In this document: piece after piece, positions 1 through 64,000 of the stretch | Position numbering within the stretch: the stretch's first letter is position 1 | How the letters are laid out: each line of letters opens with the position of its first letter | NCBI GenBank assembly: GCA_965223265.1 | Contig: OZ244999.1 | Location: 8,608,001-8,672,000 of the forward strand | Source: Planctomycetota bacterium | GTDB taxonomy: Bacteria > Planctomycetota > UBA8108 > SXIK01 | DNA length: 64,000 bases | Direction: 5' to 3' | Program-made: the position numbers and the translations under genes | Notes under the pieces: generated by a model | The model's input: the letters and a program-made list of their open reading frames with translations, nothing else | Databases searched by the model: none | What the model was told of the DNA's origin: nothing

Positions 1-871
1 CCTTCTCGCGCCCGACGAGCTCGTCGGACACTGGAATCACGTCGGCCGCGTCGTCGTCGCTCAACTTCGAGAGCGCAGCGCTCAACTCGCGTGCGTTCTG
101 AAAGCGGTCTGCGGGAGACTTCTCGAGTAGCCGCTCGACGATGCGGCGGACTTCCGGTGGCAGCTTTTTCTGTACCCTTGGTTGAGCCTGTCGCTGGCGC
201 CGCGCGATCTCTTCCACGCTCGTGCCGCTGATTGGGAACTTCCCCGTGAGGAGGCGATGGAAACAGACACCGAATGCGTAGAGGTCTGTTCGTTCGTCGA
301 TGGTTTGATCGTCGCCGAAGCACTCTGGAGCCATGTAGTGAATGGTGCCGCGCGACGGTCGGCGTGGTGGTAGGCTCTTCCGTTCGTAGAGGCCAAAGTC
401 GATCAACTTGACGCCGCCCTCTGGTGTGACGAGGATGTTTTGTGGCTTGACGTCGAGGTGAAGAAGGCCGCGCGCGTGCAGATACTCGAGTGCTTGAGCG
501 ACTGCGCGCAGGTAGTGAAGAATCTCAGCTGCGGCGTCTCCGGGCGCGTCGCGCCGTAGCGCGGTCGCTTTGTCGTCCAAACTCTGCCCTTGGGTGTGCT
601 CGAGGGCCAAGAACGCCTGCCCGGTCAGCGGCATCCGCCCGTAATCCAACACGCGAATGATCGACGCGTGACGGAGCTGGCGCAGGAGTCGAAACTCTCT
701 GAGCAGCCCGTTCTCGACATCGCCGTCGCTGGCGATTTTCAGGGCTACCGGTCGGTCGGCCGCCAAGCGGTCAGCGGCGAGATAGACGTCGCTTGATCCG
801 CCGCGCCCTAACTCGTTGAGGATCCGATAGCGAGGATGGAGGGGAGTATGGTCTTGGCGGCGAATGATCAT
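1..871 (-). CDS. Hanks-type Ser/Thr protein kinase, N-terminal part (3' end runs off the window; probably continues into an AAA/NTPase domain)
   Basis: Not in the ORF track; translated by hand from ATG 871: MIIRRQDHTPLHPRYRILNELGRGGSSDVYLA..VALK..HLDVKPQNIL..KLIDFGL..GTIHYMAPE..DLYAFG, ending ..ELVGREK at the window edge. Confidence 0.9.
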   Translation of the reverse strand, partial: MIIRRQDHTPLHPRYRILNELGRGGSSDVYLAADRLAADRPVALKIASDGDVENGLLREFRLLRQLRHASIIRVLDYGRMPLTGQAFLALEHTQGQSLDDKATALRRDAPGDAAAEILHYLRAVAQALEYLHARGLLHLDVKPQNILVTPEGGVKLIDFGLYERKSLPPRRPSRGTIHYMAPECFGDDQTIDERTDLYAFGVCFHRLLTGKFPISGTSVEEIARRQRQAQPRVQKKLPPEVRRIVERLLEKSPADRFQNARELSAALSKLSDDDAADVIPVSDELVGREK

Positions 872-1009
872 CGGCAAGGGGCTGGCGAGTTGAGCTGCAA
901 GGGCCAGCTACAGCCTTTTCGACATAACAAACAACGCCGCAATTGGAGCTGTCGCCGGACACCAACACGCTGTCCCCCTCGACCTCGACGACCTCAGGCG
1001 AGACGTCGC

Positions 1010-2011
1010 TCAGAGATCACAGTCGGTCACAACGTCGCTCGAGGACAGCGCCACGAGCTGGCGGTCCGAAGTGTCGGTGAACAAGCTGTCGAGAAGGAAG
1101 ATGGGGTCGCTGATATCTACGAGCGCGTCGAGGTTGACGTCGGCGGAGCGCTCACAGGCGAGATCGCCACCTTCCTGGAAGAGGAACTCCAAGATCCGGA
1201 TAGGATCCGAAATATCAACGGTACCGTCAGAATTTGCATCGCCAAGTCGAAAAACCCCGATCTCGCCGATGATGTCGACTCGAATGAAGCCATCCTCGAC
1301 TTCTAGCTCCAAAAGTTCGGGGTCAGCGAACTGGTCCTCTGGCGCAAACGGCGTGCCCGAACGCCGGGCAGCGTTGTAAACCGCCATGTCGTTGTAAGCG
1401 AAGTGGCCGACGAACTCGGCTTCGCCGTCGACCGCGAAACGGAGCTCATAGGTATCCAACGCGACGCCTTCTCGGACGTGAAACTCGATTTCGGCCGAGT
1501 TGAGAAGACCCGGAGGAATTGCGAACGCGCCGCGGCCTTCGAAGTCGGCCACGACGTTAACTTGCAGCCAGCCGGCATCGGGGTCGACGTGGTATTCGAA
1601 AACCGACTCGCTGCCGACACGGTCCAAGAGCTTTTGCAATCCGGTCGACGGCACTACGTCGACGAACTCAAAGATCGTCGGATCGAACAGGAGGCTGAAC
1701 GCAAACATTGACAAGGCCTCGGTCGCCTCAAGATCGAAGGGCACGCGAACCGCACTGCCGACTCCGCCAACGACTTGGCCGAGACGAAATCGCGCCCCCG
1801 ACAATTCAGTTTCCGCGGCGCCATCGTTGCCTTCGTTCTGGCCTTCGCCTGCGTCATCGTTCGCGCCTTCCGCATCCGCGAACAGAGCCGGAAGCGGTGC
1901 GAAAAGTGACCTGTTGGTTCCCCAGGAGACCGCGGCCACGGCGATCAATATCGCCGCCGCGAGACAGCGACCCGGCGTCGGGAACTCACTTGGCCTCATT
2001 CTTGGCCTCAC
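1010..2011 (-). CDS. Secreted protein with a cohesin-like beta-sandwich and a C-terminal dockerin-like domain
   Basis: N-terminal hydrophobic signal; GSAVRVPFDL..FAFSLLFDPTIFEFVDV (cohesin-like pattern); FRLGDANSDGTVDISDPIRILEFLF..C..ADVNLDALVDISD (duplicated Ca-binding dockerin repeat). Start may be ATG 1999. Confidence 0.75.
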   Translation of the reverse strand: MRPRMRPSEFPTPGRCLAAAILIAVAAVSWGTNRSLFAPLPALFADAEGANDDAGEGQNEGNDGAAETELSGARFRLGQVVGGVGSAVRVPFDLEATEALSMFAFSLLFDPTIFEFVDVVPSTGLQKLLDRVGSESVFEYHVDPDAGWLQVNVVADFEGRGAFAIPPGLLNSAEIEFHVREGVALDTYELRFAVDGEAEFVGHFAYNDMAVYNAARRSGTPFAPEDQFADPELLELEVEDGFIRVDIIGEIGVFRLGDANSDGTVDISDPIRILEFLFQEGGDLACERSADVNLDALVDISDPIFLLDSLFTDTSDRQLVALSSSDVVTDCDL

Positions 2012-2455
2012 CCTGCATCAGTGGAATATCAGACGGTCAACTCCTGACGTTCGACCTTATCCCCTGGGGTGGCGGGTTGCAAGCGGCGGCGGGGTCGACG
2101 CCGGGATCTCGGCACGCCCTTTGCGCCGTGACGTTTTGGCGCTGTGAAGGAATCCTTCACGCCCTTCGGCAGGAGGTGTCAACACGACCTTACTGCCGCT
2201 ACAGTGAGACGTCACGACTCCGCCCAAGTTCTATTCGCAAATCTTTTTGAATAAATACTTTGCGAATGTCCTCTGGTTCGTGGCCAGCCGTTTGCAAGAA
2301 AACCATAGCCCTTCACTTCGGGCAGGGAGACGGGCAGGGGCCTGTGAAGGTTTTCCTTACGCGCCTCGTAAAAGCGAGCGCAGCCTGGGGTCGTCAGACC
2401 CCAGGCTCTTTTATTGTGGTTCAGGTTGTGGACCGCGACGGCTCACCTCGCGCGA

Positions 2456-3661
2456 TCAGTCCTCTTTGTAGTACACGGTGTCGACCGTCGCGGCCGTTTG
2501 GAAGGCGTTCTGCACCGCCTCGACCACCTGCGAGCTGTAGTAGAGGTCGACGGTTCCATTAACGGTGATCTCGGCGGTGTCGGACTCGCCCCGGTCGACG
2601 GCGCTGAAGGAGTCCGTCACCATGATGGCGCCGTAGACCTGCACCTCCGAGCCACCGCCGGTGAAGCGCAGGTCGCCGCGCACGACGATCAGGCCGTGGT
2701 ACTGAAAGTCGCCACTAATGTCGAGTGAGCCGTCGACGACAAGGATGCCGGCGCCGGTCGTCGTGCCGGCGAGAGTCAGGTCGCCTTCGACGCCAAGGAA
2801 TTTGAAGTCCTGACTCTCCCAGCTGCCCAGGTCTGCGCCTCGATAGGTGTCGCTGTCCAGAGGGGTCGCGAACGCGAAGAGCGTATCGGCGAGGTCGTTG
2901 ACATCCGCCTCCGTGGTTTCACCGACCGAGGGGTAGCCCCCCGCGCCTTCGAGTTGGTCATAGTTCCTTTCGTTCACCTGTGAGAGCAGGGCAGCGAGGT
3001 TTTCTCCTGAGTCGTCTGGGTCGGCCTCAGTCATCAGCGCCGGCAAATCGTCACCGTCCCCGTCCGAGCCGTCCGGGTTGGTGTCGTTGCCGGAGATGAA
3101 GAAAGCGTTGCCGCTGAAGTCGAGAGCGACGCTCGGGTCCACCACAAGTGAACCGACCTCGGGAACGGTGAAAGCGTCCGTCGTCTGGACGAGTTTCTCA
3201 ACCGTGATTCTCTCGCCGTCGCTGACCGCCGTTGCGAGGACGCGCTGAACGCCTGCGAACGAAGTGTCCACAACGGTCGTGTAGAGGGTCAGATCGAGCC
3301 GGTCCGATCCAATTCTGACGGGCACGACTCCAGGCTCGCCGTCGGTCGGCAGGCCGTCCGACTCGCCGTCGTCGAGCGTGCTTGGATAGCCGTCAGCGCC
3401 AAAGTCGCCGTTTTCCGTCCACTCCGTTGTGCCAATGAAGCCGGCGTCGCCGACGTTGTTTTTGAAGTCATGGATGGCGAGCGCCAGCCCTGATTCGGCG
3501 GCTCGCCGCAATTCAGACTGCGATTCGAAGAACGTCGCCTGTTGCTGGTTCTTGACGAAGAACGTCGTTTGAGCCATCGACAGTCCAGCCAGAAGCGTGA
3601 AGGCGATGACGGTGACGATGAGCGCGTTACCCTGGTTACGACCCGAAGAAATATGAAGCAT
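2456..3661 (-). CDS. PilX-like minor pilin / pilus-associated protein (paralogue 1)
   Basis: RNQG|NALIVTVIAFTLLAGL class III-type signal without Glu+5; C-terminal GxLVVDGxL..G.F.Y.GLIVVRG beta-helix-like repeats; clearly similar to 4707..5897. Confidence 0.7.
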   Translation of the reverse strand: MLHISSGRNQGNALIVTVIAFTLLAGLSMAQTTFFVKNQQQATFFESQSELRRAAESGLALAIHDFKNNVGDAGFIGTTEWTENGDFGADGYPSTLDDGESDGLPTDGEPGVVPVRIGSDRLDLTLYTTVVDTSFAGVQRVLATAVSDGERITVEKLVQTTDAFTVPEVGSLVVDPSVALDFSGNAFFISGNDTNPDGSDGDGDDLPALMTEADPDDSGENLAALLSQVNERNYDQLEGAGGYPSVGETTEADVNDLADTLFAFATPLDSDTYRGADLGSWESQDFKFLGVEGDLTLAGTTTGAGILVVDGSLDISGDFQYHGLIVVRGDLRFTGGGSEVQVYGAIMVTDSFSAVDRGESDTAEITVNGTVDLYYSSQVVEAVQNAFQTAATVDTVYYKED

Positions 3662-4045
3662 AGGCGACCTCTCTCTGTAGCTTGAGTTCCCGCAGCGGCG
3701 CCTTCAAGCGGAAGAAAGCGCCGAAAGAGAGCGTTCAAGAAACGTGCCCACATTTTCGTGCTCGTCGACAAACGATCTAACCGTTGGGATTACGGGGCGT
3801 TGTGGCAGTCCGCCCGAAGCGCGTCTCAAGACGCTTGTGAACACAGACGGGTCGCTCTGTCTGTCATCTGTACACGGGTTGCCTGTATGAACAGCTGGCC
3901 GGCCGCCGGAGACCTCTCGGCGCGTAAATGTTTCATCCTTTTGGGTCGTTCGCACTTACGGCCAACTACGCTGCCGCTCGGTTTGACGAGTTTCCGGGAA
4001 CATCGTACGTTTCGATCAGCAGACGAACTCTTGGGAGGATCAACA

Positions 4046-4624
4046 ATGATTGCGCTTCGTCAACTGAGCGCTGCCGAGCGGTCCGCGGGACTGACTCTGG
4101 CCAGCATGGCCGTGTATTTGGGGCTCATCGGGCTCTTTGGCGGGTTGATCTCTTCCGTCGTCATCGTGTCGACAAGGTCAACTGCCGAGAGCGACACCAT
4201 GAACCGAGTTGCTGAGCGTAATCGCGTGGCCGTGCTGCGCGTCGCCAGCGACATTAGAACGTCGCTCTCCGACACTTTGGCAATCGCAAACGGCGGCACG
4301 GCACTCGACTTCACGCTGCCTGGCTTTTTCGACGGCAGCGTGATCCAGCCTGGCGCGAGCATCCGCTACGAGCTGCAGTTGGTCTCCGGCGAGACCGCCA
4401 ACAGCGCTGACGACAATGGCAACGGCCTGATTGATGAGGGAGAGCTCGTACGCCGAGACATCACCGCGAGTGAAGTCGTCGCCATTTGCCAGGGACTCGA
4501 CCTCAACAACTCGAGTTTCGCGCTCAACGGAACTTCGGTGACGATCACGCTCACCAACATGGGTTCCATGCAGAACGATGACTACGAACTGACAAAGACG
4601 CTGACGGTCGCGTCGAGGAACTGA
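4046..4624 (+). CDS. PilW/PulJ-like minor pilin
   Basis: GGAGG RBS before ATG 4046; ERSAG|LTLASMAVYLGLIGL prepilin-like N-terminus; DDNGNGLIDEG acidic loop; terminal LTVASRN. Confidence 0.7.
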   Translation: MIALRQLSAAERSAGLTLASMAVYLGLIGLFGGLISSVVIVSTRSTAESDTMNRVAERNRVAVLRVASDIRTSLSDTLAIANGGTALDFTLPGFFDGSVIQPGASIRYELQLVSGETANSADDNGNGLIDEGELVRRDITASEVVAICQGLDLNNSSFALNGTSVTITLTNMGSMQNDDYELTKTLTVASRN

Positions 4625-4706
4625 GTTTTTGTAGAGATCTGTCCGGGTAGAGAAGCGTCGGATTTCCGGTTGCGAGTTTTTCAGGACACATCGAGGAAAG
4701 CACCCC

Positions 4707-5897
4707 ATGTTCCGGATGAAGCGTGACGAGGCTCAGCGCGGTAACGCGTTGATCCTGACACTGATTGCGTTCACTCTGCTCTTCGGCTTCTCGACAGCGC
4801 AGGTGATGGTCTACCTGAAGAACCAGCAGCAAGCGGATTTCTTCACGGAGAGGTCGCGCCTACGAAGCTTCGCCGAGTCGGGGCTGGCGATCGCGATCCA
4901 CGACGTTCGCGAGAACGTCACCGCGAATCCCGGTTTCGTCGGCACCCAGAACTGGACTGTCGACGTAGACTACGGCGCCGACGGCCTGCCGAGCACGCTT
5001 GACTACGGTGAGGGCGATGGCCTGCCGACGCCGGGTGAGCCAAACATTTCGCCGGAGCAGATTGGCGACGTCAGCGACTCCGCCAACCTGATCGTCTTCG
5101 TCGAGCCGACAGCGTTTGCAAACGTGCAGCGCGTCATTGCCACCAGTTACACCAACGAGGAGAGCGTGACGGTCGAGGAGCTTCTGCAGACCGATGTCGT
5201 CCAAGTGCCAAAGGTGGCTGCCGTCTACGTCGACCCAACCTCGGCGCTTGATCTCAAGGGCAACGCCTTCATGATCGACGGTAACGATTACAACCCCGAT
5301 GGGACGGCCGGCCCAGAGTCGGCGCTTCCGGGGATCGTCACCGAGAATGGCGACCCGCCCGGGGACAACCAGGCGGCGCTGCTGAGCCAGTTGCAGACGG
5401 CGGACTATGATCAGATCGACGGTCTCGGCGGCACGCCGTCGCTCGGTGAGACGGATCCTGTGGACGTCTCCGCGCTCGTCTCCGAGTTCATGAGCGTCAG
5501 CACAAATCCCGTCACCGCCGGCACCTACTCGAACATCACTTGGGGTGACTGGAACTCGAGTCAACTGGAGGTGACGACGGTTGAGGGCGACCTCCATCTG
5601 ACCGGGAATGGCTCTGGCGCCGGCGTGCTCGTTGTCGACGGCGATCTGACCATCGCCGGTGACTTCACGTTCAACGGCTTGATCTTGGTGCGCGGCGACG
5701 TACGGCTCACGGGCGGTGGCTCGTCGGTGCACGTCTACGGTTCCGTCCTGGTCACCGAGTCGTTCAACGCGATTGATTCAGAGCTCTCGGTCCTGGGTAC
5801 GGCCGATCTTTTCTACAGCTCCGAAACATTGAATGCGGCGCAGACCCTGATCAACGGGAATCCTGACTACGTCGCTGTCTACTACGACGAGGAGTGA
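4707..5897 (+). CDS. PilX-like minor pilin / pilus-associated protein (paralogue 2)
   Basis: QRG|NALILTLIAFTLLFGF; AESGLAIAI motif typical of PilX N-termini; GAGG RBS. Confidence 0.72.
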   Translation: MFRMKRDEAQRGNALILTLIAFTLLFGFSTAQVMVYLKNQQQADFFTERSRLRSFAESGLAIAIHDVRENVTANPGFVGTQNWTVDVDYGADGLPSTLDYGEGDGLPTPGEPNISPEQIGDVSDSANLIVFVEPTAFANVQRVIATSYTNEESVTVEELLQTDVVQVPKVAAVYVDPTSALDLKGNAFMIDGNDYNPDGTAGPESALPGIVTENGDPPGDNQAALLSQLQTADYDQIDGLGGTPSLGETDPVDVSALVSEFMSVSTNPVTAGTYSNITWGDWNSSQLEVTTVEGDLHLTGNGSGAGVLVVDGDLTIAGDFTFNGLILVRGDVRLTGGGSSVHVYGSVLVTESFNAIDSELSVLGTADLFYSSETLNAAQTLINGNPDYVAVYYDEE

Positions 5898-5901
5898 TCC
5901 G

Positions 5902-6594
5902 ATGAATAGGTGGTGCCAGGCGATTCTTTTGTTCACGGTTGCGGCTCTCTGGTCGGTACCGGCTCTGGGTGCTGAGACCGAAGAGGCCAAAAAGAACGCG
6001 CCGACGAAGGAGCAGGTCAAACAGTTCCAGCGGGCGCTGGAGACGCTCGCGACGTCGACGCGGCCGCAAGATCTCGCCTTCGCTGGCACGATCCTCAAGC
6101 GTGGCTATCCTGAGTCCCGTGACATGCTCGTCCGTGCGTCGAAGCGTGGCAGCAAGCGAGTTCGCGCTCAGGTCATCCGGCTCTTCGGCGAGCTCGGCGA
6201 TCCGGAGAAGAACGTTGACGTTGTCGCGAGTGCCCTCAAAGATCCTGTCAACTCCGTCCGCATGGCCGCGGTCATGGCCATGCGGCGGCTGGGCAAGGAA
6301 GGCTTCGACGCCTTGGGAAAGTTCGTTCGCAAGGAGCCTGAACACAACATTCGGAAAATGGCCGTGAAGACGTTCCAGGAGTGGGGCGACCCCGAAGCGG
6401 TTCCCCTCCTCGTCGATCTTCTTGAGTCCGAGCGCGACTCCGGCGTGCGGAAGTTCATCGTCAGAGCCCTCCATTTCCTCACGCGGGAGAAACTTGGCGA
6501 CGATTTAGCAGCGTGGAGGGAGTACCTCGAGAAGCAACGGCTTGACAAAGAACGGAAAGAGATCATCGACCATGCGCGCTCTCTCAAAGAATAG
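5902..6594 (+). CDS. Secreted HEAT-repeat protein
   Basis: Sec signal (..ALGA); repeated VRxxAVxAL / LxD..VR HEAT/PBS-lyase motifs; 4 nt after the PilX-like stop. Confidence 0.8.
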   Translation: MNRWCQAILLFTVAALWSVPALGAETEEAKKNAPTKEQVKQFQRALETLATSTRPQDLAFAGTILKRGYPESRDMLVRASKRGSKRVRAQVIRLFGELGDPEKNVDVVASALKDPVNSVRMAAVMAMRRLGKEGFDALGKFVRKEPEHNIRKMAVKTFQEWGDPEAVPLLVDLLESERDSGVRKFIVRALHFLTREKLGDDLAAWREYLEKQRLDKERKEIIDHARSLKE

Positions 6595-7063
6595 ACACGA
6601 CCTGACGGTCGGTACCTCCCTGATCGAAATCTTGCTGGCGGTGTCGATCTTTTCGATCGGCCTCCTGGCCTACCTCAACTCGTTCTACGTCAACCACCGC
6701 GCTGTGGAGTCCGTGAACGAAACGGACGAGGTCCACATCGGTTTTGAGAACACCGCGGAGTTCCTGGGTGGACAGACGTTCTCTGAGCTTTTCGACACCT
6801 ACAACAACTCGACGTTCGAGATCCCGAATTTGACAGCTCCGGACGGCTCGGATGCCGCCTGCCTCGTCACTTGTTTCGTCGATGAGACCGCGCTGCCAGC
6901 CGAGTTCGGCCCGATCACCGACATCGACGGTAACCCGGCCTCCCAGAACCAGGATGCCTCCGGATCCTACCAAATCCTTCCTGTCCGCCTGCGCGTCACC
7001 TACGCGACGTCGGGCGGGGGATCGAGGACGGTCGATCGCTACGTGATCATAGGTAACGACTGA
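6572..7063 (+). CDS. PilV-like minor pilin (prepilin N-terminal methylation motif)
   Basis: TVG|TSLIEILLAVSIFSIGLL with Glu+5; overlaps the end of the HEAT gene. Confidence 0.8.
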   Translation: MRALSKNRHDLTVGTSLIEILLAVSIFSIGLLAYLNSFYVNHRAVESVNETDEVHIGFENTAEFLGGQTFSELFDTYNNSTFEIPNLTAPDGSDAACLVTCFVDETALPAEFGPITDIDGNPASQNQDASGSYQILPVRLRVTYATSGGGSRTVDRYVIIGND

Positions 7064-7097
7064 TCACCGTCGTCCAGAGACGAGTTTGAGCTAGAAA

Positions 7098-7135
7098 ATA
7101 GAAACGGCCGCTCAAAGTTGAGCGGCCGTTTCTAT
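7098..7135. terminator. Bidirectional intrinsic terminator
   Basis: Perfect 18-bp inverted repeat ATAGAAACGGCCGCTCAA-ag-TTGAGCGGCCGTTTCTAT between convergent genes. Confidence 0.85.
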
Positions 7136-7180
7136 AGCCTTCCGTGTCTGCGCAGATCGTGTGTTGTCGACGACGCGACC

Positions 7181-7930
7181 TTACTTATGGACCTTGTGGC
7201 AACCACCGCAGCTGGTGGCCTTCTTGAGGGCGTCCGGCGCGTCCTCTTTGCCGAGCACCGCCTTCGCAGCTGCCGCCACAGAGGCACCGGCCTTCTGGCG
7301 CCAGCTGTTCATGTCGCCTTTGGTCGGCTTGAAATCGTACATGCTGATGTAGAGATCAAGGAGGTGAAGCTTCTCCTCCTGGCTCGCGTCACCGCCGCGG
7401 ATTTTCTTGAGCAGCCCATCCTTGTGGGCTTCCTTCATCAGCTTCTTGATGTCGTGCTTCGGCTCGGCGAGCGTCGCTGCGGCGCCGGCGACTTTCGGAG
7501 CCAGTCCGACGATCGAGCTGGCGTCGATGCGAATGCGTTTGCGTTCTTTCTTCTTGGCGATCTTGTGGGCCTTGTGGCAGCCGCCGCAGCTCGACGTTTC
7601 TTTGAGTTCGCCCAGTGCGCCCTCGCGGCCAACGACGACGCGCGCGGCGCTGACGACGAGGTCGGCCGTCTTCTGCGTCCAGCTGTTACCGTCGCCACCC
7701 GGGCACGGAGCTTCGAAGAGCGTCACGTAGTGGTCGAGGAGCTTGGCCTTTTCTTCGTCAGACGCCTTGTCGCCGAGCACCTTCTTGAGCAGTCCGTCCT
7801 TGTGGGCTTCTTTCATCACCACCTTGATCGCGTCGGCGTCCGCTTTCTTGGCGCTTTGCGCCTCGGACGGCAGAAGCAGTGCGGCGAGAACGAGGAGCAG
7901 GGCGATCGATACACCACCGAGTCGTGACAT
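7181..7930 (-). CDS. Secreted di-heme cytochrome c made of two tandem class II (cytochrome c'-like) helical domains
   Basis: AAGGAG RBS before ATG 7930; signal peptide; two ~90-aa repeats IK..MKEAHKDGLLKK...SCGGCHK.HK, each ending in CxxCH. Confidence 0.85.
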   Translation of the reverse strand: MSRLGGVSIALLLVLAALLLPSEAQSAKKADADAIKVVMKEAHKDGLLKKVLGDKASDEEKAKLLDHYVTLFEAPCPGGDGNSWTQKTADLVVSAARVVVGREGALGELKETSSCGGCHKAHKIAKKKERKRIRIDASSIVGLAPKVAGAAATLAEPKHDIKKLMKEAHKDGLLKKIRGGDASQEEKLHLLDLYISMYDFKPTKGDMNSWRQKAGASVAAAAKAVLGKEDAPDALKKATSCGGCHKVHK

Positions 7931-8368
7931 GGGAGGTCTCCTTCGAAATGGAAGTTCTTGAACTATGCATTGTCCGATATAAAAACAGCACCGGACAGCA
8001 CTTTTTTGCGCCCGTGCGGCCTGTCTCGAGGAGCAATTCCTTGCACCCAGCGATCTTGTCTGAGCCAAAGATCTGACTACCGCCGCCCTCGGTCAAGCGA
8101 GTTTCCCTGGGGAGTCGATTCCCCGCCTTGGGGATGCCCGCGTGGTCGTCGCGGCGGACGTCGTAACCCGTTTGATTGCATGGCTTACCGCCGCGGCGCG
8201 AATCCTCCGAAGAAATGCCCTAGAGTCGCGCTTGTCCTGAGCCGTACAGATGGCGTATGATCCGCGGTTCACCTGACCTCGGTGGGCACCGCTTCGCCCG
8301 GTCGGGCCTGCACTCCGCGGCCGATCGCAGAGGCTACACTTCCTACGTTTCTACACTCGTCACGACGC

Positions 8369-8593
8369 ATGAAAGCACAGAACAAGCTCGGATTCGAGAC
8401 CAAGCGCGGCACGTACTACGTCGACTATAAGGACGTCGACGAGCTCAAACGGTTTCTTGGTCCGAACGGCAAAATCCTGCCGCGCAAGCGCTCGCGGCTG
8501 AACTTGCGCCAGCAGCGAGCGCTTGCCAAGGCGGTTCGCCGGGCGCGCTTCATGGCGCTCCTCTCCTACGTTGGTGGAGATTCGCGCCGGTAA
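8369..8593 (+). CDS. rpsR: 30S ribosomal protein bS18 (Cys-free type)
   Basis: VDYKDVDELKRFL..NGKILPRK..QQRALAKAVRRARFMALL. Confidence 0.95.
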   Translation: MKAQNKLGFETKRGTYYVDYKDVDELKRFLGPNGKILPRKRSRLNLRQQRALAKAVRRARFMALLSYVGGDSRR

Positions 8594-8635
8594 GCTTCAA
8601 TCGCCCGGCTCCCTCATCCGTCTCGTGCATCCAGC

Positions 8636-9133
8636 TCACTTGGCGTGGTGGCCGTGTTCTTTCCGGATGTGCTTCAGATCCTCCGGGGTGAAATAGACCG
8701 ACGCGAACTTGTCGACGAGCTGGCGTAGATTCTTACAGTGGGCGTGGTCCGTTGTCTGCTTCGCCTTCATGGCCTGCACGAGCATGCCGTGGAGGCTCTT
8801 CAGCTGCTCGACGTAGTTTGGATGAGCGGCTTTGACGCGCTGCGTCATGAAGTACTGCGTCGCGATGTGCTGGATGTTGTTGGCGTGCTCTTCTTTGTTG
8901 CTCACCCAGCGGATGAGCTGATTCGACTCGAGTGGACGCGACTTCTCGAGCTCGGTGATCTGTGTCATCGACTTTTCGATCGTCTCGATGTTTTCGTAAA
9001 GCAGCGCGATGCGGGTCGAGTCGCCGTAAACACCGCAGGGGATCTCGCAGTGCGAGCGGACGATGCCATAGGTGCTCAGAACAATCAGCGACGCCGCGAT
9101 CACGACGGAGCAACTCTTCGTTGCGAATTTCAT
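8636..9133 (-). CDS. sodN: Nickel superoxide dismutase precursor
   Basis: Ni-hook HCEIPCGVYGD after a hydrophobic leader; RWVSNKEEHA; GAGG RBS before ATG 9133. Confidence 0.95.
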   Translation of the reverse strand: MKFATKSCSVVIAASLIVLSTYGIVRSHCEIPCGVYGDSTRIALLYENIETIEKSMTQITELEKSRPLESNQLIRWVSNKEEHANNIQHIATQYFMTQRVKAAHPNYVEQLKSLHGMLVQAMKAKQTTDHAHCKNLRQLVDKFASVYFTPEDLKHIRKEHGHHAK

Positions 9134-9188
9134 TCGGGACACCTCAAAAATAAATCCGATGGGTTTGGAAGAGATCAGAAGAGTGACA

Positions 9189-9217
9189 TCGTTAGGTCAT
9201 CTCCTGACAGGTGTCAA
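9189..9217 (-). promoter_or_regulatory. Putative sigma70 promoter of sodN with overlapping TGACA-N2-TGTCA palindrome
   Basis: TTGACA (9217-9212) with a weak -10 17-18 nt downstream; perfect inverted repeat at 9205-9216. Confidence 0.4.
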
Positions 9218-9275
9218 CCACTAACAGTCTGCTTAGAAAGGCGCCTCGAGCCGGAATGCGGTCTTGTTCACTTCC

Positions 9276-9308
9276 GGAGTAGCCGCGGAGTAGCCGCGGA
9301 GTAGCCGC
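9276..9308. repeat. Tandem repeat (GGAGTAGCCGC)x3
   Basis: Three exact 11-bp copies in the intergenic region. Confidence 0.9.
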
Positions 9309-9362
9309 GGGCCAGCGCACGCGATCTCCGCGATCGTTGAGTGCTGACGCGGGCTGCTAGCG

Positions 9363-11120
9363 CTATGGCCGGTTTTCTTGCGTGCGTTCAACTGGCTCGC
9401 GAGCCTGGCCACCGCTTGATGCGTCGCCCTCGACGGCGTGGAGCTCACGACTCAAGCGAGCGTGAAGTGACGGCAGATCCTCTTGCAGAAGCGCCAGCAG
9501 ACGCACCGTCGCACGCGCTGAGGGGAAGATGCGTAGGGGTAGGTCGCCGCTGGCAGCATCGTAGACCGCTTCCACCTGAACGTCCTCGAGGCTCGGGACG
9601 TCTTCCCAGCGCTCCGCCCAGATTCGATACATCGCGTGAGTCCAGACCAGCCGGCGCCGAAACGTTGCCGGTCGGTCTTCGACTAGATCTCGGCATGCCT
9701 GCAGGAACAGAGCTTTGATGAGCGCCCTGGTGTCCTCGCGCCCTAGGGTTTCGACGCACCGAATCAGCTCTCGCTGGGTGAACTCGGCCAGCGCCCTGTT
9801 CTCGTTCGAGGTGTCGCCGGGTTGTAGCTGCCGGAGTCGCTCGAGCGCGCGATTGCCGAGATCCGGCATGCCTTGGATCTGTGCGTTGATGGCACAGTTT
9901 CGCAGCAGTCGTGAATAGGTCCGACGCATGGCGTCCACATTGACGGTCGGCAGGTGGCGGCGGCGGCGACGTGGGTTCTGAGCATCGAAGTAGTCGAGCG
10001 TCTTCTCGCAGTAGCTCATGACCGACTCGACATACGTCTCCTCCAGGAGGAAGAAGACCCAATCGTGACCGCTCGACAGTGCGTCCGGTGTATAGACGAG
10101 GTCCATGGCGGCGCGGAATGCGAGGTAGCGGTAGCGTGTGGTCAGACGATGCGGTTTGACCCTAGCCAGGACTTCTTCACCGAGGCGTGCCCAGTAGAGT
10201 GTGTGCGTCGCCGGGTCGCGCCAGTCGAGCGGGCCGAATTCTTCACAGTTGGTGAACATCGACGCGGCGTCCATACCGAGGTTCTCTTCGATGCGCTCGC
10301 CCAGACTCCAGAGACGCGCTGTTTGCAAGGCAGCAGCGACCTGGGGGTCCTTGACGATCTCGCTCATCTGCGACGGCGGTGCTTCAAGTAAGCGCTCTGC
10401 ATCGCGCACTACATCGAGTCGGGGTTCGGTACCCACCGACTCAATGCGTGCCGCGGCGGCGGCAAAAGCGCGATCGCGTACCAGACTCGCGCGGGTGGGA
10501 AAACGTCGCCGCACGCGCGCCACGTCCTCGAGCTGCTTCCACTCCTCGGGCGGCAAACCTCGGAGCGCGTTCTCGATTTGCTGGGTGAGATGCGCTCGGT
10601 AGTAAGGCGCAGATTCGTCGAAGTCGGAGCCGAGCTTGTGCCGAAAGTACCAAGCCAGCTCCCAGTAGAGTTCAGGGCTTTTTTGATTGCGTCGAATCGC
10701 TTCTTTGCGCAGTAGATCGATGCCGCGAAACACCCAGAAGACCCGGTCCTCGCGATCGTCGGGAAAATCAGCCGCAACGTTGTAGGTTAGGTCCCAGGCT
10801 TGAAAGCGCCAAGCGGAGGCGTGACTCGGCTGCAGCGTTGAAATGACGCGGTAGACGTCTGCCATTTCGTAGTAGCGGCCTGCCTGTTTTTTTTCTTGGG
10901 CGTAGACCCAAAGGCCGGTGATGAAGAGGCTGCGAAAGCCTCCGAGAAGAGACGATGCGAGGATGTATTCGGGAGCTACGGCATCGTGCGCGCCACGGCT
11001 GTAGAGATGGTGACGGCCTGCAATGTCGGCGGCGTCGCGCACGAGCATTCGACCACAGAAAAGGCAAGCGATCGCCAAGCCGAGCATGGAGACCTGTCGC
11101 AGCACGAAACGCGTATTCAT
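9363..11120 (-). CDS. Membrane-anchored TPR-like protein of the family that accompanies pilin-associated ABC transporters (PilG/XapA-like)
   Basis: N-terminal TM; LLGGFRSL..LW..A..LQP..AW.FQAW.L.YN..GIDLL..LYWELAW; last gene of the ABC operon. Confidence 0.6.
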   Translation of the reverse strand: MNTRFVLRQVSMLGLAIACLFCGRMLVRDAADIAGRHHLYSRGAHDAVAPEYILASSLLGGFRSLFITGLWVYAQEKKQAGRYYEMADVYRVISTLQPSHASAWRFQAWDLTYNVAADFPDDREDRVFWVFRGIDLLRKEAIRRNQKSPELYWELAWYFRHKLGSDFDESAPYYRAHLTQQIENALRGLPPEEWKQLEDVARVRRRFPTRASLVRDRAFAAAAARIESVGTEPRLDVVRDAERLLEAPPSQMSEIVKDPQVAAALQTARLWSLGERIEENLGMDAASMFTNCEEFGPLDWRDPATHTLYWARLGEEVLARVKPHRLTTRYRYLAFRAAMDLVYTPDALSSGHDWVFFLLEETYVESVMSYCEKTLDYFDAQNPRRRRRHLPTVNVDAMRRTYSRLLRNCAINAQIQGMPDLGNRALERLRQLQPGDTSNENRALAEFTQRELIRCVETLGREDTRALIKALFLQACRDLVEDRPATFRRRLVWTHAMYRIWAERWEDVPSLEDVQVEAVYDAASGDLPLRIFPSARATVRLLALLQEDLPSLHARLSRELHAVEGDASSGGQAREPVERTQENRP

Positions 11121-11133
11121 ATTCCTGTACGAT

Positions 11134-12729
11134 CTATGACGAGTATGGCAGACCGACTTCTTTACGGGCGAAGAGGAACCAACCGCAGAGAATGAACAGG
11201 CCACTTCGAACACCGATGTCCAGGAGCGCCTGGCCGGTGAGACGGGTCCAACCGATGCGGCGACCAACGATTAGATCGGGGGCGGGATTCGTCGCCTCGA
11301 AGTCTGGCACCAGGCGAAGAAGAACCGGTAGCACGCGTCGGCGGACGAACCTCTGGGCTTCCATGACGAGGCGCGCGGCGGGATGAACCTGTCCCTCGGT
11401 GGCGCCGTGGTCATGCCCATGGTGCGAATGGTCGCCGTGCGAGTGGTCGTGAGTCTCGTGAGATTCATGCTTGCCGGAGGATTCGTTGTCGACGCCGGCT
11501 TCGGGAGACTCCGCTTCGCTCGCCTCCTGTACCATTTTGGCAACGTTGGCTCTCGGCAAGGTGACACGATAGACGAAGCTGTTGAGCGATCCGGCGATCA
11601 CAACACCGAAGAGCAGAAAGGTTGCGACAGACGGCTGCATGAACGTGCTCGCTGCGAGGCCGATACCAGCGAGCATGACCAGGCGAATCCACAGTAGGAC
11701 GAGTGCGCGCAGAAAATTCATCGTGAACGACCCAGATGGGATCAGAAGCTCCAGCGCCGTGTGACTCGGAAGGAGGATGCGTGCCGGCTCATCGTCCTCT
11801 TCGAGTTCCGTCACGTTACGGATGGTGACTTCGACCTGGCCGTCGCTTGAGATCAAGCTGACCGGGAAGTGCAGGGCTCCATACGTTCCCCAGCGTGACT
11901 CGAGTTCCTTGCTCCACTTCTCACCAGTCTCAGGGTTTCGCACGGTCCATTGATGTTGTACGTGGAGAACCGGTTCTTCGCCTGAGGTGCCGTAAAACTT
12001 GAACCTGAGAGTGGCGTCTTGGCCGGCGATGACGCCTGCCGTCGTCTTGAAATGGACGGTGCGTTCGGCGCCCTTTTCGACAGTGAAAAGCCGCGACGCT
12101 TCTAGTCGACTTAGATGCTCGGCGACCGCCTGTTCGATTTCCCGCTCGTCAAGGCGCTCCGCCAGCGCTTGCCGCACGCGCGCCGCTTCGACCTTGGGCA
12201 GAAAGAACTGCGCAGGGACGCTTTCGCGACTCGAGAGCATGCGGGCATGCTCGTCCTGCGGTAGAGCGATCGACTTTGCGCCGGTGCGTGAGTTGGCACT
12301 CCGCGGCTCGTCGCTTTGCGCGCCGCTCACAACAGGAGCGCGGCCGTTCCACAGCAGGGTCAGGTAGGTTGGGACGCCGACACCGAGGAGGAGGAGCGCG
12401 GTGAGCAAAGAGAGCCCAAGCCACTTGCCCAGCAGCACCTGCGAGCGCCGTATTGGTTTAACGTCCAGGACCGTGTACTGCTTTTCGACGAGCTCGTTGC
12501 CGAGCGTCCGCGGTGCCAAATAGAGAAGCAGAGCCATCAAAAATGCGGCAGTGAACCCGAACACCCATGACATCAGGACCCGCATGACGCCGGCGGCGGT
12601 GTTGTCGCCTTCGACGAACAGGAAGATCAAGAGACAGCCGATGAAAAGAAACAGGACCGCGAACGCGCTCGCGATGCCGCGAAGCGAAGCTTGGAACGTG
12701 TGTCGGGCGATGGCGTAGATCTTGTTCAT
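11134..12729 (-). CDS. ABC-2 type permease with large extracytoplasmic loop and His-rich segment
   Basis: KIYAIARHTF, KPIRRSQVLLGKWLG, C-terminal FARKEV; HESHETHDHSHGDHSHHGHDH. Confidence 0.8.
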   Translation of the reverse strand: MNKIYAIARHTFQASLRGIASAFAVLFLFIGCLLIFLFVEGDNTAAGVMRVLMSWVFGFTAAFLMALLLYLAPRTLGNELVEKQYTVLDVKPIRRSQVLLGKWLGLSLLTALLLLGVGVPTYLTLLWNGRAPVVSGAQSDEPRSANSRTGAKSIALPQDEHARMLSSRESVPAQFFLPKVEAARVRQALAERLDEREIEQAVAEHLSRLEASRLFTVEKGAERTVHFKTTAGVIAGQDATLRFKFYGTSGEEPVLHVQHQWTVRNPETGEKWSKELESRWGTYGALHFPVSLISSDGQVEVTIRNVTELEEDDEPARILLPSHTALELLIPSGSFTMNFLRALVLLWIRLVMLAGIGLAASTFMQPSVATFLLFGVVIAGSLNSFVYRVTLPRANVAKMVQEASEAESPEAGVDNESSGKHESHETHDHSHGDHSHHGHDHGATEGQVHPAARLVMEAQRFVRRRVLPVLLRLVPDFEATNPAPDLIVGRRIGWTRLTGQALLDIGVRSGLFILCGWFLFARKEVGLPYSS

Positions 12730-13760
12730 GACGCGGAGACGCCGTCGTTCTTATCTGAGTTTTTCGCCGGACTTGGTTGTTCGCTGCCCGCCTCGGCGAC
12801 CACCGGCGTTGCGCTTGTCTGTGGGCGCGACGAGTTGAGCTCCGAAAGGAATCCGAGGTCTCTTGTGTGGTCGCGCGCGGGGCGCCGGTCCGGTCCATCG
12901 TCAGAAGCCGACTCGACAACGCGCAGGAAAAACTCCTCGAGGCGCTCCACCTTTGGCGTCACTTGAACCGCAGTCTCTGTGCCTTCGCGCTCGCGTATGA
13001 GGTCACTGACTGCATCGACGGTGCCTGGCTTCATGAGAGCCGTCACCGTTCGCTCTTGGCTGTCGGAGATGAGCTGGTCGAGTCGGCCCGTAACCCGCTG
13101 CCTGCCGTTCGAGAGAATCGTGACGCGGTCACAGACGTCCTCGACGTTTGCCAACAGGTGGCTGCAGAGCAGCACTGTCTTGCCGAGGTCTCGTAGCTGG
13201 CCAATCAAGGCTTTGATTTCCGCCGTCGCGATGGGGTCCATACCGCTCGTTGGTTCGTCGAGAACGAGGAATTCGGGGTTGTTGATGAGCGCTTGAGCCA
13301 AAGCGACGCGGCGCTGCATCCCCTTGGAGTACTCGCCGACCGGGCGCTTTTTCGCCGCGTTGAGCCCGACCAACTCGAGCAGTTCGGCGCTGCGCCGTCG
13401 CCGCTCGTGACGACTGAGAGGGAAGAGGCGGCCGTAAAAGTCCAAGGTCTCTTCGGCGTTGAGGTATTTATAAAGATAACTCTCCTCCGGGAGATACCCG
13501 ATGCGCTCTTTGACGTGAACGTCGCTTGGCGGGCATCCGAAGACGCGGACGCTGCCGGTCGTCGGAAAGATCAAACCGAGCAGGAGTTTGATGGTTGTGC
13601 TCTTGCCGCTGCCGTTCGGACCGAGGAGGCCAAAGACTTCGCCGCGTTCAATCGTCAGCTGCAGGTCCGTCAGTGCCCGCGCGCGAATCTTCCACGTGAA
13701 GAACGGGTGACGGTAGTGCTTGGACAGGTCGCGAGTCTCGACGACTGGAGACTGATTCAT
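12726..13760 (-). CDS. ABC transporter ATP-binding protein (PilH/XapD-like)
   Basis: Walker A GPNGSGKST, YSKGMQRR signature, LVLDEPT Walker B; ATGA overlap with the permease. Confidence 0.95.
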   Translation of the reverse strand: MNQSPVVETRDLSKHYRHPFFTWKIRARALTDLQLTIERGEVFGLLGPNGSGKSTTIKLLLGLIFPTTGSVRVFGCPPSDVHVKERIGYLPEESYLYKYLNAEETLDFYGRLFPLSRHERRRRSAELLELVGLNAAKKRPVGEYSKGMQRRVALAQALINNPEFLVLDEPTSGMDPIATAEIKALIGQLRDLGKTVLLCSHLLANVEDVCDRVTILSNGRQRVTGRLDQLISDSQERTVTALMKPGTVDAVSDLIREREGTETAVQVTPKVERLEEFFLRVVESASDDGPDRRPARDHTRDLGFLSELNSSRPQTSATPVVAEAGSEQPSPAKNSDKNDGVSAS

Positions 13761-13806
13761 GGGCGGTGAGCCTCGTTGAACGGAATGTCATGTGCGCAGA
13801 CTCGAG

Positions 13807-14868
13807 TCATCGAACCTCTCTGCGTTGGAGAAGGGCCGCCGCCACCAACAGAGCTGCGAGAACGTAGATGGCCGCGTATGCAGTTGCCACAAGGATATAC
13901 TCGTCAGGTATATGTTGGTCGTGAGTGAGCGCATCACTCATCCAAAACTTCTCCAGGTTCGGGACAACGGTGTAAATGACCTCGGCGGCGAAGTCGAACA
14001 GAGCTCCCCACTCTCGTTCCCGCAACGTGTTGTGGACGAATTCGCTGACAAGACCCAGTAGTACGAACACACCCGTGACGCAGGCGGTGCCAACGACTCC
14101 GAGCCGCGTGCTGGTAGCAACCGCAATGCTGGCAACGACGACGATCGCCAGGAACATCAGCGTGGCGGCTCGTGCGACCTCGAAATCGTATGCCGTCCAA
14201 TAGACGAGCAACTCGTCCGGGCCGATCTCGGCGGTAGGCTCCGGCACGACTTGGAGAAACGATCCCTTGCTGGCGAAAAAGAAGGCGACGAAGACAGCCA
14301 AGATTGAAACCGTCAGGCCCAGGACGAAACAGCCCACCCATGACTTTCCCGCGACGTAGCTTCTCCACGTCGCGAAGGCGATCGCCAGAATGACTGCGGC
14401 CAACATCGCCAAGACAATGTTCCAATCGACGGAGCGGACGGTCGCTGCCGTGGGGCTGGCTCGAATCGTCAGCAACACGACGATCGAACCCGTGATGATC
14501 GCAGTCCCCAGGCTGACGACAATGCCGCAAAACTTCCCAGTCAGAAATGTGCTCCGTCCAACGCTTTTGGAGAGCACCATGGCGGCTGTGCGCGCTTCGA
14601 TCTCTTGGCTGATGGAGCTCGTACTCGAGAACACGGCCAGGAAGAGCCCGAACATGAGCAACGTCGCGAGGCCGAGGTCAGCGATCATGCGCTGAGCAAC
14701 GTTTTCGAAGTCGGCGGACACGCGGAACGAATAGATATGCGCCGCAGTTGCTGGGGTCAAGACGATGAGCGCGCACGACGCCACGAGCAAGAGTGCATAG
14801 AAAGGTTGGCGAATCAGCTCGAGCACCGTGTTGCGGGAAATCGCGTAAACCTGGCGCAGGACGGTCAC
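13807..14868 (-). CDS. ABC-2 type permease (PilI/XapB-like)
   Basis: AISRNTVLELIRQP, EIEARTAAMVLSKSVGRSTFLTGKFCG, multiple TMs, terminal RREV. Confidence 0.85.
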   Translation of the reverse strand: MTVLRQVYAISRNTVLELIRQPFYALLLVASCALIVLTPATAAHIYSFRVSADFENVAQRMIADLGLATLLMFGLFLAVFSSTSSISQEIEARTAAMVLSKSVGRSTFLTGKFCGIVVSLGTAIITGSIVVLLTIRASPTAATVRSVDWNIVLAMLAAVILAIAFATWRSYVAGKSWVGCFVLGLTVSILAVFVAFFFASKGSFLQVVPEPTAEIGPDELLVYWTAYDFEVARAATLMFLAIVVVASIAVATSTRLGVVGTACVTGVFVLLGLVSEFVHNTLREREWGALFDFAAEVIYTVVPNLEKFWMSDALTHDQHIPDEYILVATAYAAIYVLAALLVAAALLQRREVR

Positions 14869-15192
14869 GGATGCTGGTCTCTTCCGGGGTCAAACTCGAT
14901 CAGGTCATTCGTCAAGACGTAGCTCACGGGATTTTGTCTCACTTCGCTCCATGAACACCCCAACGCCTGCCAAAAACGGCGTACTATTCGCCGGGTGCAA
15001 GGCGTTTCTTGCCGTTGTCTTCTTGCAGGCGTTGGAGGAAGATTCCTTTACCGGTGAATCGATCACTCATCTCCCTTCCGGGGAGTTTTGAGATGCCACG
15101 GGCGAGCAGCGTGAAATTAGCAGTCGCTCGCGGCGGCTGGTTAGCGTCTTGCTCCATGATCACTCGCGCCCAATTCTAGCGGGTGGCTGTCG

Positions 15193-15222
15193 TTGACAAC
15201 CGATCGAGGCGTTCAACATACT
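15193..15222 (+). promoter_or_regulatory. Putative sigma70 promoter
   Basis: TTGACA-N18-CATACT, 41 nt upstream of ATG 15264. Confidence 0.5.
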
Positions 15223-15263
15223 GGATCTCTTTCTCATCGGCAAACCACTACTAACAGCGGCAG

Positions 15264-15581
15264 ATGAAAGAAGTCTATACCGCTCAAGACTTGGCCGAAG
15301 CGGAGGCCGTGCGGGATCTTCTCATCGCGAAGGGCTTTCGCGCCATTGTTCGCGGTGAGTACCATCTTCTCGTCGACCTTCCGGTCGGACGTGCGTTTCC
15401 GTCGGTATTCGTCAAAGACGACGCCGACTGGTTCCGCGCTCGCGGAGTCGTTGAAGAGTTTCTTGCTGAGCGCGAAAGTGTCCACGCGGCGCCGTCGTGG
15501 CGGTGTGCGAACTGCGGCGAGGAACATGCGTCACAATTTGACGAGTGTTGGAACTGCGGCGCGGCTCGGCAACAAGGCTGA
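15264..15581 (+). CDS. DUF2007-like putative signal-transduction protein with C-terminal zinc ribbon
   Basis: VYTA....EA..VRDLL...G; WRCANCGEEH...FDECWNCG. Confidence 0.8.
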   Translation: MKEVYTAQDLAEAEAVRDLLIAKGFRAIVRGEYHLLVDLPVGRAFPSVFVKDDADWFRARGVVEEFLAERESVHAAPSWRCANCGEEHASQFDECWNCGAARQQG

Positions 15582-15705
15582 GGCTTCCTCCCGCGCTTCG
15601 GGCGACGAAGTGGCTGCGAGATCGTGAAAGCGGCGCGGGCCGTCACCCGCGATCAAGGGTCGAGGAAGCCATGACAATGAGACTGCTAGGTACCGGGAGT
15701 ACGAT

Positions 15706-17052
15706 ATCGCGACTTCGAGCCCAGACGAGCACCCGTTTCTTCACCGACCTCACCGAACCTTTTGGCACTTCTCCTTTCCCGTTCTCCTAGCGCTCATCGG
15801 CGAACCGCTCGCCGGGCTTGTTGATGCAGCCTTCGTTGCCCGAGTTGGCGTGCACGAGCAAGCGGCGCTAGGCGCATCGACAATCCTCCTATCCGGGCTC
15901 TTTTGGATGCTTTTCTTCCTGAGTGTGTCGACGCAAACGGAGGTGGCCCACGGCCTGGGGGCAGGCGATTTGGAGCGCGCGCGCAAGGCGACAGGTTTGG
16001 CGCTCGCGATCTCTCTGTTGGGTGGCATTTGCGTGGCGATCGTTGTCGCGTTTCTTCTCGGCCCCGCAGCGCATTGGATGGAGGCGAGCGGCGAGATCGA
16101 AGCACCGTTTATAGCCTACTCCCACTGGCGGCTTCCTGGCGTTCCAGGATCGCTGGCGATGGGGGTGGCGTTCGGAGCATTTCGCGGCTATCAGAACGTG
16201 CGCACACCGCTAGCGATCTCGATTGGCGTGACCCTGCTCAACATCGCGCTCGATCCGCTCCTGATTTGGGGCGCAGGCCCGATCCCGCCTCTCGGTGTCC
16301 GCGGCGCGGCGCTGGCAAGCGCGCTGAGCCAGTGGGCTGGTGCCGTCGCGTCGATGTTCCTTGTGTGGCGCCTCCATGGGGTGAGCTGGAGTGTTGACGC
16401 CTCGATACTCCGCCGCTTGATCACTGTTGGGCGTGACATGCTGGTGCGCACGGCGTCGCTCACGCTCTTTCTGATCTTGGCGACGCAAAAGGCGACCGAG
16501 ATGGGGGCGGCAGCCGGTGCCGTCCACCTTGGTGTGCGCCAGACTTGGGCTCTCACAGCTCTGCTCCTCGACGCGTTCGCCACGACTGCGCAGAGCTTTG
16601 TGGGCTACTTTTTGGCGGCCGGTCGCGTCGCTACCGCCCGTCACGTCGCCCGCGTCGCCACCTTCTGGAGCTTCAGCGTCGGTGCGGCGTTGACCGCTGT
16701 CATGCTGCTCGCAACGGACCACGCCTGGGCGCTGCTGGTCGTCGATGTAGAGCGCGACCGTTTCGCGTCGGCATGGATCGTCAGTGCGCTCTTTCAACCT
16801 CTCAATGGCATTAGTTTTGCCACTGATGGCATCCATTGGGGCGCCGGCGATTTCGCGTTTCTGCGCAACGTGACGGTGACAGCCACGTGCGTGGGGCTCG
16901 TGGGTCTATGGTTCGTAGACCCTGAGAGTCACGGGCTCGATGCCGTTTGGCTGGTCACGGGTGCGTGGATTGCGACGCGAGCCTTCTTCGGATTCGTGCG
17001 CCTTTGGCCGGGCCTCGGAAAGCCGCCGATGCCTAGCGCTAGACCGCGCTGA
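15706..17052 (+). CDS. MATE (DinF-like) efflux transporter; start codon uncertain
   Basis: In-frame upstream extension FWHFSFPVLLALIGEPLAGLVDAAFVARVG; GAFRGYQNVRTPL, NIALDPLLI, GVRGAALA. Confidence 0.88.
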   Translation: MATSSPDEHPFLHRPHRTFWHFSFPVLLALIGEPLAGLVDAAFVARVGVHEQAALGASTILLSGLFWMLFFLSVSTQTEVAHGLGAGDLERARKATGLALAISLLGGICVAIVVAFLLGPAAHWMEASGEIEAPFIAYSHWRLPGVPGSLAMGVAFGAFRGYQNVRTPLAISIGVTLLNIALDPLLIWGAGPIPPLGVRGAALASALSQWAGAVASMFLVWRLHGVSWSVDASILRRLITVGRDMLVRTASLTLFLILATQKATEMGAAAGAVHLGVRQTWALTALLLDAFATTAQSFVGYFLAAGRVATARHVARVATFWSFSVGAALTAVMLLATDHAWALLVVDVERDRFASAWIVSALFQPLNGISFATDGIHWGAGDFAFLRNVTVTATCVGLVGLWFVDPESHGLDAVWLVTGAWIATRAFFGFVRLWPGLGKPPMPSARPR

Positions 17053-17092
17053 AAGGCCAATGCCCAACGAATGAAGTCGTGAACGCCGCGCG

Positions 17093-17320
17093 CTACCAGC
17101 GCAGCTGTTCCGGCAACGCTTCGTACGTTTGTTCGCACATCACGTCGTAGAGGCCGGCGGCACAGATGTTGCCTCCTGCGCGTGATTCGAGTGCGAGGGA
17201 CTTGTGAATCGCATAGGCAGCGAGAAGACGCGTTGGCTGATCCTCGGCGTCCTTCCAGTCCTCCCACGCGTGCCGGAGCTCGGCTGCGGTCAAGTCGTCA
17301 AGATTTATCGGTGTACCCAT
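17093..17320 (-). CDS. Small hypothetical protein (75 aa)
   Basis: MGTPINLDDLTAAELRHAWEDWK..; protein-like composition, no recognised motif. Confidence 0.45.
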   Translation of the reverse strand: MGTPINLDDLTAAELRHAWEDWKDAEDQPTRLLAAYAIHKSLALESRAGGNICAAGLYDVMCEQTYEALPEQLRW

Positions 17321-17855
17321 ATTCAAGTATGACTGACCGGTGCGATCTACGCAACTTTTGCGGAACGTCACGGGTTTCTCCTCGATTTCTTCACTTCTTT
17401 GGCCCGATTGGATCCGCCATTCGCCGCACGGGCTGTTCAGCTCGAAACGGGCTTCTCCACAAGCCCTATCCGACCGATTTGGACAGTGACTAAAACTGTC
17501 CTTTCGGAGCCGACTTTCGAACCGAACCGGGAGTATATGCAGGCGCGAATCAGATTCAAGCAAACGGAAAAGTTACCGGAACTCTCGAGTCGATTCCCCA
17601 CCGCTAACAGCCTGTTGAAAAAGTGCTTCGGGCCGAAAACTGGTCTCTTCGCGTCCAGATCGGCCGCGGCAAACGCAGGCAATCTTCGGGATTTTCGAGT
17701 ATTGACGCGGTCGAGCTGGGCGTGAAGAGGCCAGTTTCTTCGGCCGAATGACTCTTTCAACGGGCTGCTAAGGGTGGCAACGGCAAAGAGTCGAGCGTCG
17801 ACCGCCGATGTAGAAGCAGCACTTAAACTTAGTCTCAATCGAATGGGTACGAGTT

Positions 17856-20003
17856 ATGCTGCACTTCCAACCATCGGCGGGGAGATGCGTTCTATCTTTC
17901 TGGCGTTCCGGTCGTCGAAACACTTGGCGCCGAGGCTCCATCGGGCACTGTTTGATACCCGTGCTTGTCGCGACAGCGTTCCTTGCTTCGAGCGAGGCGC
18001 AGGCCGACGTCGGAGTCATCGAAGTCGAGGGCGGAAATGACAATGATGATAATGACGATGAGGTCCTCGCCTTCGAGGAAGACTTCGACGCTGAGCTGCT
18101 GCTCTTCGAGGATATCCCTATTGTCGTCACGGCCGCGCGTCGGCCACAGAGACTGACGCAGTCGTCTCAGGCGATTAGCGTCGTGAGCTCGGACGACGTT
18201 CACTACGGCGGCTTCCGAAGTCTGCCTGATATGCTGCGCTTCACGCCTGGCGTCGACGTCTTGCAAGTCGACCGCAACATCGTCGCGCTCGGCATCCGGG
18301 GTATGCATGACACCTTTGCGGATCGAACGAAGGTGCTCATTGACGGACGCGACGTCGCCAGCCCCGTGTTCGGCGGGACAGACTACTTCCGTCTGCCCAT
18401 CTTTCCTGAAGATGTGGCGCGCATCGAAGTTGTACGAGGTCCAGGAGGCGCAGCCTGGGGGGCCAACGCGTTCAACGGCGTTATCAACGTAATCACGAAG
18501 GAGCCGGAGGACGTCAAAGGGCTGATGGGGTCGGCGCATGTCAACCTCTTCGGTGACAAGGCTACGCACGCTCGCTGGGCCGACTCGGTGGGGCGGTGGC
18601 ACTGGCGACTCGCACTCGGACACGAAGAGCGCGCGTCGTCGGAGGACGCGATCGACGGTGACGACTTCAGCTCAAGAGATTTCAACGAAGACTGGAGAGT
18701 CAACGGGCTGCTCAAGTATGAGCTTTCCCAGGCGACGGATTTGGAATTCGGGTCGGCGTACATACACGTCGATCGAGGCGACATCGAGTTTGCAGGGTTC
18801 CCCGGGCCGACGGATCCGCGCCGCGACGAAGAGCTCAACGTTCTCCACGCGCATAGTCGCTTGGAACACGAGTTCGCCGGTGGCTCCTCTGCATACCTTC
18901 AGTACTCCTCAAAGTACGAAGACATTGTCCGTCCGTCGGTCTGGCGATACGACGTTCTCGAGAACGACTTCGAGAGTCAACTGAACCTGGAATTGAGCGA
19001 CGTGAATACGCTTTCCGTCGGTGGAAACGTACGCTGGGTCCACATCAATGCCGATCCGCGGCAACCCACAGATGCGCTTCCATCCGACCGCGCTGACGAG
19101 GCCTGGGTGGGGTTGTTCGCGATTGATCGCTGGCAAGTTCTCGACAGCCTAGTCCTCGAAGGGCAGCTACGAGGCGATTACTACTCGGAGACGGATTTTG
19201 ACTGGTCTGGTCGACTCTCCGCCCTCCACTCTCTCGACGAGAGTGAGCAGCACGTGGTTCGTTTGAGTGTGGCCAAGGCGTTTCGGGCACCACTCTACGG
19301 AATTCGCGAAATCACGACGCAGCGCGTGCCACTGCCCGCGCCTCCATTCCCACCTGGCCTCTTCGCATTGAATTTGCTGCCTGCGCGGGGATTGGACAAC
19401 GAACAGACGTACGCCGCTGAACTCGGTTACTCGGGTGCGTTTCCCGGGGGCTTCCTTTTTTCGGTGGATGGATACTACCAGCACTATGAGCGATTGATCG
19501 GTCTGGTGTCTTCCGGAGCGCCGCTTGGAGCTGGGGTGAGCTCGTTTCAGCTCGACAACTTAGATGGGGGTGACGGTTTTGGCGTCGAGGCAGAGCTGAA
19601 GTATCGTCACGACATGTTCGAAGTCTCAACGTGGTATGCACACAATAACCTCGATCTTGAAGAGCCGGGACAGAGCATGCGAGCGTACTTTCCGGCGCGC
19701 AACAAGGTCGGCGCGAACATTCGGTTCTACTTCGACTTCGGACTGACCCTGACGACGAGTTATAGCTTCTACGACACCAGTAAGAAGGACCCTGCGAACA
19801 TCACGGGTCGCGATGCACGTCCCCACAGTCGCCTCGACGTCAGCGCGTCGCAGCGATTTGCCGACGACCGAGCTGAGATTCAAGTCGGTGTCATGGACGT
19901 CTTCAACGATACCGAGTTTTCTGTCAGCCAATTGGGCTCCCTTACTGCGCACGAGACGCCCGGTCGCACGTACTGGCTACAGTTGCAGCTGAACTTCCGT
20001 TGA
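17856..20003 (+). CDS. TonB-dependent receptor
   Basis: VVTAARRPQ, LRFTPGVDV, RIEVVRGPGGAAWGANAFNGVINVITK plug motifs; C-terminal PGRTYWLQLQLNF beta-signal. Confidence 0.92.
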   Translation: MLHFQPSAGRCVLSFWRSGRRNTWRRGSIGHCLIPVLVATAFLASSEAQADVGVIEVEGGNDNDDNDDEVLAFEEDFDAELLLFEDIPIVVTAARRPQRLTQSSQAISVVSSDDVHYGGFRSLPDMLRFTPGVDVLQVDRNIVALGIRGMHDTFADRTKVLIDGRDVASPVFGGTDYFRLPIFPEDVARIEVVRGPGGAAWGANAFNGVINVITKEPEDVKGLMGSAHVNLFGDKATHARWADSVGRWHWRLALGHEERASSEDAIDGDDFSSRDFNEDWRVNGLLKYELSQATDLEFGSAYIHVDRGDIEFAGFPGPTDPRRDEELNVLHAHSRLEHEFAGGSSAYLQYSSKYEDIVRPSVWRYDVLENDFESQLNLELSDVNTLSVGGNVRWVHINADPRQPTDALPSDRADEAWVGLFAIDRWQVLDSLVLEGQLRGDYYSETDFDWSGRLSALHSLDESEQHVVRLSVAKAFRAPLYGIREITTQRVPLPAPPFPPGLFALNLLPARGLDNEQTYAAELGYSGAFPGGFLFSVDGYYQHYERLIGLVSSGAPLGAGVSSFQLDNLDGGDGFGVEAELKYRHDMFEVSTWYAHNNLDLEEPGQSMRAYFPARNKVGANIRFYFDFGLTLTTSYSFYDTSKKDPANITGRDARPHSRLDVSASQRFADDRAEIQVGVMDVFNDTEFSVSQLGSLTAHETPGRTYWLQLQLNFR

Positions 20004-20998
20004 GGTCTCTCGTGCAGCAATACCAGAGTGTAAAGCTGTCAGCGTACATTCTTCTGGTCATCTGTGGGGTGGCGACGCTCTCAGAAGATCACGGAGCTGG
20101 CACCATCGCGGCTGATGCTGGTTCCAACATCGTGATCGTGTCGAGCAGCGACGCGACGCCGTATCGGCGGACCGTCGACGCGCTCAACGAGAGATTTGCT
20201 CAAGCGCAAGTGTCGATTCGAAACGTGTCGCTGGCGAAACTGTCGGCACGGGATAGGGAGCGGCTAGCGACGCGCGACGCCGACTTCGTCGCTGTTGGAA
20301 CGAAAGCGACCGCTGAGCTCGCACGTCTCTTGCCGCGCGAGAGGCGGCTCTTCTATTGCATGGTTAGCAGCACTAAGGCTGCGGGAGTGCGAGCTCGCGA
20401 GCGTTCGTATGGAGTGACGACGGCCGTGCCGCTGGAAGCTCAATGGTCTCTCATGGCTGAGTTGTTTCCGCGAGGTGCTAAGGTTGGGATTCTCTACAAC
20501 TCGCGAGAACAACGTAGCCTTGCTGTGGTGCGAGAGGTCGCGCGTACTCTGCCGGCGAGTTGGACTTCGCACAGTGTGGCGGTCGACAAACACGCATCGC
20601 ATGCAGAGGCGTTGGACCAGCTTTGCGAGCTCGATCCAGACTTCGTTTGGACTCATCTCGACCCGACTGTCTACAACTCGACCATCGTACGTGCGGTGCT
20701 TCTCACATCTCTGCGCAAGGGCATACCCGTCTTCGGCTTTTCCGTGCCATGCGTTCGTGCTGGCGCGATGATCGGTGTGGGAATCGAGCCGGAAACTCAA
20801 GCGCGCCAAGCATTCGAGTTGGTGCAAGAGATTGTCATGGCACCGCAGGAGCAGGGGGCGCCCCCCGCATCGCGCAGCGACCCCGCGAGATTTCAGATCG
20901 CTGTCAATCTGACGGTCGCGCAGCGTCTGAAGATCGAGTTGCCGGAGAGCATAATCGCGCGCGCCGATCGTGTCTTCAAGAGCCAAACGGAGGAGTAA
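20000..20998 (+). CDS. Periplasmic ABC-type substrate-binding-fold protein (no cognate transporter nearby)
   Basis: KVGILYNS, IPVFGFS..VRAGAM, IAVNLTVAQRLKIELPESIIARAD; overlaps the TBDR stop. Confidence 0.8.
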   Translation: MRSLVQQYQSVKLSAYILLVICGVATLSEDHGAGTIAADAGSNIVIVSSSDATPYRRTVDALNERFAQAQVSIRNVSLAKLSARDRERLATRDADFVAVGTKATAELARLLPRERRLFYCMVSSTKAAGVRARERSYGVTTAVPLEAQWSLMAELFPRGAKVGILYNSREQRSLAVVREVARTLPASWTSHSVAVDKHASHAEALDQLCELDPDFVWTHLDPTVYNSTIVRAVLLTSLRKGIPVFGFSVPCVRAGAMIGVGIEPETQARQAFELVQEIVMAPQEQGAPPASRSDPARFQIAVNLTVAQRLKIELPESIIARADRVFKSQTEE

Positions 20999-21004
20999 CT
21001 CGCT

Positions 21005-23815
21005 ATGCGACGTGGTTTCTTTCGCTTTGCGCTCAGAGAGAAAGCCCTCACCGTCACGATGCTCATTGTGACCTTGCCGCTACTACTTCTTACAGGGTTC
21101 ATGGTGTGGGAGACGAACTCGATTTTGTCCGGCGGACTTGAAAGTCGAGCGCGCGCGCTCGCAAAGAGTCTGGCTCGCGTGTGCGAGCTGCCTCTTTCCG
21201 TTGGGGACGCTGAGGAGGTGTCTCGCTTAGTGAGCACGATCATGCAAGACGACGATGTCGTCTTCGCGAGGGTCGAGGACGGTGACGGTAACGTGATGTC
21301 ACGAGCCGGGTCTGAAGGCGAATCCCTTGCAGCTGAGGGCGTCTTCGCAGCTACGGCAGACGTACTCGTTCCCAAGAGTCGCGCGGAAGATCTTGTGGAT
21401 CTGATGGAGCCACAATCTAAAGAGCTCGAACTCACGGGCCAGGTGAGTGTCGGTCTCTCTCTCGACCCTGTGGCAGCTGCCCAGTGGGATTACTCCCTCT
21501 TGAGCGCGAAGATTCTTCTCGCTGCGATCGTCATGGTTGTGCCACTCGCGCTGCTCATCATTGGTTCTTGGACACGTCGTCTTGATCGCGTCATCGTGGG
21601 CGCTCGACAGATCGCCGCCGGCGAATTCTTGGATGACTCGCTCAGTGATCTCACGAATGATCTGGACGACGAGATTGGGCAGTTGGCCAGGAGTTTCGAT
21701 TCGATGAACGCGTCTCTCGTACGGCGCGACGCGGAGCTGCGTTACTTTAACCGCACGCTCCAGAAACAGGTGAGGGAGCGCACCGCGGAGCTTGAGGACG
21801 CAAAGGTGGCCGCGGAGAACGCAAGTCGCGCGAAGAGCGAGTTTCTTGCCAACATGAGTCATGAGATTCGCACGCCGCTGAACGCCCTGTTTGGGATGAT
21901 CCACTTGATCCAGCGCACGCAGCTAAACGCAACCCAGGCCAAGTATGCGGCGCTAGCGCAAAGCTCCGCGCAGTCACTTCTTCAACTGATCAACGACGTG
22001 CTGGATTTCTCAAAGATCGAAGCCGGAAAGATGGAACTCGAGGCTGCCGAGTTTGATCTACAGCTTCTCTTTGAGGAGTCAGTTCAAATGCTTTCGAAGT
22101 TCGCCAGTAGCAAGGGGCTAGAGCTGCTCTGTTGGATTGACCCCCGCATACACAGCCGCTTTGTCGGCGACCCACAGAAGCTGCGACAGATTCTCACGAA
22201 CCTTCTTAACAATGCCATCAAGTTCACAGCCGAAGGGGAGGTGCGCGCGCGTCTGGAGATCGAAGATGACAACCAAGATCAGACCACGGTTCGAATTCTC
22301 GTAGAGGATACCGGGGTCGGCATACCGGAGGAGCGACGCGATCGACTCTTTAAGGAGTTCTCGCAGGTCGACAGCTCGACCACAAGGCGATTCGGTGGGA
22401 CGGGATTGGGGTTGGCGATTTGTCGGAAGTTCGTTGATCTCATGGGCGGTGAGATCGACGTAGAGAGTACTCCCGGGGAGGGTTCGACATTTTGGTTCCG
22501 TGTCTCGCTGAAAAAATCGTCCGGTCGAACGAAATGGCATCCACTCAAACGCTCCAGCGCGTTGGTCGTCTGCCCCAGCGACTCCCTTCGCGAGTACGTC
22601 GAGAAATACATGGTCGCTTGGGGTTTTCGGGTACGGGCATCCAGCAGTTGCGAGGACGCGATCGCAGCGTTTCGGAACGCTACCCGGGAACGAGAGGGCT
22701 TCGAACTGGTTTTGTTGGACTTGCCACCCGACGCGATTCGAGAGGTCGTGACGGCTCTCGATATTTCGGTGGGGGAAGAAGGGCGAGAAAACGTCCGCTT
22801 GCTGGCGCTGTCGCAAGGCGGCTCGGACGAGACGACCGACGAGCTCGCTCGGCTCGGTGTTCGTGAGGTTGTTGCGAAACCAGTCCAACCGTCGACGCTC
22901 TACGACGCGATCGCCGGATTGCTGCCAACTCGGGATGAAGGCGCCGTAGAATCACTACGTCCCCCTCGAGGAGCCCAAGGTGAATCTATAAAGGGGCGAG
23001 TTCTTGTCGCGGAGGACCAGGAAGTGAACCAGCTGTTTGTGACAGAGGTGTTGGTCGCCGATGGTTGGGAATATGAGGTTGCGGCGAATGGTCGTTTGGC
23101 CTTCGAGGCGGTGACATCGCGGCCCTTCGATGTGGTTTTGATGGATTGTCAAATGCCAGAGATGGATGGTTTCGAAGCGACTCGAAAGATTCGTGAAGCC
23201 GAAGCTCGCGGTGACCTCGCTCGCGTGAGCGGCGACCGTCTTCCCATCGTCGCGTTGACGGCTAACGCTGTAAAAGGTGACCGAGAGAAGTGCATCGAAG
23301 CGGGCATGGATGACTACTTGACGAAACCTCTCGATCCGGATCTCTTGTTGCGATTGCTCGATGCGTTCTGTGTGACTACCGCAGAGGAAGGCTCCACAGC
23401 CGTGAGTGCAGACGCTCCGATGGGTAGCGCTCTTGGTGAACCAGTGGAGGCCAAGAACAAGAACCCTGACGATCGCTGTGCCATCGCATTCGACGACCTA
23501 CTACAGCGCTGCATGGGCAATCAAGACCTGATGGAGCGACTGTTACAACGGTTTATCCCTCAGCTTCAGGGCTCTGTCGATGTTCTTCGGGAGTTGCAAG
23601 AAGGCGGTGAGTGGGGGCCGATTGCCCAGCAGGCGCACAAATTAAAAGGAATGGCGTCGAACCTCTCAGCAAAACGGCTTGCCGATCTTGCCCGAGAACT
23701 CGAAGCTTTGGCGCGCGAGAAGCAGGCGGGCGAGGTCTCCACTCTGATCGACGAGATCGAGTGTGAGGCGGCCCAGTGCTTGATCAGCTTGCGTGAACGA
23801 GCTCACGTTTCATGA
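21005..23815 (+). CDS. Hybrid sensor histidine kinase (TM-HAMP-HisKA-HATPase-REC-REC-Hpt)
   Basis: DEIGQLARSF, FLANMSHEIRTPLN, NAIKFT, GGTGLGLAI, VLMDCQMPEMDG, AHKLKG. Confidence 0.95.
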   Translation: MRRGFFRFALREKALTVTMLIVTLPLLLLTGFMVWETNSILSGGLESRARALAKSLARVCELPLSVGDAEEVSRLVSTIMQDDDVVFARVEDGDGNVMSRAGSEGESLAAEGVFAATADVLVPKSRAEDLVDLMEPQSKELELTGQVSVGLSLDPVAAAQWDYSLLSAKILLAAIVMVVPLALLIIGSWTRRLDRVIVGARQIAAGEFLDDSLSDLTNDLDDEIGQLARSFDSMNASLVRRDAELRYFNRTLQKQVRERTAELEDAKVAAENASRAKSEFLANMSHEIRTPLNALFGMIHLIQRTQLNATQAKYAALAQSSAQSLLQLINDVLDFSKIEAGKMELEAAEFDLQLLFEESVQMLSKFASSKGLELLCWIDPRIHSRFVGDPQKLRQILTNLLNNAIKFTAEGEVRARLEIEDDNQDQTTVRILVEDTGVGIPEERRDRLFKEFSQVDSSTTRRFGGTGLGLAICRKFVDLMGGEIDVESTPGEGSTFWFRVSLKKSSGRTKWHPLKRSSALVVCPSDSLREYVEKYMVAWGFRVRASSSCEDAIAAFRNATREREGFELVLLDLPPDAIREVVTALDISVGEEGRENVRLLALSQGGSDETTDELARLGVREVVAKPVQPSTLYDAIAGLLPTRDEGAVESLRPPRGAQGESIKGRVLVAEDQEVNQLFVTEVLVADGWEYEVAANGRLAFEAVTSRPFDVVLMDCQMPEMDGFEATRKIREAEARGDLARVSGDRLPIVALTANAVKGDREKCIEAGMDDYLTKPLDPDLLLRLLDAFCVTTAEEGSTAVSADAPMGSALGEPVEAKNKNPDDRCAIAFDDLLQRCMGNQDLMERLLQRFIPQLQGSVDVLRELQEGGEWGPIAQQAHKLKGMASNLSAKRLADLARELEALAREKQAGEVSTLIDEIECEAAQCLISLRERAHVS

Positions 23816-23940
23816 GGGAGATAACATTAACATCCCGAATCTTTCAGCGCTGGGCCGAAAAGTGCATAGGAATGGAATAGGCCACGCGCCGGATTGCCGA
23901 AGTAGAGAGAGAAGACGCAACCTGGGTCTCACGAATCGAC

Positions 23941-24978
23941 ATGAAAGTGCTGATCATAGATGACGATGAGCTCGCGCTGGAGCTCCTACGAAGCACCCTC
24001 GAGCTGAATGGCTACGAAGTCGTGACGGCGACGAACGGCCGCGACGGTCTCCAGCTGCTCCAGGGGGAAGAGCTTCGCCTTGTCGTCTCGGATTGGGAGA
24101 TGCCGGAAATGACGGGCGTCGAATTGTGCCGCGCCATCCGTGGCGGTGCAGTCGCGCGCTACGTGTACTTCGTTCTGGTGACGTCTCATGATCAGGTGGA
24201 GCATAGAGTGAACGGCCTCGCAGCTGGCGCCGACGATTTCATGTCGAAGCCTTTCGATCCATCGGAACTGATCGTCCGCATCCGCGCGGGAGAGCGCATT
24301 CTAGGACTCGAGAGTCGCGACCTGGTCATCTTCTCGATGGCGAAGCTTGCAGAGTCTCGCGACACTGACACCGGTGCGCATCTCGAGCGTGTGAGGCAGT
24401 ACTCGCGTCTACTCGCCAAGCAATTGGCTACCACGAACGAGTTCAGTAGCGTCATCGATTCACGATACGCGCATCAGATTTACTTGACGAGTCCTTTGCA
24501 TGACATTGGGAAAATTGCGATTCCCGATGCCATCCTTCTCAAGCCCGGTCAACTCAACGACCGTGAGTTTGAGATCATGAAGACCCACACGATTCTCGGC
24601 GCACAAACGCTTGATGCGGCTCTACTCCAGTATCCTTCGGCTGAGTTTTTGAGCATGGCCCGGGACATCGCCGAGTCACACCACGAGAGGTTTGACGGAT
24701 CGGGATACCCTCACGGTCGCTCCGGAGAGGACATTCCTCTCTGTGGACGCATCGTTGCGGTCGCTGACACCTATGACGCTCTGACGTCGCGGCGGGTGTA
24801 CAAACCTGCGTATAGCCACACGACGGCACGTGGGATTATCGAGTCGCAATCGGGAAAGCAGTTCGACCCTCGAGTCGTCAGCGCCTTCTTAGCTCAAGAG
24901 GAGTCCTTCATCGCCACCTGCGAGGAGAATCAGGACGAAACTTCGGTCGACGTGCAGTCCCTGTTGTCGCCAGTCTAA
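23941..24978 (+). CDS. Response regulator with HD-GYP c-di-GMP phosphodiesterase domain (RpfG-like)
   Basis: REC (IDDD..SDWEMP), LHDIGK, HHERFDGSGYP, RIVAVADTYDAL. Confidence 0.95.
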   Translation: MKVLIIDDDELALELLRSTLELNGYEVVTATNGRDGLQLLQGEELRLVVSDWEMPEMTGVELCRAIRGGAVARYVYFVLVTSHDQVEHRVNGLAAGADDFMSKPFDPSELIVRIRAGERILGLESRDLVIFSMAKLAESRDTDTGAHLERVRQYSRLLAKQLATTNEFSSVIDSRYAHQIYLTSPLHDIGKIAIPDAILLKPGQLNDREFEIMKTHTILGAQTLDAALLQYPSAEFLSMARDIAESHHERFDGSGYPHGRSGEDIPLCGRIVAVADTYDALTSRRVYKPAYSHTTARGIIESQSGKQFDPRVVSAFLAQEESFIATCEENQDETSVDVQSLLSPV

Positions 24979-25143
24979 CAGCTGCATTCGATCGACGCGC
25001 TGCGCCCATCATAACGTCTGTCAGGACCCATGCGTTTCGCAGCGTTCTCGATGAGCGGATTAAAAGATACGAATCGCGCGAGCGGATACCGCGATTTCGC
25101 TGCGTGAGCCACGCGACAGATTTTGCGCGGGTGCTACGTCGAC

Positions 25144-26535
25144 TCAGAGACGAAACGCCTGTTCGGGTCGAGGTACCTGAACGTCGGGGTAGCCCTTCTG
25201 GCGAAGCGCCTCCGCGAACGCCTCGGCAGCCTCTTCCTCACCATGAACGAGAAACGTCCTCGCGGGTGGTTTTTTCAGGAGGGAGAGGTAATCGAGGAGC
25301 TCGTCGCGGTCGGCGTGACCACTCAGTCCGCTGGTGGTCTCGACACGGGCCTTGAGTGGGTATTCGGTACCGAAGAGTTTGATGCTCTCCGCTCGCTCGA
25401 CCAGACGTCGGCCCACTGTGTGCGGCGCCATGTAGCCGACCACCAAAACTGTGCTCTTTGGATCCGGAGCAACGCGCTTCAGGTGATGGATTACGCGTCC
25501 GGCTTCGCACATGCCTGAAGCTGAGATGATAATGCATGGAACATGAAGCTCGTTGAGCGCCTTGGACGCCTCCACGTCGCGAATATAGGTTAGTCGGCGG
25601 AATCCGAACGGATCACGGTCGAGGTCGCAGAGCGCCGACGCTTCGTCGTCGTAGCATTCAGGATGGGCACGAAACACGCTGGTGACGTTCGTCGCTAGCG
25701 GGCTGTCAACGAAGATTGGCATCGGCGGGAGCTTACGTTCGTTGAACAGAGCGTTGAAGTGATAAACCAGTGTCTGCGTGCGTCCGACGCTAAAGGCTGG
25801 AATGAGAAGCTTGCCGCCACGGTCGAACGTTTCGTGGGCCACGTCAAGCAACCGCGCGCGCGTGTCTTCGGACTCCTCATGGATGCGATTGCCGTATGTT
25901 GACTCGCAGATGAGAACATCCGCTCTCTTGGGCGGTACCGGATCTCTCAAGATGACTCGATCGTGGCGGCCAACGTCTCCGGTGAACACCACGAGCTTTT
26001 CAGAATCTCCTTCCCTGCAGCGAAGGTGACACGAAGCTGATCCGAGGATGTGGCCGGCATCGCGGAACTTGACGCCCACGCCCTCGGTGATTTCGACTTC
26101 ATTGTTGTAGTCGACGCCGCGAAAGCGCGTCAGTGCTTCAACCGCGTCCTGAATCGTGTAGAGCGGCTCAAACGGTGTCTGTTTCTTCTTGCGTCGTCGT
26201 TTGTTGACGTGTTCCACGTCTCGCTCTTGGATGTAGGCCGAATCCCGAAGCATCCAGTCGCATAGGTCGAGCGTCGCGTGAGTGCAGAAGATCGGTCCAC
26301 GAAATCCGGACGCTACGAGGCGCGGGATGTTCCCGCTGTGATCGATATGCGTGTGGGAGAGTACGACGCAGTCGATCTCCTTCGGATCGAACTTAAAGGT
26401 GCGATTACGTTTGAAGCTCTCTTTTCTCTTGCCTTGGTAGAGACCGCAGTCGAGAAGGATTTTTTTCTTGCCGACTTGAAGCAGATGGCACGAGCCGGTC
26501 ACCGTTCGGGCGGCGCCGTAAAACTGTAGTCTCAT
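25144..26535 (-). CDS. Metallo-beta-lactamase / beta-CASP family RNase
   Basis: GAARTVTGS, LLDCGLYQG, SHTHIDHSG, AGHILGS, ESTYGNR, SGHAD, LVHGE; AAGGA RBS before ATG 26535. Confidence 0.92.
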   Translation of the reverse strand: MRLQFYGAARTVTGSCHLLQVGKKKILLDCGLYQGKRKESFKRNRTFKFDPKEIDCVVLSHTHIDHSGNIPRLVASGFRGPIFCTHATLDLCDWMLRDSAYIQERDVEHVNKRRRKKKQTPFEPLYTIQDAVEALTRFRGVDYNNEVEITEGVGVKFRDAGHILGSASCHLRCREGDSEKLVVFTGDVGRHDRVILRDPVPPKRADVLICESTYGNRIHEESEDTRARLLDVAHETFDRGGKLLIPAFSVGRTQTLVYHFNALFNERKLPPMPIFVDSPLATNVTSVFRAHPECYDDEASALCDLDRDPFGFRRLTYIRDVEASKALNELHVPCIIISASGMCEAGRVIHHLKRVAPDPKSTVLVVGYMAPHTVGRRLVERAESIKLFGTEYPLKARVETTSGLSGHADRDELLDYLSLLKKPPARTFLVHGEEEAAEAFAEALRQKGYPDVQVPRPEQAFRL

Positions 26536-26633
26536 CGCTGTCCTTTGCTCGATCGCCGTTTGAGTTGCATGGGCGAGAGGGGAAGGCGTGATTGTGGACG
26601 CCCGGCCGCCTGAAAGCAATAGTTCGAGATCAG

Positions 26634-28496
26634 CTAGTGTTCGACAGCCGTGCGCGATTCCGCGAGCGCATCGGCGGTGCCTACTAAGGCGAGGCGATCG
26701 CCTCGCTCGAGTTTCGTATCGCTGTGTGGGACAACCACAGACGAGTTGCGCCGGATGCCGACGATCACAGCGTTGCCTGGAAGCCGAACGTTTCGCAGGC
26801 TCACGCCATGAAGACTCGGGTTGTTCAGGATAGCCTCGCCCATCTCGACACCATCCTCGCGTTCGAGGAGTGTTTCGAACGCGTTCGGAAAACGTAACAC
26901 ACCTTCGAGTGCAACGACCGAGGCGAGCGCGGGCTGAACTACTTTCACCCCCAAGGCTCCCAGGCGCGCACACGTTTCAACGGAGTTCGCACATGCGACC
27001 ACCAAGGGGAGGTTGAAGTCGTCTAGAGCGCGAGTGCACAGCTCAACACGAGTCTCTGTCTTCGCCGTCGTTACGATCAACGCGGCGGCCGTGTCGGCCC
27101 CGGCTTTGCGGAGCGTGTCGACCTCTTGCGGCAGACCACGAACTACGTTCAGTCCGTGGTGACCGAGCTCGACCAGCCTTCGATCATCTCTACCGATGAT
27201 GGTCACCGATTCACCCGCTCGCACCAAGCGGTCTGCGAGTAGTCGTGCGACATGATCGGTTCCCGCGATGATGATGCCGCTCCTCTCCCGAGAGTTGCTC
27301 CTTCCGTAGAGCGCATTGAAGATGAGTGGAGAGACGCTACTGGTCGTGATCGCAACGAGGACGACTGCCGCGTTGACCTCTGGGGTGATCTTGCCGAGCT
27401 TCAGAGCGATTGCGCTGGCGGCGATGATCAACGAAAGTCGAGATGAGAGCAGGAATCCGCCCGCGATTGCTCGTTTGACACCGAACGCGCTCGAGTACAT
27501 GAGGGACGGTACCAGTTTGACCAAGTAGGCGGCGATCAGCAGAACTGGAAAGAGGAAAAAACCTTGTTTTGAGGCGGCGAGCACGCTGAGGTCGAAATTG
27601 ACTCCGACCATGATGAAAAAGAGCGGAATGAAAAAGCCGAATCCGATAGCGTCGAGTTTCTCGCGTAGGAGCGAGTGTTCTGGTCCGGCCATGAGACTGA
27701 CGAACGTTCCGGCGAGAAACGCTCCGAGAATGATCTCGAGACCGATGGCTTCGGCGAGTACGACGCAGGCGACCATCAGTGCGAAAGATCCACGCACCTT
27801 GACCTGTGAAGTCGCATGAGAGACATCGTCGACGAGCTGGCGGACGAGCCGGTTTGACGCGAACGCCATCCCAAGGCGCACGAGAACTACCGAAGCGACG
27901 ATCGTGCCGAAGACGAAAAACAGGTTCAAAGAACCTTGGTTGCCGGCGGCGAGCACAAATGTCAGGAGTAGCAGGGTGGCGAAGTCGGCCACGAGTGCGG
28001 CGACGAGAAAGTACTGCCCGAAGCTTTGGCCGACGATGCCGCGTTCCTTCAGCACGGGAAGAACGATGCCGAGCGAGCTCGTGCTGAGGATCAGGCTCAT
28101 GAGCAGTGGGCTCGTCGCGAATCCTGCGAGACTCAGCCCGAGGGAAACAAGGTAGGCTAGGCTGAACGTTGCGCAAAAGCAGAGGAGCGCGAGAGGAACC
28201 GCGCGGAGCCGAGGAGGCGCCCCCTTCGTACTCGAGGGCTCTGTTCTACGGAGGGCGCGGAAGTCGACCTCAAGTCCCGAAAGAAACATGAGGTAGGCGA
28301 AGCCGAGATCCTGGAGAAACACCAGGACTTCGGACGGCGCGATCAAGTCTGCACCACTCGTACCGATCGCGATTCCAGCAAGAATCTCCACGACTACGAT
28401 CGGGACTCTTACGCGTCGGAAGCGGGTGGCGAGAAGAGGCACCGTGGCTGCCAGTGCCGTCAGGATGAGGAGCGAGAGATAGTGGTCTCCGTGCAT
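26634..28496 (-). CDS. CPA2 monovalent cation:proton antiporter with TrkA_N and TrkA_C domains
   Basis: VVEILAGI, LMFLSGLEVD, ILGAFLAG, GFGFFIPLFF; C-terminal KTN and RCK_C domains. Confidence 0.9.
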   Translation of the reverse strand: MHGDHYLSLLILTALAATVPLLATRFRRVRVPIVVVEILAGIAIGTSGADLIAPSEVLVFLQDLGFAYLMFLSGLEVDFRALRRTEPSSTKGAPPRLRAVPLALLCFCATFSLAYLVSLGLSLAGFATSPLLMSLILSTSSLGIVLPVLKERGIVGQSFGQYFLVAALVADFATLLLLTFVLAAGNQGSLNLFFVFGTIVASVVLVRLGMAFASNRLVRQLVDDVSHATSQVKVRGSFALMVACVVLAEAIGLEIILGAFLAGTFVSLMAGPEHSLLREKLDAIGFGFFIPLFFIMVGVNFDLSVLAASKQGFFLFPVLLIAAYLVKLVPSLMYSSAFGVKRAIAGGFLLSSRLSLIIAASAIALKLGKITPEVNAAVVLVAITTSSVSPLIFNALYGRSNSRERSGIIIAGTDHVARLLADRLVRAGESVTIIGRDDRRLVELGHHGLNVVRGLPQEVDTLRKAGADTAAALIVTTAKTETRVELCTRALDDFNLPLVVACANSVETCARLGALGVKVVQPALASVVALEGVLRFPNAFETLLEREDGVEMGEAILNNPSLHGVSLRNVRLPGNAVIVGIRRNSSVVVPHSDTKLERGDRLALVGTADALAESRTAVEH

Positions 28497-28769
28497 GATC
28501 CTCTCTCGTCCTTGACGACTGCATGCGATAGCCACTCCACCGTGTCCAGTCAGCCGTGTCTCCAAAGAATCACCTATTCGTTTGCATCACGCCACATGGG
28601 CCGGGGGGTTCCGATCACGCCGGCGGAACCGCGAAGACTTCACCAGAGACGCGCAGTGATCGGGGCGATAACCCTCTCGTTTGGATCCCGAATGAGGAAT
28701 CTGGACAGCGGTGTCGAAGTTGATGACGACGGTGAGGGAGCGGCGGTATCACACAATCGAGGAGAGCGG

Positions 28770-29657
28770 ATGACTCAAGAGCAGGAACTGAAACAGGCGC
28801 GTCTCTGCATCGAGAAGCTCACCTGCTGGCAGGGTGACGTCCGTGTCGAGGAGCTCTCCGGCGGGATTACGAACCGCAACTATCTGGTCACGGATGTCGA
28901 CGGCTCGCGTACGGTCGTGCGTCTCTGCAGCGATTTGCCACACTTGGGTATTGATCGGCGTAACGAGGTCAATTGCCAGCGCGCGGCGTGGGAGATTGGT
29001 GTTGCACCACGAGTTCTCCACATCGAGAGCGGCGTCTTGGTGAGCGAATTCGTCGATGGCGCGACGTGCACGGACGATGCGCTGCGCGACACAAAGAACC
29101 TGACGAGTCTGGCCCGCACGCTACGTCGACTGCATGATGCGTGGGACTGCATCAGCGGCGAGATGCTGTACTTCTCGCCTTTTCAGACGGTCCGGACCTA
29201 CGCCTCGGTAGTGCGCGAGCTTGGTGCAGAGGCGGTGCCAGATCTTGACGATTGTCTCGAGGAGTCGCGTCAACTGGCTCACCAGGTGGCACCGTTCCGT
29301 CCGACTCTGTGCCACAACGATTTGCTCGCTGCGAATGTGCTGATCGATGCTGATCGTGCGTCGCTGGTCGACTGGGAGTATGCAGGGATCGGACACCCAC
29401 TCTTCGACCTTGCGGGTGTCAGCGGCAACGTTGGTCTGTCTCCTGAGCTGGAGACTCACCTCTTGCTCGAGTACGGTGTCGCGGACCTCGACTCCGCTCT
29501 ACGTGAGCTGAAGATCCTCCGCGCGGCGTCGCTACTGCGAGAAGCGCTGTGGGCCTGTATTCAAACCGTTAAAGCGGAGATCGATTTCGACTACCGAGGC
29601 TACGCCGTGCGGAACTTTGAGGCGTACCGGCAAGCTCGGGGCGAGCTCGAGCGCTGA
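28770..29657 (+). CDS. Choline/ethanolamine kinase-family phosphotransferase
   Basis: LSGGITNRNY, LGIDRRNE, CHNDLLAAN, DWEYAG; GAGGAG RBS. Confidence 0.88.
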   Translation: MTQEQELKQARLCIEKLTCWQGDVRVEELSGGITNRNYLVTDVDGSRTVVRLCSDLPHLGIDRRNEVNCQRAAWEIGVAPRVLHIESGVLVSEFVDGATCTDDALRDTKNLTSLARTLRRLHDAWDCISGEMLYFSPFQTVRTYASVVRELGAEAVPDLDDCLEESRQLAHQVAPFRPTLCHNDLLAANVLIDADRASLVDWEYAGIGHPLFDLAGVSGNVGLSPELETHLLLEYGVADLDSALRELKILRAASLLREALWACIQTVKAEIDFDYRGYAVRNFEAYRQARGELER

Positions 29658-29734
29658 CGGCTCGCGCACCGAGTTTCCCCGGACGCTCACGCGACGCAGG
29701 CCGCCACGGCGATGCACCACGCGGCGGCGGTCGC

Positions 29735-30916
29735 TCAATCCATGCCGCCGCCCATGAGCGGCTCGTCGAGGGCGCGGATGTTGCTCATCGGCAGGCCGCT
29801 GGGCCAATCGCCGCGCGCCAGCTCGAGAGCTCGCATTGCGATGCCCACATGTTTGTCCTGTGTTTCGCGGTAAAACTCGCGTGCACTCTGGGGCAGTTTC
29901 GGCTCACCGTGAAGTGGTTTGTCGGAGACGCACAGGAGCGTCGCGTGAGGGATGCGATAACGAAAGCCGTTTGCAGCTACGGTCGCCGACTCCATATCGA
30001 TTGCGAGGCTGCGGCTGACGCGCAGGTCCTCGAGTGTCTTCGTGAGACTCAGCTCCCAGTTGCGGTCGCACGTCGTGTACACGGTGCCGAGCCGATAGAC
30101 TAGGCCTTCCGACTCAAGTGCCATCGCCAAGTAGCGATTCAGGATGTCGCTTGGGGCGATTGGCACGCCGATGGGCAGACAGTCGTCGAGCACTCGGTCG
30201 GCCCGCATGTAGCCCGATGCCAATACGAAGTCGCCGATCTGTTGATGATTGCGAATGCCGCCGCAGTGACCAACCATCACCATCGCATCCGGTCTGAGGA
30301 CACCCAGATGGTCCGTGCACGTCTTGGCGTTCGAGGGGCCGACACCAATGTTGACGAGCGTGAAGCCCGTCTGATGCTCTCGCTTGTAATGGTACGCCGG
30401 CATTTGAACCGGTCGTAGTGGTTGCACGCACTCGGGAAAGAGCCGCGTGAAAGCCTCGACATGCATCTGATAGTTGGTGAGGAGGATGTAGCGTTGAAAG
30501 TCTTCCGCACGCGTTCCTGTGTAATGTTCGAGTCGCTCCAGCGACAGATCCATGCGCTCCGGCGCGAAGAGAAAGAGCTTCTTCTGCGTCAGGTCCCAAC
30601 CATCCTGATCGAGACGCTGGAGCAGATTCGTCGAGTTGAGGTCGACACGCGCCCGTGCTGGTTCGACTCTGACTTCAGCGCCGCGCAGCACTAGACGTCG
30701 CAACTCGCGGGTAAGATACCAGCGGTATGCGGATGGCCGTGCGATTTCACCCGAGATGACTGGGTTGTGTTCGGACCAGCTGCGACGAACCGTCAACCTC
30801 GCGTAACAACCGGAGTCGTAAATGGCTGCCATGAGATCGCAAGCTTCGCGGATCAGGCCCGCCAAATCGTCGTCGGTGTATTCAGGTCGGTTGCGAATCT
30901 CGATCAGGTCGTTCAA
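29735..30916 (-). CDS. amn: AMP nucleosidase
   Basis: LERLEHYTGT, FQRYILLTNY, QMPAYH, NIGVGPSNAKT, DMESAT, CVSDKPLHGE. Confidence 0.93.
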   Translation of the reverse strand: MNDLIEIRNRPEYTDDDLAGLIREACDLMAAIYDSGCYARLTVRRSWSEHNPVISGEIARPSAYRWYLTRELRRLVLRGAEVRVEPARARVDLNSTNLLQRLDQDGWDLTQKKLFLFAPERMDLSLERLEHYTGTRAEDFQRYILLTNYQMHVEAFTRLFPECVQPLRPVQMPAYHYKREHQTGFTLVNIGVGPSNAKTCTDHLGVLRPDAMVMVGHCGGIRNHQQIGDFVLASGYMRADRVLDDCLPIGVPIAPSDILNRYLAMALESEGLVYRLGTVYTTCDRNWELSLTKTLEDLRVSRSLAIDMESATVAANGFRYRIPHATLLCVSDKPLHGEPKLPQSAREFYRETQDKHVGIAMRALELARGDWPSGLPMSNIRALDEPLMGGGMD

Positions 30917-31059
30917 TGATCAATTCCCTTGCCAAGCCTTCGCGACAAACGTCGTGAGCCTCTGCGGTTCGCGCACTCCCTCTCTATCATATTGTCGGCG
31001 CCGCCAGAGCGCTCGGTGCACGTTTCACCGTCGGTCGGCATGCGGCTCTGGCGCTGCAA

Positions 31060-33855
31060 GTGAGGATCCAGCCGTGCGTGCCGGTAACGCCACCGCGGCG
31101 TGTTGTCGCATCGCAAGCCATCGACGGTTTTCTCGCCTATTCGTTCCGGTTATACTCGATTTCGCATTCTTGGAACGACGACAGCACTTCTTCGACGGAA
31201 CGTCACTGTCCCATGCGGCGTCTCAACGATTCTTTTCCGGGCCTGATACCGAGAATGTTTCCTTGCAGCGCATCGCTGCGGCGTTCACCAATAGGCCATC
31301 CTTCGAGGCTGGTCGCTTGGGTCGCCTCGCTGATGTGGCTCGCTGCCCTGGGCGGCGAGGCTGCGGCACAAGATGACGTCGATCAAGGCGCAACAAGCGA
31401 CGGCCGGTCGAAGCCAGCGGTCGGTGCGGTCGCCCCTTCAGGTGATGAGACGTTCTTTGCTGATGAAGTCGCACCGCTTCTGAAGAAGAACTGCCTCAAA
31501 TGCCATGGCGAGTCCAAACGGGTCAAGGGTGGGCTCCGGCTCACGAGCCGTGACGACGTCCTCGCCGGCGGCGACTCTGGACCCGCAGTGGATCTCCAAC
31601 GTCCGAGCGCGAGCCTCTTGCTCCGGGCGGTGAGCTACGAAGACGACAATCTGCAGATGCCCCCGAAGCGGCGGCTGGCGCCTGAGGAAGTGGCGGTTCT
31701 CGTGCGGTGGGTCGAGGGCGGTGTGGCGTGGACTGCTACCGCATCGGGGGACACCGCGCGCAGCGAGTCAGATGAAGCCCACGCTGCACTGCTTCGTGGT
31801 GGCGATCACTGGGCGTTTCAGCCGGTCGTCCAACCCGCGGTGCCGGAGGTTAAGGACGATGCGTGGATACGCCATCCGATCGACGCGTTCATTTTGCGGC
31901 GGCTTGAGGATGCTGCGCTCAAGCCCGCGGCACCGGCGGCGAAGTCGCAGCTCCTGCGCCGCGTCTATTTCGATTTGATCGGACTGCCTCCAACGCCAAC
32001 CCAGGTCCGCGCGTTTCTCGCCGACGAAGCGAGCGACGCGTTCGAGCGGGTCGTGGACGACCTTCTCGACTCGCCGCATTACGGCGAGCGTTGGGCCCGC
32101 CACTGGCTTGACGTCGTGCGTTTCGCCGAGACAAACAGCTTCGAGCGTGACGGCGCCAAACCTTTCGCGTGGCGTTACCGTGACTACGTGATCGAGTCGC
32201 TCAACGCGGACAAGCCGTACGATCAGTTCGTCCGAGAACAACTCGCCGGCGACGAGCTCGACGACGTGACGCCGGAGACGATCATCGCCACCGGCTTCTA
32301 TCGACTCGGCCCGTGGGACGATGAGCCGACCGACGAGGAACAAGCGATCTACGACGAGCTCGACGACATCGTCTCGACGACCGGGCAGGCGTTTCTCGGT
32401 CTGACCGTGAACTGCGCTCGTTGCCACGATCACAAGCTCGATCCCATTCCACAGTCGGACTACTACCGACTGCTCGCGTTCTTTCGCGGCGTCTCTCCGA
32501 CGAAGCGGCGTGATGGTGACTCTCTACTGACGATCATCGCACCAGCGGCCGAGCGCGCCTCCTATGAGCGTGCTAACGCCGAGCTGGAGTCACGCAGGAA
32601 GGCGGCGCGCGACCGATTCGAGGTCTTTCGCGAGGGTATGGTCGCTCTTCTGAGCGACGCAGAGCGCACCGCCATCGCGGCGGACCCCGGCAAGCGGGGT
32701 GAGATCCTGAAACAGCGGTTGCCCGAGCTGCTCACGACGTCTGGGCAGGAGAAGTACGAAGCCCTGCGCGAACACTACGAGAAGGTGCGGCGCGAGAAGC
32801 CGCCCGCGATTGACAGGGCGCTCAGCGTGAAAGAAACCGGCCCGCAGCCACCATCGACGCACATTCTGATTCGCGGCAGTGCTCACATCCCCGGCGACGA
32901 AGTGGCACCCGGATTTCCGGTCGCGCTCAAGGCGCCGCGCGCAGCGATTCCAGAGGTCGCCGCCGATGCCAAGACGAGCGGCCGGCGACGCGTCCTCGCC
33001 GAGTGGATCGCCAGCGCCGACAATCCCATGACGGCACGCGTGATCGTGAACCGCATCTGGCAGCATCATTTCGGTCGTGGCATCGTGCGCTCGCCCAACA
33101 ACTTTGGTCGCAACGGTGTTCCGCCGACGCATCCGAAGCTTCTCGACTGGCTCGCAGCTGACTTCGTCAGGCATGGCTGGCGGATCAAGCGCCTGCATCG
33201 CCTGATCGTCACCTCGAGTGCCTATCGCATGTCCTCTGGCGCCAACGCCAAGGCGTTGGCTGAGGACCCGGAGAACCAACTCTTCTGGCGTATGAACATG
33301 CGTAGGCTCTCCGCCGAGGAGGTGCGCGACGCGCTTCTCTACGTCAATGGAACGCTCAACCTCAAGGTCGGCGGACCGAGCGTGTTTCCGAAGATTCCAG
33401 CTGCGATCCTGCAGGGACAGTCGCGGCCTGGAAACGGGTGGACGTTTTCCTCGGAGGACGAACAGCGGCGGCGGAGCGTCTACGTTCACATCAAACGTTC
33501 TTTGATCCTGCCAATCTTCGAAACCTTCGACTATGCGGACACTGATGCGAGTTGCCCGGTGCGATTTGCGACGACGCAGCCTACGCAGGCGCTTACGATG
33601 CTGAATAGCGAGTTCATGCAGGAGCAAGCTGCGTCGTTTGCAGCCCGGCTCGGACGCGAAGCAGGTGATGAGCGGCGCGCGCAGGTGGATCTCGCTTTGA
33701 ATCTGGCTCTGTCGCGTCGACCGACCGACGTTGAAATCAGGCGCGGCCTCGATCTCATCGTTGACCTCGGCGCAAATGGTGTCGAGCCGTCGGACGCACT
33801 TCGCCTTTTCTGTCTGACTGTGTTGAATCTCAACGAGTTCCTCTATCTGGACTGA
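31060..33855 (+). CDS. PSD1 and planctomycete cytochrome c domain protein (PSCyt1/DUF1549/DUF1553); true start probably further downstream
   Basis: CLKCHG, HWAFQP, YGERWARHWLD, CARCHDHK, NPMTARVIVNRIWQHHFGRG, LNLNEFLYLD. Confidence 0.93.
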   Translation: MRIQPCVPVTPPRRVVASQAIDGFLAYSFRLYSISHSWNDDSTSSTERHCPMRRLNDSFPGLIPRMFPCSASLRRSPIGHPSRLVAWVASLMWLAALGGEAAAQDDVDQGATSDGRSKPAVGAVAPSGDETFFADEVAPLLKKNCLKCHGESKRVKGGLRLTSRDDVLAGGDSGPAVDLQRPSASLLLRAVSYEDDNLQMPPKRRLAPEEVAVLVRWVEGGVAWTATASGDTARSESDEAHAALLRGGDHWAFQPVVQPAVPEVKDDAWIRHPIDAFILRRLEDAALKPAAPAAKSQLLRRVYFDLIGLPPTPTQVRAFLADEASDAFERVVDDLLDSPHYGERWARHWLDVVRFAETNSFERDGAKPFAWRYRDYVIESLNADKPYDQFVREQLAGDELDDVTPETIIATGFYRLGPWDDEPTDEEQAIYDELDDIVSTTGQAFLGLTVNCARCHDHKLDPIPQSDYYRLLAFFRGVSPTKRRDGDSLLTIIAPAAERASYERANAELESRRKAARDRFEVFREGMVALLSDAERTAIAADPGKRGEILKQRLPELLTTSGQEKYEALREHYEKVRREKPPAIDRALSVKETGPQPPSTHILIRGSAHIPGDEVAPGFPVALKAPRAAIPEVAADAKTSGRRRVLAEWIASADNPMTARVIVNRIWQHHFGRGIVRSPNNFGRNGVPPTHPKLLDWLAADFVRHGWRIKRLHRLIVTSSAYRMSSGANAKALAEDPENQLFWRMNMRRLSAEEVRDALLYVNGTLNLKVGGPSVFPKIPAAILQGQSRPGNGWTFSSEDEQRRRSVYVHIKRSLILPIFETFDYADTDASCPVRFATTQPTQALTMLNSEFMQEQAASFAARLGREAGDERRAQVDLALNLALSRRPTDVEIRRGLDLIVDLGANGVEPSDALRLFCLTVLNLNEFLYLD

Positions 33856-33891
33856 GCCGGATCTGGGAGTGAGACCCTGTAGGACGCTGAT

Positions 33892-35358
33892 ATGAAGACG
33901 AACCGAAAGAACTCCTTCTGCGGCCAAACACGCCGTGAGTTTTTCTGGCAATCTGGCGCCGGCTTCACCGGCCTGGCGCTCAGCGGCCTGCTGAGCACCG
34001 ACGGATTTTTGGCGGCGCAAACAGTCGCGGCTGATGGCAAGACCCCGTACGCGAATCCGCTCGCACCCAAGGAGTCGCACTTCACGCCGAAGGCGAAGAG
34101 TGTCATCTTTCTCTTCATGTACGGCGGCCCCAGCCATGTCGATACGTTCGACTACAAGCCCGAGCTCTACAAACTCGACGGCAAGACGATCGCGGTCAAG
34201 ACGAAGGGTCGCGCAGGATCGCGAAACCAAGGCCGCATCGTCGGCCCAAAGTGGAGCTTTCAGCGTTACGGACAATCGGGACAGTGGGTGTCGGAACTGT
34301 TCCCACATATAGCGACCTGCGTCGATGACATCTCGTTCCTCAAGTCGATGACAGCCGACTCACCGATCCACGGCTCGGCGATGCTGCAGATGAATTCCGG
34401 CCGCATTCTAAGCGGCAGTCCGGCCCTCGGCTCTTGGGTCAACTACGGACTGGGAAGCGAGAACGAGAATCTACCTGGCTTCGTCGTCATGCTTGATCCC
34501 AGCGGCGGACCGATCAGCGGCGCTAAGAACTGGAGCAGCGGCTACATGCCGGCGACCTATCAAGGCACGATTCTGCGCTCCGAGGGCGCACCGATCATTG
34601 ACCTTGAGAATCCTAAAGGCGTCAGCCGCGCCACGCAGCGGCGACTGTTGGACGCGCTCAAGGCGTACAACAACGACCACCTTGCCGCCCGAGTCGACAA
34701 CAGCAACCTGGCGGCACGCATCGCCAGCTACGAGCTTGCCTTCAAGATGCAGGCAGCGGCTCCGGAAGCGACGGATCTGAACCAGGAGGACGAGGAGACC
34801 CAAGAGCTCTACGGTCTCCATCAGGAACGCACACGCAACTTCGGCCGTCGATGTCTCATGGCGCGCCGGCTCGTCGAGCGCGGAGTGCGATTCGTGCAGA
34901 TCTACTCCGGTGGCAACCACAGCGACTACAACTGGGACGCGCACGGCGATCTAGTGAAGAACCACAATTTCCACGCCGGGAACACAGATCTGCCGATCGC
35001 TGGACTGCTGAAGGATCTCAAGCGTCGGGGCCTGCTCGACGAAACGCTCGTCGTTTGGGGCGGTGAGTTCGGCCGCCAACCGACTGCCGAGTATGCCAAG
35101 GGAACGGGCCGAGACCATAACTCGTACGGCTTCACGATGTGGGTTGCCGGAGGCGGCCTCAAAGGCGGCATCAGCGTCGGCGAGACGGACGAGCTTGGCA
35201 GCGCCGCCGTGCGCGATCGACTGCATGTGAAGAACCTTCACGCCACGATCCTGACCCAGCTCGGCCTCAATCCCGAAGCTCTGACGTATTTCTACGGCGG
35301 GCTCGACCAAAAGCTCGTCGGCGTCGAAGGTGCCGAGCCGATTCACCAGATCATGTGA
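33892..35358 (+). CDS. DUF1501 domain protein (Tat signal)
   Basis: TRREFF, AKSVIFLFMYGGPSHVDTFDYKP, LVERGVRFVQ, GGEFGR, GRDH. Confidence 0.95.
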   Translation: MKTNRKNSFCGQTRREFFWQSGAGFTGLALSGLLSTDGFLAAQTVAADGKTPYANPLAPKESHFTPKAKSVIFLFMYGGPSHVDTFDYKPELYKLDGKTIAVKTKGRAGSRNQGRIVGPKWSFQRYGQSGQWVSELFPHIATCVDDISFLKSMTADSPIHGSAMLQMNSGRILSGSPALGSWVNYGLGSENENLPGFVVMLDPSGGPISGAKNWSSGYMPATYQGTILRSEGAPIIDLENPKGVSRATQRRLLDALKAYNNDHLAARVDNSNLAARIASYELAFKMQAAAPEATDLNQEDEETQELYGLHQERTRNFGRRCLMARRLVERGVRFVQIYSGGNHSDYNWDAHGDLVKNHNFHAGNTDLPIAGLLKDLKRRGLLDETLVVWGGEFGRQPTAEYAKGTGRDHNSYGFTMWVAGGGLKGGISVGETDELGSAAVRDRLHVKNLHATILTQLGLNPEALTYFYGGLDQKLVGVEGAEPIHQIM

Positions 35359-35367
35359 CGAAGTGGC

Positions 35368-37239
35368 TCAGCAAGAACGCCCGCCTTCGCTCTGAGGCTC
35401 CGTCGCCAAACGCCTTCCGGGGAGCGGTGGCAAGGATTCTTCGAGCACTCCTTTGGCGCGCGGCCAGAGGAGGAACGCTTCGATGAGCATCCACGCCTCG
35501 AGGATTAGCGTCAGGATGGCGACCGAGATCAGCACGTAGTTTCGCGGCTCTTTGTCGAGCCAGCCGCCGAGCTGGTAGATCATGGCCCATGCTGGCAGGA
35601 ACAGCATGAAGATCATCGGCAGTGCGGTGAACCACATCGGCAACCGACGACGCCAAAGCCAGAAAGTGATGACGAGGAACGAAAGTCCGCCGAGCAGCTG
35701 ATTCGTGGCGCCGAACATGGGCCACAGGATCAGCCCGCCCTTGCCGGCGTTCTCCAGCGACCACGCCGAACCAGGCACGGGCATCGCGGCCATGGTCCCT
35801 GCGACAACGACGGCGAAGATCGTGGCGCCGTGCTTGTTCGCCAGGCCGTTGAAAGGTGGGATGACGTGCCCGGAAACTTTGAACGTGCTGGCGATCTCTT
35901 GAATGACGTAGCGCTGCAGTCGGCAGGCCGTATCGAGCGTCGTGCCGGCGAACGAGGCGACGAGGACGCCCATGAGTGCGACCGCTACACCGCCGGGGAT
36001 TCCCGCAGCTTTGAGAAAATTCGCTGCGCCGTCGACGAATGCACCGATCTTGGCAGGTAGTCCCTGGGCCGCCCCCCAGGATGCGTATCGGTCGAGCCAC
36101 GCCTCTTGACCGACCAAGAACTCGCCGCCTTTCTCGATGCCGAGGCCGAGGCCGGCGCAACAGGCGAGAATCACGAGCGTAGCGAGAAAGCCTTCAGTGA
36201 GCATTGAGCCGTAGCCGACGACCTGCGCGTCGCTCTCGCATTTGAGCTGCTTACTCGTGGTACCGCTCGAAACCAGGCAATGAAAACCGCTGATGGCGCC
36301 GCAGGCGATGAAGATGAAGAGAAACGGAAAGATCATCGGCGCACCTTCTGGCCGCCACTGCACCACCGGAGCGACCAGCTCAAGCGATTGGCGCGCACCG
36401 CCGTCGCTGAGTGGTGCACCGCCAAGAAAGGCAGCGGCAGCCAGGCCGCCGACGACGAGTGCCAATGCTGTCAAGAGCTGAAGGCTGTTGATGAAATCGC
36501 GCGGCTGCAGCAGCGTCCACACCGGCAGCACCGAGGCAACGTAGGAGTAAATGAGAAGGGCGACCACCCAGGTAAAGGTACCCCAACCGGCCAGTGCGGC
36601 GTTGATATCTCCGAGGATGCCAACGTCGCCGTAGACGACACTTAGGTACATGAGGCCGAGCGCGACCAGCGACGGGATCGCAAGCGCTACACCCTTTCGG
36701 TGCAGCCACACGCCGATGGCTATGGCGAGTGGGATCTGCACGAGACAAGGGAAGATGCTTGCAGGATAGAGTTTGAACACCGCCGCAATCACAAGCCCGA
36801 AAATGGCGAGCACGATCGTCAGCGCCAGAAAGAGGATGAACAGAAATAAGAGCCGTACGCGTGGGTTCAGGACGCGTCCGGCGATGTCGCCGACCGTCTG
36901 GCCTCGATTGCGTAGACTGACGACCAGAGCGCCGAAATCATGCACAGCACCGATGAAGATCGAGCCGAGGAGGACCCAGAGGAGTGCCGGCAACCAGCCC
37001 CACATGACGGCCAGGGCCGGTCCGACGATCGGACCCGTCCCGGCGATGGATGTAAAGTGATGCCCGAACACGACGCTCTTCGCCGTCGGCACATAGTCGC
37101 GGTCGTCATTGAGCTCGACGCTCGGCACCGGTGCGTCCGGATCGAGCCGAAAGATCTTCCGCGCGAGCCAGCGGCCGTAGGTGTGATAGGCGACGAGGTA
37201 GAGAACAAACGCGCCGAGCGCGATCAGCAAGGTCGACAT
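35368..37239 (-). CDS. cstA: Carbon starvation CstA-family peptide/pyruvate transporter
   Basis: FGHHFTSIAGTGPIVGP, GAVHDFG, LLQPRD, IACGAISGFH, TTLDTACRL, WPMFGATNQLL; AGGAG RBS before ATG 37239. Confidence 0.92.
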   Translation of the reverse strand: MSTLLIALGAFVLYLVAYHTYGRWLARKIFRLDPDAPVPSVELNDDRDYVPTAKSVVFGHHFTSIAGTGPIVGPALAVMWGWLPALLWVLLGSIFIGAVHDFGALVVSLRNRGQTVGDIAGRVLNPRVRLLFLFILFLALTIVLAIFGLVIAAVFKLYPASIFPCLVQIPLAIAIGVWLHRKGVALAIPSLVALGLMYLSVVYGDVGILGDINAALAGWGTFTWVVALLIYSYVASVLPVWTLLQPRDFINSLQLLTALALVVGGLAAAAFLGGAPLSDGGARQSLELVAPVVQWRPEGAPMIFPFLFIFIACGAISGFHCLVSSGTTSKQLKCESDAQVVGYGSMLTEGFLATLVILACCAGLGLGIEKGGEFLVGQEAWLDRYASWGAAQGLPAKIGAFVDGAANFLKAAGIPGGVAVALMGVLVASFAGTTLDTACRLQRYVIQEIASTFKVSGHVIPPFNGLANKHGATIFAVVVAGTMAAMPVPGSAWSLENAGKGGLILWPMFGATNQLLGGLSFLVITFWLWRRRLPMWFTALPMIFMLFLPAWAMIYQLGGWLDKEPRNYVLISVAILTLILEAWMLIEAFLLWPRAKGVLEESLPPLPGRRLATEPQSEGGRSC

Positions 37240-37244
37240 GAAGG

Positions 37245-37314
37245 GTTCTCCTGGAACGAGGCAGAGCCCGTATCCTAACAAACGAGGCAGGCGCAGCCTA
37301 CGTTCCAGGAGAAC
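37245..37314 (-). promoter_or_regulatory. RBS-sequestering hairpin in the cstA leader
   Basis: Perfect 14-bp inverted repeat GTTCTCCTGGAACG / CGTTCCAGGAGAAC; one arm contains the SD. Confidence 0.6.
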
Positions 37315-37454
37315 AGACGGACCATTCGGTCAGAAGGGCCGGGCGCGGGCCGGCGGGAGTCGCCCATGAACTGCAGGTTCGGCTTCTTCGAAACGAACTG
37401 CCGTGTGACGCTCAGAGCCGCCAATGTGAACCGTGCGGCGACGTTTCCAGCGGC

Positions 37455-40400
37455 CTACTCACACGTGTCGAAGTCGCAGCCGAGGCTCTTGGCAGGCTCG
37501 TCATCTTGCCCACACTCGGGTGATGGGGCGTCGAGCCGTTCGCCGCCTCCGACGAACAGGTAGGTGAGCAGGAAGATCGCGTCAGAGACGTCATGATCCT
37601 CGTCGTCGTTCGCGTTGCATGCTTCGACGCACTCCGGGATGTGCTCGCCTGCGAAGAGATGGCGGAGACTGAAGATCGCGTCCGACAGATCGAGGTCACC
37701 GCTGCTGTTACAGTCACCGCGGAGGAACAACGCCTCAGCGGGGTCAACTGACTCGGGAAACGCTTTCATGCGAACGATTTCGCCAACACCTCTGTTTGAT
37801 AGCGCTAGAATCTCATCCTCAACGAGTGTGATGCCCGTGACGATGAACTCCTGGCGATCAATCGGGATTTCATAGCCGGTGAGTGATCCAGAAAGTGACA
37901 TCTCGACAATCTTGGATACCGAGGGGCACCGCGCACACCCCAAAACCTCCGCATCGAAGTCGTCGATCGTCATCGCCGTTGTCAGAAGAGTACGGCGCTT
38001 CGGCGACAGAGTCACGCCGTGATTGATCACCAGGTGATTGGGAGGCGGTAGCGGATGGGGAAATTCACGGAGAGTTCTTCCTGTGAGGTCGATTTGAGTG
38101 AAGGCGTCAGTGTTTCCTTCCATGTAGTAGAAGGTGTCCGTCAGCGGATCCCAGGTCAAACCGAGCGGCCAGCGATAGCCGAGGCCCGGCGGTGTCGTCT
38201 CTACTTCGTCGACTAGCTCACCGTCGACTGTCATGCTGGCGAGTCGAAAGAGAGCGTCCACTCCTCCACGCGAGATGATGGCATAGAGAAGGGGTTGATC
38301 GTTCTCCATCCGGATTGCGATCGTGTGAACTTGCCATCCCGGCTCGAGAGGTGCTACGAAACTGTCGAGAAAGATTAGATCCGCATCGTAGTAATAGAGC
38401 CTCGGTTCCGTTGTTCCAGCCGATAGGCGTTGAACGACGAAGAAGGTGCCGTCTGCCGGGTTGTAGGCTATCTGGCCTGGATCGACCAGAGGTTCGGTGA
38501 GTCGGCGCGTGAGCACCGCGCCGACTCCGACTGTCACCGAATCGGTCGCAAAGTCGCTCGCGATTCCCTCTCGGATGCCCTGCACCCGGTACTCGTGTCG
38601 CCCAGGCGGTGCATCTACGTCGACGTGGGCGCGGGAGCTGCCGCTCAGTTCAGCGATCTTCTCACAGCTGCGATAGACGTCGATTCGGTCGTAGGGGCCA
38701 TTGTTGACAAACGTCAGTTCGACGTTGTTCGAGTGCGTCCGCTGGCGGGCGACGAAGAGTGTCGGTCGGCGGACTTCCGGCAGCGCAGTTTCGATCGCGT
38801 GAGCTATTCTGCCGTCGAAAATGAAGAGGTCTCCACGATCGAAGTCGCCGATGAGTGCGATGTCCTGAGCGCCCGGAGAAGCAGGAGTGATCCACGATCC
38901 GGAGACGATCTCTTCTGTCTCGACGTTGAAACGGAAAATATCTGTCCTGCCGTCTGCGAAGGCACCGCTCAAGTAGAGTTCTCGCGCTCCGAGAGCATCG
39001 TTGACCGCGACACCGCTAGTGTTGAAATCCGAGGGATTCGGAAACTCAAATCGGTTGTAAGGATGAGGCAGTTCCCGAATCAAATTGCCGGCGACGTCGA
39101 GTTCGTAAAGCATACGTCGTTTTGTTTCGACGACCCAAATCGATCCTTGCCCTCCTCGGCCGCGAGCGTCGTAGGCGATGCCGCTGACGCGTCCGCGATC
39201 GACATCTTGCGCTGGGTCGGTGCCGATGCTAGGCAGTTGCGCTCCGACGCTTGACACTACGCTACCGGCATTGTTGATCGAGCCGATGCTGTGAGTTGTG
39301 GCGTTGTAGATCAGGAAACGCTCAGGAATACCCGACGGACTGAGGCCGCCAATCGAGTCCCCTTCAGCCAGAAAGAAAGAGCTGATTTCGCTGCGGCTGA
39401 TTTCCTGCAGATCGCGGCCAAGGAAGATTAGGCTCTGCCCAGTTGCGATGACCAATTCGCCGTCGTCGCTCGAGGTCATGAACCCCAAATGCCCGAGAGT
39501 TTCACTGGATGCGATGACTTGGCCGGCTCCGACGATCACGGTGCACTCGCGCGTCTGCGTCGAGTTGAAGCCTGAATAGGCTCTGACCGCTAGCTTGTGC
39601 TCTCCATCCGGGAGAGACAGCGACCAGCTTGTCGCGTCGCCTGGCACGGTAGCTAGCACCTCGCAGCCGCGGACGATTTCAATGGAATCGTACGTCTCGC
39701 TGGTAAGCCACTTGAGTTCGACGGCCGGACCAACCGCGCTACACTGAAGATCGCGAAGCGGCAAGAAGCTCGGTTCACCGCTTTCGAACACAAGGAATCG
39801 ACTGCCGACGACCGTCGTGCATACGTACGCGTCGAAGATCTCTCCGCTCTCTGGGTGGCGAAATGGCCGACTCAGTAGGCTGTTGACTTCACCTCCTGCT
39901 TGCCGCAAGGAGATGGAGGTTTCCGCGATCTCGCCGAGCGCGTTCAGTCGTAGAATCGCATAGCGGTCGTCGCTGCTCCCGAGGAGATGGAAGCCGCTCA
40001 GCTCGCCTTCTTTTTTGATGGGTTCGACGTCATTGAATCGAACGCGAGATTCTGCACCGAGAACAGCTTCGATTTCAGAGCGATCGGGGAAGGATCGTAG
40101 CGTCACGCCGTCCAGCGTCGTTTCCAACACGGACGCCCCTTCGTTCATGACGACGTAGATCGACCCGTTCCCGTCGTTCCCTCCCGCATCGAAGGCCAGC
40201 CCCATGGCGTCTCGCGACTCGAAGTCAATAATGCGGTCGGTCGGCGCGCCGTCCTTGGTGATCTCATGGAGCTCGCCGCTTAGCGCGTCCATGACGAGAA
40301 GTGTCCCGTCGATGCTGTTGATCGTGATGCCGTACGCGAACGATGCGACAGCGTTCTCGAAGGGAATCGGCACCGTTTTGATCACGGTGGTCAGCTCCCG

Positions 40401-41468
40401 GTTGTACTGATAGACCTCGAATTCGGTAGCGCTAGTGACCCAAAAGGTGTCGTCGACATCGTCGTGTGCCATGTCGACCGGTCCTACTGCTTCGGAGGAT
40501 AGGTGTGCCACAAGTTGTCCGGGCTCGCCCGTAAGAACTGGCGAGACGGCAGCGAGACCGAGCGAAAGTGTCGCTGCCAAGAGGCGACGGGATCGTTCCA
40601 TTGCTCTTCCTTTCGGTTCAGAGGCCTGCTGTGTATCAACGGAACTCCGCGTTGACGATGATCCTTGGGCGCGCTGTTGATCAGCACGAAGGGAGACGTC
40701 GTCAGGGGGGCGACTCGGTCCTGCGAGCAAAAGCAGAACGGTCGCTACCGAGACGATTACATACGGGGACGACTTCGCGATGATCTGCGGAGCAGAATGC
40801 CAGAGCCCTGCCGCGTCGTTTTCGGGCGCTGGAGCGAGGGGGCCTCGTTCAACAACACGTGCCTCGAGGTCCCTCGACGGAGCACCGGGCATCTCCCTGG
40901 CGCCGACGAGCGCCAATTCTGTGACAACGATCGCGGTTCCCGCGCCGCCGACAAGGCGCTGCAGCTGATTCTTGGCTCGGTGAACTCGACTACCAACCGT
41001 TTTGACAGGCACACCGGTGATCGATGCGATCTCTTGGTAAGAGAGTCCCTCGAACATACGGAGGTGAATCGTGAGACGGAATTCCTCCGGCAGCTGATCG
41101 ATGCAGTCGTAGAGAAGTTGGCTTTCCTCCTGCGAAAGCACCGTCTCCGCTGTACTGGGCTCAACGAGGTCGCGCTCCCGCCCAGCACGGTTCTCATGAA
41201 AAGACCTGGTCTTTTCCCGCCGCAGGATTGATCGAGCGACGTTGAGAACTGTCTTCAACACAAAGGCGCGCGGGTTCTTGACGTTGGCCGACTTGGTTGT
41301 GGCACGAGAAAGTCTCAAGAAACTCTCCTGAACGACATCTTCCGCCATGTCTTCAGACGGGACGATGCGTCGAGCCATGCGCGTCACAGTCTCGATGTAA
41401 GCGCTGACGAAGGCACTGAATCGAACACGGTCACGTCGATCGAGATAAGAGATGAACGGGTCACTCAC
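37455..41468 (-). CDS. ECF sigma factor fused to TM + extracellular beta-propeller/FN3-like repeats + C-terminal dockerin-like domain
   Basis: AEDVVQESFLRL (region 2); LPEEFRL..EGLSYQEIASITGVPVKTVGSRVHRAK (region 4); TM YVIVSVATVLLLLAG; FLRGDCNSSGDLDLSDAIFSL..C..ACNANDDEDHDVSDAIFLL. Confidence 0.88.
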   Translation of the reverse strand: MSDPFISYLDRRDRVRFSAFVSAYIETVTRMARRIVPSEDMAEDVVQESFLRLSRATTKSANVKNPRAFVLKTVLNVARSILRREKTRSFHENRAGRERDLVEPSTAETVLSQEESQLLYDCIDQLPEEFRLTIHLRMFEGLSYQEIASITGVPVKTVGSRVHRAKNQLQRLVGGAGTAIVVTELALVGAREMPGAPSRDLEARVVERGPLAPAPENDAAGLWHSAPQIIAKSSPYVIVSVATVLLLLAGPSRPPDDVSLRADQQRAQGSSSTRSSVDTQQASEPKGRAMERSRRLLAATLSLGLAAVSPVLTGEPGQLVAHLSSEAVGPVDMAHDDVDDTFWVTSATEFEVYQYNRELTTVIKTVPIPFENAVASFAYGITINSIDGTLLVMDALSGELHEITKDGAPTDRIIDFESRDAMGLAFDAGGNDGNGSIYVVMNEGASVLETTLDGVTLRSFPDRSEIEAVLGAESRVRFNDVEPIKKEGELSGFHLLGSSDDRYAILRLNALGEIAETSISLRQAGGEVNSLLSRPFRHPESGEIFDAYVCTTVVGSRFLVFESGEPSFLPLRDLQCSAVGPAVELKWLTSETYDSIEIVRGCEVLATVPGDATSWSLSLPDGEHKLAVRAYSGFNSTQTRECTVIVGAGQVIASSETLGHLGFMTSSDDGELVIATGQSLIFLGRDLQEISRSEISSFFLAEGDSIGGLSPSGIPERFLIYNATTHSIGSINNAGSVVSSVGAQLPSIGTDPAQDVDRGRVSGIAYDARGRGGQGSIWVVETKRRMLYELDVAGNLIRELPHPYNRFEFPNPSDFNTSGVAVNDALGARELYLSGAFADGRTDIFRFNVETEEIVSGSWITPASPGAQDIALIGDFDRGDLFIFDGRIAHAIETALPEVRRPTLFVARQRTHSNNVELTFVNNGPYDRIDVYRSCEKIAELSGSSRAHVDVDAPPGRHEYRVQGIREGIASDFATDSVTVGVGAVLTRRLTEPLVDPGQIAYNPADGTFFVVQRLSAGTTEPRLYYYDADLIFLDSFVAPLEPGWQVHTIAIRMENDQPLLYAIISRGGVDALFRLASMTVDGELVDEVETTPPGLGYRWPLGLTWDPLTDTFYYMEGNTDAFTQIDLTGRTLREFPHPLPPPNHLVINHGVTLSPKRRTLLTTAMTIDDFDAEVLGCARCPSVSKIVEMSLSGSLTGYEIPIDRQEFIVTGITLVEDEILALSNRGVGEIVRMKAFPESVDPAEALFLRGDCNSSGDLDLSDAIFSLRHLFAGEHIPECVEACNANDDEDHDVSDAIFLLTYLFVGGGERLDAPSPECGQDDEPAKSLGCDFDTCE

Positions 41469-41543
41469 GGATGATTCCCCTGAGCTCTATTTTCTTCCCC
41501 AGAAATTGCTCGCGAGCATCCGAAGCGTGTCGCAAGTCGATGG

Positions 41544-44039
41544 CTAGAAACAGGTGGAGTCGCGGCAGATCCGAAGTCGATCTGGCGTTGGATCTTCGCC
41601 ACAACGAAAGAGGTCGGCGCTAAACGGGCGATCGACACCAGCGAAGAGAAAGTTCAAGATCGCGATCGCGTCAGCCGCGTTGACGATTCCATCGTCGTTG
41701 AAGTCTGCAGCGTCGGGGCATGCGGGTGCACGGCCCCCACGAAAGAGATGGTTCAGAACGAAGACTGCATCAGAGATGTCAGGCTTTCCGCCGGAGTCTG
41801 CGTCGCCGCGGCGAAAGAGCGGCCCCGGACTCGTTCCACGAATTCCGTGAAGCACTGAAATCGAGCGTGACCCGAAGTCTGCGGTTACAGCGTCGACGAC
41901 GTCGTCGCCATCGAAGAACCCGATCGCAATCGAACGCGGTGAGATTCCCACCGGGCGCTTTTCGATCTCGGCGGCGAAACCCCGCTCCAGCCCGCGGGCG
42001 ATCAATACGGCATCGATACCGCCAGCAAGAACGTCAAGGAAACCATCGCCGTCGACGTCTGCGACGGCCAGTGGATTCAGCTCGGTGCCGAAGTCGAGCT
42101 CGCGCGTCGCTGCTGGGTCAGGCTCGTCCGCGAGAGGGTCGTAGATCACGACGACCTTCGTGCGCTGGACCGCGACGAGGTCGTCACTGCCGCTACCATC
42201 GAGGTCAGCCAACGCGATGCTCGCCGCTGCGCGGAGCGCAGAGAGATTGTGAGCTCTCTCAAGGCCGCCGTTGCCGTCACCTCGTAAGATGGAGATCCCA
42301 CTCGATATCGCCGCCGCAGCGTCGAATGCGCCGTCACCGTCGGCGTCGCCGACGGCCAGGGAGATGGGTGGCTCCCCGATCGCGATCCGCGTCTTGGGCC
42401 CCATCTCGTGAATGCCTCGCTCTGAGAGAGGTCGAAGCACGAGTACCAGTTGGTCGGAGGCGAGGTCGCCAATCAACAGGTCGCTGTGCGCGTCGCTGTC
42501 GAAATCAGCGGCGGCGATCAGAGACGGAAGTGGGCTGCCGGGCACGGCGATCCACTGCTCCTCCACGGCTAGGGGATTACCTATGATGACTTCGCCGTGA
42601 GAGAGGTCACTCACTGCGATTTCGTCGACGCCGTCGCCGTCGAAATCGCCCGCGACCATTTCTTGAAACGCTCGACCCTGAAAGTGCGTCTCGTTCACGT
42701 CGTTTGACCCAGACGTCGCCAGGAGCGCTGTGGCACTGAGCGCGACGAATCTGTGCTCGCTTTTGTCTCTTTCTGCAAGGACCAACAAGGCGCGCGGCGG
42801 CTGTTTGAGCGGGACGACCGTGCGCGTCGCTAAGCGGCCGTTCGAAAGACCAGGTATGACACCGAGTGTTTCGAGCGTTCGCCATGTCGCCACCGTGTCC
42901 ACAATTCCATCGCGGTCCACGTCGTGACGAGACAGACTGGCCACCTCGTCGTCCAAGAAGATGTCACGCGGAGTGAACGAACCCGTGCCGCTGCCGAGAT
43001 GAACGCGCACGCCGTGATTGCCGAATCGCTGCAGTGGACTGATGATGTCGATCGTTCCGTTCGCGTCAAAATCATCGACGAGCAAAAAACCGGTGAAGAA
43101 GCCGGCCTTCGCTCCTGACGACGCGCCGACCGTCGCGACGTTGAACCCACGAGCCTCGCCGTTGTTCGTCAGCAGTAAGAGAGTGTCGTCACCTGTCAGC
43201 GTGACCAGATCGGGATGGCCATCGCGATTGAAATCTTCGGCGGCGACGATGCGCGGTACGACGGCAAAGCCGAGATCTGATCTCTCGGCGAGGTGGAACG
43301 TGCCGTCACCGCGGCCGTGAAAGCGACTGATGAAACCGTGATTATTGCTCTCTTCGCGGTGCGCCACGGCGACGTCGAGCAGGCCGTCGCTGTCGAAGTC
43401 ATGCAGCGCGAGCGAGTGGGGGTTGTCGCCGACCGAGACGCGCTCGACTCGACGAAGGCTCCCGCGACCGTTTCCCAGCAAGACGTCCATTGTGCTCGAA
43501 GCCAGGTTTGTGACGACGGCATCGAGCCAGCCGTCGCGATTGAAGTCGCCGAGCTCAATGAGTCTGGGGCTGGTGCCGACGTCGGTCGCTCCTGAAACCT
43601 CAAAGCTCCCATCACCGCGATTGAGGAGCGTCGTCACGTTGTCGGAGCCGCTGTTGACGACCAGCAAATCCGGTGAGCCATCGCTGTCCAAGTCGCCGCT
43701 TGCAACGCTGATCGGTCCAAGCCCAACGCCGTAGTCCACCGGGACTCCGAACAGTTTCTGCGAGGCGCCCAGGAACACCCGCGTCGCACCAGCCGCCTCC
43801 TGGGTTACGGCGACGTCGAGCCAGCCGTCGAGGTTAAAGTCATCCACGACGTGCGTAGCAGCCGGTTCGGTCAGCTCGAAAGACTGCGTTCCCTGGAAGA
43901 GATTCTGCGCTTGAGTCTTGCCGACGCGACCGCAGATGATGCCAAGAACGATGAGCGATGCCAGGGTCACGAAACAACCGTGCCGCTCAGTTCGACGATA
44001 GAGTGTGCGCCGATCCGACGCGAGGAAGCGACGGAGCAT
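41544..44039 (-). CDS. Secreted FG-GAP/VCBS-repeat protein with C-terminal dockerin-like domain
   Basis: More than 10 GDF[ND]xDGxxD repeats; LFRRGDADSGGKPDISDA..CPDAADFNDDG; GGAGG RBS before ATG 44039. Confidence 0.9.
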   Translation of the reverse strand: MLRRFLASDRRTLYRRTERHGCFVTLASLIVLGIICGRVGKTQAQNLFQGTQSFELTEPAATHVVDDFNLDGWLDVAVTQEAAGATRVFLGASQKLFGVPVDYGVGLGPISVASGDLDSDGSPDLLVVNSGSDNVTTLLNRGDGSFEVSGATDVGTSPRLIELGDFNRDGWLDAVVTNLASSTMDVLLGNGRGSLRRVERVSVGDNPHSLALHDFDSDGLLDVAVAHREESNNHGFISRFHGRGDGTFHLAERSDLGFAVVPRIVAAEDFNRDGHPDLVTLTGDDTLLLLTNNGEARGFNVATVGASSGAKAGFFTGFLLVDDFDANGTIDIISPLQRFGNHGVRVHLGSGTGSFTPRDIFLDDEVASLSRHDVDRDGIVDTVATWRTLETLGVIPGLSNGRLATRTVVPLKQPPRALLVLAERDKSEHRFVALSATALLATSGSNDVNETHFQGRAFQEMVAGDFDGDGVDEIAVSDLSHGEVIIGNPLAVEEQWIAVPGSPLPSLIAAADFDSDAHSDLLIGDLASDQLVLVLRPLSERGIHEMGPKTRIAIGEPPISLAVGDADGDGAFDAAAAISSGISILRGDGNGGLERAHNLSALRAAASIALADLDGSGSDDLVAVQRTKVVVIYDPLADEPDPAATRELDFGTELNPLAVADVDGDGFLDVLAGGIDAVLIARGLERGFAAEIEKRPVGISPRSIAIGFFDGDDVVDAVTADFGSRSISVLHGIRGTSPGPLFRRGDADSGGKPDISDAVFVLNHLFRGGRAPACPDAADFNDDGIVNAADAIAILNFLFAGVDRPFSADLFRCGEDPTPDRLRICRDSTCF

Positions 44040-44457
44040 AGTTCCTCCCGATGGTTTGCACCCGGCGCTCGACACGTTCCGCAGGTCAACTCACCGCGCC
44101 CATCTTATAGCTGGATCCGCACCGACGCTATCTGCGCTCGTGAAACCGTGCGATCGACGAAGCCGATCGAATGCAGCCGGGTTCACTAAAGAGACTCGCG
44201 GCGGCCGAAGTTTCTTCCCGAGAAGTCAGGTGAGAGGAGCGAATGCGCCGAAAGCGACTCGCTGTCGTGAGTCCCTCGGGTGCGGCGTGCGTCTGTCAGC
44301 AGCGCTGTTGGGCTTCGTCGACGATTCGCACTAAGCTCTAGGGTCGATCCTTTCCCGCACGGGTTCGGGGATCGGACCCGCGGAGAGAGGATCGATGAGG
44401 TTTCTGAGCGCCGAAACTCCAGACGGCTCAATTTGCGTCAGTCGTTAGTTTCGCAGC

Positions 44458-47400
44458 TTACTCGTCCGGCCTAATCACGATCGTTGGCTCACCATTCTCG
44501 TTGCGATTCTTGGCAAGATCGTGGAGCTGCGTGAGCGCTTGGTCGAGCGCGGCGACCGCGATGTCGCCGGGAATCGTGTCTCCACCAAAGAAGTACTCCC
44601 ATACGAATGCCGCCGCCGCCCCCGGCGACGAAAGCACCGCGGCTACCACGGGGTCGTCGTTGTCGACGATCTTCAGAAGTGCGGTCGCCGCGCCTTGCCA
44701 GGTCAGTGTCACGACGAAGCCGTAGTAGGGGATTGCCGCAACCGCACCGTCGACGGCTGCGGCGCCTGCTTGCTCGAAGTGAAGGCGTCGCGTCAGCGGG
44801 TTGTTCGCGCCAGCCGCTTGGTGGAGATAGTAGCCCGCCTCGATGGCGCCGACGGCCAGGGCCGCTACGGCGCCGGCTTTGGTCGGACGCCCGCGCATGG
44901 CGGCGCGGAGTTCGTACACCTCACCACCGAGGTCGATGAGAGTCGTTGCGAGCATGACGATCGCCTTCACCTCATCGCCATCTCGGTACGCGATCCAGGC
45001 TTCGCGCGCGCCGATGACGGCTTTGCCGGCAGCTGCTACTCCCTCGAGCTTGTCCATGATCCTAAGGCGTCGTCGCGAGCCGTGTAAGATTTCGGAATCG
45101 TTCGTGTCCGCCACCACTTCGACGCGCGTCGTCACCCGCCGGGTCTCGAATCGGGCCGGCTCGTCGAAGCTGTTTTTGATCATGACGTCGACGTCTTCGT
45201 ACTCGCTAATTCGATAGACGTACCCACCGCTTCCGTCGCGCAGTTTGTCGACTTCAACGATCGGCGTCGGCCGGGGCCACTCGTGCCACAGGCGCTCGTA
45301 GCGCTGCTTTGCGGTCGCCGTCCACTCGATGAACTGGGCGGTCGTGTCGGGCACCGCGTCCCACTTTGCCGCCAGGCTTCCGGTGGAATCGAGCTGATTG
45401 AGCCAGTGACTGGTCGCTTGCTTGAACGTGCGCACGTCATTGCCGTTGCCGTCAATGGTCTCGACGTACCACGTGCAGTCTCCGGTCTCGGTGCAGCTGA
45501 TTTGTTCCTCGATGATTTGGGCGACGTCGCCGTCCCGTGTTGAGACGATCAGGATCGCGTCGACAGCCTCCGTAGTGAGGGCAGTCGGGTCGACGCTGGC
45601 GGTTGGGTTATCGAGTCGGTTGACGACGTGAACTGTGGTTCCGTCTTCACTCATCCAGTTGCCATTCGGCAGCGTGCCGAGCTGCTCTGGGAGGACGCTG
45701 AGAAGGTGGTCGATGTCGCGATCCATTTTCGCCACCAGACTGGTCGCGGCGATGGGGATTTCATGGACGAAAGCTGCAACCGAGAGGTCGCTAGGATCAA
45801 TGGACGTCCGCTGGTTGATTCCACCGCTGACGTAGACCCAAAGCGGTGACAGGTAGAGCCAAGCCGTGCGAGCGTCACCGTCGGCGGTTGTGGCTTCCAT
45901 CGTCGCTTCGCTCGCTGGAAGGCGGATCTTCACCTCGTAGGCGTTGTCGCCGATCTCGCTCGCCAAGGCGACTGCGGTGTGGAGGTGATCGCCGTTCAGC
46001 ATGTCGCTACTAGCGAAGAAACTCGCCTGAAACGCGGGTCGTTTGAAGGTGGCGCCAGTGCGGAAGCCAAGATCGGCCTCGGGGTCGATTGCGAACTGAA
46101 TCACATACGTGTTTTCGGTGTCGAGCGCGACGCGAACCGGTGCGAAGTGAAACCGGTAGGGTGTCCCAAAGGCATCTTCAATTTCAGTGGCAGTCACATT
46201 CGTCAATCGGACGTTGTATTTGTGAAATCGATTGGTGTAGTCGATGCGGTATTCCTTCTGGTGAAAGCAGTCGTAGTTGGTGTAGTACGGTGCCGCCGCA
46301 CTCGAGGTCCAGCTGCCATCCCTCGTTGCGGTGTAGGCGGAGTACGGCGTGTCCGATGAAATGAGATCGTTGATCTCGGCGACGATTTTTGACTCCGTGA
46401 CGTCGCTTTCCTGGACGGCATCGTTGTCCGAGGACCTCCAATCGACACCCTCGTAGCCGCACGTGATGGTGTAGTCGTGCTTGACCACCTCGGCTTCACC
46501 GGTGAGTGAGCCGACGAGATAGGTCTGTTGAAAGTTCAGGAATCCCGCCGGGTGAACGGTCTCCCAAAACCCTGATTCGTCAGCGGCGGTGTAGCGCACT
46601 GTCGGCGATCGGTCGACTCCATCGAGGACACCGTCACCGTCGCTGTCTGGATCGGTGGGGTCCGTGCCTAGGGCGAGCTCTCGACCGTCGAAGGCGCCGT
46701 CGTCGTCGCTGTCGCGATCGAGGATGTTCACGTCGCCGTCGCCGTCGCTATCGGCGAAGGGGTCCGTCCAGCCGTTCAGTTCGTCGAGGTCAGCCCAACC
46801 GTCCAAGTCGGAATCATCAAGGCGCGGATTGAGCCCGTACGATTCTTCGTCGAGGTCGCTGATGCCGTCAGCATCGTCATCGTCGTCGCTGTCCGCGTTG
46901 TCGCCTGTGCCATCTGCATCCGTGTCCCACCACTCGTTCGGATCGTCGGGGAAGGCGTCTGGTGAATTGCCATTGGCATTGTCGCCGTAGCCATCACCGT
47001 CACGGTCGTCGTGCTGGGTCGCGTCTAGTTGAAAAGCATCTTCGGTGTCGAGGAAGCCATCGCCATCGTCGTCGTCATCTTCGTGATTGACGATGCCGTC
47101 GCCATCCGTGTCCCCGATGAGAACGGCGATCACAGTGTTGGAGCGTGCCTCGATGAGTTCTCCGGTTTGGGGGTGTCGGTAAGTGACTTCGAGATAGACC
47201 GGGAGGTCACCTTCGCGTTGATAGAGGTGGATGACGTCAGCAGCGACTTCAGCCGTCTCTCCGTCGCCGAAGTGCCAGATCGCGCTCTCGATCGGCCAAT
47301 CGACGCCCCAACGCACGCGGCATGTCACCACGGCGGGAGGCTCGATGAAGTCGTTCTCCACCCAAATTCGCGGCGCTGTGCCATCGACACTGAAGTTGCT

Positions 47401-49659
47401 GTCGTAGTTGAACCAGCCGCCGTTGACACTGTTCTGTCCGAGTGCCCAGCCGCTAGCGTAGACGATGCGGTAGGCGATGTCGTTCTCCGTGAGGACGCCA
47501 TGGCTCGAGAGAGTCGCCCATTCGAAGACCACCGTACGCACGGCGCCGCTGACGTGACTTTCGCCCCCGAGCGTGCCGATGTATTCGTTGCCGCTGTCCG
47601 CAATGTCTGGCTGCTTGTAGAAACCCGCGTTCTTATCCCAAACGAGAAGACCACGGTGTCGCGCCGGGTCGTCGGAGCCGTCGCGAAGGTTAATCCAAAT
47701 GAGAACCTGTTGGACGGCTTGGTCGGGGTCGGGGAATCGGAGGCTAAACTGTTGCCTGTCGATGGAGTCGCTCGAAATGACCTCTTGTGCGTGCCAGGCG
47801 TCGACGCCGTTAGGAAACTCGCTCACGTTGACCGTGACACGGTCGGTCGTGCGCTCGCCGTCGTCATCGACCGCGACGAGTGAGACCGTATAGCGCCCGG
47901 AGGTCGGAAAGTACGTCTCGAGGGTCTGGATTCCCTCAAAGCTGCGCCCATCACCAAGCTCCCAGCGTCTGAGGACGAGGTGCCCGTCGTCGTCACGCAG
48001 CGTCGCTGGCAGCGAGAAGAGCTCTCCCTGAGCGACGTGGATCTCGTCCGCCGCGTCGATCGTCGCGATGGGTGGCTCGTTGGGGCCGGGAACACCAACA
48101 CCAAAGGTGGCACGGGCGAAGCCGTAGGACGTTCGGCCTTCCGCGCCGTATGAGATGGGGCGGAAGTGGACGGTGTGGAGCCGGTCGTTGGCGAACGAGC
48201 CGCTGACCTTTTTCCAACCGCCGCCGCAGCCGGTGTACTCGTCGGTGGCCGTCGTTTCGAACGTGCCGTTACCGTCGAGGTCGAACTCCCACGCATTCGC
48301 ATTCCCCGTTCCGCTCCTGGCATAGAGGGTGAGAGCGGCTGAGCCGCCGGCGCCGTTCGCGATGCTCGCACCATCGAGGAGCGCGCAGTCTTTGTCTGGG
48401 TTGACGTAGAAAATACCCGACGCCAGTGGGCAATCGCCGCCTTGCAGCACCACGGTCGTCGACCATTCGTCTGTGGCCCCGTCCTCGTCGGCAACCATGA
48501 TGCGGACGTCGTAGTTGCCGCAGCCGGGGTAGTCGTGCACCCAGACCTTGCGACCGGCGTAGTTGCACTGGGCGTTGGCGGCGAACGTACCGTCGCCGAA
48601 GTCGATGGAATAGGAAACAACTTCGCCGTCCGGATCAGTGGCCGAGACGAAGAATCCCATGGTGTATGCAGTCTTTGGGCGGCCCGTACACCAATTCGTC
48701 GCCAGAGGCACCTGGGTGCCAGTGCGATGGTCCGTGAAAATCCGAGGCGGTTGATTCTCACTGACGGTGATCGTTGTGACTTCGGTTGAATCGGCACCGT
48801 CAGTGTCAGTAACGCGTAGGCCGATGCTGAAGGAGCCGAGAACGAGATCGTTGAGACGGAGTGTGGGGCCTGTCGCGTCGTCGTAGCCGCCGTCGGCGTC
48901 GAGGTCCCACTCGTAGAGGGCGATGTCATCGCCTGGATCGCTCGACGACGAGGCGTCGAGAGCGAGATCTTCACCTTCTTTGACCGAGTACGGTCCACCC
49001 GCGTCGGCGGTCGGTGCGACGTTGTGCAAAGTGATCGTCGCCGTGTCAGTGTCGATGCCGAGGCGTGCATCGATGACTTTCAGACCGACGGTGACCCGTC
49101 CCGATTCATTGCTCGTGTAGAGCACGGTCGGACCGAAGCCATCGTCGTACTCGCCATCACCATCCAGGTCCCAGCGAAACGAGAGCGCGTCGCCGTCCGG
49201 ATCGCTCGACGCGGACCCATCGAGAATGATCCCACCACCTTCGTCGATCTGGTAAGTTCCACCAGCATCCGCAACGGGATCCTCGTTCTCTGCGATGATC
49301 GCTTCGCAGCGCTCGAACGAAGTGCAGCTCAGAAAGTCAGCGGTCGGGTCCTCGCCACAGTTAGGAAACGGTGCGGGTGGCTCCGAATCGCCGACGAAGA
49401 GATAGAGCAGGGTGTACATCGGGTCGGAGATGTCCATGGTCCCGTCGTCGTTGCTGTCGCCCGCGGCGAGACAGGTAGGCTCAGTTCCGCCCTCGGTGAA
49501 CAGATACTCCAAACTGAAGATGGCGTCGGAGATGTCGACTGCCCCATCGACGTTGACGTCGCTGCGAACGAACTGACTCTGCGCGCCCATGTCGGTGCCA
49601 ACTAAGAAGAGGACGAGAAGCGTGAGCGTGAAGGCGAATCGGTGTAGACTGGTGGCCAT
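44458..49659 (-). CDS. Large secreted protein: N-terminal dockerin, PKD/Ig domains, TSP3-like Ca-binding repeats, unknown C-terminal region
   Basis: Signal peptide; FVRSDVNVDGAVDISDA; P.ADAGG.Y, WDLDGDG, WHFGDGET PKD motifs; DxDGDG/DAFPDDP repeats. Confidence 0.85.
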   Translation of the reverse strand: MATSLHRFAFTLTLLVLFLVGTDMGAQSQFVRSDVNVDGAVDISDAIFSLEYLFTEGGTEPTCLAAGDSNDDGTMDISDPMYTLLYLFVGDSEPPAPFPNCGEDPTADFLSCTSFERCEAIIAENEDPVADAGGTYQIDEGGGIILDGSASSDPDGDALSFRWDLDGDGEYDDGFGPTVLYTSNESGRVTVGLKVIDARLGIDTDTATITLHNVAPTADAGGPYSVKEGEDLALDASSSSDPGDDIALYEWDLDADGGYDDATGPTLRLNDLVLGSFSIGLRVTDTDGADSTEVTTITVSENQPPRIFTDHRTGTQVPLATNWCTGRPKTAYTMGFFVSATDPDGEVVSYSIDFGDGTFAANAQCNYAGRKVWVHDYPGCGNYDVRIMVADEDGATDEWSTTVVLQGGDCPLASGIFYVNPDKDCALLDGASIANGAGGSAALTLYARSGTGNANAWEFDLDGNGTFETTATDEYTGCGGGWKKVSGSFANDRLHTVHFRPISYGAEGRTSYGFARATFGVGVPGPNEPPIATIDAADEIHVAQGELFSLPATLRDDDGHLVLRRWELGDGRSFEGIQTLETYFPTSGRYTVSLVAVDDDGERTTDRVTVNVSEFPNGVDAWHAQEVISSDSIDRQQFSLRFPDPDQAVQQVLIWINLRDGSDDPARHRGLLVWDKNAGFYKQPDIADSGNEYIGTLGGESHVSGAVRTVVFEWATLSSHGVLTENDIAYRIVYASGWALGQNSVNGGWFNYDSNFSVDGTAPRIWVENDFIEPPAVVTCRVRWGVDWPIESAIWHFGDGETAEVAADVIHLYQREGDLPVYLEVTYRHPQTGELIEARSNTVIAVLIGDTDGDGIVNHEDDDDDGDGFLDTEDAFQLDATQHDDRDGDGYGDNANGNSPDAFPDDPNEWWDTDADGTGDNADSDDDDDADGISDLDEESYGLNPRLDDSDLDGWADLDELNGWTDPFADSDGDGDVNILDRDSDDDGAFDGRELALGTDPTDPDSDGDGVLDGVDRSPTVRYTAADESGFWETVHPAGFLNFQQTYLVGSLTGEAEVVKHDYTITCGYEGVDWRSSDNDAVQESDVTESKIVAEINDLISSDTPYSAYTATRDGSWTSSAAAPYYTNYDCFHQKEYRIDYTNRFHKYNVRLTNVTATEIEDAFGTPYRFHFAPVRVALDTENTYVIQFAIDPEADLGFRTGATFKRPAFQASFFASSDMLNGDHLHTAVALASEIGDNAYEVKIRLPASEATMEATTADGDARTAWLYLSPLWVYVSGGINQRTSIDPSDLSVAAFVHEIPIAATSLVAKMDRDIDHLLSVLPEQLGTLPNGNWMSEDGTTVHVVNRLDNPTASVDPTALTTEAVDAILIVSTRDGDVAQIIEEQISCTETGDCTWYVETIDGNGNDVRTFKQATSHWLNQLDSTGSLAAKWDAVPDTTAQFIEWTATAKQRYERLWHEWPRPTPIVEVDKLRDGSGGYVYRISEYEDVDVMIKNSFDEPARFETRRVTTRVEVVADTNDSEILHGSRRRLRIMDKLEGVAAAGKAVIGAREAWIAYRDGDEVKAIVMLATTLIDLGGEVYELRAAMRGRPTKAGAVAALAVGAIEAGYYLHQAAGANNPLTRRLHFEQAGAAAVDGAVAAIPYYGFVVTLTWQGAATALLKIVDNDDPVVAAVLSSPGAAAAFVWEYFFGGDTIPGDIAVAALDQALTQLHDLAKNRNENGEPTIVIRPDE

Positions 49660-49801
49660 TGTTCGTTCCCCCGTGCTGTCATGTGCGTTTGTGCTGATAC
49701 GGGATGGAACGTCATCGAGGAGAGATTCTGCCCCTGGCGTTCGCCGCTCGCGTTTTCCCCACGACGAACGATCCACACAGCTGTAGGAGTTAGAACAGCT
49801 T

Positions 49802-50380
49802 ATGTCTATGAACCCCGGAGACGCGGACGAGACGACGAAGCGCGCAAAGCTCGGCGTCGTGACGGTCTCAGACCGCGCCAGCCGCGGCGAGTACGAGGAC
49901 CGTGGCGGGCCCGCGATCCGTGCCTATCTCGAGGATGTGCTGACGTCCGCTTGGGAGCCCGTGGTGCGGGTTGTGGCCGACGAGTGTGCCCTGCTTGAGG
50001 CGACGCTCAAAGAACTCTGCGACGTCGAACGCTGCGCGCTGGTGGTGACGACGGGTGGCACGGGTCCGGCGGCGCGAGACATTACGCCTGAGGTGACCGA
50101 GACGGTCTGCGACAAGCTGATGCCGGGATTCGGCGAGCTCATGCGTAAGGTCTCGCTCGAGAAAGTTCCGACCGCGATTCTCTCGCGACAGACGGCCGGC
50201 ATCCGTGGCCGCTCTCTGATCGTCAACCTGCCAGGTCAACCCAAGGCGATCGCCGAGTGTCTCGATGCAGTGTTTCCTGCGATTCCATACTGCGTCGATT
50301 TGATCGGCGGACCGTATTTGACGACGGATGAGTCAAGGATCGTCGCCTTTCGTCCACAGAAGAAGAAATCTCACCGCTAG
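49802..50380 (+). CDS. mog: Molybdopterin adenylyltransferase
   Basis: VTVSDRASRGEYED, TTGGTGPAARDITPE, PGFGELMR, PTAILSRQ, NLPGQPK. Confidence 0.95.
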   Translation: MSMNPGDADETTKRAKLGVVTVSDRASRGEYEDRGGPAIRAYLEDVLTSAWEPVVRVVADECALLEATLKELCDVERCALVVTTGGTGPAARDITPEVTETVCDKLMPGFGELMRKVSLEKVPTAILSRQTAGIRGRSLIVNLPGQPKAIAECLDAVFPAIPYCVDLIGGPYLTTDESRIVAFRPQKKKSHR

Positions 50381-50413
50381 TCGAACAACTGCTGCACCGC
50401 GAAGGAGCTTACC

Positions 50414-51868
50414 ATGAAACGCATTCGAATGTACTGCTGCCATCCGATGGCTTCAACGATCCTCGTGACCGCTATCGTTTCTTGCGTCACGGCGTCCGTC
50501 TTGCACGCTCAAGTTCAGCCCGAGCCACGGCCGCTGTTCATCGAAGGCTACACGGATCAAGTGAGTTATGCGCCGGGGGACGAGGTCGCGTTTCACATCT
50601 CGACGACCGCAGCGAAATACACCCTCGAGATTTCACGACTCTCACATCAGAACGAGATCGTCCTCACTGAGGAGGATCTTCCCGGCGCTGAATACCCCGC
50701 ACCCATCAACGCTTCGTCACACGGCTGTGGCTGGCCGGTCGCCCATCGAGTGCGGATTCCGCCTGATTGGAAGAGCGGTTACTACAACGTCCGGTTACGC
50801 GTTGAGGATCGAGGCGGACGGTACGTGCAAGTGAATCGACGCACAGCGGAGGTCAACGCTTTCTTCGTTCTTCGCTCTAGTGCCCCAGGGCGCGATACCA
50901 AAATCTTGATCCAACTCGCCACTCACACCTACAACGCCTACAACAAGTGGGGCGGTCACAGCTTCTATGGCTACCACGCACGCAACAACCTGCAGGGACA
51001 TCGGATCTCGTACAACCGGCCACTGCGGGGTCTCTTCCGCAACTGGGAGCTGCAGTTTGTCGCTTGGGCCGAGAAGAACGGGTACACGCTCGACTACGCC
51101 TGCAACGGTGATCTCGAATCGCGTCCCGAAATCCTTAAACCTTACCGCCTAGTCTTGAGCGTCGGTCACGATGAGTACTGGTCGGCGAAGATGCGCGACC
51201 ATCTCGAATCTTTCATTGGAGCTGGCGGCAACGTAGCGTTCTTCAGCGGTAACTCCGTATGCTGGCAGGTGCGCACTGAGGAGGACGGCCGCGCGCTCGT
51301 GTCGTACAAACAGTGGTACAACCAAGATCCAGTTTACAAGACGGACGACCACAGATTGCTTTCAACGGCGTGGAGCCATCACCTCGTTGCACGGCCTGAG
51401 AACCAGCTCACCGGCGTCGGGTTCCTCTTCGGTGGTTATCACCTGAGCCACGGGCAGTTCATGGATGGTTCCGGCGCGTTCACAGTCCATCGTCCGCAGC
51501 ATTGGATCTTCGAAGGCACGAACCTCGAGCGTGACGATACCTTTGGCGGCAAGCATACGATCGTCGGCTACGAGTGCGATGGCTGCGAGTTTCGTCTTGA
51601 GGACGGACTGCCGGTGCCGACCCATCGCGACGGCACGCCCAAGACGTTCACGATTCTGGCGACAGCGCCGGCGCGATGGCATCCGGATGACTCTTGGTGG
51701 TACGAGCGTTGGGATCGCGACCGCATTGGTGCGGCCGTGCTTGGCGTCTACACGCGTGGCGGCACGGTGTTCACGGCCGGCACGACGGACTGGTCACACG
51801 GCCTTGAGGGCAACGACCCAACGGTGGTGCGGATCACGCGCAACATCTTGGATCGACTGTCGCGTTGA
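50414..51868 (+). CDS. Secreted N,N-dimethylformamidase beta-subunit-like (DUF6605-type) protein
   Basis: TYNAYNKWGG.SFY, LSVGHDEYWS, GNVAFFSGN, VGYECDG, GTVFTAGTTDW; AAGGAG RBS. Confidence 0.82.
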   Translation: MKRIRMYCCHPMASTILVTAIVSCVTASVLHAQVQPEPRPLFIEGYTDQVSYAPGDEVAFHISTTAAKYTLEISRLSHQNEIVLTEEDLPGAEYPAPINASSHGCGWPVAHRVRIPPDWKSGYYNVRLRVEDRGGRYVQVNRRTAEVNAFFVLRSSAPGRDTKILIQLATHTYNAYNKWGGHSFYGYHARNNLQGHRISYNRPLRGLFRNWELQFVAWAEKNGYTLDYACNGDLESRPEILKPYRLVLSVGHDEYWSAKMRDHLESFIGAGGNVAFFSGNSVCWQVRTEEDGRALVSYKQWYNQDPVYKTDDHRLLSTAWSHHLVARPENQLTGVGFLFGGYHLSHGQFMDGSGAFTVHRPQHWIFEGTNLERDDTFGGKHTIVGYECDGCEFRLEDGLPVPTHRDGTPKTFTILATAPARWHPDDSWWYERWDRDRIGAAVLGVYTRGGTVFTAGTTDWSHGLEGNDPTVVRITRNILDRLSR

Positions 51869-51902
51869 ATTCGGTCGATCGGCCTTTGGCTGGTGACGCT
51901 TT

Positions 51903-54731
51903 CTACTCTTTTCGCTCGCGTTCCAAAACCGCCTTCGCACGCAGGCCATGTTCCTCGAAGGTGAGCCCGAAATCTCCCTGGCGATAGTTGCGGAGCGGCC
52001 ACGGCATGTTCATCGCTCGCTTCGGTTCTCCGGGGTGACCGAATACCGTTGACTCCATGGTGTGGTACTGCGCGTTCCAGCGATACGTTCCCCCGACGGG
52101 ACAGACGAGATGCACTCCCCAGAGTCGCGCGTGAAGCTCCACGGGGTCTTCGTTCGGGTAGAGGCGTTTCCATTCGTTGAGAATCGGCAAGCTCGACCAC
52201 GCCCGTTGCTGCAGTGTGACTTGATAGGAATCGAAAGAGAGCACTTCGATCACCTGTGCGGCACGTTGGCTGGCGCGAAGCGCGATGTTGTCGCCGAGCC
52301 AAGGGTGTTGCTCGTCGTTCTCGCTTTTCTGACCCTCCGCTGCTGCCGTATTCTCCGATGACTTCGACGCCCGCTTGAGAGCACGCTCGAGGACGGGCTT
52401 GTTCAGCGTTACGGTCAAGGCACCCGATGCGATCGCATAGTAGATGGCTATGTTCTCGAACTCCTCGGACACGTCGGAGGTCGATGCCGCCGAGATTCTG
52501 ACGTATGTGTGACCGTCCGACTCAAAGTTTTCCCAGGAGAGCATCCCTGGCGCGGTCTGCTCCAGGAACGCTCGCACGGCTGCCAGGAATCCCGCCGCAC
52601 CGAGCGGGTCCGCGACGTCGACGCGGAGTGCCAGTGGCATGCGGTGGTAGTTCCTTTGCAAGTACTCCTGTCGATCGACCCGTTGGTCGAGCAACCGGGC
52701 TTCCTCCCAGATCGGATCGTCGTCGACGTAAATCGCCAGCGACGCGCCGATCCAGCCGAGCGGATTGGGCTTGACGATCCCGGGTGCCATGTTGAGCGCG
52801 AGTTCCCCGAACTGACGCACCGGCTGGGAGTCTCGATCGATGCCCATCACGACGTGAAAGAGTGACCCCGGATGTGGATCGCCGGCATGCGGTGGGATTT
52901 TGGCGCCGCGCGTCAGTTTGATGAGCTCGTCGTAGTCGCTCGAGGCGATCAGGGGCATGACGGTCACGTCGGCCGCTAAGCGGTCGTCACGCACTGTCAG
53001 GCGCACTGCAATGGGGTCGAAATAGCGCCTCCAATAGAGCTGATAGTCGTTTCGCCAACTCTCATACGCTTCCTTCTCGGACCGCGTCACTGAGTCAAGC
53101 TTAAGCTCAGAGATCGGCGTGAGGAAATCGAGCGAGCCGTAGGTCGAAGAGCGCACGCCGTCTCCTGAAAGCTCAAGTGTGCCGAGCTCGGGAAGAGCGA
53201 ATTTCGTCTGCAGCGGTCCGGCTTTGACATTTCGTCGCGCGAGCGCACCCATGTTGGCCGCTTGGAGATCGCTCATGATCGCTGCGGCGCGTGTCCGTCG
53301 AGAGTCGCCGATCCGCCATCGGGGCCCACACCAGCGCCGGATTGTCGCGTCGCTTAGCATGAGCAGTGCGGTCTCGTCCTGATCGTCGAGTGGGTAGCGA
53401 TCGCGAAAGAACTTGAACTCGGGCAGCTCGGAGAGCGTGGGAGACATCTTGCGCGATGCTTTGACGATGCGTTCGAGCTGGACGCGCGAATTCGTCACCA
53501 CGACGACGTTTTCGATCGCGGCGACGAACGAGGACACGTTCCGCTGCGGAGTCACGACGGCGCGGTACTTTACGCCGGACACTTCGCCGGTCTCCACTTT
53601 GGCGTTCGGTGTCGACTCGAGAGACGCGTTGTGCTTGGCGCCAAGATAAGTCACTAGCACATCCGGCTGCTTGGCCTCGAACAGCACCGCCACATCGCTC
53701 CCGAGTCTGAGATAGGGATCAGAGCCGGTCATCGCGACGCTGGAGATGACCCGTGGTCCCAGAAGACGTGCTATCGCGTTCACGGTTAGGCAGAGCTGTG
53801 TTTCGTACCGCTCCTTGGTTCTCGTGTCCTCGGCGCGGGGCTCCAGCAGATCGACAACCGGCCGCCCGGTGCGATCGGCTTCATCGAGAACGCTGGTCAT
53901 CGATCGGAAATCACGAAAGAAAATCGCGTGCTGATCGGCAGGGATACTTGCGCTAAGCGCATCGAGTTTTGGGTCCAAATCCTCTACGAGCGGCTTCCAG
54001 TCAAGCTCGGCGATCGTGATTCCTGAGATCGAATCGACGTCGACGACGTTCTCCATGTCCCCATCCGCTGGCGGCAGCGCGCGGTCGAGCTGCAGATTCT
54101 CGCTGATCGCGCGGCCACCCGTGAACAGGAGGAAGGTATCTTCCAGTTCGCTGGGGCGCTCGCGGAATCGCTCCTCTTCGTCTCGCGGCTTGGCAGCTTC
54201 GCCCTGCGCTACCCTCGCCTCGCTCGCCTGGTGTCGAAACCAGGCAGCGCCGGGAAGATCGCGGGCTAGTAGGTTCTCGTAGGCCTTTTCCTTGGCCGCG
54301 TAGAACGCCGCGCGCGAAGCTGATGAGGCAGCGTCCGCGCCCACTCTGAAGCGGAAGCCATCCATACCGATCAGGTCGTCGTTCGCGAGATAGAGAGTCC
54401 CCGTGACTTCTCGCGTTGCCTCGACACGAATGGCAAGGTTGGCTTCGGCGTACTCGTTGTTGCTCGACCACAGCCCCCAATCAATATCGACGAAGGCTTC
54501 ACCTTCGCCGTCGAGGACGGCGTACGGGCGCATCGCGAGACGGCGACGCCAGCGCGTCCAGCCTCCGTCTGATCCAGCCGGCAGTTTTCCGTCTGTCACC
54601 TGCAAGTCGCTGAGCTTGACGATGAAGTAGGCGTTCTCTTGCGGGGCGGCACCGACACGGCTTGCCACGAGCTGCAGGGCGAGCGTAATTACGATGGCGA
54701 CTGTGAACTTCAATGCCGAGGTCCTCTGCAT
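51903..54731 (-). CDS. Large secreted hypothetical protein
   Basis: 942-aa ORF, AGGAGG RBS, Sec signal; C-terminal CPVGGTY motif; no catalytic motif recognised. Confidence 0.75.
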   Translation of the reverse strand: MQRTSALKFTVAIVITLALQLVASRVGAAPQENAYFIVKLSDLQVTDGKLPAGSDGGWTRWRRRLAMRPYAVLDGEGEAFVDIDWGLWSSNNEYAEANLAIRVEATREVTGTLYLANDDLIGMDGFRFRVGADAASSASRAAFYAAKEKAYENLLARDLPGAAWFRHQASEARVAQGEAAKPRDEEERFRERPSELEDTFLLFTGGRAISENLQLDRALPPADGDMENVVDVDSISGITIAELDWKPLVEDLDPKLDALSASIPADQHAIFFRDFRSMTSVLDEADRTGRPVVDLLEPRAEDTRTKERYETQLCLTVNAIARLLGPRVISSVAMTGSDPYLRLGSDVAVLFEAKQPDVLVTYLGAKHNASLESTPNAKVETGEVSGVKYRAVVTPQRNVSSFVAAIENVVVVTNSRVQLERIVKASRKMSPTLSELPEFKFFRDRYPLDDQDETALLMLSDATIRRWCGPRWRIGDSRRTRAAAIMSDLQAANMGALARRNVKAGPLQTKFALPELGTLELSGDGVRSSTYGSLDFLTPISELKLDSVTRSEKEAYESWRNDYQLYWRRYFDPIAVRLTVRDDRLAADVTVMPLIASSDYDELIKLTRGAKIPPHAGDPHPGSLFHVVMGIDRDSQPVRQFGELALNMAPGIVKPNPLGWIGASLAIYVDDDPIWEEARLLDQRVDRQEYLQRNYHRMPLALRVDVADPLGAAGFLAAVRAFLEQTAPGMLSWENFESDGHTYVRISAASTSDVSEEFENIAIYYAIASGALTVTLNKPVLERALKRASKSSENTAAAEGQKSENDEQHPWLGDNIALRASQRAAQVIEVLSFDSYQVTLQQRAWSSLPILNEWKRLYPNEDPVELHARLWGVHLVCPVGGTYRWNAQYHTMESTVFGHPGEPKRAMNMPWPLRNYRQGDFGLTFEEHGLRAKAVLERERKE

Positions 54732-54887
54732 GGTCCCGCCTCCTGGTATGGTTTGTCGACTGCGTGCTGCGACACCGAGGATGACAACTTCTCACGATGT
54801 GCTCCCTTCGCAGACTCGTTCAGCGCCCGACGAAGGTTTTCCAGTCGTCGGCCGACCGCTTGCGGATTCTGTGAGGAAAGGGGTGCT

Positions 54888-56015
54888 TCAGCGCTTGAGT
54901 CCGAGCCCGAGGACTTCCTTTGAGTAGCGGACGCTCTTCTCGAGCTCACTCTTTTGGAACGCCTGCACGGCTGCCTCGCGACCCGCTCCTTCGGGCGGGC
55001 GGAAAGCCTCGACTTCGTGACCTCGCTTCGCGAGCGCTAGAAACGCAGCGAATTCAGGCGCCCGAACTTGGGAGTAGGGACCCCAGAAGTCCGGTTTCAA
55101 GTAAGGAAAGTCTCGAGCTCCTCCCGAGATGATTTCCAAGATTACTGGCGTCTGCGGACACAGCTCAGCGAACAGATCCATGTACCTTTCGAAATCTACG
55201 CAGCCTTCGCCCAAGGCTGTCCACTGAACGCGCACGCCCTCGTCGTACTCCCATACCATCGAGTCGCGAATGCCGCTCGAGATTGCGTACGGCCCAAGAA
55301 TTTTGAGATTCTCGACGGGATCTTCTAACGTCCAGGTCGCGTTACCTGAGTCGATTGTAGCGCCAACCGTGGCCGGACCACCTTCCTCGATGAGCGCGAC
55401 GAGCTCCCAGGCCTGCATATCACCCGCGTGGTTTTCGATGGCGAGCTTGACGCCGGCATTCAGCGCATCGCTACGCACGCGTCGGCATACTTCGGCGGTG
55501 CTGCGAATGTGACGAAAGATTCCACCCTCTCCCAGACGCTCGTTGCGTCCGCCCAAAAAACAGCGGATGACTGGCGAACCGAGCTCCTTGGCGACGCGAA
55601 TCGCAAGCCGCAGATGTTCCTCCGGGCTGCCGTAGTCCTTGATGACGCGCGGCGTCGTTGGGCAGATGCCGCCCGTGCCGACGTGAATTTCGATTCCTAG
55701 ATCGTCCGCCTTCGACTTGAGCCTGCGGAGATAGCTCTTCTCGTGAGACTCGTAAACCTTAAGGTCGGAGAAAAGCACGACGTCGAGCGACAGTTCCGCC
55801 GCGTAGTCGAGCAAACGTTCCGCTTTCCAGTTCAAGGCGCGCACCGCGAAGTTGTCGAACCCGAGTTTGAGACGGCGTTTCTTCTTCGCCGGCGCGAGCG
55901 CCAGAGCGGACGAGGGACTCTGCAGGGCGGCCAAGCCGGCGAGACCCGCAGTTGCAGTGATCTGAGCGAGAAAGTCGCGGCGATCGAGGGCGTGGAATCG
56001 TCTATGTTCGTTCAT
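54888..56015 (-). CDS. Tat-exported sugar phosphate isomerase/epimerase (xylose isomerase-like TIM barrel)
   Basis: DRRDFL Tat motif; [22 protein letters not shown]. Confidence 0.85.
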
Positions 56016-56198
56016 GAGTTTGCGGCTTGAGAAGCGACGGTTGGATCGATTGACGTTGCCGTAGAGTGTAACCCAAAACACACAGAGAAGCGCACACCGA
56101 AACGAATCGGGTCTCCGCCTGACATGCGATTGTGTTACCGTTGTGCTGCCTATTCTCAGAGCGGCGCTCTTCGAAAACGTTTTCTCGGGAGTTAAGCG

Positions 56199-56690
56199 TT
56201 GATCCAGTTGACTGTAGCCGACGTTGATCTACTGCCTCTCTACTTGCGACGCACGATTCCACCCGAGTACCTCGACGAATTCGGGCATATGAATGTGCGT
56301 TGGTACGTCTCGATCTGCTCCGACGCTGTCAAAGAGATGTTTTCGTCGTTCGGCATGACGCCGGAGTACTTCAGCGACGGGACACGCGGCAGCTTCGCTC
56401 TCAAGCAGTACATTCACTATCTGGCGGAGGTTCGCGTTGGTGAGACGATCGAAGTGCGCACTCGCGTGATCGGCCGAACCGAGAAACGCATCCATTTCAT
56501 GCACTTCATCCTCAATCGAACAAACGATAAGATCGCAGCGACGATGGAAGTGCTGGCGGCGCATGCTGACCTCACGGTCCGCCGTACGTCGCCGTTTCCG
56601 GAGGCGATCGCTCGCGGAATCGACGCAGCGTTGACGGCGCACTCGGGACTTTCGTGGGAGCCACCGGTTTCTGGGGTGATCAAAGCGTAG
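56199..56690 (+). CDS. Acyl-CoA thioesterase (4HBT-like hotdog fold)
   Basis: [27 protein letters not shown]. Confidence 0.85.
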
Positions 56691-56829
56691 AGGGCGGGAG
56701 GCGGAGGCAGAGGCGGAGGCCCGCACGTCCACCGGTGCCGCGATCGAGCCGAACGTAGCGAAGAGCTCTGCTGCCCCGGGCGTGCGTGCGGCGGTGGTTG
56801 TGTCGATCTTAACCGCAGCAGAGCCGGCC

Positions 56830-56870
56830 TCAAGGGTGCCCTCGCTGCGCTCGGGGCTTCGCGCCCTTGA
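56830..56870. repeat. REP/MITE-like branched palindrome
   Basis: TCAAGGGTGC...GCGCCCTTGA outer stem enclosing CGCTGCGCTCG and GCTTCGC. Confidence 0.5.
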
Positions 56871-56922
56871 CCCCGCCGCAGGCGATGCTTTGGAAGCTGA
56901 CGCGCTGACGTAGGAGCTTTGG

Positions 56923-56953
56923 CCCGCCGCGCACTACTTGGCGCGGCGGGTTT
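56923..56953 (+). terminator. Possible intrinsic terminator hairpin
   Basis: CCCGCCGCGC-N8-GCGCGGCGGG followed by TTT (short U tract). Confidence 0.45.
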
Positions 56954-56964
56954 GACGGGGAGGA

Positions 56965-57120
56965 AGATACAGATACGGAACCGAGGTACGGAGTCGGACG
57001 CAGATACAGATACGGAGATACGGAGTGCCGGCACGCCGACGCCCACTCCCACGCCCACGCCCACGCCCACGCAAACGCCCCCTCCCACTCCCCCTCCCAC
57101 GCAAACGCAAACGCAAACGC
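56965..57120. repeat. Imperfect hexamer tandem repeats (AGATAC-, ACGCCC- and ACGCAA-type units)
   Basis: Directly visible runs such as acgcccacgcccacgccc and acgcaaacgcaaacgcaa. Confidence 0.85.
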
Positions 57121-57172
57121 GCGCCGGGTCGGCAGCGGCCATCGAATCAGACCGCGGCCGCACTATCGGACC

Positions 57173-58885
57173 GTGACCTTCGCGTTGCGGCGTTCCTCCC
57201 TGCCGTGCCGCCGCGCGAATGTCGATACAAAGGCACACGTCGCCCTCGCCATTGGTACCGATATCGTGCCGCTATCTCACTCCACCACGATCACCTCGCC
57301 GCCGCGCCAGGTCGCGGCAGACGATTCGGCTGTGCCGTCGCCCGCGGCCACTTCGCTGCGGCCGCTCGCGGCGGTCGTGGCCGTCGCTGCCGTGGTGACG
57401 TTTCCGACCCTGGGTTTCGATTTTGTCCTCTATGACGATGACTATCTGGTCTACCGCAATTCGGCCATTCGTGATCTCGGCAACATCGCGAGCTTCTTCG
57501 ATCCGTGGGCCGACAGGGAGCAGATGGGCTCAGAGTATCTGCCGCTGACGACGCTCAGCTTCGCGATCGACTACGCCCTGTTCGGTCTCGACCCCCGCGG
57601 ATTTCACGCCACTAACGCGGTTCTCTACATCCTGCTGTGCTCGGCCGTATACCTGCTTCTGCGTCAACTCGGTGTGCGGCCGTGGGGCGCCGCCATCGGT
57701 GCCGCGCTCTTCGCTGTCCACCCGCTGCACACGGAGAACTTCGCCTGGATCGCCGAGCGCAAAGGACTCCTGAGTGGGGTGTTCGCGCTATTTGCGGTGT
57801 CGAGCTACATCGCGTTTCGTCGTCGTGGGGACGGCGTACGTTGGCTCTGCCTTTCGATCCTTTGTTACCTCGGCGCGTTTCTTTCCAAGTATACGGCTGC
57901 CTCTTTGCCGGCAGTCCTTCTTGCTTACGAAGTGCTCTTCGTGCGCGGCGACGGCAGCGCGCGCCGATGGGCTCGCGTCGGTGTTACTTTGCTGCCGTTT
58001 GCCGTCATTGGTGCGGCGCTGACCTGGCTCGTGATCGGAATCGGCCACGCGCACGCCATCGTCAAAACTCATGACAGTCCACTTGTCAGCGCCGCCCAGA
58101 ACGATCCGATCATCCTCCTTCACTACGTCCGCCTCCTTTTCCTACCTTTACACCAATGCGCCTTCTACCTTTGGCCAACACGCACCGGCTGGGAGGCGGC
58201 GGCGTTCTTCGGCTATGGCGTCGTTGCCGTCATGTTGGCGCTTGCCTGGAAGAGCCGCCTTCGAGCTCCACTCTTGGCCTTCGCAATTGCCTGGTTCCTC
58301 GCGTTTCTTCTGCCGGTTTTGAACGTCGTTCCGAAAGGACTCCATCTGGCCGAGCGCTACCTTCTGTTGCCGTCTGTCGCGTTGTCGCTGCTGGCAGCAG
58401 TGGCGAGTGAGGCTTGGGCTCCCTTGTGGAGCGGTCGTCCGCGTCTTCGACGCACCGCGCTTGCGCTGGCCGTCCTCGCCTTGGTCACCCTCGGGAGCCT
58501 TTCCTTGTCACGTGGAGAAGTGTGGCGTGACTCGTTTCGTCTCTGGAATGAAACGCTGGCACACCCTATGGCAAACCCAGCCGCTTACAACCAATTGGGA
58601 CTCGCACAACTCACCCAGGCCTCCGATCCTCACCGTGCCGCCGATGTGTTCGAGCTCGGCCTTACCGACATGCAGCGACGTGGGACGCCGTCCTCGCCGC
58701 TGGCCCTCGAGCTCAGGTTTCATCTGATCTTGAGCTACCTCGAGTCTGCTCGAGTCGACGAGGCGCGACGAGAATGGGAGCTTTTGCAAAGAATCTCACG
58801 CGAGAGTGCCGAAAAAATGGACGCACGCATCGCCGGCTGGCGCCGCGATCTCGAGCAGCACTATCCCCAGCTCTTTTCGCGGTGA
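57173..58885 (+). CDS. TMTC-like GT-C glycosyltransferase (putative protein O-mannosyltransferase) with C-terminal TPR-like helices
   Basis: FVLYDDDY, YLPLTTLSF, FAVHPLHTENFAWIAERK, AERYLLLPS, VWRDSFRLW. Confidence 0.8.
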   Translation: MTFALRRSSLPCRRANVDTKAHVALAIGTDIVPLSHSTTITSPPRQVAADDSAVPSPAATSLRPLAAVVAVAAVVTFPTLGFDFVLYDDDYLVYRNSAIRDLGNIASFFDPWADREQMGSEYLPLTTLSFAIDYALFGLDPRGFHATNAVLYILLCSAVYLLLRQLGVRPWGAAIGAALFAVHPLHTENFAWIAERKGLLSGVFALFAVSSYIAFRRRGDGVRWLCLSILCYLGAFLSKYTAASLPAVLLAYEVLFVRGDGSARRWARVGVTLLPFAVIGAALTWLVIGIGHAHAIVKTHDSPLVSAAQNDPIILLHYVRLLFLPLHQCAFYLWPTRTGWEAAAFFGYGVVAVMLALAWKSRLRAPLLAFAIAWFLAFLLPVLNVVPKGLHLAERYLLLPSVALSLLAAVASEAWAPLWSGRPRLRRTALALAVLALVTLGSLSLSRGEVWRDSFRLWNETLAHPMANPAAYNQLGLAQLTQASDPHRAADVFELGLTDMQRRGTPSSPLALELRFHLILSYLESARVDEARREWELLQRISRESAEKMDARIAGWRRDLEQHYPQLFSR

Positions 58886-58918
58886 CGGCGTTTCGTTACT
58901 GCTTCACGATTTCAAACC

Positions 58919-59806
58919 ATGTCGACACAGCCATCAACCAACACCCGCGTTCACCTTGTCCTTCCGGCGTTCAACGAAGAGGACGCACTACCGCCGCTTC
59001 TTGGCCGCGTTGCCCGAGTCCGTCAAGCGCTTGGCATAGACATCTCGGTCGTCGTTGTTGACGACGGCAGTTCGGATCAGACGAGTGCCGTCGCCCAGGT
59101 TTGGAGTCGACGCCTCCCTCTAGTGATCGAGCGCCATCCGGAGAACCTCGGGTTAGGTCAGACCGTCCGCGATGGATTGCTCAAGGCCATGGAGTGTAGT
59201 TCTGCGGACGACGTGATCGTTGTCATGGATGCCGACAACACGCACGCTCCGGAGCTGGTCGACACGATGCTAGCGGCGATCACCGACGGCAGCGATGTCG
59301 TCATCGCCTCCCGCTACCAGACCGGAAGTCGGGTGCGTGGCCTCAGCCGGTTCCGACTGATCTTGAGTCACTCCGCTTCCTATGTGTTTCGCGCTTTCTT
59401 GCCGCTTGAAGGCGTGCGTGACTACACCTGCGGCTTTCGTGCCTACCGATGCACTCTTTTGCAGAGAATGGCGACGACGGCGGGCTCCGACTTCTGTTCT
59501 CGTGCGGGTTTCGAGTGCATGGTTGATCTACTACTCGCCGCGGCAGAGGAAGGTGCACGCTTCAGCGAGGTGCCACTTGACCTGCGCTACGACGAGAAGC
59601 GCGGCGTGAGCAAGATGAGGATAGGTCGAACGATCATGAGCACACTTTTTCTCTTGTGGCGTTGGCGTCGTCGTCGTCAGCGCGCCCTCAAGATCAGCGC
59701 CGTCGACCGAGTCATGGCCGCCGCTGCCGCGGGTGACCGCGTGCCGGAGCGACGGCAGCAGCCCATCTCGTCTGTGCCCCAGCGTCAGCGCGAAGTCAGC
59801 GTCTGA
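58919..59806 (+). CDS. GT2 glycosyltransferase, polyprenol-phosphate mannose synthase-like
   Basis: VLPAFNEE, VDDGSSD, MDAD, VIASRY, RDYTCGFRAY. Confidence 0.88.
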   Translation: MSTQPSTNTRVHLVLPAFNEEDALPPLLGRVARVRQALGIDISVVVVDDGSSDQTSAVAQVWSRRLPLVIERHPENLGLGQTVRDGLLKAMECSSADDVIVVMDADNTHAPELVDTMLAAITDGSDVVIASRYQTGSRVRGLSRFRLILSHSASYVFRAFLPLEGVRDYTCGFRAYRCTLLQRMATTAGSDFCSRAGFECMVDLLLAAAEEGARFSEVPLDLRYDEKRGVSKMRIGRTIMSTLFLLWRWRRRRQRALKISAVDRVMAAAAAGDRVPERRQQPISSVPQRQREVSV

Positions 59807-59926
59807 AGTCGAAACAGCAACAATCGGGCGGCGCGAGGGCGTTCGCTGCACTATAATTCTTCGTCGACCAGTTTTCTCGGTGAGCCTGCCGGTGCGCGCA
59901 GCTCTTACGAAAGTCTAGGTGATCAG

Positions 59927-60544
59927 ATGAAGATGAATACACCGTCGCGATCAAGAATGTTAGGGGCCATCGTTGCTGCCACCATTGCCTGCGCCGGCTG
60001 CGCGGGAGAACACCGCGACGAAGAAGCTGATCGACGCACGACTCATTCGACAACGAACAACGCGCCAGCGGAGGTTACCATGACGTCTAGTTCCGGAGAC
60101 ACAAAGGCTGGTTCTGACGAGTTGAACGCGACACCGAACTCCGAAGCGAAAGTGGAACTCTCCGACGCCGAGTGGAAGAAGCGCCTTTCGCCCGAACAAT
60201 TTCGCATCCTTCGCAAGAAGGGAACCGAGCGCGCGTTCACCGGTGAACACTGGAACAACAAGTCGCCTGGAACGTATCTGTGCGCCGGCTGTGATCAAGA
60301 GCTCTTCAGCTCAGAGGCGAAGTTCGACTCTGGAACGGGTTGGCCGAGTTTCTGGGCGCCGGCAAATGATGCGCACGTCGATACCGAAGAGGACCGGAGC
60401 TTGTTCATGGTGCGCACGGAAGTGCTTTGCAGTCGCTGTGGTGGCCACCTCGGTCACGTCTTTCCTGACGGTCCTGCGCCCACACATCAGCGCTACTGCA
60501 TCAACTCAGCAGCCCTTAAGTTTCAGGACAAAGAGATCGACTAG
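59927..60544 (+). CDS. msrB: Peptide-methionine (R)-S-oxide reductase with lipoprotein-like signal
   Basis: [41 protein letters not shown]. Confidence 0.96.
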
Positions 60545-60577
60545 CGAATGCGATGCGCGGCGGACGTCGCCGCAACG

Positions 60578-62458
60578 TCAGCGGACGGGAATGACGTCGT
60601 TTTTGTGCCACGGAAACGCGTAAGTCGGCTGATTGGCGAAGCGAAGCATCTCGATCTCGAGTGTGCCGATCGCGCCGGGATTGAGGCGCACGGAGAGGTG
60701 CTTGGAGTCGACTTTTACATTGGCGTCGTTGTGCTGCACTGACTTGAACTCATGCTCTCCGAAGGCTCCTGCCTGCACGATCACGTCACGCGCATGTGTC
60801 GGGCTGAGATTGACGAGGACGAGTGAGATTCCTTGGGAGTCGATGCGCCGCACGAGCGCAGCGACATCTTCTGGCACACCGGGGCGCCGCCGGATCGGGT
60901 CGAAGTAACGGACCCGGCAGTTGATGAGGCCGCCATGATAGATGTGATTCGGCCCTCCCCACATGAGCTGCACGAGACCTTCGACGACAACAGGATTGCG
61001 CTGCTGCCAGTGGTGAACATCTTGATCGTCGACGTGGGACCGATCGCTGCGGATGACGGCGAGGCGGCGGAGCGTCTCGCGGTACGTCGACTCGAGGATC
61101 GTGACTGGGTAGTCCGGGTTTTGTCCGCGCAGAAAACTCACCCAGCCCCGGTCGTTGCCGGAGTCACCCTTGGCTTTGCTGTAGGCAGCCCGAGGCCACG
61201 AGGCAACGTCGGCGTGTTGCTCGATGCGTCGCCAATCTTCCATGCTTTCCGATGCGTACCAGAGATGTACGAGGTAGGAGGGATTGAGCGTACGGTAGGC
61301 GTACCAACCGTCGTCCTTGTGCTTGTGCGGTACGACGAATTGACCGTTCTCGATTCGGCCCTGTCGCGTCACGACGTCCACCTGTGAGCGTGGCAGATCC
61401 AAAAAACTACGATCGCCGGTGACCAGAAGGCAATTCGTCGCGGCGATTGTCGTCGATTCGAGAATGTTGAAGAAACCGTGTGGCCAGCGCCAACCGTAGT
61501 ACCCGCCCCACCACTTCCCATCCATGTACTCACCGATCTTGCCGCTGAGCCCAACGTTGTCTGGCATGACTCCGCCATTGGACCTGACGCGCGTCATCCA
61601 AGCCTTGGTGTAGTCGAGCACCCATCGCTTGTACTTTTCGTCGCCGGTGTACATGTAGGCGCTTAGCATCATACTCGTCGACGTGAGGTTGAGCGGCACG
61701 TCGCCCCGCATCATGCGGCGATTCATCGTGGCGAGAATGTTGGGAAACTTCTCGTCATCGATCCATGCCGAACTCTCGGTGACATTGGGGATGTCGTCGT
61801 AGGGGAGCGGATAGTTCGCCAGCACGGGCCGGTGCGTCACCCAGTCAACAGCGCTGTTCTCGAAGCGCGGTCCGCGACTACCGTTGATCGGTGAGCGAAT
61901 GAGTTTGAGTTCTGCATCCCAATTGGGTGCGCTTGGATCTTCGCCCATGTAGAGTCCGGCGAAGCGGAGGGCGCGCTCGCGGTCTTTGCGGCGCGTCGGA
62001 TCGGCGAGGCCGAAGTGATAGATGTAGACGTAGCTCTCGCCGTGATGCATCCAGTCGTAGTAGCTGTCGAATTCGTTGTGAACTTGACCGTACTGGGTGA
62101 ACTGCCGTGTCACACCGTCCCAAAGTTTGCGCGACATCTCATGGATTCCATCCGGGCCTCCAAGCGCATAGTAGAGCGGGAAGTTGAAGAAGCTCTCGTA
62201 TCCGTCGTCGGAGCCATCCATCCCCGGCCACTTCTGACGCCAAATGAGTGTGTCGTCGCTGCGTGTGTATCGCGCGACGAATTCCTGCGCTGCGGGATAG
62301 AGCTGCCGCAGAAGGAATCGCTGCCAGTGTGCCCAAGCAGGCGGTGGGGCGACGGTTTCGATCGTGACGTCGGCTTCTCCACTTCGTGGGGCGGCGAATG
62401 AGACGTTAGTGCACGAGATGAAAACTAAGGGCAGTACGCACGCGAGAGTTTTTGCCAC
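60578..62458 (-). CDS. Secreted hypothetical protein, Trp/Tyr-rich, possibly an (alpha/alpha) barrel carbohydrate-active enzyme
   Basis: AAGGAG RBS before GTG 62458; WPGMDGSDDGYESF, YDWMHHGE, WWGGYYGWRWPHG. Confidence 0.7.
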   Translation of the reverse strand: MAKTLACVLPLVFISCTNVSFAAPRSGEADVTIETVAPPPAWAHWQRFLLRQLYPAAQEFVARYTRSDDTLIWRQKWPGMDGSDDGYESFFNFPLYYALGGPDGIHEMSRKLWDGVTRQFTQYGQVHNEFDSYYDWMHHGESYVYIYHFGLADPTRRKDRERALRFAGLYMGEDPSAPNWDAELKLIRSPINGSRGPRFENSAVDWVTHRPVLANYPLPYDDIPNVTESSAWIDDEKFPNILATMNRRMMRGDVPLNLTSTSMMLSAYMYTGDEKYKRWVLDYTKAWMTRVRSNGGVMPDNVGLSGKIGEYMDGKWWGGYYGWRWPHGFFNILESTTIAATNCLLVTGDRSFLDLPRSQVDVVTRQGRIENGQFVVPHKHKDDGWYAYRTLNPSYLVHLWYASESMEDWRRIEQHADVASWPRAAYSKAKGDSGNDRGWVSFLRGQNPDYPVTILESTYRETLRRLAVIRSDRSHVDDQDVHHWQQRNPVVVEGLVQLMWGGPNHIYHGGLINCRVRYFDPIRRRPGVPEDVAALVRRIDSQGISLVLVNLSPTHARDVIVQAGAFGEHEFKSVQHNDANVKVDSKHLSVRLNPGAIGTLEIEMLRFANQPTYAFPWHKNDVIPVR

Positions 62459-62686
62459 GATCGTTCTCCTTGGTGGGATGCGAAAGTCCGACCCGGCGGA
62501 CGGTCTGGTCGTTGTTCCGAGCTCAAACCTTCTACGATCAATCGAACAAAAGCAAACGAAGGGGGCTTCAACCGACAGTCTCACCCGGGACGCTGTTGTC
62601 AACGAACCAACAGGCGTCGCACCTTACAATGGTCCACCGCGTTCGGAGAGGTGAGTGAAGAGGCGAATCGCTCGCCGAATTCGACG

Positions 62687-64000
62687 CTACGCCAGTCTCG
62701 GCATCACAAACGGCGCCCGGTATTCGCGCGTGAGCATGCGGTTGGCTTCTGGGTCGTCCAGGATTCGCTCGTCTTTAGGGTCGAACTCGAGCGTTCGACC
62801 GAGTCGGTACTTGACGTCCTCGAGCTTGAGGCCAACCCCGTTGCCGAGGTTGTTCTCCAGTGCTGCGAACGTGTCGTGCACAACCTTGTTGTCACCGAAC
62901 GCTTTGGCCTTTTTGTTGAATGGAACAAGGTCGCCCAGGCGGTAGGAGATGTTGGCCAGGTGGCATAGCGAGCTCGAGTAGTGACCGTCGAGCGCGGTGG
63001 CGTTGAGGTCACTCTCGCGTCGGCTGCGCACGGCGACGATAAAGCTGCCAAACGTGCCGCCGGGCGTCACGCTGGCATCGACGTCGACGAGATCCTCGCC
63101 CTCGTCCTTGCCCTTCGGGTAGAACTTGCCGCGCGTGATCATTCCTTCTTCGGTGTAGTACTCGTTTTGGACTTTGCGAGTATCCTTCGACGGCTCGCCG
63201 ACAAGTCCACGAACTTCGAAGACGAGGAGCACGTCGCCATACTGGAACACAGCCATTTGCGTGTTCGGCGTCTCGCCTTGATCGTCGTAGGCGAAACGAC
63301 CTCCCAGGCTCCATACCTTCGTCGGCATCGTTGCGCCTCTGATCGCCCAGCGCGCGACATCCATCTCGTGGACGCCCTGGTTGCCGACGTCACCGTTGCC
63401 GGTGTCCCAAAACCAGTGCCAGTTATAGTGCACGAGGTTGCCGTGGTAGGGCTGCTCCTTCGCCGGTCCGAGCCAGAGATCAAAGTCGAGGTGAGCGGGT
63501 GGCTTCTCGTGGGGTTTGTTACCGATACTCCAGCGCGGTTTGCAGCAGTAACCCTTGGAGACGAGGAGCTTGCCATACCTGCCGGACTGAACCGCGGCGA
63601 TCTCTTTAGCTCGTGCCAAGCTGCTGCGCTGCTGCGTCCCATGCTGGACGATGCGGTTGTGGAGCCGCGCCATCTCGGCGACGATCCGCCCTTCGAAGAC
63701 GTTGTGGCTCATCGGTTTTTCAACGTAAACGTCTTTGCCGGCTTGACACGCCCAAATCGTCATCAGCGAGTGCCAATGATTGCAGGTGGCGATCGAGAGA
63801 GCGTCCACGCTTTTCTCTTCGAGGGCGCGACGTACGTCTTGCACGCATGTCGGGACGTTACCTCCCGCTTCTTCGACGAGTTTTTGGCGCGAATCGAAGA
63901 GGCTGCTGTCCGGGTCGATGAGTTGACTGACTTCAACCCCATCGTCCTTCATCTCAGCAAACGACTTCATGTGGCTGCGGCCGCGACCGCGGATGCCGGC
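62687..64000 (-). CDS. Gfo/Idh/MocA oxidoreductase (5' end outside the window)
   Basis: GIRGRG, NHWH, KDVYVEKP, VQHGTQQRS, DLWLGPA, NQGVHEMD. Confidence 0.93.
   Translation of the reverse strand, partial: AGIRGRGRSHMKSFAEMKDDGVEVSQLIDPDSSLFDSRQKLVEEAGGNVPTCVQDVRRALEEKSVDALSIATCNHWHSLMTIWACQAGKDVYVEKPMSHNVFEGRIVAEMARLHNRIVQHGTQQRSSLARAKEIAAVQSGRYGKLLVSKGYCCKPRWSIGNKPHEKPPAHLDFDLWLGPAKEQPYHGNLVHYNWHWFWDTGNGDVGNQGVHEMDVARWAIRGATMPTKVWSLGGRFAYDDQGETPNTQMAVFQYGDVLLVFEVRGLVGEPSKDTRKVQNEYYTEEGMITRGKFYPKGKDEGEDLVDVDASVTPGGTFGSFIVAVRSRRESDLNATALDGHYSSSLCHLANISYRLGDLVPFNKKAKAFGDNKVVHDTFAALENNLGNGVGLKLEDVKYRLGRTLEFDPKDERILDDPEANRMLTREYRAPFVMPRLA

Follow-up and report, generated by a model that had tools for sequence, protein, structure and literature searches.

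Results

The window, a stretch of 64,000 nucleotides from contig OZ244999.1 of a Planctomycetota bacterium, contains on its reverse strand a long reading frame encoding a putative membrane-tethered ECF sigma factor, together with two neighbouring genes whose products carry similar dockerin-like modules. The features are as follows.

37455..41468 (-), complete ORF of 1337 codons followed by a stop, opening with GTG
41211..41408 (-), sigma region 2, residues 21-86 (Pfam Sigma70_r2 scoring 36.4 bits, cut-off 24; AlphaFold2 pLDDT 93-98)
40962..41120 (-), sigma region 4, residues 117-169 (Pfam Sigma70_r4_2 scoring 54.7 bits, cut-off 25.7; pLDDT 85-90)
40785..40955 (-), juxtamembrane segment, residues ~172-228 (poorly conserved; no Pfam match; pLDDT <50)
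40716..40784 (-), conserved predicted transmembrane helix, residues ~229-251 (Kyte-Doolittle 1.86; predicted helix 235-249)
40602..40715 (-), polar low-complexity linker, residues 252-289 (non-coding-like composition)
40599..40613 (-), Shine-Dalgarno-like AAAGGAAGAG, then ATG (M290)
40527..40601 (-), signal-peptide-like segment, residues 290-314 (MERSRR, Ala/Leu-rich core, small residues before EPGQ)
39783..40514 (-), NHL-type beta-propeller 1, residues ~319-562 (profile positions 34-175 match the PknD sensor, YjiK and virginiamycin B lyase; AlphaFold2 strand blocks)
39531..39755 (-), FN3-like beta-sandwich 1, residues ~572-646 (repeat similarity; AlphaFold2 model)
38790..39518 (-), NHL-type beta-propeller 2, residues ~651-893 (profile positions 373-469 match the NHL domains of TRIM71, Thin and Brat, best E 6.9e-17; AlphaFold2)
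38499..38762 (-), FN3-like beta-sandwich 2, residues ~903-990 (resembles sandwich 1, E=2e-8; AlphaFold2)
37764..38480 (-), beta-propeller 3, residues ~997-1235 (AlphaFold2 strand blocks; weak SdiA-regulated/SGL matches here in relatives)
37458..37733 (-), dockerin-like C-terminal module, residues 1246-1337 (comprising two loop-helix segments plus a tail rich in Cys and Pro; predicted helices 1261-1273 and 1294-1306)
41544..44075 (-), gene upstream, whose FG-GAP repeat product carries the same dockerin-like module at its C-terminus (FG-GAP_3 2.1e-44; Dockerin_1 19.3 bits, below cut-off; module HMM E=1.4e-25 at 753-837 of 843)
44458..49776 (-), next gene, encoding a PKD-repeat protein of 1772 aa that carries a dockerin-like module at its N-terminus (PKD_4 1.4e-47; Dockerin_1 19.0 bits at 72-118, below cut-off)

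The sigma-ectodomain fusion is real

The N-terminus of the ORF aligns with the Met starts of six fused relatives, whose reading frames are existing gene calls made by others. An assembly or gene-calling artefact might have joined two separate genes, given that the M290 position is the start of stand-alone homologues and that the composition directly upstream of it is odd. This explanation is extremely improbable, as the frame runs through 1337 codons without a stop, the other two frames contain stops across codons 170-300 and encode no sigma tail there, and six independent, distantly related representatives have the same fusion. Among the 41 full-length representatives of the family (those covering at least 900 profile positions), seven have an N-terminal extension of approximately 275-300 amino acids, all seven with the same sigma core and helix and all from one clade; the fusion is therefore not an artefact and the ORF is real. 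This agrees with the earlier note, which had read sigma factor, membrane segment and ectodomain as one chain, and since the six further representatives (31-36% identical to the window protein) share this architecture, the possibility that homologues are always two genes fails.

The remaining 34 of the 41 representatives start exactly at the M290 position, and no sigma gene adjoins the two stand-alone homologue loci L001 and L002. Apart from the fused forms, members of the ectodomain family are secreted proteins that stand alone. In the ectodomain tree all seven fused proteins fall together in a single starred clade containing 12 rows, and none of 500 label shuffles gave clustering this tight. 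Five of the 12 rows are unfused, so the tree needs at least two to three gains or losses.

Sigma core and membrane helix

Both sigma regions, as proposed previously, score above the curated Pfam cut-offs, and the window protein also matches NCBIfam TIGR02937 (sigma70-ECF; 79.5 against a cut-off of 42.9), its sigma core being modelled by AlphaFold2 at pLDDT 85-98. Sigma70_r2 and Sigma70_r4_2 are found at the same positions in all seven fused proteins, in which canonical sigma residues are invariant. The fused cores are 42-52% identical among themselves, the best stand-alone sigma found being 36% identical, and form a tight group of their own, with 251-273 bits against at most 96 for stand-alone sigmas under a model built from the same seven proteins.

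A Kyte-Doolittle scan of the window protein revealed three hydrophobic segments (172-190, 229-247 and 296-314), the first of which is marked in this protein and in relative P0042 only. Only 229-247 is strongly hydrophobic at the equivalent place in all seven fused proteins (Kyte-Doolittle 1.4-2.6), in line with the single transmembrane segment described before; its octanol-scale sums range from -1.3 to -9.2 kcal/mol and positive charges lie on its N-terminal side. Between sigma region 4 and this helix we detected no anti-sigma domain, either with Pfam or in the model (pLDDT <50, built on an alignment of seven sequences only), and this counts against the mechanism favoured below.

Ectodomain and dockerin-like module

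AlphaFold2 modelled the ectodomain of approximately 1020 amino acids (pLDDT 86.4, pTM 0.81), which comprises three beta-propellers of NHL type and two FN3-like sandwiches and ends in a dockerin-like tail. The model is all-beta, with three strand blocks of approximately 240 residues, and the family profile matches solved NHL propellers (TRIM71, 6.9e-17; PknD sensor, 9.2e-9), so that the three propeller-like blocks noticed earlier are retained; the two FN3-like repeats are likewise related to one another (15 of 47 residues identical, BLASTP E=2e-8).

The terminal dockerin fared less evenly. The family profile matches solved type I dockerins with E values of 0.001-0.07 (2mte_A, 0.001; 1daq_A, 0.0011; 4uyp_B, 0.0089) and relatives P0044 (24.5 bits) and P0041 (24.8 bits) pass the Dockerin_1 cut-off of 22.9, but four others fall below it and Dockerin_1 finds nothing in the window protein at E<=0.1. 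We therefore describe the module as dockerin-like only. Given that the Pfam dockerin model fails for the window protein and that a scan of 35 window ORFs yielded no cohesin, docking on a cohesin scaffold, as put forward in the earlier note, remains conjecture. Neither protease nor anti-sigma genes were found among the same 35 ORFs, and the lack of all three kinds of gene there speaks against the favoured mechanism.

A putative internal start and signal-peptide-like segment

Residue 290, overlooked in the earlier note, corresponds to the conserved start and signal peptide of the stand-alone homologues. Residues 290-314 align with the N-terminal signal peptides of homologues P0005-P0007, and the fused proteins share with the unfused ones a positive stretch, a hydrophobic core and, at -3/-1, small residues, the last lying before (E/D)PG in most fused proteins (TAA before EPGD, VPA before EPGD, GYA before DPGE). 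In six of the seven, the core lacks the hydrophobicity needed to cross the membrane. Although linkers are only 10-26% identical, a Met is kept 25-39 residues ahead of the (E/D)PG motif in six of seven fused proteins (P0060 has Val there), compared with four Met in the remaining 620 linker residues. Gly, Glu, Lys or Arg occupy places 2-6 positions ahead of this Met in all seven, which is what an in-frame purine-rich ribosome-binding site would encode. GC3 over codons 261-300 is 0.425 (mean 0.713), and among 1526 windows of forty codons, taken from 30 window ORFs, just three are that low.

Because the fused forms keep the Shine-Dalgarno-like motif, start (six of seven), signal-peptide-like segment and GC3 dip of a captured gene, it is plausible that the same ectodomain is also made as a second, free secreted product. 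The retained start and signal peptide thus open a reading in which M290 would be the main source of an ordinary secreted ectodomain, upstream initiation yielding a sigma-tethered isoform as the lesser product; free and tethered copies would compete for the same docking sites or ligand, and through the tethered one their occupancy would be signalled to transcription. The kept Met, the residues ahead of it, the GC3 dip and the signal-peptide features shared with unfused proteins fit such an arrangement, as does the position of AAAGGAAGAG 3 nt before the ATG, a Shine-Dalgarno-like 5-mer being present before 7 of 246 internal in-frame ATGs in 32 window ORFs (2.8%). However, the motif alone is weak, given that 11% of internal ATGs have a 4-mer match, and a signal-peptide relic could persist for structural reasons. 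We lean against this reading without considering it improbable; it overlaps the explanation favoured below and does not exclude it.

The same segment could instead serve in export-coupled release, the internal signal peptide targeting the full chain, signal peptidase cutting before EPG to free the ectodomain, and site-2 or signal-peptide peptidases clearing the membrane-bound sigma remnant, in which case one sigma molecule would be freed per exported ectodomain. Site-2 protease clears signal-peptide remnants, the small residues at -3/-1 would suit such a cut, and the positive stretch ahead of the hydrophobic core obeys the positive-inside rule. Yet the upstream helix, present in all seven proteins, would itself start translocation and put the signal peptide outside, in the wrong geometry for signal peptidase, and the alternative hairpin of helix and signal peptide is unsupported by octanol-scale sums in six of the seven, which makes this route decidedly unlikely.

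Discussion

The fusion might have no signalling role, having arisen by neutral capture of a downstream gene or by repeated loss of the stop codon between tandem sigma-helix and secreted-protein genes. Many planctomycete C-terminal extensions have been argued to be captured neighbours, in the cases discussed in PMC7671368, the linker is unconserved, five unfused proteins lie inside the fused clade, and the ectodomain works on its own, judging from unfused relatives. Against this, the fusion persists over seven representative clusters less than 50% identical, with invariant canonical residues in a tight group of sigma cores, and an unconserved linker of approximately 120 codons stays open in all seven, which would be unexpected without selection. 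We consider a fusion devoid of signalling function unlikely.

Since the same arrangement is kept in distant relatives, the window protein probably serves as a signalling device that links the surface to genes within one protein, a general kind that is already known. The full explanation that we favour, and judge with some reserve to be correct, is that of a single-chain membrane-tethered ECF sigma factor whose arrangement has been kept by evolution, including the following origin and mechanism. A sigma-plus-helix unit would have captured a downstream gene that lay in frame and encoded a secreted protein. The sigma core would be cytoplasmic and kept inactive by its attachment to the membrane, with the ectodomain outside. 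An event at the ectodomain, either ligand binding or docking via the terminal module, may control cleavage in the exposed linker, after which the helix would be cut within the membrane and the sigma core freed. Likely targets would be its own gene cluster, encoding proteins with dockerin-like modules, and a free secreted ectodomain would probably also be made from the ribosome-binding site, start codon and signal peptide of the captured gene. The unfused rows of the clade count against this explanation, as does the finding that no promoter or terminator signal marking an operon rose above chance. The retained signal peptide has, moreover, a stretch of strong positive charge (up to approximately +8 in P0054), which is awkward for a segment crossing the membrane after the helix.

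The earlier note knew of no characterised example, which does not hold for the general principle, as one-chain sigma/membrane hybrids and planctomycete sigmas that capture downstream genes are already known. IutY of Pseudomonas putida (ECF243) is described in PMC8999054 as a sigma/anti-sigma hybrid, with ECF sigma, transmembrane segment and periplasmic domain in one polypeptide as here, and is activated by proteolytic release through Prc and RseP; we infer a parallel release for the window protein. IutY differs, in that description, in having a FecR-type anti-sigma part and TonB-dependent cell-surface signalling, whereas the outer part here is a triple propeller that ends in a dockerin-like tail and has stand-alone secreted homologues. 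In SCO4117 of Streptomyces coelicolor (ECF52; related groups ECF48 and ECF53), also covered in PMC8999054, the sigma factor is fused via transmembrane helices to an extracytoplasmic domain that is probably ligand-binding, and proteolytic activation has been proposed. The actinobacterial ECF52 proteins are described with a zinc-finger anti-sigma domain, a proline-rich region and a carbohydrate-binding domain, none of which was found here.

Planctomycete ECF sigmas capturing downstream genes have been described by Pinto and da Fonseca (2020, PMC7671368), and the proposed origin here corresponds to their scenario (d): as in their cases, the phylum also has non-ECF homologues of the extension, and the start of the captured gene is still visible. 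Their cases, as presented, are recent lineage-specific duplications with unrelated extensions, whereas the fusion here is old, with a conserved helix. The 'Planctosome' hypothesis for freshwater Planctomycetes (PMC6461901) likewise places non-cellulosomal dockerin modules on secreted proteins, but the model as outlined there combines cohesin-bearing scaffolds with peptidases and no sigma factor.

SigI/RsgI of Clostridium thermocellum, as usually outlined, also links a sigma factor to an extracellular sensing domain in a host with cohesin-dockerin biology, but as two proteins, with a SigI that is not ECF and an RsgI that has carbohydrate-binding modules and no dockerin. ECF01-Gob of Gemmata is a group with an extra C-terminal domain (PMC5766207). 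Compared with this group, the propellers of the window protein are of NHL type, number three and are joined by FN3-like and dockerin-like modules. Jogler et al. reportedly described the ECF01-Gob extra domain in 2012 as a membrane helix with a WD40 propeller, and if so, these proteins, like ours, would combine a planctomycete ECF sigma with a helix and a beta-propeller in a single chain. Finally, PknD of Mycobacterium tuberculosis (1rwi_B) has a cytoplasmic Ser/Thr kinase instead of a sigma factor and a single propeller, but resembles the window protein in joining an extracellular NHL-type six-bladed propeller through one helix to a cytoplasmic signalling domain.

A sigma factor core fused to a large ectodomain

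The reading frame at 37455..41468 (minus strand) opens with GTG and continues for 1337 codons without interruption, and the N-terminus of its product, here called the window protein and used for all residue numbers, lines up in alignment with the Met starts of related proteins. Pfam places two sigma domains near this end:

residues 21-86: Sigma70_r2, 36.4 bits against a cut-off of 24
residues 117-169: Sigma70_r4_2, 54.7 bits against a cut-off of 25.7

Neither sigma region 3 nor region 1 gave a Pfam match at E<=0.1, and TIGR02937, the general ECF model of NCBIfam, scored 79.5 against a cut-off of 42.9. Judged by domain content, sigma2 and sigma4 without sigma3 or sigma1, the predicted protein is an ECF (group 4) sigma-70 factor; all NCBIfam subfamily and equivalog models stayed below their own cut-offs for it (the best being NF058625, at 93.1 against 130).

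P0005-P0007 (1059-1164 aa), which were the first homologues to come up, lack a sigma domain and begin with a signal peptide exactly at the position of M290, an internal Met of the window protein. A profile scan of genome contigs gave three loci, L001-L003, none of them fused or from the genome of the window, and L003 a partial match only; the homologous loci come from Planctomycetota MAGs, and the L001 homologue is a stand-alone gene beside a divergently oriented chorismate synthase gene. Taken alone, stand-alone homologues suggested two genes run together, an explanation overturned by fused relatives that were recovered solely by an exhaustive profile search; word-index searches returned three ectodomain homologues and distant stand-alone sigma factors only, and no fused relative with alignment A3. 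Among the matches listed, 41 of 150 representatives cover at least 900 profile positions; 34 of these 41 are unfused and seven, the window protein included, carry an N-terminal extension of 275-300 aa, with Sigma70_r2 and Sigma70_r4_2 at the same positions in every case. A sigma HMM detected no further family member with a sigma core among the collected proteins.

As whole proteins, the six fused relatives (P0042, P0044, P0048, P0054, P0060 and P0071) share only 31-36% identity with the window protein. When the seven are compared in pairs, identity amounts to 42-52% in the sigma cores, 10-26% in the linkers and 29-38% in the ectodomains, and the best stand-alone sigma factor found is 36% identical over the core. 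A quick IQ-TREE search without bootstraps was run on 45 ectodomains (the 34 unfused representatives, P0005-P0007, P0176 and the seven fused proteins trimmed to the ectodomain, with partial matches excluded). All seven fused rows fell into one clade of 12 (SH-aLRT 100), together with five unfused rows (P0006, P0036, P0043, P0050 and P0051), and in 500 label shuffles the fused rows never clustered this tightly. The fused or unfused state requires a minimum of three changes on this tree, and well-supported branches force at least two. Because the frame stays open through an unconserved linker of about 120 codons in seven diverged lineages, the sequences rule out the rival explanation of an assembly artefact. 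The same open frame argues for selection on the fusion, which bears on a second rival, a fusion without a signalling role.

Junction and topology

A Kyte-Doolittle scan of the whole window protein found three hydrophobic segments, at 172-190, 229-247 and 296-314. In all seven fused proteins a strongly hydrophobic helix (Kyte-Doolittle 1.4-2.6) lies 25-60 residues past sigma4, with octanol-scale sums of -1.3 to -9.2 kcal/mol, net positive charge on its N-terminal side and a polar stretch of 40-60 residues downstream. Past the polar stretch, all seven have a signal-peptide-like unit. It starts with Met (Val in P0060) and continues with a stretch rich in Arg and Lys, a core rich in Ala and Leu, small residues and (E/D)PG(D/E/Q). 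A rival explanation is export-coupled cleavage at the signal-peptidase-like site. Scored as a 19-residue membrane span, the signal-peptide core was unfavourable or neutral in six of the seven. Since the helix is strong in every fused protein and the signal-peptide core is a poor membrane span in nearly all, the simplest predicted topology has the sigma core inside, a single helix, and all downstream parts outside. A three-helix topology, with the segment 172-190 directly past sigma4 as first helix, was rejected as the main model, as only the window protein and P0042 are hydrophobic there. For residues 177-330 AlphaFold2 gave no confident fold (pLDDT <50, from a shallow 7-sequence alignment).

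The ectodomain resembles NHL propellers

A profile built from 45 family members was compared with solved structures and matched NHL propellers at two separate places along its length (TRIM71, 6.9e-17; Thin, 6e-16; the PknD sensor, 9.2e-9; YjiK, 4e-7). The AlphaFold2 model of residues 290-1337, based on a 45-row alignment (mean pLDDT 86.4, pTM 0.81), shows three all-beta blocks, each about 240 residues long, that alternate with two 7-strand sandwiches, and a pair of helices at the C-terminus. By profile similarity and the all-beta bladed fold of the model, the ectodomain is classed as an NHL-repeat beta-propeller protein. The two FN3-like sandwich segments are related to each other in direct BLASTP comparison (E=2e-8, 15/47 identical), and BLASTP of the whole window protein against itself detected no repeats.

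Foldseek with the whole ectodomain returned only generic multi-propeller proteins (LRP2, Sevenless/ROS1, DDB1; E about 1e-19) with global TM-scores of 0.15-0.21, and the modelled arrangement as a whole is therefore without a solved counterpart; the ESM Atlas gave no usable match. Longer proteins in which three stretches of the profile match (P0007, P0035, P0037, P0040 and others) occur in a sister branch (21 tree rows) of the ectodomain family, and P0007 owes its extra length to a third FN3-like repeat placed directly ahead of the dockerin-like module. The extra C-terminal domain of ECF01-Gob reportedly consists of a helix and a WD40 propeller.

A dockerin-like C-terminal module

The earlier note had the protein ending in a dockerin, and took a C-terminus without a match to dockerin profiles as evidence against its proposal. 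Read literally, this is what we found, since Dockerin_1 (PF00404, gathering cut-off 22.9 bits) has no Pfam match in the window protein at E<=0.1. The family nevertheless speaks for the assignment: P0044 (24.5) and P0041 (24.8) exceed the cut-off, with the L001 homologue (20.2), P0060 (19.0), P0007 (18.4) and P0042 (16.6) below it, and the family profile matches solved type I dockerins (2mte_A, 0.001; 1daq_A, 0.0011; 4uyp_B, 0.0089; 3ul4_B, 0.018; 2y3n_B, 0.069). The tail of the window protein itself has two Asp/Asn-rich 12-residue loops, DCNSSGDLDLSD and NANDDEDHDVSD, each followed by a DAI..L..LF helix, and the AlphaFold2 model predicts helices at 1261-1273 and 1294-1306, so that two tandem segments of putative calcium loop plus helix are present. 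Because the window protein fails in Pfam while the family profile and the loop-helix pattern match, we call the module dockerin-like; the dockerin assignment holds better at the family level.

An HMM of the module found it in 138 of the 182 proteins collected, a set itself chosen by similarity to the profile; in the 95 non-family proteins its positions were C-terminal (92), N-terminal (24) and internal (36). The fused relative P0071 does not have the module, its short unrelated tail ending at residue 1278, which may reflect a truncated gene call or a real loss. P0179, a 1801-aa FG-GAP protein of the same genome, carries the module at its end (1711-1795, E=1.7e-28), so that further proteins of this kind are encoded by the genome beyond the window. 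Of the 35 ORFs scanned in the window, none matched a cohesin family. For planctomycetes, a cohesin-dockerin "planctosome" has been put forward as a hypothesis, with no sigma factor in the model (PMC6461901).

Relation to known sigma factor fusions

A proteolytic release route is established for IutY (ECF243, P. putida) and the same route is proposed for SCO4117 (ECF52, S. coelicolor) (PMC8999054). All seven fused proteins resemble this type in joining a sigma core, a TM helix and an extracytoplasmic domain in one ORF. That type also has a recognisable anti-sigma domain (FecR-like or zinc-finger), for which residues 172-228 of the window protein, between sigma4 and the helix, gave no Pfam match. 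Of the readings considered, a single-pass membrane-tethered sigma factor is the likeliest for the window protein. Its parts can be read from the protein itself, and for its workings we infer that the ectodomain would sense a ligand or its docking state, that the exposed linker would be cut first and that intramembrane cleavage would come next, freeing the sigma core.

As to origin, Pinto and da Fonseca (PMC7671368) describe for planctomycetes a scenario (d) in which a sigma unit lands ahead of another gene and captures that gene in frame. The fusion may have arisen in this way: because 34 of the 41 full-length representatives among the matches listed are unfused, the homologous loci are planctomycete and homologues start at M290, the family fits the scenario, with non-ECF homologues in the same phylum and a captured start in frame.

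One-chain sigma/membrane hybrids and gene capture by planctomycete ECF sigma factors are thus both already published, and the earlier note's remark that no characterised example was known therefore holds for the particular ectodomain only. Judged by titles and abstract openings, none of the papers found on ECF sigma factors and dockerins reports such a fusion; the supplementary tables of PMC7826278 and PMC7671368 may already list the protein and its architecture. ECF01-Gob is described as having an extra C-terminal domain (PMC5766207). Among the collected proteins, P0180, P0181, P0182 and P0024 combine ECF sigma cores with long unrelated C-terminal extensions (619-1481 aa; in P0180 with CarboxypepD_reg-like and other domains), in line with published work that regards extensions of this sort as frequent and diverse.

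A retained internal start

The ATG at 40601, which encodes M290, has the SD-like AAAGGAAGAG ahead of it. Across 32 ORFs of the window, only seven of the 246 in-frame ATGs that lie inside a gene have such a 5-mer ahead of them and 27 have any SD-like 4-mer; such motifs are present at many ATG-start genes of the window. Six of the seven fused proteins keep the Met, which lies 25-39 residues ahead of the EPG motif, compared with four Met in the 620 remaining linker residues, and in all seven the residues 2-6 positions ahead of it are Gly, Glu, Asp, Lys or Arg, which we infer to be what an in-frame purine-rich ribosome-binding site would encode. GC3 of codons 261-300 is 0.425, among the lowest three of 1526 forty-codon windows (30 ORFs; mean 0.713, sd 0.081), which fits a translation-initiation region as well as a stretch that was once intergenic. 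The SD-like motif, the kept Met, the purine-codable residues and the low GC3 together suggest that translation still begins at the captured gene's own start; the region upstream of the L001 homologue held no informative ribosome-binding site. The family is an old and conserved one of ECF core, helix, triple NHL propeller and dockerin-like module, still carrying the start and signal peptide of the captured gene.

The same ectodomain may therefore also be secreted free from the retained start, a second reading that does not exclude the tethered sigma factor. A bolder proposal, which we consider rather unlikely, is that one ORF deliberately makes free secreted and sigma-tethered copies, the tethered copy being a built-in reporter through which transcription of the dockerin-module gene cluster would follow the assembly state of an extracellular complex. 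The free copy would come from the conserved internal start and the other would be tethered to sigma via the membrane helix; the tethered copy would compete with free copies for docking sites, via the dockerin-like module, or for ligand, and would be cleaved when undocked or when occupied. If true, the proposal would add a sensing principle so far undescribed among sigma factors.

To our knowledge, few membrane-spanning one-chain sigma factors have been studied, and planctomycete signalling is almost unexplored experimentally. The family offers a natural comparison, as the same ectodomain of about 1020 aa occurs free in 34 and sigma-fused in seven representatives among the matches listed, with the old start kept. 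It opens to direct testing the questions of how a captured secreted protein turns into a sensor, whether planctomycete dockerin-like modules take part in regulated surface assembly, and whether internal initiation is a source of free and tethered isoforms. The sigma core could also point to the regulon of a cluster of large, uncharacterised surface proteins.

Gene neighbourhood

The fusion gene has the following neighbours:

44458-49776, minus strand: PKD-repeat protein with a dockerin-like module near its N-terminus, next upstream neighbour
41544-44075, minus strand: FG-GAP protein with a dockerin-like module at its C-terminus, upstream neighbour
35368-37281, minus strand: homologue of carbon starvation protein CstA (E=6.3e-126), directly downstream
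33892-35358, plus strand: DUF1501 protein
31060-33855, plus strand: PSCyt1/PSCyt2/PSD1 protein, with the DUF1501 gene a typical planctomycete pair
17856-24978, plus strand: run of four genes, for a TonB-dependent receptor, an ABC-type substrate-binding protein, a hybrid histidine kinase and an HD-domain response regulator

The PSCyt1/PSCyt2/PSD1 and DUF1501 pair helps to assign the window to the planctomycetes, as do the related loci from Planctomycetota MAGs. No cognate anti-sigma gene adjoins the sigma gene, whose immediate neighbours encode the FG-GAP protein and CstA, and neither anti-sigma families nor protease genes were seen among the 35 window ORFs scanned. The PKD-repeat protein, the FG-GAP protein and the sigma fusion are three consecutive minus-strand genes with the dockerin-like module. 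At L002 a 2322-aa PKD protein likewise precedes the unfused homologue, with a 64-nt overlap (1311-8279 and 8216-10726), a hint that the sigma unit entered a gene cluster which is itself partly conserved. A promoter and terminator scan of 37000-50500 found nothing beyond shuffled expectation.

Several long ORFs of the window, the longest of 942 aa, matched nothing in Pfam at the thresholds applied, namely 51903-54731 (minus), 9363-12729 (minus), 57173-58885 (plus), 60578-62602 (minus) and 1010-5897. The run at 17856-24978, whose hybrid histidine kinase has the order HAMP-HisKA-HATPase-receiver-Hpt, looks like a separate signalling cluster.
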